DNA from: Bilabrum cf. latius
Lineage: Eukaryota
Direction of reading: 5' to 3'
DNA: 55,300 nucleotides
Assembly: GCA_965178125.1 (NCBI GenBank)
Contig: OZ237761.1
Span: forward strand, 868,001 to 923,300
Shown here: positions 1-55,300 of the stretch, one piece after another
Position numbering within the stretch: position 1 is the stretch's first letter
How the letters are laid out: each line of letters opens with the position of its first letter
The notes under the pieces: generated by a model
What the model saw: the letters and a program-made list of their open reading frames with translations, nothing else
Told to the model about the DNA's origin: nothing
The model's database searches: none
Made by a program: the position numbers and the translations under genes

Positions 1-167
1 TCGTATCGCTTCTTGCGTCGACCGGTGTAGTGTGCAGTGGCAGACTGGGTTGCCGTTGCCGCCGGTACATTCCGGGTCTTCCCCCGATTGCAAACCTTGC
101 TGCCACCACTCAGTAGCCCTATAAATTTTGCAATCGTGGGATAGGGACGTTTACTGTATGCTGTAAC

Positions 168-638
168 ATGGCCGCGAGCCATTCAAGCGTCACCACGGAC
201 GCCGACGTGCTCGCACGGCACAACAGGCTGATTCGCAGCGATGCAGAGGATGCATCCAATGATTCATGGGAGGTGCGGTACGCCCGTAGAGCGTACGAAT
301 CTTTGGATAGGAGTGCTATGCTCCTCGATTTCTCGCGGATGTCCGATGGGACCATGGTCGGCTGCAGATGGAGAACGCGACAGGAATCAGAGGCTGGGAA
401 AGGGGACACCGAGTGCGCAAGTGTGACTTGCAACGGGCGCAGTGGTCTATAGTCGTATACATTCCCGTTCGGATTTGTGGAAGGAGGCGATACAAAGACA
501 ATTCTTGCAACAACGAGGCTGTGTAGCCGGTGTGCTTCGATGCTTCAGACTGCCTGGAGGCTCGGACCTGACAACACTGCCAGTGGCAGCACCTCAGCAT
601 AGTCGCCCGCTGCAAAGAAGTCTCGGATAGGTGATTGA
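168..638 (+). CDS. FRA10AC1: FRA10AC1-like spliceosome-associated protein (2 in-frame TAG at 450 and 600)
   Basis: TDADVLARHNRLI..WEVRYARRAYESL..GCRWRT..GKG..C..C..GL*SYTFPFGFVEGG..TRLCSRC matches FRA10AC1 motifs on both sides of TAG 450; ends TGA 636-638. Confidence 0.85.
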
Positions 639-698
639 GTCATGTGGTAGATAATTGAGAAAGCGTTAGATATTTCGAAACCGCAACGAAGCGCTATT

Positions 699-3281
699 TC
701 AAGACTCCATCTCCTCCTGCTGGTGCTCGGCATCTGCTCCACTTCCATCCACACTCTCTTTCTTGTCGCCCGCTCCTTGCGGGCTTTCACGGGCAGTGCC
801 AACTGGGCCATCATCCACACCTTCCCCATGAGCCCTGTCGGCATCCCCAGGTGGTGCATCCTCGCTGTGGACAGCACCCGCGGATGCCGCATCTGCCGGC
901 CCTGCATCACCCCCTTCTTCTTCCTCGCCCTCTTGCTGGCCCTCGCCAACGTTCTCATCCGCCCGCAAAATCTATTTCCCATCGCCTGCACCTGCCCGCT
1001 TCCACGCCAGCTTCGTTTGACGCTGCACCAGCACGAGGGCCAGCGCCATGGGCAGCGGCCAGCCAGCCAGCATCTTGGACGAGAGCACTCGGGCGGGCCC
1101 CGGCTTGAGCCAGCCACCGGACTGCTGGGACGCAACCCCCACCCCAGCCCCCTCGCCGTCCCCTGCGCCTCCTCCCCCGATTCCACCCAGAGAAGGCACA
1201 CCTGCCGTGCTGAGGGCCTCGTCGACCCTCATCGGGGGGCACTCCGCCACGCACACAAAGTCCACTTCCAGCGCGCCACCAGGCCCAGCACCCTCCGCCC
1301 TGCTGGCCACCGTGAAGAGACCAAGGACTGTGGCGCTGCCCAAGTCCACCAGCAGCAGCGGCAGGCCCGCCAGCTGGCTCTTGCCAGCCTGCTCTTCCAC
1401 TGCTGCCAACACGGAACCCGCCGAGATCCGCAACCGCCCCAGCTTGAGTGCCCCCTGCAGCTCCGTCGTGGGGAGCCCCACAACCAGCACGCCGGCACAG
1501 GCGGACCCGCAGCGGGGTGCCACTACGCTCACGTGCGTGGCCTGGCTCTGGGTCAGCAAGTCCACGGCGCTCTGACCGTCCTCATCGCCCGCACCTGCCG
1601 CCCCCACCGCCTGCTGCGGGAGGTCGCCGGGGGCCAGCGGCTCCACCCCGGGCAGCGAGGGCGGTGCAGGGCCCTCGCCGCCGTGCACCCACTCCGCCGC
1701 TGCCGCCTCAACCGCCCCGCCGTGCTGCTGCGTGGCGGCTGGCAGCAGGGGCAGCACCACAGTCGGTGACAGCGACTAGAACGGCACCCAGGGCCCGGGA
1801 CTGACCCCGAGACTCACCAGCGCCTGTGCCGCTCGACTGTGCCGGATCGCGTGGGCCACGAGGTCCGGCTTCCTGGCAGGACCCGCGCCTTGGCCTCCCG
1901 CTGCTTCCTCGGGCTCCCGCTTCTTTCTGGGTGCTGCTTCCTTCCGCCAGGCCTTGGCCTCCCTCTGAGCGGCGCCGCCCCCTCCTGCGATCTCTTCCAC
2001 GCGCTTCATGAGCCTGCCCTGCTCGCGGGAGGACATGGGTGGCAGGGCGGTCCCATCGGGCGGGATGGACGGGCCCACCTCCTCGTTTTCTAGCTCCGAG
2101 TCATCCACAAGGACCCACGGCTCCTGCACCTGTTCCTCTGCTAGACCCCCCACGCCCGAGGAGGACGACGCCCCGTCTAGGTCTATCTGCAGGGCGGGGC
2201 GCAGGAAGACCATGAGCATGAGGGAGTGCCCCAGCACAGAGGGCAGCGGCTAGAAGTTCTTGGATCGGACGATTCGCTCGTGCATGGCCGGCTCGCTGAC
2301 CAGATTCGCACACATGCTGAAGGGAAGCTTCACAGTTCTGTGCCACTGCACTCCAAACAAGCAAGGCTCCTGCCTCGCGTCCCGGATGCCAGAGGTCACC
2401 TGTGCGACCCCCTGGAAGTACCTGGAGCCAACCACGGAGAAAAATAGAAACACGCGAGGGGCGCCGGGAGATCCTGGCGGGTGGTCCATGATCCGCAGGG
2501 CGCGATTCACTCTCGCGGCGTGCTCGCTGGTGCAGGCCCAAGCACCCTGCCTGACGCTGCGCATCAGAGTGGCAGAGTCCGCCACCTTGACCACGAAGTA
2601 AAAGCTCTGGCTTGAGGCGTCACCGGACCGGCCATGAGCGCCTCCCCCAGGCAGAGTCGCGTCGGGGCATCCGAGCCGGGCCCCGTACGTGCGCCAGGGC
2701 ATCTCGAGGGACCGCGCGTCGGGCAGGGTGGCGCAGGGGGCCCACGGCTGCATCACGCAGGCCTCCGCGCCGCGACGTGACACCACGCCCTGGCCCAGGG
2801 CAAGCTCTTGCAGGGCGCCTCCCTTCATGAACTGCCTATCGCCAGGCTCCCCCACCCTCGAGGTCTCGTCGTGCGACCGGCCGTGCGCTCCCTGTGTGAG
2901 CGTGTGGTAGTCGGGCAGGACCTTCACGCCGCGCTGTCGATTCACTTCTGCTGCTCGCGATTGCGCAGTATACTCTCGCGCGACGTGAGGTCGCTGCTCT
3001 GCGGGTTTCGTGTGGTGCCTCATCCTGCAGGACTGGCCTAGCGGGCAAAATCCGGCCGCAAAATCGGGGCAGATGTCTGTGCCAACTCGCATCGATTCTT
3101 CTGCACCGGTATGCAGGAATTTGCAGTCTCTATTCCGGCAGTTCAGACCATGCTGGCACTCTGGCATTTTATCCGGATTATCCTCGTGCAAAAAGTCGCA
3201 GGCGTCGCCCTTCATGCAGCCACCGCGAATCCAATACATGCACACTCGGTCCCGTTTGCGTCTTCGGCCAGCAGCAGTCAT
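699..3281 (-). CDS. CPSF30: CPSF30-like protein with three CCCH zinc fingers, a YTH domain and a long low-complexity C-terminus (TAG at 2250, 1776, 972 read through)
   Basis: VCMYWIRGGCMKGDACDFLH, MPECQHG, CPDFAAGFCPLGQSCRMRH; YTH motifs YFVVK, GAWA, FLFFSV..SRYFQGVA, FGVQW; four ORF-track pieces share one frame and are separated only by TAG; ends TGA at 699. Confidence 0.85.
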
Positions 3282-3670
3282 TCCCGACGAGGAGGAGGCG
3301 CCTGCACTTGCGTGCGATACCCCATGCTACCCCAAAGCTCCAGTGGAACTGAATTGAGCCCCACCGCTGAAGTTACCACCAAACGAGCCGGCTTGCGGTG
3401 GGCCGCCGGCAACAGGTGCCCCAGCCCCCGCAGCAGGTAAGGAAGGCGGTGCTTCCTACGGAACCTCAAGGCTTTCCTCGAAATCGAACTCCATTGGGAA
3501 TAAGACCAAAAAATATTTCTTCAACTGCGTTTAATGACGCGAAGTGGGCTCGTTTTGATGCGGATCTGGTTTCCAGTTTGTACAGTAATGTTTTGGTTCA
3601 GATCTGTTTGAGTGGCAGACACTTGAGCCGCAGGTATCGAGCATATATTAACTCTGTGGCGTCCATAGCA

Positions 3671-6600
3671 ATGGCGTCGATCGTGTTTCAGTGGCTAGAT
3701 CGAATCGGCCTCGGGGATGCGATCCCAGCGTTCGAAGCGAAGGGAATCACCACACCCCAGGTGAGTACGGCCGCTCGAACTGTCAGATTTCGAAGCAAAT
3801 ATTTCAATGGTCAGACCATGCCACCAACTATTTGAATGTCTGCCAGAGTACTTAGTGCTTTCATAATTTGGTGTGATGCTCATTTGCATCATTGGATTGG
3901 CGGGAAGTGACATGGACTCCAGTCGCTTCTGCGACAATCGCGTGTAATATCGCCGCGCCAGCAATTCTCGCAGGCTCTCATGAATCTCAAGTTCGATCAT
4001 TACGATGAAGGTGAGTGCTAGATCCATTGCGTCCCGTGGATTACTGCTGGAATTGAATTGAACCGAGTATTCGAACGCAATACAAGGGTTCCCACGAACA
4101 CATAATTTGAGCGATACGCTCTCCTCGCAGTCGGTGTAACACATGTAGCAGATAGAAGGCGTTTGTTGGAGCTAGTGAACCGAGTACGTTAGGCCGCGAA
4201 CAAGAACCAAGAGAAACCTGCCGAGTCCGGTGGCGAGAGTTCAGTGCCAACCGAGGCAGGCAGGAAAGAGGCAGCAGCGCAGGCTGCAGCCCAGCCCCGT
4301 GCATCGACCGCCACCGGTACACGCACGGACTCTCGTGTAGAGAAACCCATCCGGGCCAGCGGAGCGGTGGAGGCCTAGCTGAGAGCGGCCCTCGCCGAGG
4401 TGGGGGCCAGCAGCGATGACGTGGACTCGTTCTGCGCGCAGCTGCTCAGGCGCCCCGATGCGGCTGCCATGGCGGCGACTCCGACGTCGGTTAGAGTATT
4501 CTTCCGCCGCTGGCAGGAGGATGCCTCGGGACGGACGACCGCGCGGCCCAAAGGAGCCACCGGGAGCGGAGGCGCGGGGGCTGCCCCCGGCTCCAGCGAG
4601 GCCGCGCCCCCGCCGCCCCCGCCTGGCAGTAGCACCGATGCCGGGGGCGTGCCAGCCTCTCGCCGTCGCGCTCCGGCCGCCAGTGGAGCGGGCTCCTTCG
4701 ACCGAGACGGATTCGAGGTAGGCGCGCGGCCCCGGCCAGGCAGGCGGGCCAGGTCCGCCATCCCTGCTGCGGGGACGGGGACGGGGGCAGCGGCAGGGGC
4801 AGCGGCGGGGGGCAAAGCTGGCATAGGGAGTGCGCCGCCGGGAGCAGGGGCGGGGAAGGCCTCCCACCCCATGCACCGGTCCAGGTCGGACGGAGCGCCT
4901 GTCGGTGGCAGCTCTTCGGCCGTCTTGAGCTCCATCGACGACGGGCCCAAGATCCGCGTGGTGGTGCGGAAGCGGCCGCTGAATCGGACTGAGGTAAAGA
5001 CGGGTGACCTAGATGTGATCGACACGATCACGCGGCGCACATCCCTGGTGCACGAGGCCAAGCAGAAGGTGGACCTGACGAGGTACACGGAGACGCACGA
5101 GTTCACCTTCGACGACGTCTTCGACCACACTTGCGATACGGCAAAGATCTACCAGCACACTGCCAGGCCGCTCATTGCATCCGTGTTTGCGGGGCGCAAA
5201 GCGACTTGCTTCGCGTACGGTCAGACGGGGAGCGGCAAAACCTTCACGATGATGGGTGACCCCAAGCGAGGCTCTCCCGGTCTGTACTCGCTGGCGGCAA
5301 GGGACCTGTTCGTAGGCCTCAGGCGGCCTGAATTCAAGTCGCTGCGGGTAGTGGTGAGCTTCTTTGAGATTTACGGTGGCAAGCTGTTCGATCTGCTGAA
5401 TGCGCGCAAGGTGCTCAAGTGCCTCGTGGACGCCCAGCAGAACGTGGTGGTCAAGGGTCTCTCCGAGCAGGCCGTGTCCTCGATGGATGCTCTCATGAGG
5501 GTCATCGACCATGGCAATAACGTGCGGTCCACGGGGACCACAGGGGCCAACGCCGACTCGAGTCGGTCTCACGCTATCCTGCAGATCGAGTTGCGGACGA
5601 GGTCGGGGCGACCGAGGGGTCGGTTCTCGTTCATCGACCTCGCCGGCTCGGAGAGGGGCGCCGACACGACCCACAACGATCGCCGCACCCGCCTCGAGGG
5701 CGCCGAGATCAACAAGTCGCTGCTTGCACTCAAGGAGTGCATCCGGTCTCTGTACCAGGAGCACGACCACACTCCCTTCCGCGGCAGCAAGCTCACACAG
5801 GTGCTCAAGGACTCCTTCGTGGGGAACAGTCGCACCTGCATGATCGCCACGGTGAGCCCAGCCTCCACCAACTGCGAGCACACGCTGAACACCCTCCGGT
5901 ACGCCTACCGCGTCAAGGAGATCAGAAGGGACGATGGGAGCGCTCGCGACGACGACCCTCCTCACGGCACCGGGCACCTGCAGGACAACCCCAGGTCGTA
6001 CACGCAGTTCATGCGCAAGAAGGGAGCGCCCTCCTCGCCTGGCCGAGACTTTGACGAGGGCGGCGGAGCGGCCATGGGTGGGGCTGGCGTTGACGAGGAC
6101 GAGGCTGGCGTAAGCGCGGAGCTTGGCCTTAATGCGGCAGCTGCTACCGCAGGTGAGTCCGTCACCGACCCGTCGGACGGAGTGCATGGCACAGGTAGCA
6201 TCGGCGGGGCGGCGAGACCGCCTGTGGCCGCTGTTGCCGGCAAGCGCAGCTCGCGAGGGCGGGCCATCCCTCTGCCGCCCTCCTCGACCGCGTCCGACGG
6301 AGCGAGCGAGCCCATCTCGGAGCGTGCGGCTGCTGGCCCCCCTGGCATGCAGCCCTCCAAGCGCGGGAGTCCGCCAGGCCCCAAGCAGCGCGCGACAGGT
6401 CGCACTGCGAGTGGGAGCGTGGGCTCGGGCGCTGGGGCAGGCGCAGAGCCTCCCGGGAGACGTCAGTCTGGGGGAACAGGTCGCCGACGAGGTTCGCCCT
6501 CCTCTGCGGCCCTCAGCGATGTGCACAGCGCCAGGGTGCGCGGCAGGGTGCTGTCGAGACTGCCCCGACGGGGAGCCGACGCGAGTGCGGGACGCAGTAG

Positions 6601-7909
6601 AGGGGCAGAGCAAGAGCGGGTGCTGCCCGAGCGGAATCCAGCGCGTGGTACTCGCGGTGGCTAGCGGGGCACGGCGAAAGCCGGCATGACTGGCCAGCAA
6701 GAAACGAAAATTTCCGACCCGGGAGACACCAAGGCGGGGCCAAGCGGCAACAGGTACTCGCGCGGCGATCCGTCGCGGGATGGTGCAGGTGGGGTTGAAG
6801 GCGTGCGGGGGCAGGCTGCCAGCTCGCTTAGGCAGGACGAGGAGAGGCTGAAGGGCGCGACGGAGGACCCTGCCGGTCTTGCCATGGACGTGCTCGGCGA
6901 TGAGAAAGCAGTCCATTTGCTGCGGGCGCATCGGTAGCAGGTCCTTCGCATGACGGAGTTCCTGCGGTAGGAGATGGAGCTAGTGACGGACGTGCGTGCA
7001 GTGGCGGCCATGGGCATGCGGGCCTATGTGGACCGCGTGGAGGAGATGCTCGGGGACAAGCTGTTCCTCATCGATGGGATGGGGGAGGCCCTCGTTCAGT
7101 TCAAGAAGGTCAAGGGCTGGGCCGATGAAGAGGAGGCGGAGGATGAGGATGAGGAGGAGGTCCGGGACGGAGTCACGGACGGTGGCGAGGATACGTTCGC
7201 GGGGGGGGATGAGAAGCGGCAAGACGAACAAGAGGGGGGACAGGGCCCCGGATTCGCTGAGCACCATCTGCCAGGCCATAGTAGCGACGGCATCGAGGGG
7301 GAGGACGTCTCGCCGCCAGACGCACCACCGGGACACGCGCAGGGTCGTGCAGTGCACCGGCCTATCCTGTAGGATGATGAGACAGGAGACAAGAGGGCAC
7401 GACAGGCCGCTGCTGTGTCGCTGACATCGCCACACTCAGCGGATGGCGGCGCCTCTCTAGACGCCGGTGTGGGTCTTGAGTATGACGAGAGGTATCATGG
7501 TGAAGATGACGACAATGAGGATGGTGATAATGATGATGAGGATGGTGGTGGTTGTGGTGGTGGTGGTAGCACTGGCGATGAGGGCTAGATGGACGGGGCC
7601 ATGTACAGCGCCAGGACCAGTCGAGCAAGTGAAGGGGAGGGGGGTAGGGTCGAGCGCGAGGATGGAGATCAAGGAGCTGGTGGGAGGCGACCGCTTCCTC
7701 CTGGCTCGCCGGGCAGCCGTGCGCAATCGTCGGGCCTGAGTCCCGGCACTGGCAGGGCGTCTGCTCCGCACACGGCGCGCATTTCGCTCGCGGGGCTCCG
7801 GGCCGCTGCCTCTGCTGCAGCCCAAGGCCACTCCCAGCTGGATGATCTTCGCGGGTCCGAGGGAGAATCAGACGATGATGAGGTCATGATTGAATCGCCA
7901 GATGATTGA
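3671..7909 (+). CDS. Kinesin-13 with N-terminal SAM domain; exons 3671-3760, 3974-4010, 4131-7909; 7 in-frame TAG
   Basis: KVDLT, GQTGSGKT, SSRSHA, DLAGSERGAD and KEC motifs; SAM-like VFQWLDRIGL..GVTHVADRRRLLELV spliced over GTGAG...CGCAG introns; C-terminal AHR*Q..LR*EMEL coiled-coil motif; ends TGA. Confidence 0.92.
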
Positions 7910-8513
7910 AATTATACGTATAGGTGCATGTGGAATCCGTGCCAACGGCCCCCTCGGCAAAATGGTTCGCAATCCATGTATACGTTTTCATGTCGCCTGG
8001 TCTGCCGAAATATTAGCCGTCAATTCACGCGTCCATAAATGTGTAAAGCAGCAGTGTTTATTTGGAATTGATTCGAAGTACCGCGCTGTATCTTGCTTCA
8101 GCTGATGATTTTTCTGCTGTTTCCGCCCAAATCCCAACGTAATCATCCAGGATGACATTATGAAATGAAGTTTGCCAAGGCAATCCCAAGGAGCTCCAAT
8201 TTTTGAGTTCGTGCGAGAGTGTTCAAAGTCTGTCACAGACTTTGAACACCCGCACCTGCCTGCTTGGCTCCAGGAGCACCGCTGCAACGTCTATGCGGTA
8301 ATTTAAACCCGATCTTTGATTTGATGTGCCAACGAGTTACGATTGCGGCGTTGCTGACAGTCTTGGTCCAAGATTCGATTACCGCACCTTGGCTCCAAAT
8401 TCACCCAGAGAGCGTCAAGTGCAACTGCCAGTGCATGAAGAACACTTCCCTAGCTGCACATCTCAAAAGAAAAAGGTTGGCTCCTGTACCGAAGGGACAT
8501 AAATCTACTCAAC

Positions 8514-10352
8514 ATGCAAGAAAAATCATGTTTCTGTTCGAGCCACAGGCTGCAGGACATGCAGCAGTCGTGGGCGGCGAGCTCAACGTCGCTTTTGCAG
8601 TACTGGCCTGCACTTCTGGCCCTCGTGCTTTTCCAGTTCTTCCATCTCTTCAAACCGAGCGCGCCCTACTTCGTCAGCATTCTCGTTGGTCCATTTGACC
8701 TTTCCTTCGACCAGGTGTTCGACGAGCTTTTCCCATACAGCACTTGGGCCCTGCTTCCTGCAGCCTTGCTGGTCGGACTCGTGCACGAGCTGGTCGGGCG
8801 GTCTGCCGCACTGGGCGTCGTAGCTGTCGGTACAGTGCTAACCAGTTTGATTACGGTCCTATCGGTTGGAAATATGGACTGGCTGATTGCTTCGCAATTC
8901 GCATTTGGCGTGCAGACCGGTGCAGTGATCGCGGTCCCGGCAGCAGCCTTCGAGATCCTCCCCACGAGGCTGTACATGACGGGGAACAGCTGGGCGAGGG
9001 CCGCTCTCATGCTGGGCACAATGACTGCTTCACTCGTTGGGTGGGCATTGGTTCGCCGTCACGACTGGCGCATAGAGGACACGCTCTGGTTCTCCGTGGG
9101 GGGCATCTCCATGTCCCTCCTCGCGTGGGTGGTTGCAGACCGGCTGGGCTGGCTCAGCGTGCCACATGCCAAAGATCATGCCGGAGAAACGGGTACTGAC
9201 GACTCAGTCGGCCTCACTGCCATCGATCTGCGGTTTCACGAGCCTCTCCAAGCCACCCTCCTGGGATACGAGGACCGAGAGACAGCCAGCGAGGGGAGAG
9301 AGCCGGAGGCAGCCATCTCAACACGGACCGGATCCCTTGCAGCCGGGCATAGGTCCTCCCCATGCACACCCTCCAGGGTGATGGAGGCTGGAGCTGCCCT
9401 CGCTGGTGCCCTGCAGGACCGCAGTGTGCTGCTCTGGGGCCTCGTGTTCGCCGCAGCTCGGTCCGCGCACACCCTCGTGCTGACCTACTGGTCGAATGTG
9501 CTGCGAGGACTAGATGCATCCGACCGCGAGAAAGAGGACTACTTCGTGCTTGGCTACGTGGTGGCAGCCGGAACTGTCTTGCTGCTGGCAGTGCCCGGAG
9601 TGTACCGGGCTGTCATGCGGTGGCGAGTGTGGGTCGCGCTGGCGTGCTCGCTCGTGAATACCGGCCTGCTAATCGGCATGGGCGAGGCAACAAGCGTGGA
9701 TGCTGGGGGTGCACCGTACCTTGTGTACCGGTGCTTCGCCGAGGTGATTCTGCTTATCTCTGTGGTGAGCTTGGGCGCGAGAGTCACCGAGGTAAGCCAG
9801 GGCCACCACGTCAAGGCAGGCGGTCATTCCACTGGCAGCCAGCTTGAGGCATCCAATGCAGGTGCTGATGGCAAATCACCAGAGACTGAGACTGCGATTT
9901 CCAAAGAAACGCATGGTGCAAAGCTCGATCCCGACTCAGAAGCTACAGCACCAGCACCAGCAACGACGCTGGTGCCGGCCACAGCGGCGGTGGCTGGGGC
10001 AGGCGCACAGCTCCAGTCGCAGCCCGCCACCTTGGGGCATGGGGGAGTGATCGCTCTGGCCGTCATGGTGGGCCTCGCGGTGCAGATAGCCCTAGAGGAG
10101 ATCTTCGCGGCGGACGAAGTGGTGCTGACCAGCCAGTTCCTTGTGGTGGCGATCGTGCAGGCTGTCGGTGTGACGAGTGGCGTACTAGGCCTCGTGCTGT
10201 GCCAGTGCGGCAATGCGATTGCTCCACTTCCGACCGCGGTAAGCTACCACGACATCGAGTCTACCCCGAAAGCGCAATCCGAATCGAAGGAGGCGACAGA
10301 CGGAGCGGCTGCGCCACACAACGAGAACGAGACCGGAGTTGCCAGGGAGTGA
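8514..10352 (+). CDS. SLC19 / reduced-folate-thiamine carrier family transporter (start 8514 or 8559)
   Basis: FQFFHLFKPSAPYFVSIL..LSFDQVFDELFPYSTW resembles the SLC19 N-terminal motif; many hydrophobic TM segments; ends TGA; no in-frame TAG. Confidence 0.75.
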   Translation: MQEKSCFCSSHRLQDMQQSWAASSTSLLQYWPALLALVLFQFFHLFKPSAPYFVSILVGPFDLSFDQVFDELFPYSTWALLPAALLVGLVHELVGRSAALGVVAVGTVLTSLITVLSVGNMDWLIASQFAFGVQTGAVIAVPAAAFEILPTRLYMTGNSWARAALMLGTMTASLVGWALVRRHDWRIEDTLWFSVGGISMSLLAWVVADRLGWLSVPHAKDHAGETGTDDSVGLTAIDLRFHEPLQATLLGYEDRETASEGREPEAAISTRTGSLAAGHRSSPCTPSRVMEAGAALAGALQDRSVLLWGLVFAAARSAHTLVLTYWSNVLRGLDASDREKEDYFVLGYVVAAGTVLLLAVPGVYRAVMRWRVWVALACSLVNTGLLIGMGEATSVDAGGAPYLVYRCFAEVILLISVVSLGARVTEVSQGHHVKAGGHSTGSQLEASNAGADGKSPETETAISKETHGAKLDPDSEATAPAPATTLVPATAAVAGAGAQLQSQPATLGHGGVIALAVMVGLAVQIALEEIFAADEVVLTSQFLVVAIVQAVGVTSGVLGLVLCQCGNAIAPLPTAVSYHDIESTPKAQSESKEATDGAAAPHNENETGVARE

Positions 10353-10727
10353 GCAGCGCGCTGCAAGGCCTCGAAAGCATGTGGGGCAAGCACTCTGCAC
10401 TAGGTCCATGTTGAATAGATTAGCTCTACCGTAGAGATACAACCAACCGATGGGTGGCGAAATGAAAGGAATCCTCTTGGGCAGGAACCTCGATCGCCGC
10501 GGTAGCTCTTCGAGACTCTACCCGAACTGATCATGGAAATGGTGTCATGATCACGCACGGTATTGAAGCATTGCATGTAGATTATTTGCTTTTCCCGATG
10601 TACTCGCTTCAAGTCTCAATATCATACGCAGCCGTCGCGGTCCGTTATTGTAGCGTGTTGAATGCACGCAATGCTGATAATTGCTCCGTAGGACAGTTTA
10701 CCCGTGCTTCTACCGGCAACAGGAAGT

Positions 10728-12273
10728 ATGCGGTCCGTTTCGTGCGTATTGCTTGCAGCTGCATCGATAGTTCTTGCCACAAACCCGAGGGATGCTGTTG
10801 TGGGGGGAACCAGAACTCTTGTGGTGGTGGAGGATCGCGAGATGGCCGCAGCCCACTCTGCATTGCTGCAGTAGCTGCGCTCCGATGGTCATTCGCTGGA
10901 TATTTAGATGGCTGATACAACTGATGTGTCTATTGAAAAGTTTGGGGAGCACGTGTATGACCATATCGTGCTGTTGGCACCAGGGTCTGAAGGTGAGATA
11001 CGACGGCCGTCCACACGTGTAGGCTGGATGTACCGACAGATGCCTGTCCTCCGCAGGGCTATCTTTTCGCAAGTTTTCCTTTACTCTTTTTCTTCTCGCA
11101 GTGCCAGCTGGACTTGATGCAGACTAGTTGACTAGATATATCGATACTGGAGGTTCAGTATTGGCGGTGGCATCTGAGGCAGCCTCTGGCACGCTACGAG
11201 AATTCGCATCTGAAATTGGCGTTGATATCCACCCAACATAGTCTGCTGTTATTGACCACCTGTCGTTTGATACCGCGGATCCGACCGGACAGCACCAGCG
11301 GGTGGTCACCTCGGGTGTAGCCTCAGTGGCTCCGCTGGTCGGCGCTGAACTCGCGAGCAAGGGCTCTTCTGCTCGCGTGCTTTACCAGGGCGTCGGCCTC
11401 TCGGCGGATCCCGACAACCTGCAGGTCATTCGGGCGCTGGTAGGCGAGTCGACCACGTACAGCGCGATGGCGGGCGAGTCAGCCGAGGTCCCCCTCGCAG
11501 CGGGAGCGGACACGCTGCTGGTCGCTGCCATCCAGGCCCGCAACAACGCGCGCGTGGTGCTGGTGGGATCTCCCTTCCTTCTCTCGGACGAGGCCTTCAC
11601 TGCCACCGTGCAGTCCGCCTCTGCCCCGGACTCGGCTGGCCAGCCCAGCGACAACCGCGCGCTGGCCCGGGCCCTCTCCCGGTGGTGCTTCCAGCGGGCG
11701 GGTGTGCTCCGGGCCTCGGGGGTGAGGCACACCAGGGCGGATGGGAGCAGCCCGGAGCTGCTGGTCTCTAACAAGGCGCGGCCAGACCTCCCCGACTCGA
11801 TGTTCCCCGAGCCCGAGATCGGTCGTGAGACTCGCGCCTACCGCATCAAGGACGACCTGGTGTTCCAGGTGGACCTGCACCAGCACGCGCAGGGCAAGGA
11901 CGGCAGCTGGTAGTGGACGCCCTTCGTGGCAGACGACGTGCAGCTCGAGTTCGTGATGCTGGACCCGTACGTGAGGACCAACATGACCACCGATGGCAGC
12001 GGGGCATTCACCGCTCGCTTCAAGGCGCCTGACAGGCACGGCATCTACAAGTTCCGCATCATGTACCGCCGCGAGGGCTGGAGCACCGTTAGCGTGAGTG
12101 AGCAGGTGAGCGTGCGGCCCTTCAGGCACAACGAATACCCGCGTTACCTGGGCCAGGCGATGCCCTACTACGCTACCGTGTTCGTGCTAATGGCTGGTTT
12201 CTTTGTGACGCTCGGACTCATGCTGTCAACCAAGGACGGAGGTGTGGTGGAAGCTGAGAAGAAGTCACAGTGA
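10728..12273 (+). CDS. WBP1: Oligosaccharyltransferase 48-kDa subunit; exons 10728-10992 and 11102-12273; 5 in-frame TAG
   Basis: Signal peptide, RTLVVVED, KFGEHVYDHIVLLAP, YIDTGGSVL, QARNNARVV..GS, DDVQLEFVMLDPYVR, PDRHGIYKF, RPFRHNEYPR, C-terminal TM and KKSQ di-lysine ER motif; ends TGA. Confidence 0.93.
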
Positions 12274-12460
12274 AAGCCGGGGCAGTTGCATTGATGTAGA
12301 ATCAGGTTGACTAGTGAATTGACGCTGAGCAGCTGGATTGCTTGATTTTGTTCCAAATCGTCGGTCACCGCCGGCGTGGTTCCCGGTTCCGCTGCTGCTG
12401 GCGCGTCGATACGAGTCCGCCCTCAAGGATCCACCACTTGGGCTTCCTTGTGGGCAGGCA

Positions 12461-15400
12461 ATGCTCGTACTGGCTGCGCTATTTATTCTCCAGGCAAATG
12501 CTGGCATCATTGATCTTGGCACAGCTGGAGTGGGTGACTGGCGTGTGACTTCTTCGAACGGATCCGTGACTTGCGCGGCCACCGTACCAGGCCAGGCAAC
12601 CCTTGATCTTCTGCGAGCTGGAATTATCCCTGATCCTAATGTTGGCTGGAATGTCGATACGACGCGCTGGGTGGCGCTCACTGATTGGATTTTTCGTGGC
12701 GACTTCGACCTGCAGGCTGGCTCGACCGCACTCAGCGCGGACGTGGTGCAACTAGTCGCCCTCGGGATCGATACGGTTGGAAATATGAGTGTCAATGGAG
12801 AACACATTGCATGGCCTACTAACCAGTTCCGCAGGGTTCGTATTCCGTTGAGGAAAGGCCTTCTCAAGGAGGGTGCCAACCGAATCGAGGTCAACTTGCG
12901 CTCCAAGGTCAATACAGCACACGACGCCATGCAGGCGTGCAATCAAATTGCCCCAGAGTATTGTCCGGAACGGAAACCGAACCCCGTGCAGCACGGGTTT
13001 AACGGTGTGAGTGTAGCTAGCCGAGTCCGCTTTCTCGTTCTCGTTATTGTAGTGGTTAGTGCTGCAAGATCTACTTTATTCACCCGAGCCTTCTATTTTG
13101 CGTCCTTAGCCAGTTGCGCAGGTCAACTTTTTGCGTACAAACCCGAGTAGCTTTGGCTGGGACTGGGGCATTGCCATTGCGCCAGTCGGGATCTTTCGCG
13201 GGATCTTTCTGCGCACGATGTCAGCCAACGACTCTCCAGTCGTGGTGAGAGATATCGCCGTGACCCCTCGATCTCCTTCGCTAGAGAGCTTTGCGGCAGG
13301 AGATGACAGCAGCGGGGGTGCTCGCGATCCGCCTCTCCTGCTCCGCCGAGCTGGGCCTCCGGCCTTGGCTTGGGGCGGGCAGGGCGCCGACTGGGAGCTT
13401 TCGATAGACGCGTGGCTGGACACCGGAGTGCTTGACACGTACGTCCCACAGCCCTATAACCAACCAGCAGTCGCTAGCGCCGAGATGCAGGCTGCGCAGC
13501 ACAGGGTGGAGGCCCTGCGCGCCTCGCTGCCATTGACTGACGGCACCCTGCGCTGGAGCATCCCCGGCATCAAGGGGCTGTACGGCGATGTGCCGGTGTC
13601 TGGCCTCCAGCCGTCAGATGAGGTGCGCATCTCTTTCAACGTGTCGCTCACCCCCGAACAGGCAGCCCAGGTGGTGCCGTGGATGCCCAATGGGTTCGGA
13701 GAGCAGCAGCTCTACGACCTGCAGATGCACTTCATCTCGGCAGGAGCGCCTGAGCTAGAGCCCGCATCAACTAGTCAAGACCATGACGAGTCCACGCCCA
13801 CTTTTGGTGACTTGCCCCCAGCAGATGGGAGCCTGTCTGTCCGATTCGGCTTCCGGGTGGTGGAGCTGGTGCAGAGTCCGCTGCCGGGGGGGCGCTCGTA
13901 CTTCTTCCGGGTCAACGGGCAGTCCATCCCAGTGCGCGGGTCCAATTTCGTGCCATTGGATGCGATCGAGAACCGTGGGGGGGGCGGCAACACGAGCTGG
14001 GCAGCTAGATTCGTGCGGGGCCTGCGGGACTCCGGCCAGAACATGATCCGTATCTGGGGCGGCGGGCTGTACTAGAGCGAGCAGGTGCTAACCCTGCTGG
14101 ATGAAGCCGGGGTCATGGTGTGGCAGGATGCAATGTTCAGCGATGCCGAGTACCAGGTGAACCCTGCCTTCAAGGCAGCGGTGGTCAAGGAGATGCACGA
14201 CAACGCCAGGAGGATGCAGCCGCACCCGTGCATCGCGCTCTATGCAGGGAACAATGAGATCGAGGGAGCGTACAAGCCCGGCGCGGCAGACACCAAGTAC
14301 TACGGAGAGCTGTTCTTCGGCACGGTGCTGCCCGCCATCCTGGATGTGGACACCTCTCGGCCGACGCAGGGCAGCAGCCCATCCAATGGCAATGAGACAC
14401 TCGAGCATCCTGTGGCAGCCAACTGCAGGAACCAGTTCTACGGAGACGACCACAAGTATCTGTACACTGTGAGTCCCGGGCTGCGCTACACCCGCTTCCT
14501 ATTTCCGATGTAGCCAGCCAGTCTGCCATCCCCACCAATGGAACCATGCCATCTGATTCATGCTTGCTTCACTCCTCGCAAATCTCGCAGGATGACCCGT
14601 GGGATGTCCGTATCTACGACCGCCCCCGGTTCATGAGCGAGTTCGGGCTGCAGAGCTGGCCTGAGATGGAGACCATGCGTCGGTATCTCGACGAGGACCA
14701 GCTCTTTTACTACTCGGCTCAGATGAAGCGGCGGAATCACCACCCCAACGGCGTGCAGCAGATCGTATAGCAGATGCAGACCCACTACATCCTGCCCCCA
14801 ACCATCAACGGCAACACGTCGGATGAACGCGGCCTCGAGCTCGTGCTCTACTTGACCCAGCAGCACCACGGGTACAGCTATGGCGTGGAGATCAATCACA
14901 TGCGGCGCATCCGGTTCGAGTGCACGGAGGAAGAGAGCGGCTGCACGGCCGGTATGATGTACTGGCAGTCCAACAACGACTGGCCGGGCGCCTCGTGGGC
15001 TTCGATGGACTACCTGGGCAGGTATGGAGCTTCGCAGTATGCCGTGCAGCATGCATACGCCAAGTTCCTGGTCTCGCCGTATCTGCTGGGGGACGAGCCG
15101 AAGACGGGGGGGCAGGACACGCGCTAGCTCGGCATTTACACCGTCAATGACCACCTGACGCAGGGTGCCACTGGAGTCGTGGTGACCGTGGAGCTGTACA
15201 GCTGGTCTGAGGGCCTCCTGGGAAGCCGAGACTACACTGTGGGTGCCGTGCCACCCGCCTCCGCCAACCACTCCGTGCAGGTGCCAAGCGCGCAGGGCCT
15301 CTACAATTCCATCGCAGGCACCCATGTTGACCCAGGCAGCGTTGTACTTGTGATGAGGGCTGCAGGGTCAATCACTGACAGAGCCGGGTCTCGTGTTCCC

Positions 15401-15850
15401 GCCCTGCGTGGTGTTGGAGGAGGCTTGAGGTCTCTCGTGCGGCCTAGCGCTGGTGCAGCGGCTGGCATGAACCAGACCGTGACCTTGGACGAGCACGTGC
15501 TGCTGGTTTCTTCGTTCACCGCTGCCTCTGGGCTGCAGGACCCAAACTTAAAGATCGTGAGCGTCAAAGAGGCACAGCCACTGCCCTACGACGGGCCCAA
15601 AGTGCTGGAGGACGTATGCGAATCGCAGTGGGAGGTCGAGGTGCAGTGGGATCAGAGCGCCGCCTTTGTTTGGTTGAGCACGCCGCTGGACGGGTTCTGG
15701 TCGGACAACGGGTTCTTCGGCATGGTAGAGAAGCCAGGGCAGGCCGAGACCCGCACGCTGCGGTTCTTTGCTCGTGAGAGCGGGGTGTCGGAGGGCTCGC
15801 TGCAATCCTCGCTACGCGTGTGGTCACTGTGGGACTCTGCCGACTACTGA
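12461..15850 (+). CDS. MANBA: Beta-mannosidase (GH2), secreted or lysosomal; exons 12461-13006, 13122-14468, 14591-15850; 3 in-frame TAG
   Basis: Signal peptide, ATVPG, SFGWDWG, RGSNFVP, NMIRIWGGGLY, VWQDAMF, GNNE, RFMSEFGLQSWP, YWQSNNDWPGASW; GTGAG...GCAG introns restore the frame; ends TGA. Confidence 0.92.
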
Positions 15851-15983
15851 TTCGTCTGTGCGGACCAGAGCAGCGCATGCAACCCACCCGCCGACTGAAT
15901 CCGAGTCGGATTCGGAGTCCCCACGTGCGCACACATCCCGGTCGTCTCACGTCATCACAACAAACAAACTTTCCATCCTGCCC

Positions 15984-18179
15984 ATGTGTATGTCGGAGTA
16001 GATTGCAGTCAGATCGATATGTGGCCGGTTTGCTACTACATCGAAGCGGTGGTAGACAGGGGCAACCACCAAACAGTTTCACGGTGGCGAACTACTGCAC
16101 CTACACAGGCGATGGAATCCAAAGAACGAAGATTTAGAGTAGTTAAGGAGAAGGGGGGACATTGTTGCTGACTGTGCGGCCCGCGAAGCGCTTGCAAGAC
16201 TGTCTTCAAAGAAATCACAAGATTAGCAAATGGAAACGAAAGACCCCGGCGTCATTGATGCGGGCCATGGCCACGCTAGGCTACACATTGGTTTCAAACT
16301 TTTGCAGAGCATGCTGGAAGCAGAAGGTTCGGGTTGCTTGTCAGTGGCTGAGCAGGAATTTCTCAGGGAGGCACGAACGGTGAAGCCATGGATGGATTGG
16401 AAGTCCGCCGACCGGGGTATTGCGGTATTTTTGAGCATGACTCTGCCGGGAGGGATCTCTCTATTGCACTCATCGCTCGTGGGTGGCTTTTCCGCTCCTA
16501 GAATAGCTCGTGTGTTGCACCGCACAGGGTATCTCAGCGGCCCTAGCCAGTCGTCTGCCCGGAGGGTGTTTGAGACACTTTCTTTCGTTGCAGCGGTCAT
16601 GTCTCCAGGAAAGCTGCAGCCTGGCAAAACCTCATCGGCGTGGAAAGCGTGCGTGGCTACTCGACTTGTGCACAGTGTTGCACGGATCCGGCTTGCAAGG
16701 CACGCAGCCTCGAAGCTGCATCGCACACGGAATCCCGAGGGCCGCCACCACTCTGACGAGTAGAAGCGAGCCAGTCAATAGCTGTAGCCACATGCCTTAG
16801 CACCACCAAGTAACTGCAATGCATAGCCAGGTAGTCTAGATAGTGGTGACCAGCTGTCCCAGACTCTAGGTGCACCATCGAGCCATGCTGTCTCCAACCT
16901 CACCGAGGCGCAGAGGAAGAGCCCGCCGAGTCCCGATGCGTCCGCTGAAGATTCAAGCGATGCAGACGTGCCTATCAACCAAGAGGACATGCTTGCAACA
17001 GCGCTCGCTTTCAGCGCAGTGGTGCTGTGTGGGTGCGAGCAACAGGGGCTGCTGCCTTCCAACCACTCTTCGACGTGGAGTGCGCTCCGTGTACCAGATG
17101 TCTCGCGCAGCAAGCGTCAGCCAACCAGTGAGCTTGAGGGCTCTAATGGACTGCGCGGCTTGGCGTGGCAGGCATGCAGCGACTATGTGCATCTTTGGAG
17201 AATCATATCGCACTACCTCGGCCTGGATGAGAGTCTCCTGGGCCCGTCTCGCACGCCATGCGGTGAGAGAGGAAGGGCAGACGGACAGCCAGCTAGGACA
17301 ACCGCGTTCAAGTTTCAGCCTCTGCGAGACATCGACACCGCCATAGTGTCTCTGCGTAGCCTGGTATGGCACTTGACCATGGACCCTGACGAAGGGTCTG
17401 TTCATCTGGCGCACAACGTCCTGCAAGGCATGGCTCGAGGATTCCCGTTCTACTGGACAGCTCCAGTTCACGCCTATGTGGCCCGTCAGATAGCAGGGCA
17501 TGGGCTCTGTGACTCGCTTAGACTTGACGCGCGACTTACTCGAAGAAAATCTAACTCAAAGGAGCCGGCTGCCTCCTCCGCGAGGCTGGTGGCTGCAACA
17601 GCTGCCGAGGCTCGGTTCCACTTGCGGGTCTTCTATTGGATGCAGGTAGCTGTGCGAGCGGCTATCCTGCTGGAGGCAGCTGGGACCGGGCTTTGTCGTG
17701 GTGCTACGTCTTGCTGGGTCTCACTGCAGCGCGGGGGGGGTACACCATTGTCTAGCCAGCTGGAAACAGCTGGGCCTACCACAGCAGCCCTACCATTTAT
17801 CCTTGACTTCCAGCGATAGGTTTTATCCCGAGTGGCTTCCATCGGAGCTGGCAGGGCTGCCTCGAGGCAAGTCACACAGATGGCAGCGGAGTCCGCTGGG
17901 CGCGAGTCTAACGCTGGCCAAAGGCAGGACTCGAGCATCGGCATACTTCTGGCTAGACTCAGGCTCTTGGTGGCAGCATTGAGCTGTAAGCTTCATCTGT
18001 TCGTCGGGCACGCTGGCGTTGCTCTCGGTGGCTGGTTGAGCCCAGCTGGCACCGACCGCGACCTGGCGGCAGAGCGCGGCGGCGCAGCTGCTGTCGACGT
18101 TTTGGAGACTCTCTCGCTGTGCGTCGCCGGATTGCTTATCATGGCAGTGCTGTGTGCCATTGGAATGATCGCATGGTGA
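15984..18179 (+). CDS. ER-bound oxygenase MpaB / rubber-oxygenase-like (DUF2236) protein with C-terminal TM; about 9 in-frame TAG
   Basis: LE*LRRRGDIVAD, SLVGGFSAPRIARVLHRTGYL, RRVFET, RLVHSVAR, PINQEDMLATALAFS, DYVHLWRIISHYLG in one frame broken only by TAG; ends TGA. Confidence 0.8.
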
Positions 18180-18456
18180 GAGCCAGCAGTGCTGAGCCAC
18201 TGCTGGCCGTGCACCTGGGAGCTTGGCAATGCGGTAGCAGGTGCAGGTGCAGGTGCAGGTGATAGCTACACTACAGTCGGTGAACAGGCTGCTGGAATGC
18301 TACCTTCATCCCAAGCGCCTTGGTTGCAACTGGCGCCCCTTCGGTGGCGCAGCAACAAGCGCTGCCCAGGAGGATCCATTCCGAGTCAATTCGGAGTATT
18401 GATAGGCCGAACCTGAAGTCCAAGAAATCGAAAGCAACATTGAAATCTGATATGAT

Positions 18457-20952
18457 ATGGATACGAAATTGAAAGAATGTCTTTCATCAGTCATCGTTGC
18501 TGGATCGCCCCTTGCTTTGAGAAGTGGTGGCGTGGTGCTAGAAGTACAACGACGTAGGGCCGCGGCTGAGGCTCTAATTGGCGCATTCGATGGCCTTGGA
18601 TCCATTGGCTAGCGATCAATTGTAGCATTTCTTGCAGGTGATGCTGAGTGTACCATGAATAGACTAGCCGTCTGGATCAAAGGCGAGAAATGTACCCCAT
18701 CGATGTCAGCAGTCCTCAGCAGTGCATAGCCTCTGTCAGCACGAATGTGCTCCGTTGCAGCGACACTCGGAAGGCGAGGCGTTTTGTTTGTCTTTAAGAT
18801 ACGATCGGTTGCATAGAGACTGATTCAGTCACTGCAATAGGCTGACTGTGACGAAGTCGAGCAGCTAGAGCAGTTAGGATGGGCTGCTATCGCTGCGACC
18901 CTGCTCGAAGGTAGAAGTCAAGGTCGCCAACTATTGGGGTCCTGGGATCTGATGACTAAAATATCATGGAAAGACTTATCGCGCGACGCTATCAAATCAG
19001 TCCAGACAGGGCGCGCCGCTGGGTGTCACCTGAGAGAGCTGAGCAGATGGTTGGAGAGTTTTAGTGCCAATTCATCACCAGGCGTTGCAAGGAAGCAGCT
19101 TCGTGAGCACCTGGCCCGGCTGACTATCTAGTTCGACAAAGGTATGCAAGCAGTATTTTCTACACAATTGACTGCGAAGCTGAGCCTCGTATCCCACCGC
19201 CGCTCGGCCAGAGCGCTCGTCAGGTTTATTGAGCGGCGGGAGGCAGTGCACCCGTTCCAAACAGGCAAAGCGGGCAAGTCATCTTTGGTGACCGCAGGAC
19301 CATCGAGTCTCAGACTGGGCGGATCACCGGGCCGGTTGTGCTTGGCCTTGCGGCACCCGTACCTGCCGATGGAGCCACTATGTTTCGTGCAGATCGCGCT
19401 GGCCTGGGCCCTGCCGACTGGAGCTGCACTTCGTGCCGGCAATACGTCCCACTTTCAGGCAAATCCCACTACGTACGTCCAGGCAGTGACGAATGCCAAT
19501 CGTTGGGTAGACCACCCAACGGAGGTGCAGCTGCAGCGGGGCCCTTAGGCAGCCGTACTGTACTCGATCACAAACGCATTCCCACGGGCGCTCAAGGGGC
19601 TGTCTCTGGCCTCGCACCTCCTCGTGGTAGCGCTCGAGGCACTACGGAAGCGGTTTCCAGCACTCCCCCGCGTGATCACCCTTTCGCCGATCCCTTCCTT
19701 TCGCCGCTGGCTCGAGTCTGCGTTTCGCGATGATTCCACCGCAAGAAGCATGTTTGGGGATGCAGCGCACACATCGCTGGCGATGAGATCCAGGCTGCGC
19801 CGACTCGCTGGGGAGGCTAGCAGCAGCGTGGATGCCGCTGACAAAGCACAGCACAGGGACCCGCGCGACGATGCAGTGGCCCTGGTGCGCGGCGTGCTAG
19901 CCCAAAGCGAGCCACCGCGGCCCGATGGGGAGCTAGGCGCGTGGTTTCACCGGCAGGTTGCGCGATGGGCTTGCTACTACCTGCTGTTCGGCAGGAGGGA
20001 CCATTCGGCTAGCAAGGCGGCAGACCCGGTTGCAAACTTCCATCTATCCAATGGAGGCAGCGTGGAGCGTGTGGTCCCAGCCGCAGACAGCTCGGAAAGA
20101 GGCTGGAAGCAGTCCTTAGGTGCCTTTGTAAACTATTGCTACCGCTCCACGGAACGATCCGGGATGGCCCGTACAATGGAAGTCTATGAATCGATGGGGG
20201 TCGTGTGCTCGCCGCAGGCCGCGATGCTGGTGGCGCGCAGCAGCGGGTTGCCGTAGTCAAGGCGAGTGAAACTGGCCCAATGGGGCACTCTAGTGGCTGG
20301 TTTGAGCACAGAGGAGCTGCCCGTGGTTGCGGTGCGGCTGCGGGGTCTCAGCCAGCTGCGCGTGCCACTTGTAGTGAGACCCAGTGATCATGGCGACACG
20401 CCTGCCGATGGAGATACGTGTGCTGATGCAGCTGGGTCGACTGCGAGCCGTTCAGTCAAGATGCCCGGGGTACGGGTGTGGTTCGTGGTTCGTGGATCGA
20501 TCCGGCTGGTGTGCCCAGCTGGGCATGGTGTCCCGGCCGATCCGGTTGTGCGGGCGGGAGATGCGGTCGGTCTGGAAGCTGCGGCGTGTCTCGCGCAGGG
20601 GTTAATGCATGACAGCGCGGAATAGACTGGCGAAACTGGAGGTGGTGATTCTGTGTGCCCAAAAGGCATCATCGTTGCGTCGATTCAGGCCGATCGCGAT
20701 GGAGCAGATACCTGTTACGCAGACGTGCTGGGGGTCCCGCTGCTGTCTCTAGCGAACGCGATGCGAAGCAAGCGACTTGCTTATGTGGCCCCTACAGCAA
20801 CGTTATCCAGCCAGTTCTTAAGGACGGGGTCTGGGTCCACTGCAGACTTGGGGGGTCCCAGTCCCCGGCTGGCACCAACCGCCCAAGCTGCAAGGGCAGC
20901 TCGCCCCTTGGGGAAGGTCCTTGTGCAGCACTCTCCAGTCGCGAAACTGTGA
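18457..20952 (+). CDS. MLYCD: Malonyl-CoA decarboxylase with extra C-terminal domain and PTS1 (-AKL); 8 in-frame TAG
   Basis: EAVHP, EPLCFVQIAL, AVLYSIT, TLSPIPSFRRWL, DPVANFHLSNG, S-x-GAFVNY; frame continues through TAG 20254 and 20623 to AKL-TGA. Confidence 0.85.
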
Positions 20953-21226
20953 CCTAGGTGACTGTATGCAAGTACATGTGTGCAAACCAATTGCCAGTGC
21001 AACATCGCCGATACCAGGACTGGATATCACGACACTTTGGCGTGCTGAGGTCAGCAAAGCCATCGTGCAGGTGCGCATCTGGCAGCAGCAGTGGCTTGAG
21101 TCGAAAAACAGTCAAACTGGCAAAGCTACAGCAGCAATTTCAATTTATTGGTTCAGTACGACAGATGCAACCAAAACAGGCTGTACCCGGTTGGGTGTGC
21201 CCGAACACCCCCACTAACCCACTAGC

Positions 21227-22796
21227 TCAGAACGAACCGAGGTTCTCATCGATCTTGAAGGACGCCTCGGTACAGTCCTTGATTTGCTCCACAGTTGCAT
21301 CGGCGCTTATTTCCCGCAGGACAAGGCCCTCTCCTGGCACGCAATCGAACACAGCCAGCTCAGTGATGATGCGGTCGACCACGCCCTTGCCAGTCAGCGG
21401 CAGCGAGCACGACTTGAGGATCTTGGGCTTGCCGCCCTTGGCCGTATGCTCCATGGTGACCACCACCCTCGAGCCCGATCCCACGAGGTCCATTGCCCCG
21501 CCCATGCCCTTGACCATCTTACCTGGGATGATCCAGTTGGCCAGGTCGCCGTTCTGGGCCACCTGCAGCGCGCCAAGGATGGTCAGGTCCACGTGCTTGC
21601 CGCGGATCATGCCGAAGCTCTCCGAGGAAGAGAACAACGAGGACCCCGGGATCATGGTGACCGTCTCTTTGCCTGCGTTGATCAGGTCGGCGTCCACCTC
21701 AGCCTCACTGGGGTACGGGCCCATGCCCAGCAGCCCGTTCTCGCTCTGCAGCTCGATCCTGACTCCCTCGGGGATGAAGTTGCTTGCCAGCGTGGGGATA
21801 CCGATGCCCAGATTCACGTACATGCCGTCCTGGAACTCGCGAGCCACGCGCTTCACGATGCGGCCCCGAGTGCCAGCCAGCGCCTTGGCCGCCAGCCCGT
21901 CGTCCCCTCCCGAAGACACCGTCCTCCGCTCGATGCGCTTCTCGCACTGCTCTGCCTTGATCACGCGGTGCACATAAATCCCGGGCACGTGGATCTGGGC
22001 GGGGTCCAACTCACCCGGCTCCACGATCTCCTCCACCTCGGCGATGGTGCATCGGCCCGCCTTGGCCATGTCCGCGTTGAAGTTGTTGGCCGTGCCCTTG
22101 AAGAGTAAGTTGCCGCGGGTGTCCGCCTTCCAGGCCTTGACCAGAGCAAAGTCCCCGGTGATGGCCCGCTCCATCACGAAGTCGCGCCCGTCGAACTGCC
22201 GCGTCTCCCGCGCCTCGCTGGCCACCTCAACCTCGTCGGTGCCCTGCTTGTACTTGATCGGGAAGCCGCCCTCCTGGATCACGGTACCGAACGCGGTTGG
22301 GGTGTAAAAGGCAGGCACACCGGCTCCTCCGGCGCGCAACCGCTCTGCCAAGGTCCCCTGCGGGGTGAGCTCTACCTCGAGCTCGCCCGACAGGTACTGC
22401 CGCTCGAACTCCTTGTTCTCGCCGACGTATGAAGAAACCATGCGGCGTATTTGACGGCCCTGTAGTAGCTGTCCAAGTCCAAAGTCATCCACGCCAGCGT
22501 TGTTGGAAACCGCAACAAACCCGTTCCGGCCAGTGTCGCGCAAAGCAGCGATGAGGCTCTCAGGGATCCCGCACAACCCGAATCCACCCACAAGCCTGCA
22601 GCAGTGGTATGAAGTGAATTCATAGGTAATCATATAGTATGTAATTGAGCACCAAGGTATTGCTCTTGTTGGTGTGGGTATTATTAGCTCACAATGTGCT
22701 GTTGCTTTCGATGTCCTTGACGGCCTCGTTTGCGCTTGGCACTACCTTGTTTACTGCCCTCACGGCTGATGACATGTGCCTGACCTGCTTTTTCAT
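21227..22796 (-). CDS. OXCT1: Succinyl-CoA:3-ketoacid CoA transferase (SCOT); intron 22596-22692; start approximate
   Basis: [54 protein letters not shown]; ends TGA; no in-frame TAG. Confidence 0.95.
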
Positions 22797-23159
22797 AGTA
22801 TTAATATAACTTGGCGTGGCCTTGGTCGATATACCACATCATTATCGCGAGCATGGCAGCACATTTGAGCTGCACCATCGGCGACACAAGGCGACCCGAT
22901 TATGTACAACAAGATACCTTACGGCGGTCATCCTTTGCACCATACCACGTGAAATACCCCTTGTAACCATTCTTGACGCGATCATGTTGCTCTGCGAACT
23001 GGGAATACTGTTAAATTGCGAAACACTACATGGATCTCCCTGCGTCGGCACCCTCGTCACACACAATTCTTATTTGTTGCGAGCTAATGTAGAGCTCGGA
23101 ATCAAAACTAAATCGGTATTTTGGACCAAGGCACATTTTGCAACTGCAAGTGACGCCAG

Positions 23160-26100
23160 ATGCAGGCCGAAATGGGCCAGACAGCCTGGAAGGCGGAGAA
23201 CAACTTGGTTGGTTCGATGTCAGGTGACCATTTTTCTGTAATTTAGAGCGATGGAGAGTCCCTGGCGTGTTCCAACGCTGAAGGTGTGTCGTTCCTAGAC
23301 TTCAAGAGTGGCAAGCTAATTGATTCTATACAGGATTACACAGACGAAGCTAGCTCTGGAAAAATAGTTTGTTTTGAAATGTCGCCGAACGGAGAGCTCA
23401 TGTTATGTGCGACGGACACTCAGTCTCTGCAGCTGTGGTCTGTTGGGGATCGAACACTTCTTCGAAATTGGCGCGCTCATAAGTTTCCCGTCGTAGCGAT
23501 CAGTTGGGATGAGTCGAGTACACTGGTGGCCACGGCTAGCTCAGACCGCACGTCCATCGTTTGGGATGCCATGCGAGGATTCGCTACCCACACACTGCCG
23601 CCGCTGCCAGGGGTTCCAAGCTTGCTTCGATTTGCTCGTACATCGTCTGCATCAGCCAATTCTTTGGAAGTTTGGACAGGATCTTCTACTGGTGAGTACT
23701 CTGTCCGAGTGACAGATCTGATGCAGCCAGTTTCGGGTAAACCAGGCTCTGGCAGGAGGCCTCGCCTCAAGCAGTTGCTGCTGGATGGCCACCACGCTCC
23801 AGCTGTGGACGTGGCATTCGATTCAATGCCGGGCCAGGCATACACTGTCGCAGCTACAGTGGGGCGGGACCGAGTGATGCATCTCTGGACGCCGTCTTCC
23901 TCGACTGGCAAGGGCCGGGCCCGCAAGCCAGTCGCGACACGCGCCCTGCTGGAGCACGCGGAGGCCATCGTGTCGCTAGGAGTGCGCGGGGAGCTTTCAG
24001 GTGCTGGCAGCCAGGTGGTGCATGCTGGGGCTGGCAGCAAGTCACGTCGGGCCAAGCGCGGGAGAATGGCCCGCCAGCGTGCAGGGGAAGATGCTGAAGG
24101 CGAAGGCAAGGACGAAGCCAAATCCGAGGCCGGGGCTGGAGCTGGTGGACCTGAAGGCCAGTGGAGTACCTGGTGGGTGGCGACCGCTGGGGACTCTGGG
24201 CTAGTGCGACTCTGGGCTATCAGCAGGGGGGCTGGCGATGGCAGTTTCTCTGTGTCTGAAGCAGCCCGCGTGAGGCTGTCGGCGCTGCTGGCGAGCCCCT
24301 CCAAGTGGATGGGCTCCGGCGAGCTGGCGCCCACGCTACCGGGAACCACCGCTAGTTCTGGGGCCGGCCAAGCCAAAGAAGCAGCCGAGGCCCCGATCAG
24401 CGAGCAGGTGTCCTGCATGCGGCTCTCTTGGACTGCATCCTCTCGGCGCGGAGGGCTCTCATCGGTCGTGCTGGCCACTCGGGACAGGTCCATCGCACAG
24501 CTAGACTTCCGGGCGCGGGGTGGCGCAGTGGGCGGTGGGACGAAGGCTATGGGGGGCTCTGCGAGCATGGAGCAAGCTGCGGCGATCCGAGTGCGGCGAG
24601 TCATCGTGGGTCACTCTGACGAGGTGCTGTCCATTGGCTTCACACATCCCTCTGGGCCCAGGTGGACGAACCTGCCTGCTGCCCGCGGACTCGACCGAGC
24701 TGCGCCCATGCTGGTGGCGGCTAACTCGCCGTCCCTTCGCCTCGTGTCTCCCAGGGACTTTGGAGTGCAGTTGCTGCTGGGACATACTGCGACCATCGTA
24801 TGCGTCGCCCCATCACCCGATGGAGCTTTCGGTGCATCCGGCTGCAAAGGCGGGTGGATTAGGGTGTGGTGCTTGCGCAGGATGGTGTGTATCGCAGCAG
24901 TCCAAGCCCACGACGATTCCGTGACAGCCCTGACGTGGCCCTCGCGAGCGGGACCATTCGGTCGCGGGGACAAGTCCGCGGGCTGGATCGTGTCGGCCGG
25001 TGCAGACGGATCGGTAAAGCGGTGGGACGTGGCAGCATGCCTCGCAGACGCGGACGCAGCCGCGGTATCAGGCACTGAGGCCGCGCAGGATCATCCAGTA
25101 GCCTCAGCTGACTGCGTGGCCTCGGAGCTGGCACACTCGAAGGGTGTCAATGCCGTGGCAGTGTCTCCAAATGACAGAGTACTGGCAGTTGCATCCCAGG
25201 ACAAGACTGTGTCTGTCTGGGATGCAGGTGTACCATCCACATCGAACCCGAAGGCAGGAGGCCTCGCGCGCGTAGGTGTGCTCAAGGGCCATCGAAGGGG
25301 TGTGTGGTGCTGCGAGTTCAGCCCAATTGAACAGATCGTCGTGACTGGGTCGTCAGACAAGACGATCCGATGCTGGAACGCGCGCACTATGCAGTGCATG
25401 CGGACTCTGGAGGGGCATGGAGCATCTGTTCTCCAGGTCCGGTTCTGCAATGGAGGCAAGGACCTCGTGTCGGCGGCAGCTGACGGCATACTCAAGGTGT
25501 GGAGCATGCAGGCAGCAGCGTGCAAGTTCACTGCGGATGCACACGCCGATCGGGTGTGGGCCCTTGCTGTGCCCAAGACCAGGGATGCTGCTGACCAGGG
25601 GGGAGAGGAGTCGTCGTCTCCGCCTGTGGTCGCCGTGTCTGGTGGTGCAGATGGAACCATCCGGGTGTGGCGAGACCACACGAGCTAGCTCAAGCAGGAG
25701 GCATCGCAGGCCCAGCTCCGCAAGGCTTCAGCCGAGAGTAGTCTGGCAGCTGCAATGGCTGGGAGGAGATATGCCACTGCCTTTTCACTTGCGCTGGAGC
25801 TCGAGCAGCCCCGACGATTGCGTGCCATTCTCGAAGAACTGCTGGATGTTGGCCCCAGGCCCCCGAGGCCGGGCCAAGGGAGCGCCGCCCTGAGGTTCCT
25901 TTCCACTGCCACGAGCGACTGGGTGGCGGCCATGCATGCGGAGCACCAGCTCATGGCAGTCGAAGGTGGCATATCTGGCAAGGCCTCGGGTGCCAGTTCT
26001 GGTGCAGGCACTGGTGGAGAGCAAGGAGAGGGGGAATCGCAGAGCGAGCATTCTGCCGGGGCTCCTATTGCACCGGGGGGAATCTTGCAAACCACCGGTG

Positions 26101-27008
26101 CTGAGATCCGCCGATTAGTGGTGGACGAGGCAAGGAAGTTCGTGAGCGCAGGAGGGAACGCCACTGCCGCCCTATCCGCAGCGAGTGAGGGTCGCGATGG
26201 CAGACTCGTGGACTTGGATGAGCTGCGAGGGCACGGCCCACGCGAAGCAGTGGCCGCAGCCCTTCGGAAGCTATGGCTCAGGGACCCGCGCAAGCTGCCG
26301 CAAGAGGGGTTCCTGCGGCTCTGTGACATGTGCAGAGAGCTTGCGATCCGCTCGGCGGCCGAGATGGAGCTGCGAGCACAGTCTCGTAGTGGGCCCTCCT
26401 CGTCCTCTTCGTCGTCGCCCGCTTCATCTTCCGCAGGCGGGCCTGCCGTGGTGCAGTCAGCTGTGAAGCTGTCCGATGCCGCGCGCGCTCTTCTTGGATT
26501 TGACGCTGGGGACACAGAGGTCGGGCGATCGGCCCAAGGGGAAGATGGTGATGTTACAGTAGGCCCGAGCTCCGCACGCTTGGATAGATTCCTGCAATAC
26601 GTGCAGCAGTGGGCGACGCAGGCCCGCACTGCCAGTATTGCTTAGAGTAGCCTTGCAGCTGTCCTGCAAGCTGTTCCACGGTCTGTGCTGCTGCAGCTTC
26701 CCACGGCCCCGCAGTTGTTTGCTGCCGTTGCGGGATACAGCGAGCGGCATGCGGCTCGGGTGCAGCGAAGTCTGCAGGCTGCGGCCACTGTAGATTTTAC
26801 GCTCCAAGCTTGGGACACCATGGGAGCCACCGCAGCATCAAGCCAAGCAGTGGCATCGAGTGCTTCCAGACAACGTACGCCGAGCACAGAGGCGATCGGC
26901 TCGAAGCGCAGTAGGTCGAAATCGTTGGTTGAGCGCGTTGCAGACGCGACTGCAAGGGACGATGCACCATCCGGATCGGTGGCGAAGGCAAAGAAACGCA
27001 GGCACTGA
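23160..27008 (+). CDS. UTP13: U3 snoRNA-associated WD40 protein UTP13/TBL3; intronless; TAG at 23244, 25686, 26643
   Basis: WD40 repeats (KGHRRGVW, LEGHGASVL, AHADRVWAL); Utp13 C-terminal domain ALELEQPRRL, LQYVQQWATQARTASIA*, YSERHAARV..VDFTL; ends TGA. Confidence 0.92.
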
Positions 27009-27405
27009 TCCGGGGGTTAGATCAAGATCTAGACTCTACGGCAGTTCCCGGTGCATTGCATGACAGACGCGATGCTAGCATTTTACAGAGGACACTTGAA
27101 TGTCCTTCGGTCTTCTGTACACCCAAAATCCACAATGCGTGCGGAACTATGAGTAAGCCGTATGCTACCATCGCGGGTCCACCTAATCCCGGATATGGCC
27201 CCCGCTGGGGGCGGCGCGATAGTGGTGTTGCCATGGGCACCTGCGAGAGCTGCACCCCCCGGGGGTGCCTATCGTCGTGGGCAGGTCGTGGGACAGCATC
27301 GTCTAAAAAGCATGTATATCGCCCCAGCCCCCTCCCTGGTGGTTATGCACCCAGATCACTTTCGAAGCGTGCAGTAGTAGGCCTACACTACTAGGCCTAC
27401 TAGTA

Positions 27406-30191
27406 TCCGAATCCCCTTGCGACCATAACTGTCCCAACCAACTGCAACTGTCCCAAGATTCAAATGCGACCACTTCTTGAGCTCATACAGGTCTCAATTC
27501 TAGAGTTATGCAAGCATCCTCCTCCAGTTCTAAAGAATCATCAATACTCGACGCAATTGACGACTCGGATACTCGGGCTATCCTTCAGGTGTCTGTGGAT
27601 GACGTGAATCGTGTGCTCGCTTGGCGCACGGCCTTGGAGCAATCGGTAGAAGAATGCACAGCTGAGCAGCCTGAGATGCGACTATATGAAGCGCAGCAAG
27701 CAGATTATATAATTTACAAGCAAAAGCTTTAGGTGTGGAGGGAGAGAAATCCCGGTAAGGTTCAAAATGACAGTGAAATCTACCGAGAGATTCAAAATGA
27801 GGTGTACCCAGAAAAGACGTTTAGCGCTGTCCGGAAGCGATTCCAGCGAATCTAGCAACGATTAACGTGCCCCCTACAGGATTTGTGTTGGCGAACAGAT
27901 TTGCCCTAGTATGTTGAACGGGCACTTGCGAAGCTGGTCATATTGCGAGAGGATGAGAAGGTGCCGTTCACGCTTGAAGGACTGCGCCGAACTGCAACAG
28001 GCCTTCGCAACGACTTTTGTGCTGGTTCACACAAGGATGGGGTGCCACTATCGCGTGTGTGGTCAACCAGATTTCTAAAGGCTCATAAACTGAAGGATTT
28101 GCAAGGTGAAGAGAAGACAATCAATCGTAGCGTGGCGGAGAGCCACACGTGCTTGCTGGACTGGTTTGGCGAAGGAGCAGCAAAACGAGGCCTGGTACTC
28201 AATACTGAGCTTGGCGTCGTCGTGTCAGGGACGTGCATTTATCACGAACGATTGTAGTTAAACATAGATGAGACTGTGATCATACTGCATGCCCAGCCAG
28301 GGTAGGGCGCAAGGGTTGACGGGGCGGACCGTCTGGTGGTCAGGGCCGAATCGCCCCGTGCTGCGCTTCGCGCGACGCATTTTTCCAATACAAACGTATC
28401 ATTCGTTCCTGTTGTATCAGCGAAGGATGGAATTGTTGCTGGCCTTCTCGTTTTCCGCTACGATGGCAAGTCTCAAAAGGTCAAACGCGAGATCCAGCGC
28501 GAGCAGGAATATGTGGCAGCCCGGTTGCAACGTGCGCAAGCCCAGCGCGATGCGGGCAAGCTCGACGACGACGGCCTGAAGGCGGAGCTCGAGGATATTC
28601 TAGCTGAGGTAAGGCTATCTGGGAATGTTGTGGACCCCTCGTCTGTCCAGAAACTCTTCTTGGTGCTAGCCAAGACGGACATCGAGCTCCTCGACATCAT
28701 CGTGTTCTGTGCGACCCCCTCCGGCTACAGCAACGTCGGGTCCTTGTCCCTGCTGCTTCCAAAGATCGTGGAGTACGCAGCTAGAGTGCGAAGGGAAGAG
28801 AGGCTCCCTCCCACAGCTAGAGTACTGCTCACGATGGACAACCACTCGACGCATGACCAGCGGAGCCTCAGGAAGTTCTGCGCTGCCAACAACATCGACA
28901 TCGAGCTCCTCCTTCCAATGAGCACCCACTTCCTGCAGCCCCTGGACGTCGCGTGCATGTCGTCCTTCAAAGCAGAGCTTCGTGGTGTTAAGAAAGACTT
29001 CTGTGTCTATCTGAGCTAGCTTCATTTCATGGAAGCATTCATGGCGTCTGCCCCGGAGGCGAAGAAGTCGGCACTAGCGAAGGCGTCGTGTGACGCGATC
29101 GGGGAGGAGTGGATCGCACCGCTGGTCTTGACCTGTGCAAGCCACAGCTTTCGAGCTTCGAATGCTGCTAGTGGATTCAAGAAGTGCGGACTTCTCCCGT
29201 TCAACCCTTCCGTTGTAGTTGACATGGACAAAGTCAAGCAGCACAGGGCCACGCTACAGAGGGCCCGGGAGGGGGCCAGTGGTAGTGAGCTGTCAGACGT
29301 AGCCAAAATACTGGAGAGTATCCCGACAGAGTCAGGATCTTTCGTGAAGAGTACTACGGCTGCCAGTGGAGCAGGCGCATCTGAGCCGTAGTCATCATCC
29401 TCGTCTGCTGTGCTTGGGCCTGCCACGGCTGACAACCTCGGGGGACTGGCGAGCGCACAGCGCGTGGTGAGCGCCCATGATGCCCTGGCGAAGAGACGCC
29501 CCAACACGGCTGCATTCCTGAGATTAGCAGGTTTGGGGCTTCAAGCAAAGATTGAAAGCGCAGCTCGGGCACAACAATCTCAGAAAAGGCGACCAAGGCT
29601 GAAGGGGCTGCAAGGCAACCGTGGGGCCATCGGGCCCCGGGGGGGCGGGGGTGACGCCGCTTAGCTGCGGAAAAATCAGATGCGCGACCGCCCACTCTAG
29701 GATCAGTCCACAGATGAGATTATTGAGCAGCTTGAGGAGGCTAGAGTCAACCTGGACGCAATGAGAGCTCAGAATCAGGCCCTCAAGGCCAAGATCGCGA
29801 AGATCTAGGCTGCAAGCAACAAGAGGGCCATGCCAGCTTCAAAGAAGCGTCGAACTTAATATTTTTATATATGATTATACTGCTATTATACTGGAAACCT
29901 GAAAAAAAAGTGTGAAATGCGAGATATTTAGGACTTTGAAGTTGGGACAGTTGTGATTTTTACCAGGCGCGATCATGCCGGCCGCCAAGGCCGCCATCTT
30001 TGGTCGGTCATAGCTTGAAGAGAACATGTCGTCCTGAAAATCTGGTTACAGTTTTGAAATCTCCTTGAAAACCTGCTTCATTACCGAAAAGGACAGGGCC
30101 ATAGTTGGACATTATTGCTCCGAATTTTGCGACTGAAGTTGGGAATTTTGCCGTTCAGCTTGGGACAGTTATGGTCGCAAGGGGATCCGGA
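27406..30191 (+). mobile_element. pogo/Fot1-like (Tc1-mariner superfamily) DNA transposon, ~2.8 kb
   Basis: 32-bp terminal inverted repeats 27406-27437 (TCCGAATCCCCTTGCGACCATAACTGTCCCAA) and 30160-30191 with one mismatch, enclosing a DDE transposase; TA lies to the left but there is no clean right TSD. Confidence 0.88.
27508..29859 (+). CDS. DDE_1 / CENP-B-like transposase (783 aa with TAG=Gln; 10 in-frame TAG)
   Basis: NIDET...LTMDNHSTH...THFLQPLDV with 35 residues between the last two Asp (DD35D); SGFKKCGLLPFNP; one frame with no TAA/TGA until TAA 29857. Confidence 0.9.
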
Positions 30192-30659
30192 ATCCTTTAT
30201 CAGCAGCACTCCACAGGCCAATATTTTGGTTTCTTCGGGTGATTTCAAGCAAACTCAAGTTGCATTAACTGTTTGCTCCAACTACCAGTGCAGATATATG
30301 CGGGTTTCCCGGAGGCAGGCGTCTGCACTTTGCCGCGTTGAGTTTGTGCGACGTGTCCAGGGCAGAATCCCCAAGTTGCTCATTACCTAGAACGAGCTCA
30401 ATCTGAATCAAGTTAGATATTTTGACGGTGTAGGCTTATGGTCTCACGAAAATTAGTTGTTCCTTTGCTTTCGAGGTCAATCCAATTGCATTGCTGCGTG
30501 ATCGACAACCATTAATCGCAGGCTTTCACCATTGACAGCGTAGTGAGAACCAATAGATTGTATGAACCACTTTCTGCATTGGTACGACCAGTTCGGAGAC
30601 CTTTGGTATCAGCGAGGTGTTGCTCAACTGCCCAAGACTCCAGCTGGCGTTAGCCAGTG

Positions 30660-33600
30660 ATGCAGACCTGGATACAGACCTTCAAGACGTCACTTAAACT
30701 TCGAAATATTGGACGCATGACGTGGCTTGTGCAAAACAAGTTGGGCGACGTGGTTAGCCTGGTTCCCAGCGTTTAGGAGTGTCAGGACGTGGAAAAACAG
30801 TGTTTATTGCTGAAGCACCTCGGGAGGGCCGCTATCGACGCTCCGCACCTCGTGATTAATCTAAAGGATGACTAGGAGCTCTCCGCTCGTGATGTTATGA
30901 GTGCATTCGATCGAAGCACTGGGGATCAAGCAAGGGGTCCCATGACAAACGGCAGCGAGACCTGCTTCGAGATGGCTGCGCCGCTAGCCGAGATTGACGC
31001 CAGTCTTCTTGGCACGGTCCTGGACACCCAACATCGAGGGTTCATTCTGTCCGATGCATATACGAATGGTATTAGAGAGCTTGACCGTGCTATTCAAGGT
31101 GTGCTGAAGGAGTTGCCAGCAGCAACAAGGAGAGCTCGAGAGGAGGCCCTGGCCGATATCGCGGATGGCCGCCCCCCGAAGGGCTACCTCAAGGACGCGC
31201 ACTATTTGGATGTGCCTGACTGCAGCTGGGTTCCACAACTCAGCAAGCGTGCAGAAGAAGTGGAGTTTGAAATCAAGGGCGATTTCAAGGGACCCGACCT
31301 GGAGACTGCCGTGAGGAACCGCATCGCCAGTGCAGCAGACTCAGACGTCAGCTCAATTGTTGCAGCGGTCCGAGATTCGCTTCTGCTGATTGGAGAGGCG
31401 TCAGTTGCTGTGAGCGGCTTCCAAGGATTTATGGATGCACCAATTCTTCCTATCGTGGACGCAAGGTGTGGGTCTCAACGTGAGGGTTGGTTAGACTTGT
31501 TCATCTCAGAATCTCTCACGGCCAACACTTTGGGAGCATCTTCAGTTATGCGTGGCGGTGTGGTCACAGGCTTCAAAGGATGCGGCAAGTCTGAGCTTAT
31601 TTAGAACGTGATCTTTGGAAAGGCACTCATGCGATGGGCACTAGCACCATCGGGCGATAAACCCTCGGGTTCCAAGTCGGCAGCAAGCCTGGCATTCCAT
31701 GCAAGGCTGAGCTCGGTACCGACAATGACCCACGTCGGTATCTACGTCAAGGACCCCACCGGACATATTGGTGACTTGAGGTATGCCAGCCCAGTTGCAT
31801 TAATTGCCGCTGGCCTGACCAAGCTAGGGCTCATAGATGCCGACAGTCCGCCTATATGGGCCATACCAGACGAGCTCACCCCCACCTCCATGGGACGCTG
31901 GCTTTCAGAGCATAACATCCACGTTGCGCTGGCCATCGATGAAGCTCAAAAGGTGCAGATGTCACCCGAAGGATCCGAGGACTGGCATTACCGTGCCATG
32001 GCCCGCAAGTACTGGAATATCCTGGAAGACATGTTGAGGATGCAGGAGGGCAAGCCCACGGTCTTCTTGACCGGCTCCCACAAGAACCTAGCCAAGGAAG
32101 TGTATGGTCCTGTGCGTGGGCACCGGGTGCTACAGGGTGACAAGTTTCTTGTCCGCACACTGCCCAATACGTATTCTGAACCGGAACTGCACCTCATGTT
32201 GCTGCGGTAGCAACCACAAAAACAGCAACCCGACTGCGTCAATCCCAAGCAACTGAATCCCCCGCTCAAATGGCCTTCGGTATCTGCGGCTGATGCGGTT
32301 CTGGCCTTGACGTACTACTTGCGCAAGCGAGATAACTTCAAGATTGGGAAGTGGTGGCACCAGGTTGGGTACCTTATGCAGCCCAGTTTGAAACACCTTG
32401 TGCACTTAATCTAGTCTGGGTTATCGGTTCAGGATGCACGGAATACCAAGGGTGCCTCGGTCGGCAGAATTACTGTCGAAATTGCTCAGAGGCATCTGCA
32501 AGACCATCGGGTGCTTAATGCTGCGAAATTGGCCCGCGAGCGGGTCGTTCGCGCGTATTTGCTGAATGGGGTTCTTGCAAGGAGCCTTGGGGAGCTTGGA
32601 GGGACTAGCGTTAACTTCAAGAATTATGTCAAGGCGATGATGGATCGCAAAACGCTTTTCAGCAGGTTTGCAGTTGCGCTCGTGCGAGCCTCTGCCGCAG
32701 ACTCTGCAAGCGAGCAAGCGATGCTCAACCATGACGATCCTCTCCAAGCCATGCCGCGAGTATCACTGTCCGCCGTCATGGTCTACTTGGAAGAGGTCAG
32801 CAATGAATTGCTCCCGCCAGATCGGGTTGCGTCAGATCGTCAGTATTATGAAGATAAGCTCCATGCTTTGCTGCGAGATTGGCACGACAACCAGTGGGTA
32901 GTGTACTACTCTCCCGAGGAACAGGAGTTCAACGAAATTGAGCCGCAGCTTGGCTCGGGGCATGTGCAGCTGCCCAATCTGGCATACGCAAGAGTAGCCC
33001 TGCAGGTCGATCTCACCCGCCAGGTGACCTCCCGACGGGTGACAACGGAGAAGAGTACGACTTAGTAATCGCCGAGTCTCTACATCGTTATTTCAAGTCC
33101 AAGGTACTGGACAAGGGCCGCCTGCCTTCTTTGCCGAGAGACGTGTAGACTTCGGAGCCTGGGGTGCTGAAGCTATCATGGGATCGAAGTAGTCCGTCTG
33201 CGCCCAACACCAATAGCTTCAGTCGGGCCGCATTGACGGTGGGGGAGTTGGTGGCAATGGAAGTCTGCAGGTGGCCTCGTCCTAGCAATTCTTGGCCTTT
33301 GGTCAACTATTCAAGGAGCTTCCAGACCGATTCGGAGCTGATCTCGCCATGGTTCTGCGGCAGAGAACCAAGGCCAGCCGCTAGAAGCCTATCTATAACG
33401 TGGTTCGTATCCAAGTCAAAGCCGGGTTCTCGCAAAAACCAGTACTTGGCGCTAGCAAATTGAAGAAATTGCTTTGCCAGGATACGCAGGCAGAGGCTCA
33501 CCGGTGGTATTGCAGCTTTTTTGGTGAGGACCCCACCTCTAGCAACGTGGTCATGCACTGACTCCTCATTACTAGCAAGCCTGTGAATGACGCTGTGCAA

Positions 33601-33975
33601 AACCTGGCTAGCCATTTGGAGACGACAAACCCCATATCTGTAGCGATGGGGAGAAAGCAGCGCCCTGGCAGGAAGCCCGAGCCGATCCCGCAGCAGGAGA
33701 ACATGGACGTGATCTACGGAGATGACCTGCCGGAGTTGCTATTCGCCGATGCGCGACTATACTTGGCTAGGAGACGGGTCCTGCTGAGCGAATCTGAAGA
33801 AGATGCACGTGAAGCCTAGTAGGCGCTGCAGCTTGTCCTCAGGGAGGTTTTCGGCGAGCTTGCTCTCGGAATCGCTAGTAAGAAGGCCGGCAACTTGGAT
33901 TCAATCAACCTTGCTGAAGCCCACTGGGAGCAGCGCAAGCTCACCAGTGGTGTTACTAGTTCTGTGGTTCTATGA
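30660..33975 (+). pseudogene. NTPase-nuclease gene copy 1: NTPase half open to TAA 33066-33068, nuclease half disrupted
   Basis: Walker A GFKGCGKS and Walker B ALAIDEAQ; compared with copy 3 there is a frameshifting deletion near 33020, a second frameshift near 33200-33280, and CGA>TGA at 33559; start codon uncertain. Confidence 0.75.
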
Positions 33976-33999
33976 ATCATGATCCGCCGCAAGGGATTC

Positions 34000-34261
34000 T
34001 TCTTCCTATCGTGGACGCAAGGTGTGGGTCTCAACGTGAGTTTTGGTTGGACGTGTTTCTCAAGGAAGCATTCGCGACCACAACTTTCGGGTCATCTGTA
34101 ATGCGTGGCGGTGTGGTCACAGGCTTCAAAGGATACGGTAAGTCCTAGCCGATACGGAATGTTATCTTTGGAAAGGCACTCATGCGTTGGGCACTTGAAC
34201 ACTCGGGAGAGCCATCTATGGATTCGCTTCGAAGGGCGAGCTCGAAACCCAACGTGACCCA
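34000..34261 (+). pseudogene. Fragment of the copy-3-type NTPase gene (Walker A region)
   Basis: Near-identical to 41094-41355 (GFKGYGKS variant). Confidence 0.85.
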
Positions 34262-34273
34262 AGCAACATCTCT

Positions 34274-34973
34274 GCTGACTGCGAGGCCTCGGAGCTGGCG
34301 CACTCGAAGGGTGTGTCAATGCCGTGGCAGTGTCTCCAAATGACAGAGTACTGGCAGTTGCATCCCAGGACAAGACTGTGTCTGTCTGGGATGCAGGTGT
34401 ACCATCCACATCGAACCCGAAGGCAGGAGGCCTCGCGCGCGTAGGTGTGCTCAAGGGCCATCGAAGGGGTGTGTGGTGCTGCGAGTTCAGCCCAATTGAA
34501 CAGATCGTCGTGACTGGGTCGTCAGACAAGACGATCCGATGCTGGAACGCGCGCACTATGCAGTGCATGCGGACTCTGGAGGGGCATGGAGCATCTGTTC
34601 TCCAGGTCCGGTTCTGCAATGGAGGCAAGGACCTCGTGTCGGCGGCAGCTGTCGGCATACTCAAGGTGTGGAGCATGCAGGCAGCAGCGTGCAAGTTCAC
34701 TGCGGATGCACACGCCGATCGGGTGTGGGCCCTTGCTGTGCCCAAGACCAGGGATGCTGCTGACCAGGGGGAGAGGAGTCGTCGTCTCCGCCTGTGGTCG
34801 CCGTGTCTGGTGGTGCAGATGGAACCATCCGGGTGTGGCGAGACCACACGAGCTAGCTCAAGCAGGAGGCATCGCAGGCCCAGCTCCGCAAGGCTTCAGC
34901 CGGGAGTAGTCTGGCAGCTGCAATGGCTGGGAGGAGATACGCCACTGCCTTTTCACTTGCGCTGGAGCTCGAG
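34274..34973 (+). pseudogene. Captured internal fragment of UTP13, copy a
   Basis: Near-identical to 25107-25805 with small indels (extra GT, short deletions). Confidence 0.92.
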
Positions 34974-35478
34974 TTTGAAACGTGCACATAGTGTTCGGAT
35001 GTGGTAGATTTCTAAATTCCAGCAGCACTCCACAGGCCAATATTTTGGTTTCTTCGGGTGATTTCAACCAAACTCAAGTTGCATTAACTGTTTGCTCCAA
35101 CTACCAGTGCAGATATATGCGGGTTTCCCGGAGGCAGGCGTCTGCACTTTGCCGCGTTGAGTTTGTGCGACGTGTCCAGGGCAGAATCCCCAAGTTGCTC
35201 ATTACCTAGAACGAGCTCAATCTGAATCAAGTTAGATATTTTGACGGTGTAGGCTTATGGTCTCACGAAAATTAGTTGTTCCTTTGCTTTCGAGGTCAAT
35301 CCAATTGCATTGCTGCGTGATCGACAACCATTAATCGCAGGCTTTCACCATTGACAGCGTAGTGAGAACCAATAGATTGTATGAACCACTTTCTGCATTG
35401 GTACGACCAGTTCGGAGACCTTTGGTATCAGCGAGGTGTTGCTCAACTGCCCAAGACTCCAGCTGGCGTTAGCCAGTG

Positions 35479-38400
35479 ATGCAGACCTGGATACAGACCT
35501 TCAAGACGTCACTTAAACTTCGAAATATTGGACGCATGACGTGGCTTGTGCAAAACAAGTTGGGCGACGTGGTTAGCCTGGTTCCCAGCGTTTAGGAGTG
35601 TCAGGACGTGGAAAAACAGTGTTTATTGCTGAAGCACCTCGGGAGGGCCGCTATCGACGCTCCGCACCTCGTGATTAATCTAAAGGATGACTAGGAGCTC
35701 TCCGCTCGTGATGTTATGAGTGCATTCGATCGAAGCACTGGGGATCAAGCAAGGGGTCCCATGACAAACGGCAGCGAGACCTGCTTCGAGATGGCTGCGC
35801 CGCTAGCCGAGATTGACGCCAGTCTTCTTGGCACGGTCCTGGACACCCAACATCGAGGGTTCATTCTGTCCGATGCATATACGAATGGTATTAGAGAGCT
35901 TGACCGTGCTATTCAAGGTGTGCTGAAGGAGTTGCCAGCAGCAACAAGGAGAGCTCGAGAGGAGGCCCTGGCCGATATCGCGGATGGCCGCCCCCCGAAG
36001 GGCTACCTCAAGGACGCGCACTATTTGGATGTGCCTGACTGCAGCTGGGTTCCACAACTCAGCAAGCGTGCAGAAGAAGTGGAGTTTGAAATCAAGGGCG
36101 ATTTCAAGGGACCCGACCTGGAGACTGCCGTGAGGAACCGCATCGCCAGTGCAGCAGACTCAGACGTCAGCTCAATTGTTGCAGCGGTCCGAGATTCGCT
36201 TCTGCTGATTGGAGAGGCGTCAGTTGCTGTGAGCGGCTTCCAAGGATTTATGGATGCACCAATTCTTCCTATCGTGGACGCAAGGTGTGGGTCTCAACGT
36301 GAGTTTTGGTTAGACTTGTTTCTCAAGGAAGCATTCGCGACCACAACTTTCGGGTCATCTGTAATGCGTGGCGGTGTGGTCACAGGCTTCAAAGGATGCG
36401 GCAAGTCTGAGCTTATTTAGAACGTGATCTTTGGAAAGGCACTCATGCGATGGGCACTAGCACCATCGGGCGATAAACCCTCGGGCGATAAACCCTCGGG
36501 TTCCAAGTCGGCAGCAAGCCTGGCATTCCATGCAAGGCTGAGCTCGGTACCGACAATGACCCACGTCGGTATCTACGTCAAGGACCCCACCGGACATATT
36601 GGTGACTTGAGGTATGCCAGCCCAGTTGCATTAATTGCCGCTGGCCTGACCAAGCTAGGGCTCATAGATGCCGACAGTCCGCCTATATGGGCCATACCAG
36701 ACGAGCTCACCCCCACCTCCATGGGACGCTGGCTTTCAGAGCATAACATCCACGTTGCGCTGGCCATCGATGAAGCTCAAAAGGTGCAGATGTCACCCGA
36801 AGGATCCGAGGACTGGCATTACCGTGCCATGGCCCGCAAGTACTGGAATATCCTGGAAGACATGTTGAGGATGCAGGAGGGCAAGCCCACGGTCTTCTTG
36901 ACCGGCTCCCACAAGAACCTAGCCAAGGAAGTGTATGGTCCTGTGCGTGGGCACCGGGTGCTACAGGGTGACAAGTTTCTTGTCCGCACACTGCCCAATA
37001 CGTATTCTGAACCGGAACTGCACCTCATGTTGCTGCGGTAGCAACCACAAAAACAGCAACCCGACTGCGTCAATCCCAAGCAACTGAATCCCCCGCTCAA
37101 ATGGCCTTCGGTATCTGCGGCTGATGCGGTTCTGGCCTTGACGTACTACTTGCGCAAGCGAGATAACTTCAAGATTGGGAAGTGGTGGCACCAGGTTGGG
37201 TACCTTATGCAGCCCAGTTTGAAACACCTTGTGCACTTAATCTAGTCTGGGTTATCGGTTCAGGATGCACGGAATACCAAGGGTGCCTCGGTCGGCAGAA
37301 TTACTGTCGAAATTGCTCAGAGGCATCTGCAAGACCATCGGGTGCTTAATGCTGCGAAATTGGCCCGCGAGCGGGTCGTTCGCGCGTATTTGCTGAATGG
37401 GGTTCTTGCAAGGAGCCTTGGGGAGCTTGGAGGGACTAGCGTTAACTTCAAGAATTATGTCAAGGCGATGATGGATCGCAAAACGCTTTTCAGCAGGTTT
37501 GCAGTTGCGCTCGTGCGAGCCTCTGCCGCAGACTCTGCAAGCGAGCAAGCGATGCTCAACCATGACGATCCTCTCCAAGCCATGCCGCGAGTATCACTGT
37601 CCGCCGTCATGGTCTACTTGGAAGAGGTCAGCAATGAATTGCTCCCGCCAGATCGGGTTGCGTCAGATCGTCAGTATTATGAAGATAAGCTCCATGCTTT
37701 GCTGCGAGATTGGCACGACAACCAGTGGGTAGTGTACTACTCTCCCGAGGAACAGGAGTTCAACGAAATTGAGCCGCAGCTTGGCTCGGGGCATGTGCAG
37801 CTGCCCAATCTGGCATACGCAAGAGTAGCCCTGCAGGTCGATCTCACCCGCCAGGTGACCTCCCGACGGGTGACAACGGAGAAGAGTACGACTTAGTAAT
37901 CGCCGAGTCTCTACATCGTTATTTCAAGTCCAAGGTACTGGACAAGGGCCGCCTGCCTTCTTTGCCGAGAGACGTGTAGACTTCGGAGCCTGGGGTGCTG
38001 AAGCTATCATGGGATCGAAGTAGTCCGTCTGCGCCCAACACCAATAGCTTCAGTCGGGCCGCATTGACGGTGGGGGAGTTGGTGGCAATGGAAGTCTGCA
38101 GGTGGCCTCGTCCTAGCAATTCTTGGCCTTTGGTCAACTATTCAAGGAGCTTCCAGACCGATTCGGAGCTGATCTCGCCATGGTTCTGCGGCAGAGAACC
38201 AAGGCCAGCCGCTAGAAGCCTATCTATAACGTGGTTCGTATCCAAGTCAAAGCCGGGTTCTCGCAAAAACCAGTACTTGGCGCTAGCAAATTGAAGAAAT
38301 TGCTTTGCCAGGATACGCAGGCAGAGGCTCACCGGTGGTATTGCAGCTTTTTTGGTGAGGACCCCACCTCTAGCAACGTGGTCATGCACTGACTCCTCAT

Positions 38401-38806
38401 TACTAGCAAGCCTGTGAATGACGCTGTGCAAAACCTGGCTAGCCATTTGGAGACGACAAACCCCATATCTGTAGCGATGGGGAGAAAGCAGCGCCCTGGC
38501 AGGAAGCCCGAGCCGATCCCGCAGCAGGAGAACATGGACGTGATCTACGGAGATGACCTGCCGGAGTTGCTATTCGCCGATGCGCGACTATACTTGGCTA
38601 GGAGACGGGTCCTGCTGAGCGAATCTGAAGAAGATGCACGTGAAGCCTAGTAGGCGCTGCAGCTTGTCCTCAGGGAGGTTTTCGGCGAGCTTGCTCTCGG
38701 AATCGCTAGTAAGAAGGCCGGCAACTTGGATTCAATCAACCTTGCTGAAGCCCACTGGGAGCAGCGCAAGCTCACCAGTGGTGTTACTAGTTCTGTGGTT
38801 CTATGA
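35479..38806 (+). pseudogene. NTPase-nuclease gene copy 2: open to TAA 37897-37899, same nuclease-half lesions as copy 1
   Basis: Near-identical to copy 1, plus a 15-bp duplication near 36480 and a copy-3-type tract at ~36301-36365. Confidence 0.75.
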
Positions 38807-38830
38807 ATCATGATCCGCCGCAAGGGATTC

Positions 38831-39092
38831 TTCTTCCTATCGTGGACGCAAGGTGTGGGTCTCAACGTGAGTTTTGGTTGGACGTGTTTCTCAAGGAAGC
38901 ATTCGCGACCACAACTTTCGGGTCATCTGTAATGCGTGGCGGTGTGGTCACAGGCTTCAAAGGATACGGTAAGTCCTAGCCGATACGGAATGTTATCTTT
39001 GGAAAGGCACTCATGCGTTGGGCACTTGAACACTCGGGAGAGCCATCTATGGATTCGCTTCGAAGGGCGAGCTCGAAACCCAACGTGACCCA
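38831..39092 (+). pseudogene. Second fragment of the copy-3-type NTPase gene
   Basis: Repeat of 34000-34261 at +4831. Confidence 0.85.
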
Positions 39093-39104
39093 AGCAACAT
39101 CTCT

Positions 39105-39804
39105 GCTGACTGCGAGGCCTCGGAGCTGGCGCACTCGAAGGGTGTGTCAATGCCGTGGCAGTGTCTCCAAATGACAGAGTACTGGCAGTTGCATCCCAGG
39201 ACAAGACTGTGTCTGTCTGGGATGCAGGTGTACCATCCACATCGAACCCGAAGGCAGGAGGCCTCGCGCGCGTAGGTGTGCTCAAGGGCCATCGAAGGGG
39301 TGTGTGGTGCTGCGAGTTCAGCCCAATTGAACAGATCGTCGTGACTGGGTCGTCAGACAAGACGATCCGATGCTGGAACGCGCGCACTATGCAGTGCATG
39401 CGGACTCTGGAGGGGCATGGAGCATCTGTTCTCCAGGTCCGGTTCTGCAATGGAGGCAAGGACCTCGTGTCGGCGGCAGCTGTCGGCATACTCAAGGTGT
39501 GGAGCATGCAGGCAGCAGCGTGCAAGTTCACTGCGGATGCACACGCCGATCGGGTGTGGGCCCTTGCTGTGCCCAAGACCAGGGATGCTGCTGACCAGGG
39601 GGAGAGGAGTCGTCGTCTCCGCCTGTGGTCGCCGTGTCTGGTGGTGCAGATGGAACCATCCGGGTGTGGCGAGACCACACGAGCTAGCTCAAGCAGGAGG
39701 CATCGCAGGCCCAGCTCCGCAAGGCTTCAGCCGGGAGTAGTCTGGCAGCTGCAATGGCTGGGAGGAGATACGCCACTGCCTTTTCACTTGCGCTGGAGCT
39801 CGAG
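39105..39804 (+). pseudogene. Captured internal fragment of UTP13, copy b
   Basis: Repeat of 34274-34973 at +4831. Confidence 0.92.
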
Positions 39805-40309
39805 TTTGAAACGTGCACATAGTGTTCGGATGTGGTAGATTTCTAAATTCCAGCAGCACTCCACAGGCCAATATTTTGGTTTCTTCGGGTGATTTCAACC
39901 AAACTCAAGTTGCATTAACTGTTTGCTCCAACTACCAGTGCAGATATATGCGGGTTTCCCGGAGGCAGGCGTCTGCACTTTGCCGCGTTGAGTTTGTGCG
40001 ACGTGTCCAGGGCAGAATCCCCAAGTTGCTCATTACCTAGAACGAGCTCAATCTGAATCAAGTTAGATATTTTGACGGTGTAGGCTTATGGTCTCACGAA
40101 AATTAGTTGTTCCTTTGCTTTCGAGGTCAATCCAATTGCATTGCTGCGTGATCGACAACCATTAATCGCAGGCTTTCACCATTGACAGCGTAGTGAGAAC
40201 CAATAGATTGTATGAACCACTTTCTGCATTGGTACGACCAGTTCGGAGACCTTTGGTATCAGCGAGGTGTTGCTCAACTGCCCAAGACTCCAGCTGGCGT
40301 TAGCCAGTG

Positions 40310-43300
40310 ATGCAGACCTGGATACAGACCTTCAAGACGTCACTTAAACTTCGAAATATTGGACGCATGACGTGGCTTGTGCAAAACAAGTTGGGCGACG
40401 TGGTTAGCCTGGTTCCCAGCGTTTAGGAGTGTCAGGACGTGGAAAAACAGTGTTTATTGCTGAAGCACCTCGGGAGGGCCGCTATCGACGCTCCGCACCT
40501 CGTGATTAATCTAAAGGATGACTAGGAGCTCTCCGCTCGTGATGTTATGAGTGCATTCGATCGAAGCACTGGGGATCAAGCAAGGGGTCCCATGACAAAC
40601 GGCAGCGAGACCTGCTTCGAGATGGCTGCGCCGCTAGCCGAGATTGACGCCAGTCTTCTTGGCACGGTCCTGGACACCCAACATCGAGGGTTCATTCTGT
40701 CCGATGCATATACGAATGGTATTAGAGAGCTTGACCGTGCCATTCAAGGTGTGCTGAAGGAGTTGCCAGCAGCAACAAGGAGAGCTCGAGAGGAGGCCCT
40801 GGCCGATATCGCGGATGGCCGCCCCCCGAAGGGCTACCTCAAGGACGCGCACTATTTGGATGTGCCTGACTGCAGCTGGGTTCCACAACTCAGCAAGCGT
40901 GCAGAAGAAGTGGAGTTTGAAATCAAGGGCGATTTCAAGGGACCCGACCTGGAGACTGCCGTGAGGAACCGCATCGCCAGTGCAGCAGACTCAGACGTCA
41001 GCTCAATTGTTGCAGCGGTCCGAGATTCGCTTCTGCTGATTGGAGAGGCGTCAGTTGCTGTGAGCGGCTTCCAAGGATTTATGGATGCACCAATTCTTCC
41101 TATCGTGGACGCAAGGTGTGGGTCTCAACGTGAGTTTTGGTTAGACTTGTTTCTCAAGGAAGCATTCGCGACCACAACTTTCGGGTCATCTGTAATGCGT
41201 GGCGGTGTGGTCACAGGCTTCAAAGGATACGGTAAGTCCTAGCTGATGCGGAACGTGATCTTTGGAAAGGCACTCATGCGTTGGGCACTTGAACACTCGG
41301 GAGAGCCATCTATGGATTCGCTACGAAGGGCGAGCTCGAAACCCAACGTGACCCACGTCGGTATCTACGTCGATGACCCTACCGGATCGATCGGTGACTT
41401 GAGGTATGCCAGCCCGGTTGCGCTGATTGCCGCCGGTCTTGCAAAAGCAGGGATCATAAATGCCAACAGTCCGCCCAACTGGGCCAGGACTACATGCCAG
41501 CTCACTCCTAAACTCATGGGAGAGTGGCTGTCGGAACACAACATCCACGTTGTGCTGGCCATGGACGAAGCTCAAAAGGTGCGCATACCTGATGAAGGAT
41601 CCAGGGACTGGCACTACCGAAAAATGGTATCCGAGTTTTGGACGATCATGGCCGACATGATAAACATTGAGCAGCGGAGGCCCACAGTCTTCTTGACTGG
41701 CTCGTAGAAGGGCCTAGCTAAAGAAGTGTATGGGCCAGTTGATGGGCGCGATGTGCTTCAGGACGACAAATTTCTCGTCAATGCAATGCCCAATGTGTAT
41801 TCTGAACCGGAACTGCACCTCATGCTGCTTCGGCAACAACTCTCAAGTGATCAGGAACCTGACGACGTTTCTGAATAGCAGCAAGGTGCGCCGTTTGAAC
41901 GCCGCTCAGTGACAGCAGCTGATGCAGTTCTAGCCTTGGCATTCTGCTTGCGCAAGCAGGGCGGCTTCAAGCTCGGTCAGTGGTGGCACCAGGCTGGGTA
42001 CCTTGTTCAGCCCAGTTTGGAACACGCATTGCGCTCACTCTAGCCTGGTTCACATGTTCAGAATGGCAAGAGTGCACCGGTCGGCAGGATTACCCTGGAA
42101 ATCGCTGAGAGGCACCTGAAAGACAACGGAGTACTTGCCTCGGCAAAATCCGCCAATGACCGTATCTTGAGAGCGTATATGCTGAACGGGGTAATTGCAA
42201 GGAGCCTGGGGGCGCTCCAGGGGACTAGTGTCAAGTTCAGATCTTACATAAGGGCGATGACGGACCGCAAGTCTCTGTTCAGCAGATTTGGAGTTGCTCT
42301 CGCTCGAGCTTCTCTTGCAGGTGGTGCAGCAAGCAAGCAAGCGATGCTCGACCTCGATGATCCTTTCCAGGGCATGCCGCTAGTATCATTGTCTACCGTC
42401 AAGGTCTACTTGAAACAGGTCAGCGATGAATTGCTGCCGACAGATCAGGTTACCTCAAATTGCCTCAAGTACCAAGATGGGCTTGATGGTTTGTTGCGTA
42501 AGTGGCACGATGACTAGTGGTTGATATACCACACTCCTGAGGAGCAGAAGTTCAATCAAATCAAACCGCACTCTGGGTACGTGCAGTTTCCTAACCTGGC
42601 ATACACAAGAGTGGCGCTGCAGGTCGATCTCACCCGAGACATCTTCTTGACAGTTCGGGAGCAACAGGCACTTGACCTTCCGACGGGTGACTTCGGAAAG
42701 GGTTATGAGATGGTAATCGCTGAGTCTTTGCGGCGCAATTTCAAGTCCAAGGTAGTACAAGACGAGAAGCGGCTGCCATCTTTGCCCGCAGACGTGTACT
42801 CCTCGAAACCTGGTGTATTGGAGCTGGCTTGGGATCGAATGAAACCGTCCTCACCCGACCAGCTGCTTCGATTGGAAGAGCTGGGAGATTCCGGGACTAA
42901 GCGCAAGAAGCGTCGACCTGGGATTGTGGTTAGGCAATTCTCGGCTTTTGGTCAAATTTTCAGGGAGCTTCCGGACTAGTTCGGCGCTGATCTCGCCATG
43001 GTGCTGCGAAGCAACGCCAGTCCCGAGAATGCTGACAAGTAGATCTTTCACGTCATTCGGATTCAGGTCAAGACTGGCTCTCAATCCCAAGTAAATGACG
43101 CTAGCGATCTGAAGCAGATGCTTTCCCAGGATACACGAGCCGATGTCCATCAAAGGTACTGTAGATTGCTTGGCGAGGACCACACCTCGGGCAAAGTGGT
43201 AATGCACCGACTCCTCGTCACTAGCAAGCCTGTGAATAAGCCTATGCGCAAGCTGGCCGGCCAAGCATAGAAGGGAGAGAGGCGGCCCGGCAGGTAGCCC

Positions 43301-43591
43301 AAGCCAATCCCGCAGCAAGAGAACATGGACGTGATCTACGATGATGACCTGCATGAGTTGCTGTTCGCAGATGCACGGCTGTATCTGGCTAGGAGGCGAG
43401 TCCTGCTGAGTAAAACAGAAGAAGAGGCACGCCAAGCTTAGGAGGTGCTGAGTAGTGTCCTCAAAGAGGTTGAGCTCGAGCTTAAACTTGGATATGAAAG
43501 CATTGAGGCCGGCAAATTCGACTCAACCAGCCTTGCGGAAGCTTGGTGGAGTCAGCACCGGCACGTCAATGATATTCGCTAGCATATCTAA
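40310..43591 (+). CDS. Intact P-loop NTPase + PD-(D/E)XK nuclease-like protein (~1090 aa, ~13 in-frame TAG), Crinkler/RHS-effector-like; start uncertain
   Basis: GVVTGFKGYGKS (Walker A), VVLAMDEAQ (Walker B), VFLTGS; C-terminal GKGYEMVIAESL...GADLAMV...IRIQVKTG; single frame to TAA 43589. Confidence 0.72.
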
Positions 43592-43675
43592 ATACGGTTT
43601 CCTTGCTTGGCTGCTAATCTATCAGTACATGTTTTGGTGGATCAAGTTGCCAACTTTTTGTGCCATACAGTTGTG

Positions 43676-43860
43676 ACCCACCACATGACCAGCTATCCCC
43701 CGAATAGACTCATCCGGGGCACTCTCCCGACACCCACCACATGACCAGCCTGACCCCCCGCATGGACTCATCCAGGGCACTATCCCGACACCCACCACAT
43801 GACCAGCCTGACCCCCCGCATGGACTCATCCAGGGCACTATCCCGACACCCACCACATGA
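43676..43860. repeat. Telomere-adjacent ~58-bp tandem repeat, 3+ units
   Basis: ACCCACCACATGA recurs at 43676, 43732, 43790 and 43848; followed by degenerate TTTAGGG-like units at 43861-43893. Confidence 0.9.
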
Positions 43861-43949
43861 TTTAGGGGTTTTAGGGAGGGTTTAGGGTTGGGGTGTATGT
43901 CATGGATCGGTGAGAGTGAGACTTGGTGAAAAAAAATTAAAACTTCGAA

Positions 43950-44129
43950 TTAGGGTTAGGGTTAGGGTTAGGGTTAGGGTTAGGGTTAGGGTTAGGGTTA
44001 GGGTTAGGGTTAGGGTTAGGGTTAGGGTTAGGGTTAGGGTTAGGGTTAGGGTTAGGGTTAGGGTTAGGGTTAGGGTTAGGGTTAGGGTTAGGGTTAGGGT
44101 TAGGGTTAGGGTTAGGGTTAGGGTTAGGG
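43950..44129 (+). repeat. Telomeric (TTAGGG)n array 1, ~30 units
   Basis: Perfect TTAGGG repeats. Confidence 0.98.
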
Positions 44130-44185
44130 TATCTAATATAAAGTCAGGGACAGGGTCGGGGAAAAAAAATTTCATCTTCATTTTT

Positions 44186-44404
44186 TGTCGAAAATGTGCC
44201 CTCTGCGATCTCAGCAACTAGAATAGGTATGAAGATGATTCAAACTGTTTGGGGACGGCCTAGGGCCATATCATGGGGCAAATGTTCCCCAGGTTCCGTT
44301 TTGACCGCGCGGCGACGATACTGGCTGATGAAGATTTACATGTCGAAAATGTGCCCTCTGCGATCTCAGCAACTAGAATAGGTATGAAGATGATTCAAAC
44401 TGTT
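44186..44404. repeat. 64-bp direct repeat (44186-44249 and 44341-44404) in the spacer between telomeric arrays
   Basis: TGTCGAAAATGTGCCCTCTGCG...GATTCAAACTGTT present twice. Confidence 0.9.
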
Positions 44405-45092
44405 AGGGTTAGGGTTAGGGTTAGGGTTAGGGTTAGGGTTAGGGTTAGGGTTAGGGTTAGGGTTAGGGTTAGGGTTAGGGTTAGGGTTAGGGTTAGGGTT
44501 AGGGTTAGGGTTAGGGTTAGGGTTAGGGTTAGGGTTAGGGTTAGGGTTAGGGTTAGGGTTAGGGTTAGGGTTAGGGTTAGGGTTAGGGTTAGGGTTAGGG
44601 TTAGGGTTAGGGTTAGGGTTAGGGTTAGGGTTAGGGTTAGGGTTAGGGTTAGGGTTAGGGTTAGGGTTAGGGTTAGGGTTAGGGTTAGGGTTAGGGTTAG
44701 GGTTAGGGTTAGGGTTAGGGTTAGGGTTAGGGTTAGGGTTAGGGTTAGGGTTAGGGTTAGGGTTAGGGTTAGGGTTAGGGTTAGGGTTAGGGTTAGGGTT
44801 AGGGTTAGGGTTAGGGTTAGGGTTAGGGTTAGGGTTAGGGTTAGGGTTAGGGTTAGGGTTAGGGTTAGGGTTAGGGTTAGGGTTAGGGTTAGGGTTAGGG
44901 TTAGGGTTAGGGTTAGGGTTAGGGTTAGGGTTAGGGTTAGGGTTAGGGTTAGGGTTAGGGTTAGGGTTAGGGTTAGGGTTAGGGTTAGGGTTAGGGTTAG
45001 GGTTAGGGTTAGGGTTAGGGTTAGGGTTAGGGTTAGGGTTAGGGTTAGGGTTAGGGTTAGGGTTAGGGTTAGGGTTAGGGTTAGGGTTAGGG
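44403..45092 (+). repeat. Telomeric (TTAGGG)n array 2, ~115 units
   Basis: Perfect TTAGGG repeats. Confidence 0.98.
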
Positions 45093-45391
45093 TATCTGGG
45101 GGTCATGTTAGGATCGGGGCACGCCCTTTTTTTGACCAAAAAAAAAAACGCCGCACATTATATATATTTAGATAGCCCTTGATCAGTAGAGCTGATTTAT
45201 GGTTGGTTGGCGGCACTCATTTCCAATATTGAGTGAGATATGGGGAGGTTTAGGGTCACCAGTTGAGCGGATGATTTTGGCAGGTCGTTTTAGGCATGTT
45301 CAAAGACGAATGGCCATTTGATTGTCTATGTTGTTATCAGAAATGGCCAACAATATGGTATGCATAGCTTGTGTGCCCTGGTTGGGCATTC

Positions 45392-46575
45392 GCGGCGCCA
45401 GTTCCGCAGGATTGGTGAAAACTCCTTCTAGGAGCGGTTTCGCCTAGTGGTCCATCCGGAGTCAATATTGAGTGGTCCCATCGGATGCGTCTCGATGAGT
45501 AGATCACTTTGATGGTTGGTTGGCGGCACTCATTTCCAAAATTGAGCGAGATATGCCCAGGTTGGCGGTTGGCACCCAGCTGTGCCAGGGCTACTTGTAG
45601 GTTGGCGGTTGGCGAAAATTCAAATTTCGATTCACAAATCGAGACTTATATCATTCGATAGCTCTGGATCATAGAAGTCCTACACGGTAATTTGGGCGTG
45701 TCATCATGCGATGCGGCGCCGGTTCCGCAGGATTGGTGAAAACCTTCTAGGAGCGGTTTCGCCTAGTGGTCCATCCGGAGTCAATATTGAGTGGTCCCAT
45801 CGGATGCGTCTCGATGAGTAGATCACTTTGATGGTTGGTTGGCGGCACTCATTTCCAAAATTGAGCGAGATATGCCCAGGTTGGCGGTCGGCACCCAGCT
45901 GTACTTGTAGGTTGGCGGTTGGCGAAAATTCAAATTTCGATTCACAAATCGAGACTTATATCATTCGATAGCTCTGGATCATAGAAGTTCTACACGGTAA
46001 TTTGGGCGTGTCATCATGCGATGCGGCGCCGGTTCCGCAGGATTGGTGAAAACCTTCTAGGAGCGGTTTCGCCTAGTGGTCCATCCGGAGTCAATATTGA
46101 GTGGTCCCATCGGATGCGTCTCGATGAGTAGATCACTTTGATGGTTGGTTGGCGGCACTCATTTCCAAAATTGAGCGAGATATGCCCAGGTTGGCGGTTG
46201 GCACCCAGCTGTGCCAGGGCTACTTGTAGGTTGGCGGTTGGCGAAAATTCAAATTTCGATTCACAAATCGAGACTTATATCATTCGATAGCTCTGGATCA
46301 TAGAAGTCCTACACGGTAATTTGGGCGTGTCATCATGCGATGCGGCGCCGGTTCCGCAGGATTGGTGAAAACCTTCTAGGAGCGGTTTCGCCTAGTGGTC
46401 CATCCGGAGTCAATATTGAGTGGTCCCATCGGATGCGTCTCGATGAGTAGATCACTTTGATGGTTGGTTGGCGGCACTCATTTCCAAAATTGAGCGAGAT
46501 ATGCCCAGGTTGGCGGTTGGCACCCAGCCGTGCTTGTAGGTTGGCGGTTGGCGAAAATTCAAATTTCGATTCACA
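45392..46575. repeat. Satellite of ~310-320-bp units, about 3.7 copies
   Basis: GTTCCGCAGGATTGGTGAAAA recurs near 45401, 45722, 46032 and 46351; partial diverged copy at 45195-45241. Confidence 0.93.
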
Positions 46576-46627
46576 TATCAAGGCACAAATAGCTCACAAG
46601 GAAGGAGATGCCGATATCAAGGCATTT

Positions 46628-48298
46628 TCAATGCTCTGCTCCGTCCGCTGCTGCGGCCGCTTGGCGAGCATCCAGGACTCCTGTGATGTAGGCCATGCGC
46701 TGCTCCAGGCGTTCCAGCAGCCAGTCTGCATTCTCGCCTTCACGGACATCGCACATCCGGACCTGGTTTCCAGCTCTGCGCTTCTGCTTCCCGATCCTCT
46801 TGGAGTTGTCCTTGTACTTTTGAACCTCCTAGACGGTGATCGGGGCTGCACCTCCTGCTTGTGGTGCTGGCGGGACTGGTGCTTGACCTGCAGCTCCTGC
46901 AGCAACTTGTGCTGGTGGGGCTGGTGCTTGACCTGCAGCTCCTGCAGCAGCTTGTTGGGCTGGTGGGACTGGTGCTTGACCTGCGGCTCCTGCAGCAGCT
47001 TGTGCTGGTGGGACTGGCCCTTGACCTGCAGCTCCTGCAGCAGCTTGTGCTGGTGGGACTGGTGCTTGACCTGCAGCTCCTGCAGCAGCTTGCGCTGGTG
47101 GGACTGGTGCTTGACCTGCAGCTCCTGCAGCAGCTTGTTGGGCTGGCGGGGCTGGTGCTTGACCTGCAGCTCCTGCAGCAGCGTGTGGTGCTGGTGGTGC
47201 TGGAGCCGGGGCTGGGGCCTGGGAGTTCCCGCGACGAGCTCTTAGGCGACCATTTGACCGCCCTTTGCGGCTCCGCATACCTGATGCATGCATCTCCGCC
47301 TCCTCCTCTGCCTTCTCGTCGTCGAAATCAGAGCCCTCATCGTCGCTCTCGGAGTCGTCGTCACTGGGAGCCGCCTCACCATCGTGCTCATCCTCGCTGT
47401 CGCTCCCACTTTCATCATGCTGGTCGTAGGACGAGGCACTTCCCGCGCCCCTGCCTGCGCCCGATGCAGCGCCCGTGCGTCCAGGAGCCTTCCCCTTGTG
47501 ACGAGCCGCAGAGCGTTTGGACTTGGCTGCTGCTGCTGCCGCGCCCGCCTCGTCGTCCTCATCGGATTCGCCCTCCTCAAAGACATGCCTGAGCAGAGCA
47601 TTCCGAAATCCTCGGCTGGCCTTGGAGCCCGAGATGCGCCGCGACTTGCCAGGTGCACCCCTCGCGGCTCGCCCCCGTGCCGGGCCGATCGAGCCCTTGG
47701 CCGAACTGGACCCGCCGCGGGCCTTATGACGTCCAACTGGCCCTGGTTGGGGCACTGCCAGGATCCTTGGCATCATGTCGTCCTTGGTGCTGAACCAGGA
47801 CGTCTGCATGTCCTCTGACCCGAAGACATCCTGCAAGACCGCCTGCATAGCGTTGTCCTCCGTACGACTGCCGTGTCGCCGTGCCATCCTCACAAGCCAC
47901 CCAGGAATATCATGCACCTTCCTCTTGTTTAGGGCAGCGCGACCATTCACCAACCATGTGATCTTGCCTACAGTCCAGTCATCGTCACGAGCCTTCCTGA
48001 CCGCCTCCAAGAAGTTTTCTACGCCGTCCTCCGCTCCCCCGCGACTGGCGAACGCGTAGGCAACTGCATCGGTTGTCGTGTTGTCTGCAACTTCCACGTC
48101 GACCTCCATGTCCTCCAGAACGGCCTGAACTTGCTCGCGGACTCGGCCTCGCACATCCTCGGCGGGCGCAAGCACGCAGCCTGTCCCCTTCAGGAAGCCA
48201 TGCAGCGTAACCACAAGGACCTTGGCGGCGTTGGCCCTCGGTGTCTTGCCGATGATGTCCACGATGGTCTGAGAGATGTCGTTGTGCTTGGGTGGCAT
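46628..48298 (-). CDS. Hypothetical protein with acidic/basic low-complexity tracts and (AAAGAAGQAPVPPAQ)n repeats; TAG at 46829 read through
   Basis: Long ORF with host-like GC3 from MPPKH (48298; upstream starts possible) to TGA 46628; 42/45-bp coding repeats at ~46860-47190. Confidence 0.6.
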
Positions 48299-49674
48299 GG
48301 CCTGCGCGAAGAAGAAGTGCGGCAGATAGCGCAAGATAGGTTGTGGCTGCGGTGGGAGGGCGGCACCACATGCAGCTGCCGTGCGCAGACACAGCACTGG
48401 ACCAACCATTCGATATGGCACCAAGGGGTCCATTCCAATCAGGAAACATGCCACTATTCGATGCAACATAGGTTGCAACCGGGCATCTCAAGTTGCAACC
48501 GGTCGTTGTCGCACAAGCAAACCAGATTGGCAGTAGCGTGCACTTTCCAGCCACCACCAATTGCAGTTGGGAGGGATGCCCTCATTTCAGCTCGGACAAA
48601 GGCCACAGTGAGACAACCAGGCATTCGTGTGTACTTAAATAGTAATATTGCATACATCTGGCAAGGTCGGAAGTCACAAAGCTCGAGCATTGCAACGATC
48701 ATAAGGTCATGTCAGCAGACGCACCTCGCTCCCAGACAAATCACCAAATTGCGCCCCGCAGGAAAAGAAAATCGCCGCGGCGCGCGTTGCAATCAAAACG
48801 TGAGACAACAATGCAACTATAGACGCGCGGCTGCATGGCAGTTTGCGCGCAGGATAGTGCGCGCACAGGGCGAATCCATTCCAGCTGTCCGGCGCACCCA
48901 GCACGTTGGGCCAATTTTCGCCATGTTACCGCGGACAATTTTCAATCGCAGGCTCCCAAAGTCTATTTTAGACATCATTGAATACAACTGTTCGCTATAA
49001 TTCTCACGTGAGTTCTTTTTTGTGGGTTTGAAAAATGAGCGTCTCGCGTCCGACAGCGGGCCGGCTGCGTGGCCGTCCGGAGCCGTTTTGCGGGGGAGGG
49101 GTGTGATGAGTGCACCGTGCGCCGTGCCCCTGTTGGATGTCATGCCTAACTGAAGCTCATTGGAGTACTATTACCCCTGTGCCATGGTTCTCCGGCCCTG
49201 GACCAGGCCTCGTGCACCCAAATTCCGGCCGGTCGGCACCAGCCCTCCAGACGGGGGTGCGCGCGGCCCCGGGAGGCGACGGGGGCGGGTGCCCGACCAT
49301 GCAATGTGTTCTTGTGGCCCTTGGAGGCAAAGGCAGCCGCCCCTTGTTCCCTGACGATGTGTGTCTGGCTTGCTGCACCGGTGCGGAGGTGCTCGCCGGG
49401 TGGGCCCCGCGCTGCGGGGCCTTCCCAGGCTCCTATCCTGCAGTGTGCTGCAGGGTGCACTGCAGGGTGCTGTTAGTGTCTGCTGCATGTATTGTCGCAT
49501 GTCTGCTACGTTGCTAGTGCCGCGGGAGCGTTCTCGACCCGTCCCGCCAAGCTCCCCCACTGCCCCCCACTGCCGCCCACCGCACCATCCACATGTATGG
49601 AGCGCTGCGTTCTGTTTGTCTCCCGCTGTGGACTCTAGCTTACTCCTACCAATGCTACTCCTTGCGACCGCAGG

Positions 49675-52600
49675 ATGAATGACCCGGCACCTGGAGCAGG
49701 TGCCAATGGCGAGGCTCCGATCGACCCTGCGGACTGGAACCTCCAGCTGTACGCCGAGGAGACTGGCCAGCTCCTGCAGGCATGGCAGGCCATGCAGGAG
49801 GCAGTGCACAGCTAGCCGACGGACCTTGGTGCCCTTCAGCCAGCGGGCATGCCTGCCATTCTGAACCGGGTGAGCATGAACAGGGCAGCTGGTGCCGATA
49901 CCCCGGGAGCTCAGCCGCCACAGCACGCACTCTTTCTTCCCTACGTGCCTTCGAATGCGCGCAGATTCAAGACCCTGCAAGCCGTGACCTGGCAGAGACT
50001 TGCTTGGAGAAGCATGGTGCTGATGCCATTCCACCCGTAGGGGTCAGCACGGTGCTGACTGAAGCAGAGCACCTTCGCCACCTGGAGCACCTGGAGGTCG
50101 CGCTGCGAGAGGCTGACCGCATCGTGTCGGGAGATGCGGCCGAAGTAGCGGCAAGCCGGGCGCAAGTGGGGCCTGGGCTTCTTGGGCTTCTGTCCGTGTC
50201 TCGGGTAGAAGGTGCCAGTGCGATCGAGCAGACGCTGGTACGGCAGCTGCGACGCTTCGTCCCATCGTACGGCCCCGCACTCGCGGTAGAGGGAGGACCT
50301 GACCCGCTCGAGAGGATTCAGCCACTGGTGGACGACAAGCCCCAGCACGAGAGGCCCCAGGACGGCTACGATGCGTCCGCAGACGCAACAGGAGGGCTGG
50401 AGAGCACCAGGGGCTTCATGCTGGATGCGCACCTGACGGTGTCTGCCCTGGCCATGCTGCCGTGCGGCGGGCCGGGAGGCCGTGACCACTCGCTGCAAGC
50501 CATCCTGGGGCGGCAGCTGGATCGGCTCACCATGCACGAGCCTCGTGAGGCCGTCCGCTTCCAAGTAGCTGACGTCGCCGTTGGAGTGCGAGATGCCGTG
50601 GTGGTACCGGCGGGCGGGGCCGCGGGCGGGGCGGGTGCGGCAATGGGAACCGTTGGGTGCAGGATGGACCGGAAGTATCTGCAGATCCTCAGCCCGAGGG
50701 AGCAAGTGGAGAAGCAGAGGATCCACTGCGATGGGAAAGGCATCGCGAAGCGCTTCAGCGTGGCCACGCTGCTGAACTCCCCCGTGCCAAAGGACGGCCG
50801 AGACGAGGCGGACTTCGAATACGACTTCGAGGACACGCGCCCCGGCCTGGAGGGCGTGTGGGTTGCCCCCAGCGGAGATCAAATGTTCTGGTGCAGCGAC
50901 ATGGATACCTTGGAGAAAGCGGAAGGCGAGGACCATGAGAACTACCTGGCTCGCCTCCGCGGCCTGCTACCCCCCTCATCGAGCGTGCTGCAGGCTATCG
51001 AGGGCGATGAGGACCTTCCCAAGCTGCAGAAGAGGCCCCTGGAGCAGGTTGACATCAGTCTGCCGGTGCTGAGGCTCGGAGATGCCGTCGTGACCGCCAT
51101 GGTGCCGCGCGGTGCCGGTAGTCACGTGATGTTCGGTCGGGACTACTCGCAGCCATCCGTGGGCGCCGGCAAGGAGCTCGACGAGGGGCGGTGGCTGTCC
51201 AGCTGCAGCGACGGCTGGAAGCCAAACGGCATGGAGGCCGACGTCGTTTCGCAGGGGATCCTGTACGCATTCGGTCGCGCTCTGGAGGCCGTCGCGGGAC
51301 TCTTCCTGCTTCGCTTGGCCGTGCACAGCGTGCGCAAGAAGGAGAAGCTTCAGAACGTCTCGCGGGCCCACCATGTGCTGATGTCCCTCAGCCTCGGCGC
51401 CGCGGACCCGCTTTCTGGTGGAAGCAGTGCGGCCCATGCAGTGGCAGTTCGCAGCTTCCTGTCCGAGGAGGAGGAGCACGACGCCCGCGCGGACTTGCAG
51501 GCCGTTCCAATCAGCTCGCCATCGTTCCTGCTCGCTGAGGCGCTCAAGCAGCTGTCGAAGGCCAGCCAATGCCCGCGGTCCGCTTGGAATGAGGACCCGG
51601 TGCTCGGCAAGTGCGCTCCTGACGTTCAGGAGCTGCTCCAAGACATCCTACGGGCGTGTCTCATCAAGGTTCACGGTGCGGGAGGCAAGAACTACGGCTT
51701 CATCGAGGCGCTCCGGTGCGTGAAGGGCCTCAGCCTCGACCAGGAGGCAGGTGTGGCTGCCGAGGACGGAGAAGCGAGGGTGGATGGCCCCCTGGACGCC
51801 GCTGCCAGCAGCAGCTCGCTGCTGCTCGACAGGAAGGCTGGTGCTGGCGAGCCCGCATCGCTGGTCGGATTTGGTACCTTCGTGTCGGTTGACTTGGCAA
51901 CCTTGGCAAGTCCCTCTGTAGCATCGGGGATGGCCGGGTTCCCAAGCACTCGGGGCCTCTGCCGCGAGCTGGGGCACGCTCGAGGCTCCGTGTCGGGACT
52001 TCCGTCCTTTCCGTCGGCGGCACGCTTGGAGGTAGTCCCGAGCGATGCAAAGCAGATCCACCCCCATTTCTTATGGAGTGAGGTGGCCAGCTGCGCGTTC
52101 CGGCTGAGGTTCACGCAGGCGTAGCCAGCCGTGACCTTGCAGCAGCTGCAGCACGACTGGTCGGAGCTTGCAGGCCGTGGCCAGGCTCTCAACGATGTGG
52201 CACTGACCCTGCTTCTGCAGTCGGCACACAAAGTGCAGCTGTACAGCGAGGAGTTCCGTGCAGAGGGCACCAGTGGCAGCCACGTCCCACGAGGGGATCA
52301 GTGCCTGCGCGCTCTGCGCAAGATTCGGGAGCAGCTGCGTAAAGGACAACTTGAGGAGGAGGTTGCACTGCCCTTGATCTGGAGGGAGCTGTGTGCTGCC
52401 GGACAGGTCCAATTCAACGTGATGCATCGAGCCTTCAAGCGCCGCAACTGCGTTAAGGTAGAAGTAAGCGCATGCGGGCCGCAGGTGCTCCGCGCGGTTG
52501 GCGTGGCTCTAGCGGAGGCCAAGCAGCGAGCGGCTGCTGGATTTGCTCGAAGGCCCTGCGGTCTCATGTCTGGTGTGATTCGCCGCGTCCCTGTGGCAGT

Positions 52601-53759
52601 AGCACGTGATCTGTGCGGCATTCTGACTCGTGCGGTGACCCAGGGCTTGGTGTGGGCCTCGAGAGCCTTGGAGGAGAGCATGAAGAGCGCAGAGACCGAC
52701 ATCTTGCTCCGCGACGGCCTTGGCATTGTAGCGGAGTCCGTGATCCGCACGTGCTTGAACATGTCTGTGCAGGCTTCCGCTGGGATGTGGGGCCAGTTCT
52801 ACTCTGCCAAGATCCAGAGGCGAGAAGCATCGCTGGTGACGAGCGCCGACCTTCGCGATGCCGTGCAGAGGCACCTGATGGGGAGATGTGCTACTCTCAT
52901 TCAGCGCCTATCTATTCCGGACACGGACCTGAATGCGGACGCGCAGGTTGCTGTCGCCATCCTGGATGCCCTCGCGGTTATTGTCTCGGATGGAGCCGTG
53001 GAGAGTGTCAGAGCGCTGCACGCCTCCGGGCGCGCTGACCTGCGTGAGATGCTGCTGGACGCGGCGGCTCTGCTCATGCTTGCGGTCGTCAACGTCTGGA
53101 GCGCTGTGGCTGCGTGCGGAGGGGCCATTGCCCGGACCAAGACCAGGGACGGCGGCTCCATGGCAGGGGTGATCTGGGGGAGCCCGCAGGAGCCGCGCAT
53201 GGCTATGCTGTCCTTGCTTCGGCTCGTTGCCCCTGGCACAGTGAGTCGCGCAGACCTGGGGACCGTGCTCTGCTGGTGGCAGAGTCCAGAGCTCATTGGA
53301 GCGATTTTGCGCGCCAGCCCGATCCAAGCTCCCACAAAGGTCATCATGATGACGCCGGCACGGATTGGCGCCGAGGTGGAACGGCTTCTGAGCCTGTCCT
53401 CCTAGCTCAACGAGGTGACGGTACCGCGCGGTGCATCCAACACGCGCCGATCGGTAAGTTTGCTGGCTCGAGCCTCTGCCATGTGGGCTCAGCTGCAGGA
53501 GCAGATGGCTGCAAGCCGCTTTGAAATCGCCACCGCGCTGTCTAGGGCAAGCGCTGCCACCCCGATGGTCGCACTTGCGGACGAAGGCACCCTCCTCAAG
53601 GGAGGTAAGGAGGAGCTGCCAAGAGGGATCCTGCGTGCTCCCAAGATCCGGCTGCTCACAGGGCCTCTGGTGCTTGCCATTCCGGCGAGAGGGAACCCAG
53701 CGGACGGGTACAAGGTGGCGAGGATGCCACCGATGGGCAGGCCTAGCACTTTTTTTTTA

Positions 53760-53760
<1 letters not shown>
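49675..53760 (+). CDS. Large hypothetical protein (>1300 aa); probable intron 49870-49964; TAG at 49813, 52122, 53403; 3' end runs into the telomere with no stop
   Basis: ORF-track pieces 49782, 52131 and 53415 share one frame separated only by TAG; GTGAG...CGCAG intron joins an upstream exon; no family recognised. Confidence 0.6.
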
Positions 53761-53790
<30 letters not shown>

Positions 53791-54221
53791 GGTTAGGGTT
53801 AGGGTTAGGGTTAGGGTTAGGGTTAGGGTTAGGGTTAGGGTTAGGGTTAGGGTTAGGGTTAGGGTTAGGGTTAGGGTTAGGGTTAGGGTTAGGGTTAGGG
53901 TTAGGGTTAGGGTTAGGGTTAGGGTTAGGGTTAGGGTTAGGGTTAGGGTTAGGGTTAGGGTTAGGGTTAGGGTTAGGGTTAGGGTTAGGGTTAGGGTTAG
54001 GGTTAGGGTTAGGGTTAGGGTTAGGGTTAGGGTTAGGGTTAGGGTTAGGGTTAGGGTTAGGGTTAGGGTTAGGGTTAGGGTTAGGGTTAGGGTTAGGGTT
54101 AGGGTTAGGGTTAGGGTTAGGGTTAGGGTTAGGGTTAGGGTTAGGGTTAGGGTTAGGGTTAGGGTTAGGGTTAGGGTTAGGGTTAGGGTTAGGGTTAGGG
54201 TTAGGGTTAGGGTTAGGGTTA
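53757..54221 (+). repeat. Telomeric (TTAGGG)n array 3, ~77 units, preceded by a T9 run
   Basis: TTAGGG repeats with two irregular units at the start. Confidence 0.98.
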
Positions 54222-54403
54222 ACGCGGATGGCAGAAGACAGGGGATCGTCCGGATCCCGCGTGTCGTCTATTTCTGCGATCAAACTGGCAAGAGAGCGAT
54301 GTTCGGCTCTTACGGCTTGGTCGATGACCGCCCAAAATTCAGCTTCCAGAGCCACGCTGGTGCGGTGTCCGTGCAGGGAAACCGATCTTTTCTGGAGCGC
54401 CAT
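54222..54403 (-). CDS. Bacterial ribbon-helix-helix (RHH_4-type) protein, 3'-truncated at the telomere junction
   Basis: KRSVSLHGHRTSVALEAEFW..SLASLIAEID..LSSAIRV, a typical alphaproteobacterial RHH protein. Confidence 0.85.
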
Positions 54404-54408
54404 AAGGG

Positions 54409-54615
54409 TTAGTCGTTGCCGGGCAGAGTGGTGGCCGGTCCGTCAAGCTTATGGCCATCGACCTGTTTTTCAAGCATGTCCCTGCGCCGGCGGTCTGCCT
54501 CGCGTTCGGCTTTGGTCCGGCCAAACTTCTGGCGGTTGCTTTCGGCGGTTTTTTCCTTGGTTTGCCGCTGCTTCTGCTTGCGCGCCTGGCGCAGATTGAC
54601 AATCTCGCCGCTCAT
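54409..54615 (-). CDS. Bacterial DUF4169 family protein
   Basis: MSGEIVNLRQARKQKQR..NRQKFGRTKAER; AGGA Shine-Dalgarno-like site upstream; ends TAA. Confidence 0.85.
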   Translation of the reverse strand: MSGEIVNLRQARKQKQRQTKEKTAESNRQKFGRTKAEREADRRRRDMLEKQVDGHKLDGPATTLPGND

Positions 54616-54631
54616 GGCCTTTTCCTGAAGG

Positions 54632-55207
54632 TCAGGTTTTTTTCCGGAATGCATCCAGCGAGACTACCTCACCGCCGCCGTCACTGTCTTCCGTGTCTTG
54701 ATCCGGTTTTTTGGCTTTTTTCTCAGCTTCGACTGCAGGAACATCATCCTGCTTGTTGTCCGCTGTCATCAGCTTCTCGGTGGTTTCCTGTTCCGCCTTC
54801 GCAAGCTCTTCGACCGCTTCCAGCAGATCTTCCGGTAGTTCCTCGGCTGTCTTGCCAGGATCGAATTCTAGCGCGAATTGAACGGAAGGATCAAAGAAGC
54901 CCTTGATTGCTGAGAAAGGCACCAGCAGCTTTTCCGGGACGCCGCCAAAGGACAGGCCAACTTCAAAGGCATGTTCGCCGATCGCCAGATCCCAGAACTG
55001 GTGCTGCAGGACGATGGTCATTTCCTGCGGGTAGCGCTCTTTCAAACGCTGGGAGATTTTCACACCCGGTGCGGTCGTTTCAAACGCGATGTAGAAGTGG
55101 TGGTCGCCCGGCAGGCCGGTGCGTCCAACCTCCGCAAGGATTTTCTTCACAGCACCACGCAGGGCATCCTGGATCAGGATATCGTATCGCAACAGGTCTT
55201 CAGACAT
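54632..55207 (-). CDS. sspB: Alphaproteobacterial SspB-family ClpXP adaptor
   Basis: LRYDILIQDALRG..GLPGDHHFYIAF..YPQEMTIVLQHQFWDL..FFDPSVQFALEF..VVSLDAFRKK; operon-like spacing with DUF4169 and RHH. Confidence 0.9.
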   Translation of the reverse strand: MSEDLLRYDILIQDALRGAVKKILAEVGRTGLPGDHHFYIAFETTAPGVKISQRLKERYPQEMTIVLQHQFWDLAIGEHAFEVGLSFGGVPEKLLVPFSAIKGFFDPSVQFALEFDPGKTAEELPEDLLEAVEELAKAEQETTEKLMTADNKQDDVPAVEAEKKAKKPDQDTEDSDGGGEVVSLDAFRKKT

Positions 55208-55300
55208 CGTGTTCAGTCGAATCTCGCTTTGAATTTAATCTCAGAAAAGCACATTGACGGGCAAGGTTCAAAAAGGAAAGGCCCTTTTCCAAGGATAGCG

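Follow-up and report, generated by a model that had tools for sequence, protein, structure and literature searches.

The nuclear genetic code of Bilabrum cf. latius is very probably of the table 15 type, with UAG serving as a minor glutamine codon decoded through a single tRNA with the anticodon CUA, and with UAA and UGA serving as stops. The window, a 55,300-nt stretch of OZ237761.1, is the terminal part of a 923,300-nt nuclear contig (C27) and carries two TTAGGG arrays (43952..45093, forward strand). An earlier note on this DNA had proposed that UAA remains a stop, uncoupled from UAG read as glutamine as in table 15, and genome-wide codon and terminus tests, drawn from <2% of the 48.6-Mb assembly, support this proposal. 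The host is a bicosoecid stramenopile with GC-rich codon ends across its genome; it is sister to Cafeteria in the dynein tree (local support 1.0), and Cafeteria roenbergensis is the best named match for its eRF1 and dynein.

All ten non-mobile genes in the window end in TGA, as the earlier note had stated. On the forward strand, these are a FRA10AC1-family gene with an uncertain start and two in-frame TAG codons (168..638; PF09725, E=1e-26), a kinesin with a central motor domain and five TAG (4469..7909; PF00225, E=9e-100), a reduced folate carrier family gene with no TAG (8514..10352; PF01770), OST48, represented by its last-exon frame, the 5' part of which is intron or an upstream exon (10792..12273; PF03345, PF23358), a beta-mannosidase-like glycoside hydrolase in three frames with inferred introns (12461..15850; PF22666, PF17753), an ORF with nine TAG and no Pfam match (15984..18179), a malonyl-CoA decarboxylase domain gene with eight TAG (18457..20952; PF05292), and a UTP13/TBL3 WD40 protein gene with three TAG (23160..27008; PF08625, PF00400). 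On the reverse strand are the genes for a CCCH zinc finger and YTH protein with five TAG (699..3494; PF04146, PF18345) and succinyl-CoA:3-oxoacid CoA-transferase with none (21227..22633; PDB 3dlx, E=1e-190). The TGA of the transferase gene comes five residues past the last residue aligned to the human enzyme, and the PF17753 match of the glycoside hydrolase runs to profile position 81 of 81.

Within the window, TAA terminates only mobile and NTPase genes. The DDE_1 transposase gene (27508..29859, forward strand; PF03184, E=3e-7; 10 TAG) ends in the TAA at 29857-29859, and the 90 nt that follow are indeed AT-rich (29% GC); if this TAA were read through, a TGA would be reached four codons on. 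The NTPase is encoded by three forward-strand copies, of which copy 3 (40310..43591) has an open frame of 1093 codons with 13 TAG and a TAA end at 43589-43591, its Pfam match to PF13401 (AAA_22) being weak and below the cut-off (E=2e-4). Copy 1 (30660..33975, from alignment to copy 3) is broken, with a frameshift near 33020, an out-of-frame TAA at 33066-33068, an in-frame TGA at 33559-33561 and its homologous end at the TGA at 33973-33975; copy 2 (35479..38806) is broken in the same way, stopping early at the TAA at 37897-37899, and the repeat units of the two are identical at 4794 of 4846 columns. The TAAs of both broken copies are out-of-frame stops that follow a deletion which, compared with copy 3, shifts the frame. 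The reported proximity of the copy 3 TAA to the paralogous TGA was confirmed, at 13 and 15 codons, respectively, past the last aligned Trp, with the copy 1 TGA sitting where nucleotide similarity has already faded, adjoining a rearrangement. The 15 ORFs counted in the window contain 74 TAG, 145 CAA, 307 CAG and, as had been noted, no TAA in 11,181 codons, a zero that is partly circular because TAA was taken as a stop in defining them. On its own, the window evidence carries low weight. Ten TGA ends out of ten have a chance of about 20% at a TAA share of 15% and therefore establish no rule; genome-wide, the eRF1 gene and 3 of 16 dynein heavy chain genes end in TAA, so that neither the uniform use of UGA by housekeeping genes nor the restriction of TAA to mobile and NTPase genes extends beyond the window.

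The counts of terminal and internal TAA that the earlier note had suggested, made here in dynein and eRF1 genes and in genome-wide samples, place TAA at the ends of conserved genes and show none inside the dyneins. Eight dynein heavy chains (26,451 codons) contain 75 TAG and no TAA, with 7.6 expected (P=5e-4). In 58,644 codons of model-called coding sequence, we found one TAA and two TGA alongside 225 TAG, 319 CAA and 1948 CAG, with 37 TAA expected, and over four settings (43,104-58,644 codons) internal TAA numbered 1-2 and internal TGA 0-7. Coding signal persists past TAG in 101 of 180 cases and past CAA in 125 of 218, compared with 0 of 68 for TGA and 1 of 12 for TAA, and the frame stays open for 40 codons past TAG in 167 of the 180. 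The 16 dynein heavy chains end in 13 TGA and 3 TAA, located 3-6 codons past the Dynein_C domain (the loci L128 and L135, where the profile match falls short of the domain end, were left out of the count), and TAG was found neither there nor at any other verified end. Among model-called gene ends, 11 of 79 are TAA; UGA makes up about 86% of ends, about six times the share of UAA. The eRF1 gene terminates with DFI-TAA, and Cafeteria eRF1 likewise ends in DFI. A related species (L192), whose eRF1 gene matches that of the host in meaning at 218 of 236 codons with 82% nucleotide identity, has TGA at this stop, and TAG where the host has CAG. A pattern scan for xDEL followed by a stop returned 45 matches (19 TGA, 16 TGG, 10 TAG and 0 TAA) and controls 92, with no enrichment; of 30 matches fetched, four resemble true ER-protein ends, all with TGA.

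Could UAA, while mainly a stop, occasionally or in certain contexts still be read as glutamine, as a weak dual-meaning code or the beginning of a move to UAR=Gln? We consider this improbable. Such reading would accommodate one in-frame TAA (G000:C2:428541-428543), which occupies codon 222 in an intact-looking ORF of 533 codons, present as a single copy, in which coding-type sequence continues for 311 codons beyond it (GC3 of 0.81 before and 0.86 after), as well as the rarity of TAA among model-called ends and the altered eRF1. The ORF has no paralog, no JGI relative and no Pfam family above the cut-off. Internal TAA at conserved Gln positions had been named beforehand as the observation that would overturn the proposal; the dyneins are free of internal TAA, and no homolog was found with which to place the TAA of this ORF at such a position. 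However, internal TAA is no commoner than internal TGA, the dynein zero stands against sense reading, and the lone case is explicable by one TAG-to-TAA or CAA-to-TAA change or by an assembly error. A second in-frame TAA, in a pogo-like transposase frame, is present in both copies found, and these look decayed, differing mostly by amino-acid-changing substitutions, as decay predicts. Furthermore, no anticodon UUA was found in 48 Rfam matches (63 of 780 candidates scored) or in two pattern scans, the patterns being blind to intron-containing and long-arm tRNAs. The first pattern was too strict, missing both Gln(CUG) genes, and was rerun in a looser form; a D-arm pattern added only an Arg tRNA, and three TTA-like pattern matches were rejected for want of a tRNA fold.

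The residue inserted at UAG was assessed in eight dynein heavy chains, using columns whose conservation reaches 92% or more in the 25 closest of 269 homologs. Gln is the conserved residue in 11 of the 16 such columns with TAG, 168 of 183 with CAG and 18 of 18 with CAA, and in 1 of 267 with GAG and 0 of 238 with TAY as control codons; a first-pass version had TAG facing Gln in 16 of 21. The mean Gln frequency at dynein columns is 0.32 for TAG, 0.33 for CAG and 0.06 for GAG. Codon 48 of eRF1 is TAG, at a column with Gln in 190 of 199 homologs, and overall, UAG accounts for about 6-9% of Gln codons. PRP8 has four TAG and no TAA in 2,791 codons and ends in TGA; it was dropped as a source on residue identity, both TAGs in conserved regions lying, by eye, off clear Gln columns.

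That UAG instead specifies another residue (Tyr, or partly Glu), or that the TAGs reflect mRNA editing or sequencing errors, is very improbable. A tRNA-CUA resembling tRNA-Tyr would fit another residue, and so would a small excess of Glu, which stands opposite TAG in 3 of 16 strongly conserved dynein columns and opposite CAG in 5 of 183. However, among columns with at least 80% conservation, Tyr predominates in none of the 22 that carry TAG, whereas it does so in 299 of the 336 that carry TAY, and at a Glu-type WMYL site one paralog has CAG and another TAG. Against editing, spliced eRF1 contigs from two studies (runs X2 and X3, taken as RNA by the tool's guess and the splicing) skip three GT-AG introns, show no other letter changes and retain both eRF1 TAGs and the terminal TAA. 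Against sequencing error, a public protein sharing 98% identity with one of the dyneins breaks off exactly before a TAG, and the codon therefore recurs in other data. Least probable, to the point of being negligible, is the common UAR=Gln code of table 6, in which TAA would be scarce through the G/C third-position preference: TAA would then be the rarest Gln codon, and TGA does end the ten window genes, but CAA frequency predicts the 7.6 and 37 TAA of the two samples against 0 and 1 seen. Glutamine at UAA would also lengthen three dyneins by 38 to >50 codons and eRF1 by 14, all in tails lacking homology, and TAA and TGA interchange at the eRF1 stop between the host and L192; UAA was found as a stop beside UGA, not as a Gln codon.

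Under the table 15-type code, UAG would be decoded by the product of one gene with the anticodon CUA (G000:C23:907607-907679; 69.8 bits), which is presumably charged with glutamine; its anticodon is unable to pair with the A of UAA. The first acceptor pair of this tRNA is C1-G72; of the 24 bases in its acceptor and anticodon stems, 20 are the same as in tRNA-Tyr, to which these stems are closer than to tRNA-Gln.

On the release side, eRF1 carries the changes A27T, R28K, G29A and N30D beside the GTS loop, together with I35V, S60V in TASNIKS and K130H, and it retains E55, T32, S33, S70 and an intact GTS motif. These unusual N-domain residues suggest that eRF1 may discriminate UAA from UAG, as the earlier note had surmised, but the kept Thr32 counts against this; the GTS-flanking changes, I35V, S60V and K130H would weaken UAG recognition, and tRNA competition with eRF1 could share in sparing UAG. 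The further change L69Q is not peculiar to the host: 8 of 199 homologs and the 8ip8 chain have it too. Two codons for the N domain in the eRF1 message are themselves UAG, and any residual termination at UAG would therefore limit synthesis of the factor. In yeast, N30A is described as having no effect, and L69A as making all stops leakier, UAG slightly more than the others (PMC4381064); I35 is counted among the core residues lying above the GTS loop (PMC3384315). In the available text of a yeast screen, I32F is the sole mention among six positions searched (PMC12440015), and a literature search found nothing on S60, G29 substitution or K130.

Cafeteria roenbergensis presumably uses the standard code, and its eRF1, unlike that of the host, has consensus residues at positions 27-30, 35, 60 and 69. 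The code change is probably a single event that postdates the divergence from Cafeteria. We tentatively propose, as one possible scenario, that this is the first change of any kind to a nuclear code in stramenopiles and that it took a new route, in which a tRNA-Tyr copy became the amber glutamine tRNA and eRF1 lost UAG recognition through residues next to an unaltered GTS motif and not through Thr32. The tRNA-Tyr copy would have changed its anticodon from GUA to CUA and gained glutamine identity through an A73-to-G73 discriminator change and changes in the D arm.

UAA and UAG are nearly always reassigned jointly, and splitting them is rare. Reassignment of UAG alone to Gln or Leu is described for five eukaryotic cases or groups, not counting a clade of ciliate MAGs, and there is also a ciliate with two different residues; most of these cases derive from transcriptomes or from assemblies of poor quality, where the tRNA or eRF1 could not be studied (PMC5304391, PMC11687900). 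The table 15-type code is already known from Iotanema and three ciliates, and the host adds a stramenopile; our searches returned no report of UAG=Gln with a UAA stop in a stramenopile nucleus. Iotanema spirale, of another supergroup, shares UAG=Gln with UAA and UGA stops, but in that species the dominant stop is UAA, T32G is present in eRF1 and the tRNA is a prediction, from tRNA-Gln(CUG), whereas in the host UGA dominates, T32 is intact and a tRNA-CUA gene unlike a Gln(CUG) copy is present (PMC5304391). The ciliates Hartmannula sinica, Trochilia petrani and Protocruzia tuzeti, described as independent origins alongside standard-code relatives, likewise combine UAG=Gln with a UAA stop; UGA contributes 8-13% of their ends (in H. 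sinica, 91.9% of genes stop at UAA), UAG makes up 18.5-31.8% of their Gln codons, and the suppressor tRNA is given as undetected in their assemblies, all in contrast to the host (PMC11687900). In the rhizarian exLh and TARA phyllopharyngean MAGs, UAG alone has changed, as in the host, but to Leu; exLh eRF1 is altered at Leu69, a position where the Gln of the host is nondiagnostic (PMC5304391, PMC11687900). Table 6 users (Tetrahymena, ulvophytes and hexamitids) share UAG=Gln through tRNA-CUA, but the host keeps UAA as a stop (PMC11687900). The host is also unlike dual-meaning codes of the Condylostoma or Blastocrithidia type, where a single codon regularly acts as both sense and stop, with internal TAA at background and TAG at no verified end.

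The host assembly joins codon usage, tRNA-CUA and eRF1 with a standard-code sister genus, and it is therefore testable here how one release factor keeps UAA and UGA while dropping UAG. For genetic code expansion, the changes in eRF1 offer natural candidates for better amber suppression. Cafeteria is a giant virus host, and giant viruses with TAG=Gln have reportedly been found; the host lineage is therefore a putative host type for such viruses. Standard-code gene calls truncate proteins of this lineage, as in the public dynein fragment. Separately, the full-length predicted proteins of Cafeteria roenbergensis were observed to agree with the standard code.

The window (G000:C27:868001-923300) spans 55.3 kb at the end of a contig 923,300 bp long (assembly 48.6 Mb, 111 contigs) and contains TTAGGG arrays and spliceosomal genes. 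The earlier note had read UAG as glutamine and UAA as a retained stop here. As it stated, each of the ten non-mobile genes terminates in TGA, and TAA ends both the transposase and the open copy 3 of the NTPase gene (40310..43591). The 15 open reading frames counted include 74 TAG and no TAA over 11,181 codons. On its own this evidence is weak, because the frames were delimited at TAA, the transposase would meet another stop four codons on anyway, the TAA ends of the broken NTPase copies 1 and 2 (30660..33975 and 35479..38806) are out of frame, and the TGA of the paralog adjoins a rearrangement. The claim was therefore tested elsewhere in the genome, on ~0.9 Mb of stretches and loci, some overlapping or organellar.

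The meaning of TAG was assessed in dynein heavy chain genes, eight in all, over their 3'-terminal 10 kb; each such stretch forms one open frame of ~3,300 codons. The 26,451 codons comprise 75 TAG, 1,010 CAG and 103 CAA, with neither TAA nor TGA. At columns conserved at 92% or more among the nearest 25 of 269 dynein homologs, chosen per column, TAG faced Gln in 11 of 16 cases (Glu in 3, Arg and Lys in 1 each), compared with 168/183 for CAG, 18/18 for CAA, 1/267 for GAG and 0/238 for Tyr codons. Averaged over columns, residue frequencies at TAG (Q 0.32, E 0.14) are close to those at CAG (0.33, 0.09) and CAA (0.36, 0.13), and unlike those at GAG or TAC; there is a slight Glu excess at TAG columns, one such site being CAG in a paralog. 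Codon 48 of the gene for release factor eRF1 is also TAG, in a column occupied by Gln in 190/199 homologs. Spliced eRF1 contigs from two studies (X2 and X3, runs guessed to be RNA), in which rare variants are lost, lack three GT-AG introns and differ in no other letter, so that both TAGs and the terminal TAA are unedited at the contig level. A public protein (P0259), 98% identical to one of these dyneins, terminates immediately ahead of a TAG codon, and standard-code gene calling thus truncates proteins of this lineage.

Retention of UAA as a stop is supported beyond the window by the internal and terminal counts alike. If TAA encoded Gln and its ratio to TAG were that of CAA to CAG, the dyneins should contain 7.6 TAA; none is observed (P=5e-4). 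In other loci, coding calls by a codon-position Markov model, with a codon counted when coding signal flanks both sides, covered 58,644 codons and yielded 225 TAG, 319 CAA, 1,948 CAG, 2 TGA and 1 TAA, against 37 TAA expected. Across four model settings, internal TAA numbered 1, 1, 1 and 2 and internal TGA 0, 2, 5 and 7, which places internal TAA at the false-positive level. Where at least 80 coding codons lie upstream, in a set that contains the dynein ends, eRF1 and a few intronic stops, the coding signal persists beyond TAG in 101/180 cases, CAA in 125/218, TGA in 0/68 and TAA in 1/12; TAA thus accounts for ~14% of gene ends. In all 16 dynein ends kept from 18 loci, those with a Dynein_C match running to the domain end, the first TAA or TGA lies 3-6 codons past the domain with no intervening TAG (13 TGA, 3 TAA). 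The eRF1 gene terminates as DFI-TAA, and Cafeteria eRF1 also ends in DFI. In a related species, known from a metagenome contig (L192), the codon of this eRF1 stop is TGA, so TAA and TGA are interchangeable at a gene end; the contig also has TAG at a CAG site of the present genome, and from this one TAG the recoding probably extends to that species. The statement that housekeeping genes end in UGA accordingly holds for the ten in the window, but as a rule it reflects sampling (chance ~0.2), given the TAA ends of eRF1 and three dyneins.

The sole TAA followed by coding sequence (G000:C2:428541-428543) is codon 222 of a single-copy, 533-codon membrane-type ORF that ends in TGA (G000:C2:427878-429479; L190:878-2479). 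GC3 is 0.81 upstream and 0.86 downstream of this main exception, a JGI scan gave no relative and Pfam no family; the TAA may be a nonsense allele, an assembly error or true rare readthrough. A second TAA lies in the frame of a transposase, presumably pogo-like from its motif, and looks like decay, since the differences between its two 99% identical copies mostly alter residues. A scan for the xDEL-stop pattern, no richer than its control, returned 0 TAA among 45 matches.

The tested defining features of translation table 15 (UAG=Gln, UAA and UGA stops) were found, and those of table 6 (UAR=Gln) were not; a nuclear code with UAG as Gln and UAA and UGA as stops is highly probable. One tRNA with anticodon CUA is encoded, at C23:907607-907679, and its score of 69.8 bits ranks second among the 48 Rfam matches. 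The tRNAs retrieved also include two Gln(CUG) genes and one Gln(UUG) gene. No tRNA with anticodon UUA occurred among the 48 Rfam matches or in two pattern scans (63 of 780 candidates scored). Panek et al. expected the tRNA for UAG=Gln to arise from Gln(CUG) (PMC5304391, section 9). The acceptor and anticodon stems of tRNA-CUA match Gln(CUG) at 12/24 bases, Gln(UUG) at 6/24 and tRNA-Tyr(GUA) at 20/24, including two compensatory pair changes, with a maximum of 17 across 304 unrelated tRNA pairs. Whole-length identity (Tyr 50/73, Gln(UUG) 47/75, Gln(CUG) 44/73, Glu 44/73, Trp 43/73) separates the candidate sources less decisively, and the D arm resembles those of Gln(UUG), Glu, Trp and Arg(CCU), in a comparison set without His, Asp, Leu, most Ser and Val(AAC) genes. 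The tRNA has C1-G72, G73 replacing A73, and no G34. C1-G72 is an identity pair of eukaryotic tRNA-Tyr, bacterial Gln determinants include G73 and U35, and in E. coli amber suppressors made from other tRNAs are charged with Gln; eukaryotic Gln identity has no entry in the table of the same review (PMC9976931). Derivation from tRNA-Tyr is our lead, with roughly an even chance of being correct.

Other tRNA genes also stand out. GAU is an unusual anticodon for tRNA-Ile in eukaryotic nuclei, and two nuclear tRNA-Ile(GAU) genes (G000:C32:91173-91245 and C4:952092-952164) are present in addition to Ala(AGC) and Thr(AGU). In several of the elongator tRNAs (Lys, Ile, Arg, Val, Asn), A takes the place of T54. 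The acceptor and D arms of tRNA-Met(CAU) loci on G000:C5, C7, C3, C9 and C25 (L025, L067, L071, L078-L080) are almost identical to those of the Pro(UGG) gene that sits 250 bases from one of them; this family is possibly mobile or derived.

One eRF1 gene was found (all three candidates scored; the other two are pelota-like), encoding 438 residues with exon joints taken from the spliced contigs. In human numbering, taken as yeast plus 3, T32, S33, E55, NIKS, S70, C127 and F131 are unchanged. Residues that are missing or almost missing from ~200 homologs cluster in the N domain: A27T (0/184), G29A (0/183), N30D (0/183), I35V (0/196), S60V (1/198), E107Q (0/199), K130H (0/199) and R28K (2/110); in Cafeteria eRF1, positions 27-30, 35 and 60 all carry the consensus residue. 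Ten of 16 flagged positions lie in the N domain and six in the longer remainder, so there is general divergence of the protein as well. Both its UAG codons are in the N domain (2/16 Gln codons, no more than expected). The G of UAG is bonded by Thr32, a residue changed in Iotanema (PMC5304391), and the conformation of the GTS-region loop modulates selectivity (PMC3384315). Here the residues immediately before Thr32 are altered, which could shift the loop; yeast N30A by itself is without effect (PMC4381064).

Cafeteria roenbergensis is the top named match of a dynein heavy chain region (71% identity; other named matches <=55%) and, at 69%, of eRF1 exon 4. In a FastTree analysis of the query and 30 homologs hand-picked out of 120 (1,749 columns), the query groups with Cafeteria and two metagenome proteins (local support 1.0). 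From this one gene tree, we place the source organism among the bicosoecid stramenopiles, as the sister of Cafeteria. Table-15-type codes are known from Iotanema spirale, Hartmannula sinica, Trochilia petrani and Protocruzia tuzeti (PMC5304391, PMC11687900, PMC10553269), where the main stop is UAA, whereas here the host is a stramenopile, the main stop is UGA, the tRNA is identified and Thr32 is intact. The literature covered, outside which lie most subscription papers and bioRxiv supplements, showed in its search listings no such nuclear code for a bicosoecid or any stramenopile; the code may already be annotated in a database record. The comparison supports a new, independent instance of a rare known code type, possibly reached by a new molecular route. 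The accessible text of one catalogue lists code 15 among giant-virus genomes, with no mention there of Cafeteria or bicosoecids (PMC13524828).

Contig C111 (L047-L050) is the mitochondrial genome (38,401 bp), with tRNA-Trp(UCA). It has just 10 tRNA genes at the default ARAGORN score, implying heavy tRNA import, and its recognisable protein genes stop at TAA and contain no TAG; were tRNA-CUA imported, such avoidance would be safe. A 17.9-kb contig holds another 18S rRNA (G000:C95:6099-7900, L034), which matches the tandem 1,700-nt 18S array on C12 at 1438/1675 aligned bases; we read it as that of a co-sequenced eukaryote, presumably dinoflagellate-like.

Within the window, AAA_22 is the sole match, and a weak one, of the NTPase at 40310-43591. 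The layout of this gene and its subtelomeric repeats may resemble those of Crinkler/RHS-type NTPase-nuclease genes. In every broken NTPase repeat unit (34260-34975 and 39090-39805), a UTP13 fragment from ~25-26 kb occurs together with a piece from inside the NTPase, suggestive of subtelomeric shuffling. Two long ORFs without a Pfam match, 46628-48469 (613 codons) and 49782-53405 (1,208 codons), lie between telomeric arrays, the latter extending into the TTAGGG array. At 54200-55300, bacterial-type SspB (Pfam E=5e-50) and RHH_4 (E=3e-20) are fused straight onto a TTAGGG array where the contig ends; a bacterial contaminant was probably joined there as a chimera.

Follow-up and report, generated by a model that had tools for sequence, protein, structure and literature searches.

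Gene structure and genetic code

The window analyzed here is a stretch of 55,300 nucleotides from Bilabrum cf. latius (contig OZ237761.1, positions 868,001 to 923,300 of the forward strand). At positions 40310..43591 (+) it contains a frame (frame 1) that is open for 1093 codons if TAG is read as a residue; this frame has 13 in-frame TAG codons, no TGA, and, across 1094 codons, a single TAA, which is terminal, and each of the remaining five frames of the interval has 15–52 TAA and TGA codons. Reading with the standard code reveals no more than pieces of 60–231 aa, in agreement with the preliminary description, according to which TAG recoding hides a gene here with a read-through product of about 1090 aa.

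In-frame TAG codons also occur in other genes of the window (kinesin, OST48, Utp13, and MCD), and a metagenome relative (L001) has a single open frame with four TAG codons. In alignments with external homologues, TAG311 corresponds to Q in 12 of 16 sequences (the conserved Q of GKSQL), TAG578 to Q in 2/2, and TAG736 to Q in 1/1. Sequence comparison of this kind supports the assignment of TAG to glutamine in this protist. The further assignment of TAA to glutamine (table 6) was rejected: it merged no host ORF, and the host-like genes have no in-frame TAA, so that TAA was taken as a stop. A literature keyword search returned no description of the code of this organism, nor one of the gene family, although an unnamed family is not findable in this way.

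The main coding exon spans 40172..43591 (+); it includes the ATG at 40310 from which the preliminary description had begun the gene (and from which residues are numbered below) and ends with the TAA stop at 43589-43591. Further upstream, positions 39867 to 40061 form an open stretch that is in phase with the exon beginning at 40172. The 110-nt GT..AG segment between the two (40062..40171, +) is a putative spliceosomal intron that contains an in-frame TGA, has a length that is not a multiple of 3, and occurs within the window only at 30412, 35231, and 40062, that is, in all three units of the tandem array described below. In contigs from runs X1 and X7 the segment is skipped, position 40061 being connected directly to 40172, and it is retained in contigs from X3 and X8. 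None of the runs is recorded as RNA, and the X1 contigs are flagged as probably DNA, so the GT..AG joint may represent an intron-less allele rather than spliced RNA. Coding probably starts at 39948, which is the first ATG once the two stretches are joined, and where a proposed Arg-rich exon 1 (39948..40061, +) would add 38 codons and give a protein of 1177 aa after removal of the 110-nt intron.

Units of about 4.82 kb make up a three-copy tandem array, in which this gene is copy C and the only copy that is intact. Comparison of copy C with copy A gave a dN/dS of 0.33 (443 codons, dS 0.73). Values within the C-terminal domain are 0.375 and 0.255, and copy C is under purifying selection. It also recurs almost unaltered in contigs from eight runs of four studies.

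Tandem array and chromosome-end setting

Array unit A (30201..35019, +) contains a gene copy at 30660-33966 that two frame changes and a TGA at 33559 have disrupted. Unit B (35020..39850, +) shares 99.3% identity with unit A, and its gene copy (35479-38797) has the same lesions, together with a patch at 36263-36458 that is like copy C. In both copies the two frameshifts and the TGA fall in the C-terminal domain; as two of the three copies have lost this domain, it may be dispensable. The spacers carry two gene fragments on the forward strand: a 262-bp fragment from the P-loop part of the array gene (34000..34261, second copy 38831-39092), which is 97% identical to 41094-41355, and a 705-bp Utp13/WD40 gene fragment (34270..34973, second copy 39101-39804), the source of which is at 25103-25805 (98.7% identity; parent identified by Pfam).

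Downstream of copy C, a 58-bp tandem repeat of 3.2 copies (43676..43860, no strand assigned) separates the gene from two forward-strand telomere-repeat arrays, (TTAGGG)30 at 43950..44130 and (TTAGGG)115 at 44402..45093, which start at distances of 359 bp and 811 bp, respectively, from the stop codon. The larger of these is probably a contig or chromosome end. Bacterial genes come after a third TTAGGG array (53760-54221), an arrangement which indicates that the window crosses contig joins. The sequences that come after the two TTAGGG arrays have TATCT in common but hardly anything more.

Upstream, the neighbor of the array is a DDE_1 (pogo-type) transposase-like gene (27508..29859, +), which has 10 TAG codons and terminates in TAA. 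TAA ends are found only in this gene and in the array copies, GC3 is near 0.60 in both, and GC content is 0.538 over 27.5-43.6 kb vs 0.606 upstream.

The array is young and recombining, and it probably lies at a chromosome end. Both the telomere adjacency and the recombining, subtelomeric, multi-copy setting that had been described for the gene were thus borne out, the latter by the three-copy array with its gene-conversion patches and pseudogenes.

Yeast Y' and telomere-linked helicase elements are subtelomeric families that spread by recombination, and the gene could be read as a chromosome-end element like Y' or the fungal telomere-linked helicase genes, with a product that could act on (sub)telomeric DNA. 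The 4.8-kb tandem units that adjoin telomere repeats, the gene-conversion patches among the copies, and the second, short TTAGGG array inside the end region are consistent with such an element. However, the view is limited to one chromosome end, in which the units have no telomere repeats between them; instead of a helicase, the gene encodes an AAA+ ATPase that carries a nuclease-like domain, and nothing ties the product to telomere function. We consider this origin highly unlikely.

Relatives in databases

The known relatives are all unnamed, TAG-broken fragments from environmental assemblies. In L001 a single frame runs from an NTPase piece into the beginning of the C-terminal domain, and P0010 and P0030 both derive from contigs of 4263 bp; judged by these sequences, the domain architecture appears to be conserved among relatives. 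Searches of PADLOC, NCBIfam, and PHROGs gave no match, and those of PDB by sequence or profile no meaningful one. A word-indexed protein search returned nothing with the whole protein or the C-terminal domain, and its profile counterpart gave just four relatives, all of them already known. Scanning metagenome contigs with one short peptide pattern, which is weak evidence of absence, revealed no locus for the C-terminal domain and one for the NTPase; an equally weak scan of the same kind found no relatives in prokaryote genomes or viral contigs. One candidate relative, P0020 (4774 aa), was rejected as a spurious, repeat-inflated match.

We classify the family, which is without named relatives, as an apparently new, lineage-restricted ATPase-nuclease family, the nuclease being predicted. 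Standard gene callers miss it because of TAG recoding, and in standard-code protein catalogues such genes are present only as unlinked fragments. The family also sits at a chromosome end, where gene families diversify.

The N-terminal region and the AAA+ ATPase

The N-terminal region (aa 1-249; 40310..41056, +) belongs to no recognized family and is conserved in seven relatives (P0002, P0003, P0005, P0010, P0027, P0028, and P0031). It is followed by an AAA+ ATPase core (aa about 250-510; 41057..41839, +), delimited by the core of an AlphaFold model, by VIA-align and Foldseek comparisons, and by weak Pfam matches. The Walker A (G303-FKGYGK-S310, 41216-41239) and Walker B (V414-VLAMD-E420, 41549-41569) motifs, both of which had been claimed from the sequence, are present, and the G, G, K, and S of Walker A are invariant or nearly so in an alignment of 11 sequences (A6).

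The ATPase core of the AlphaFold model has a pLDDT of 70-93; helices follow the core, where a helical lid and, in ORC/Cdc6 proteins, a winged-helix domain would be expected, and pLDDT is under 50 at model residues 253-370 and beyond. In VIA-align the best match of the ATPase model was ORC2 of A. pernix (1w5s; Z 12.5, rmsd 4.6, 208 aligned), with Tn7 TnsC (7mbw; Z 12.3, 232 aligned), Cdc6/Orc1 (Z 12.2), Tn6677 TnsC (Z 11.3), MuB (Z 10.8), and Avs3 (Z 9.5) also recovered; 77 chains had Z of at least 8, and each of the 50 matches listed either is a P-loop ATPase or includes one. The Foldseek matches listed for the same model were all AAA+ ATPases (E 0.01-0.05). By Pfam, AAA_22 scored 22.1 bits on the protein, below its cut-off of 27, and AAA_16 matched 6 of 11 family members (best E 0.0016). 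Structural modeling shows the central domain to be an AAA+ ATPase of the ORC/Cdc6-TnsC/MuB type, with predicted ATPase activity; the NTPase of the preliminary description is a true P-loop protein and can be placed more precisely as an AAA+ ATPase of ORC/Cdc6-TnsC type.

The TnsC matches bear on a reading of the protein as a mobile-element accessory, in which a TnsC/MuB-like target-selecting ATPase would be fused to a TnsA-like nuclease, perhaps with the neighboring DDE transposase as its partner, and the array would be a product of the element's activity. TnsC of Tn7, Tn6677, ShCAST, and Pmc and MuB are all among the best structural matches (Z 10.7-12.3), the DDE_1 gene is directly upstream of the array and shares its TAA ends, GC3, and lower GC content, and a passage of a review links NTPase+REase pairs to prokaryotic transposons (PMC5289972). 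Yet the ORC/Cdc6 match is equally good, a profile comparison (hhalign) with 16 TnsA_N sequences did not rise above background (P 0.10), and inverted repeats of at least 60 bp are absent from the window. The DDE_1 gene lies outside the repeat unit and is pogo-type rather than TnsB-type, and to our knowledge pogo-type transposases have no ATPase partner. Moreover, the copies are arranged head-to-tail with common spacers of host-gene fragments, which fits unequal recombination over transposition. We therefore regard a mobile-element accessory as decidedly improbable.

The C-terminal nuclease-like domain

The mostly helical middle region (aa 511-789; 41840..42676, +), with pLDDT mostly under 50, is conserved in P0006, P0011, P0018, P0024, P0026, and L001. 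It leads into a DUF4365-like, probable PD-(D/E)xK nuclease domain (aa 790-985; 42677..43264, +), which was delimited from motifs, profiles, and predicted elements, and then into a C-terminal tail (aa 986-1093; 43265..43588, +). Over aa 876-1093, copies C and A are 57% identical.

The preliminary description had pointed to a helix, a GAD, and an IQVK string toward the C-terminus, and these were found as GKGYEMVIAESL (E800, E805), FGADL (D894), and IRIQVK (Q919-V-K921). The key residues are E805, D889, D894 (42989-42991), and Q919-V-K921 (43064-43072). VxAESL is present in 6/6 sequences covering that part, and PD, GxDL, and VxRxQVKxG are likewise invariant (6/6). The predicted elements run in the order helix, three strands, helix, strand (alpha-beta-beta-beta-alpha-beta), with D894 at the start of strand 2 (model 123-132) and QVK at the end of strand 3 (model 143-152); a long basic insert (KRKKRR) is located between helix 1 and the strands.

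Profile comparison points to DUF4365. This Pfam family (PF14280) matches four of nine family members, in which it is the top Pfam match (best E 0.0087), and the domain of the window protein itself scores 14.3 bits vs a cut-off of 24.3. Using hhalign, comparison with 17 bacterial DUF4365 sequences gave P 9e-4 at a probability of 23%, and comparison with a smaller set of 11 sequences gave P 0.005 at 7%; the alignment extends over 47-53 columns, those of the hairpin formed by strands 2 and 3, in which GADL falls opposite GID and QVK opposite the QxK of DUF4365. The DUF4365 score of 26.5 was reached by none of 397 column shuffles (shuffle maximum 15.5; reversed alignment 12.1), a lenient control in that shuffling breaks up conserved blocks. 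Mrr_cat, TnsA_N, and NERD, which we take to be PD-(D/E)xK families, gave background values (P 0.10-0.34) in hhalign, as did the controls OsmC and Response_reg.

Structural comparison gave no comparable signal. The AlphaFold model of the C-terminal part has a mean pLDDT of 46 (core 56-79), and with this poor model Foldseek gave no match at or below E 0.001; its weak list is headed by Avs3 (E 0.049, the matching part of the chain not being given) and includes AspBHI, EndoMS, and MspJI at E 0.1-0.25 amid gelsolin and OsmC rows. The best VIA-align match was chimallin (Z 5.6-6.6), with no nuclease family standing out. In the ESM Atlas, the homologue P0016 had a best score of 0.86 and scored 0.81 against a Mrr_cat_2 cluster, which we note as a lead only.

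The fold search that had been suggested as a check on this domain was thus divided in outcome, as Foldseek and VIA-align returned no significant nuclease and profile comparison gave a signal to DUF4365. The claim of a PD-(D/E)XK fold itself stands insofar as the E...D...QxK residues are invariant and DUF4365 is the sole profile signal; a significant match to a nuclease fold did not emerge from a model with pLDDT 46.

This divided evidence would also accommodate a C-terminal domain that is no nuclease, i.e., a lineage-specific alpha/beta domain in which the D...QxK likeness to DUF4365 is convergent or due to chance. The missing structural match to any nuclease, the low hhalign probabilities over so short an alignment, and the loss of the domain from copies A and B are what such a domain would lead one to expect. 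Nevertheless, the invariant residues coincide exactly with those of a PD-(D/E)xK site, both in their order and in the predicted elements that carry them, and among the six families compared DUF4365 alone gives a signal, besides being the top Pfam match in four of nine members; to this can be added the failure of all shuffles to attain the score and the purifying selection on the domain (omega 0.26-0.38). A non-nuclease domain seems to us doubtful, although it deserves serious consideration, and the pattern of conserved residues makes a predicted PD-(D/E)xK nuclease fold the probable one.

Proposed function

Taking these lines of evidence together, we lean toward interpreting the locus as a functional protein-coding gene, the sole intact member of its array, in a eukaryote that reads TAG as glutamine, with a product that combines an AAA+ ATPase and a DUF4365-like domain, for which a nuclease fold and activity, a biological role, and expression are presumed. 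The open frame, TAG recoding, array, telomere neighborhood, purifying selection, and AAA+ fold come from direct observation, whereas the following scheme infers a nuclease with its fold and activity, its coupling to the ATPase, a role, and expression. The protein would be ordered as N-terminal region, AAA+ ATPase, helical linker, and C-terminal DUF4365-like domain. The ATPase would bind ATP and oligomerize on DNA, by analogy with its structural relatives, and the oligomer would bring the C-terminal nuclease domains together, such that Mg-dependent DNA cleavage would be licensed by assembly. The outcome would be an ATP-gated nuclease for genetic conflict, acting either in defence against foreign DNA or as part of a selfish element, and the product is probably a conflict protein or a selfish element. 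ATPase-plus-nuclease proteins recur in genetic conflict, including bacterial defence, transposon machinery, and Crinkler/RHS effectors.

A more specific form of this proposal is speculative and, in our estimate, quite unlikely: that AAA+-gated nucleases of the DUF4365 type, which in bacteria is the effector domain of SPARDA abortive-infection systems, would constitute an innate antiviral or anti-foreign-DNA immunity of TAG-recoded marine protists, maintained in fast-recombining subtelomeric arrays and activated by ATP-driven oligomerization on invading DNA. If true, a prokaryote-style defence nuclease module would be working in a eukaryotic nucleus, with chromosome ends as the site of its diversification. 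More generally, confirmation of the nuclease and of its control by ATP would extend the DUF4365 nucleases by a eukaryotic branch, and would provide a tractable test case for distinguishing prokaryote-like DNA-degrading immunity in free-living protists from telomeric selfish nuclease genes.

Comparison with known systems

The preliminary description had compared the protein with Crinkler/RHS-type (CR) effectors. CR headers include, among others, a ubiquitin-like domain with LxLFLAK. In passages of a review, the commonest C-terminal make-up of CR proteins is given as NTPase + HTH + REase, and the LxLFLAK motif is mentioned as well (PMC5289972); RHS genes are located at T. cruzi subtelomeres according to an excerpt of a second source (PMC3418195). 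A divergent but true member of this group would have an NTPase and a nuclease homologous to CR-NTPase and CR-REase, and would be a DNA-directed toxin that is either delivered to other cells or intracellular. The likeness extends to the order of NTPase, linker, and nuclease-like domain, which is that of the commonest CR C-terminus as that review gives it (PMC5289972), and to the genomic setting, since the gene is multi-copy, subtelomeric, and accompanied by pseudogenes, and in its copy number and position resembles the RHS genes of trypanosomes. The difference is in sequence: with the whole protein, AAA_22 was the sole Pfam family at E up to 10, to the exclusion of Crinkler and RHS, and none of 11 family members matched Crinkler or RHS Pfam models at E up to 1. 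No Pfam family matched the N-terminus, and neither a CR header nor an HTH was recognized. Two strings, LKLFLAQ of P0005 and SLKL of the window protein, are reminiscent of LxLFLAK but lack the CR arrangement. What persists of the earlier comparison is the NTPase+REase-like architecture and its setting, whereas profile match, header, and HTH do not accompany them; membership in Crinkler/RHS found no backing from the Pfam models compared, and we judge it unlikely.

The central domain is comparable to ORC/Cdc6 and TnsC/MuB in the fold of aa about 250-510, and Walker A and B are intact. However, identity to these proteins is just 8-16%, the Pfam matches of the window protein are sub-threshold, and this locus has neither a replication nor a transposition context.

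Avs3 is a prokaryotic immune protein (STAND/AAA+) that likewise joins an ATPase switch to a PD-(D/E)xK-type effector, which in the window protein is a predicted one. In Avs3 the nuclease is N-terminal and a large sensor is C-terminal, whereas no sensor domain was recognized in the window protein, and VIA-align places the ATPase of the latter closer to ORC and TnsC than to the STAND proteins.

For the C-terminal domain, the closest point of reference is DUF4365, the effector nuclease of short-Argonaute SPARDA systems. One report describes DUF4365 as PD-(D/E)xK-like and proposes that Q62 and K64 of TmuRE belong to the active site, with a Q62A/K64A mutant serving as inactive control (PMC10810196). 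The G-x-D ... Q-x-K pattern is common to both, as is a helix with a conserved E ahead of the strands. The domain studied here differs in scoring under the Pfam cut-off, in its long basic insert, and in that its nuclease activity is predicted; and whereas the DUF4365 domain of SPARDA is fused to an APAZ domain beside Argonaute, its putative counterpart in this eukaryote is C-terminal to an AAA+ ATPase.

Reading frame and genetic code

The gene at 40310–43591 (+ strand), hereafter copy C, represents a new, lineage-restricted family at a probable chromosome end that combines an AAA+ ATPase with a probable nuclease. Under the standard code this interval yields only pieces of 60–231 aa, and translating TAG as a residue opens a single ATG-initiated frame of 1093 codons, 13 of them TAG, in agreement with the preliminary description (fragments to standard-code tools, ~1090 aa on read-through). 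The frame contains no TGA and one TAA, which is terminal, vs. 15–52 TAA plus TGA codons in each of the remaining five frames; chance is therefore excluded as its source. TAG is a sense codon throughout the organism, and 2–9 in-frame TAG codons per gene occur in kinesin, OST48, Utp13, malonyl-CoA decarboxylase, and further genes in the window that have Pfam support. Alignment with homologues indicates that TAG encodes glutamine: TAG311 coincides with the Q in the GKSQL motif that characterises the family (Q in 12 of 16 external homologues), TAG578 is aligned with Q in two of two homologues, and TAG736 in one of one. Across the whole window, TAG accounts for 0–24% of glutamine codons per gene. 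TAA is apparently still a stop; no in-frame TAA was found in host-like ORFs, and reading TAA as glutamine merges none of them. Stop use within the window is split, with TGA ending 10 of 10 host-like genes, and TAA ending only a DDE_1 transposase-like gene and the three array copies.

Tandem array and gene integrity

Copy C belongs to an array of head-to-tail units, each ~4.82 kb long (unit A, 30201–35019; unit B, 35020–39850; unit C, from 39851). Units A and B share 99.3% identity, and unit C equals B over its first 1.44 kb (to 41289) and has ~74% identity beyond. B also contains a C-like patch (36263–36458), and the array copies therefore exchange sequence. Two kinds of gene fragment lie in the array spacers: 262 bp derived from the P-loop region of this very gene, and 705 bp derived from Utp13, the parent of which is located 5 kb upstream. 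No inverted repeats of at least 60 bp were found in the window. Just upstream of the array is the DDE_1 (pogo-type) transposase-like gene (27508–29859; 783 aa, 10 in-frame TAG, TAA stop).

Compared with C, copies A and B have two frame changes, one near aa 780 and one near aa 850–875, as well as a common TGA within the C-terminal domain, and their open frames end at 802 and 806 aa. The dN/dS of copy C vs. copy A is 0.33 (443 codons, dS 0.73), with values of 0.375 and 0.255 inside the C-terminal domain; thus, purifying selection acted on both lineages for most of the time since they separated, and A and B acquired their lesions recently.

The part specific to copy C was found in contigs of eight public runs from four studies (0.80–0.99 of sampled words), and the aligned contigs show few or no differences. 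In contigs from two runs (X1 and X7), 40061 is followed directly by 40172, and the 110 nt with GT..AG ends that lie between are retained in contigs from two others (X3 and X8); the segment occurs at 40062–40171, 30412–30521, and 35231–35340. It contains an in-frame TGA, the reading frame is open over the joint, and 39948 is the earliest ATG once the two sides are joined. The segment looks like an intron, which would give a gene model of 39948..40061 + 40172..43591 (1177 aa). None of the runs, however, is recorded as RNA, and X1 carries a flag for probable DNA, so the joint may instead represent an intron-less allele; an intron presence–absence difference between strains is the alternative to splicing. 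The proposed start at 39948 adds 84 residues (39948–40309), Arg-rich and poor in acidic residues, which by composition may resemble an organelle-targeting or nuclear-targeting peptide.

Probable chromosome end

Downstream of copy C, a 58-bp repeat precedes (TTAGGG)30 (43950–44130) and (TTAGGG)115 (44402–45093), which bears out the telomere-adjacent position first proposed for the gene. A third array, (TTAGGG)77 (53760–54221), is directly followed by bacterial-type genes on the minus strand (54222–55300), including SspB (E 4.7e-50), DUF4169, and RHH_4. The window therefore spans joins of separate contigs, one of them between a eukaryotic contig and a bacterial contig from a contaminant or associate, and 45093 is probably a contig end, i.e., a chromosome end. 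The GC content is 0.538 for 27.5–43.6 kb vs. 0.606 in the rest of the same contig.

The telomere-ended stretch 45094–54221 contains a 319-bp satellite (3.8 copies) and a 45/93-bp coding-like repeat, at 45392–46579 and 46857–47203. It also holds a 1326-codon open frame (49782–54221) without a Pfam family or a stop, which runs into (TTAGGG)77 at 53760 and has the appearance of a gene truncated when the chromosome broke, the break then being healed by addition of a telomere. Elsewhere, a GH2 β-mannosidase-like gene (12461–15850) extends across three overlapping ORFs in different frames, which suggests short introns or frameshifts.

AAA+ ATPase domain

Pfam returned only AAA_22 for copy C, below cut-off, and weak AAA_16 matches in 6 of 11 family members. 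AlphaFold2 modelling of aa 225–790 (alignment of 23 sequences) gave a well-defined core (pLDDT 70–93 for aa 225–475), followed at aa 511–789 by a mostly helical region with pLDDT mostly under 50. In a VIA-align comparison against 48,161 chains, the best matches were Aeropyrum pernix ORC2 (Z 12.5, rmsd 4.6, 208 aligned), Tn7 TnsC (Z 12.3, 232 aligned), and Sulfolobus solfataricus Cdc6/Orc1 (Z 12.2), then TnsC of Tn6677 (Z 11.3), MuB (Z 10.8), BrxC (Z 10.1), and Avs3 (Z 9.5); among the matches listed by Foldseek, all are AAA+ ATPases (E 0.01–0.05). Given the intact Walker A and B motifs and these structural matches, the central domain is an AAA+ ATPase of the kind that acts as a DNA-bound switch, in line with the NTPase initially proposed.

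C-terminal domain

When aa 790–985 are aligned with six environmental fragments and the paralogues from the window, each of the six sequences spanning the site has VxAESL, and PD, GxDL, VxRxQVKxG, and an H further on are likewise invariant (6/6). AlphaFold2 gave a poor model from only nine sequences (mean pLDDT 46, core 56–79), in which a helix precedes three strands and is followed after them by a second helix and a final strand. D894 lies at the start of the second long strand in this low-pLDDT model and Q919-V-K921 at the end of the third, a placement that matches the layout of a PD-(D/E)xK site. With this model, Foldseek gave no significant match (list headed by Avs3, E 0.049, and including AspBHI, EndoMS, and MspJI among gelsolin and OsmC rows), and neither did VIA-align (chimallin Z 5.6–6.6).

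Sequence profiles were more telling than fold searches for this domain. DUF4365 was the top Pfam match in four of nine members, every one below cut-off. Hhalign of the family against 17 bacterial DUF4365 sequences gave P 9e-4 (probability 23%), pairing GADL with the DUF4365 GID and QVK with QxK; the observed score (26.5) was reached by 0 of 397 column-shuffled queries (maximum 15.5), and the reversed alignment scored 12.1. A stricter DUF4365 set (11 sequences) gave P 0.005, and Mrr_cat, TnsA_N, NERD, OsmC, and Response_reg gave P 0.10–0.34. DUF4365 is described as PD-(D/E)xK-like and supplies the DNase activity in a short-Argonaute defence system; Q62 and K64 are put forward as potential members of its active site, and the double mutant Q62A/K64A was made to serve as an inactive control (PMC10810196). 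A nuclease fold is probable; the PD-(D/E)xK signature first noted is supported by the invariant GxDL and QVK and the DUF4365 signal, although fold searches yielded no significant match.

Environmental relatives

Searching 1.84 billion representatives exhaustively with HMMER (E up to 0.001) yielded 30 proteins of 59–575 aa, unnamed, apart from P0020, which was rejected as a spurious repeat protein. They derive from Logan, ENA, JGI, and one ocean-sampling record, and represent longer genes that have been broken into pieces at TAG codons. Metagenome contig L001, a single open frame containing four TAG codons, links P0022 (NTPase) to P0018 (linker plus the beginning of the C-terminal domain), and contigs of 4263 bp are the source of both P0010 and P0030; thus, several TAG-recoded organisms share this family and the order of its domains. 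Pattern scans found no relatives in prokaryote genomes or viral contigs.

Proposed role and comparison with Crinkler/RHS effectors

ORC/Cdc6, TnsC, and MuB assemble on DNA in an ATP-dependent manner and control partner enzymes. By analogy, ATP-driven assembly would gather the C-terminal domains of the copy C protein, and their gathering could license DNA cleavage. A conflict or selfish role fits the setting better than a housekeeping one: the array is young and subtelomeric, contains pseudogenes, shows gene conversion, and has a transposase gene as its neighbour, and the gene itself is atypical in composition and stop-codon use.

NTPase, HTH, and REase are described as the commonest C-terminal make-up of Crinkler/RHS (CR) proteins, which are present in free-living eukaryotes and include the trypanosome RHS proteins (PMC5289972). 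The CR-type architecture originally proposed holds in part. No CR or RHS model in Pfam matched the copy C protein or 11 family members, and neither header nor HTH was recognised. Although only a possible member of the family, the copy C protein may work like a CR module, with an NTPase followed by a nuclease-like domain in the CR order and a comparable genomic setting.
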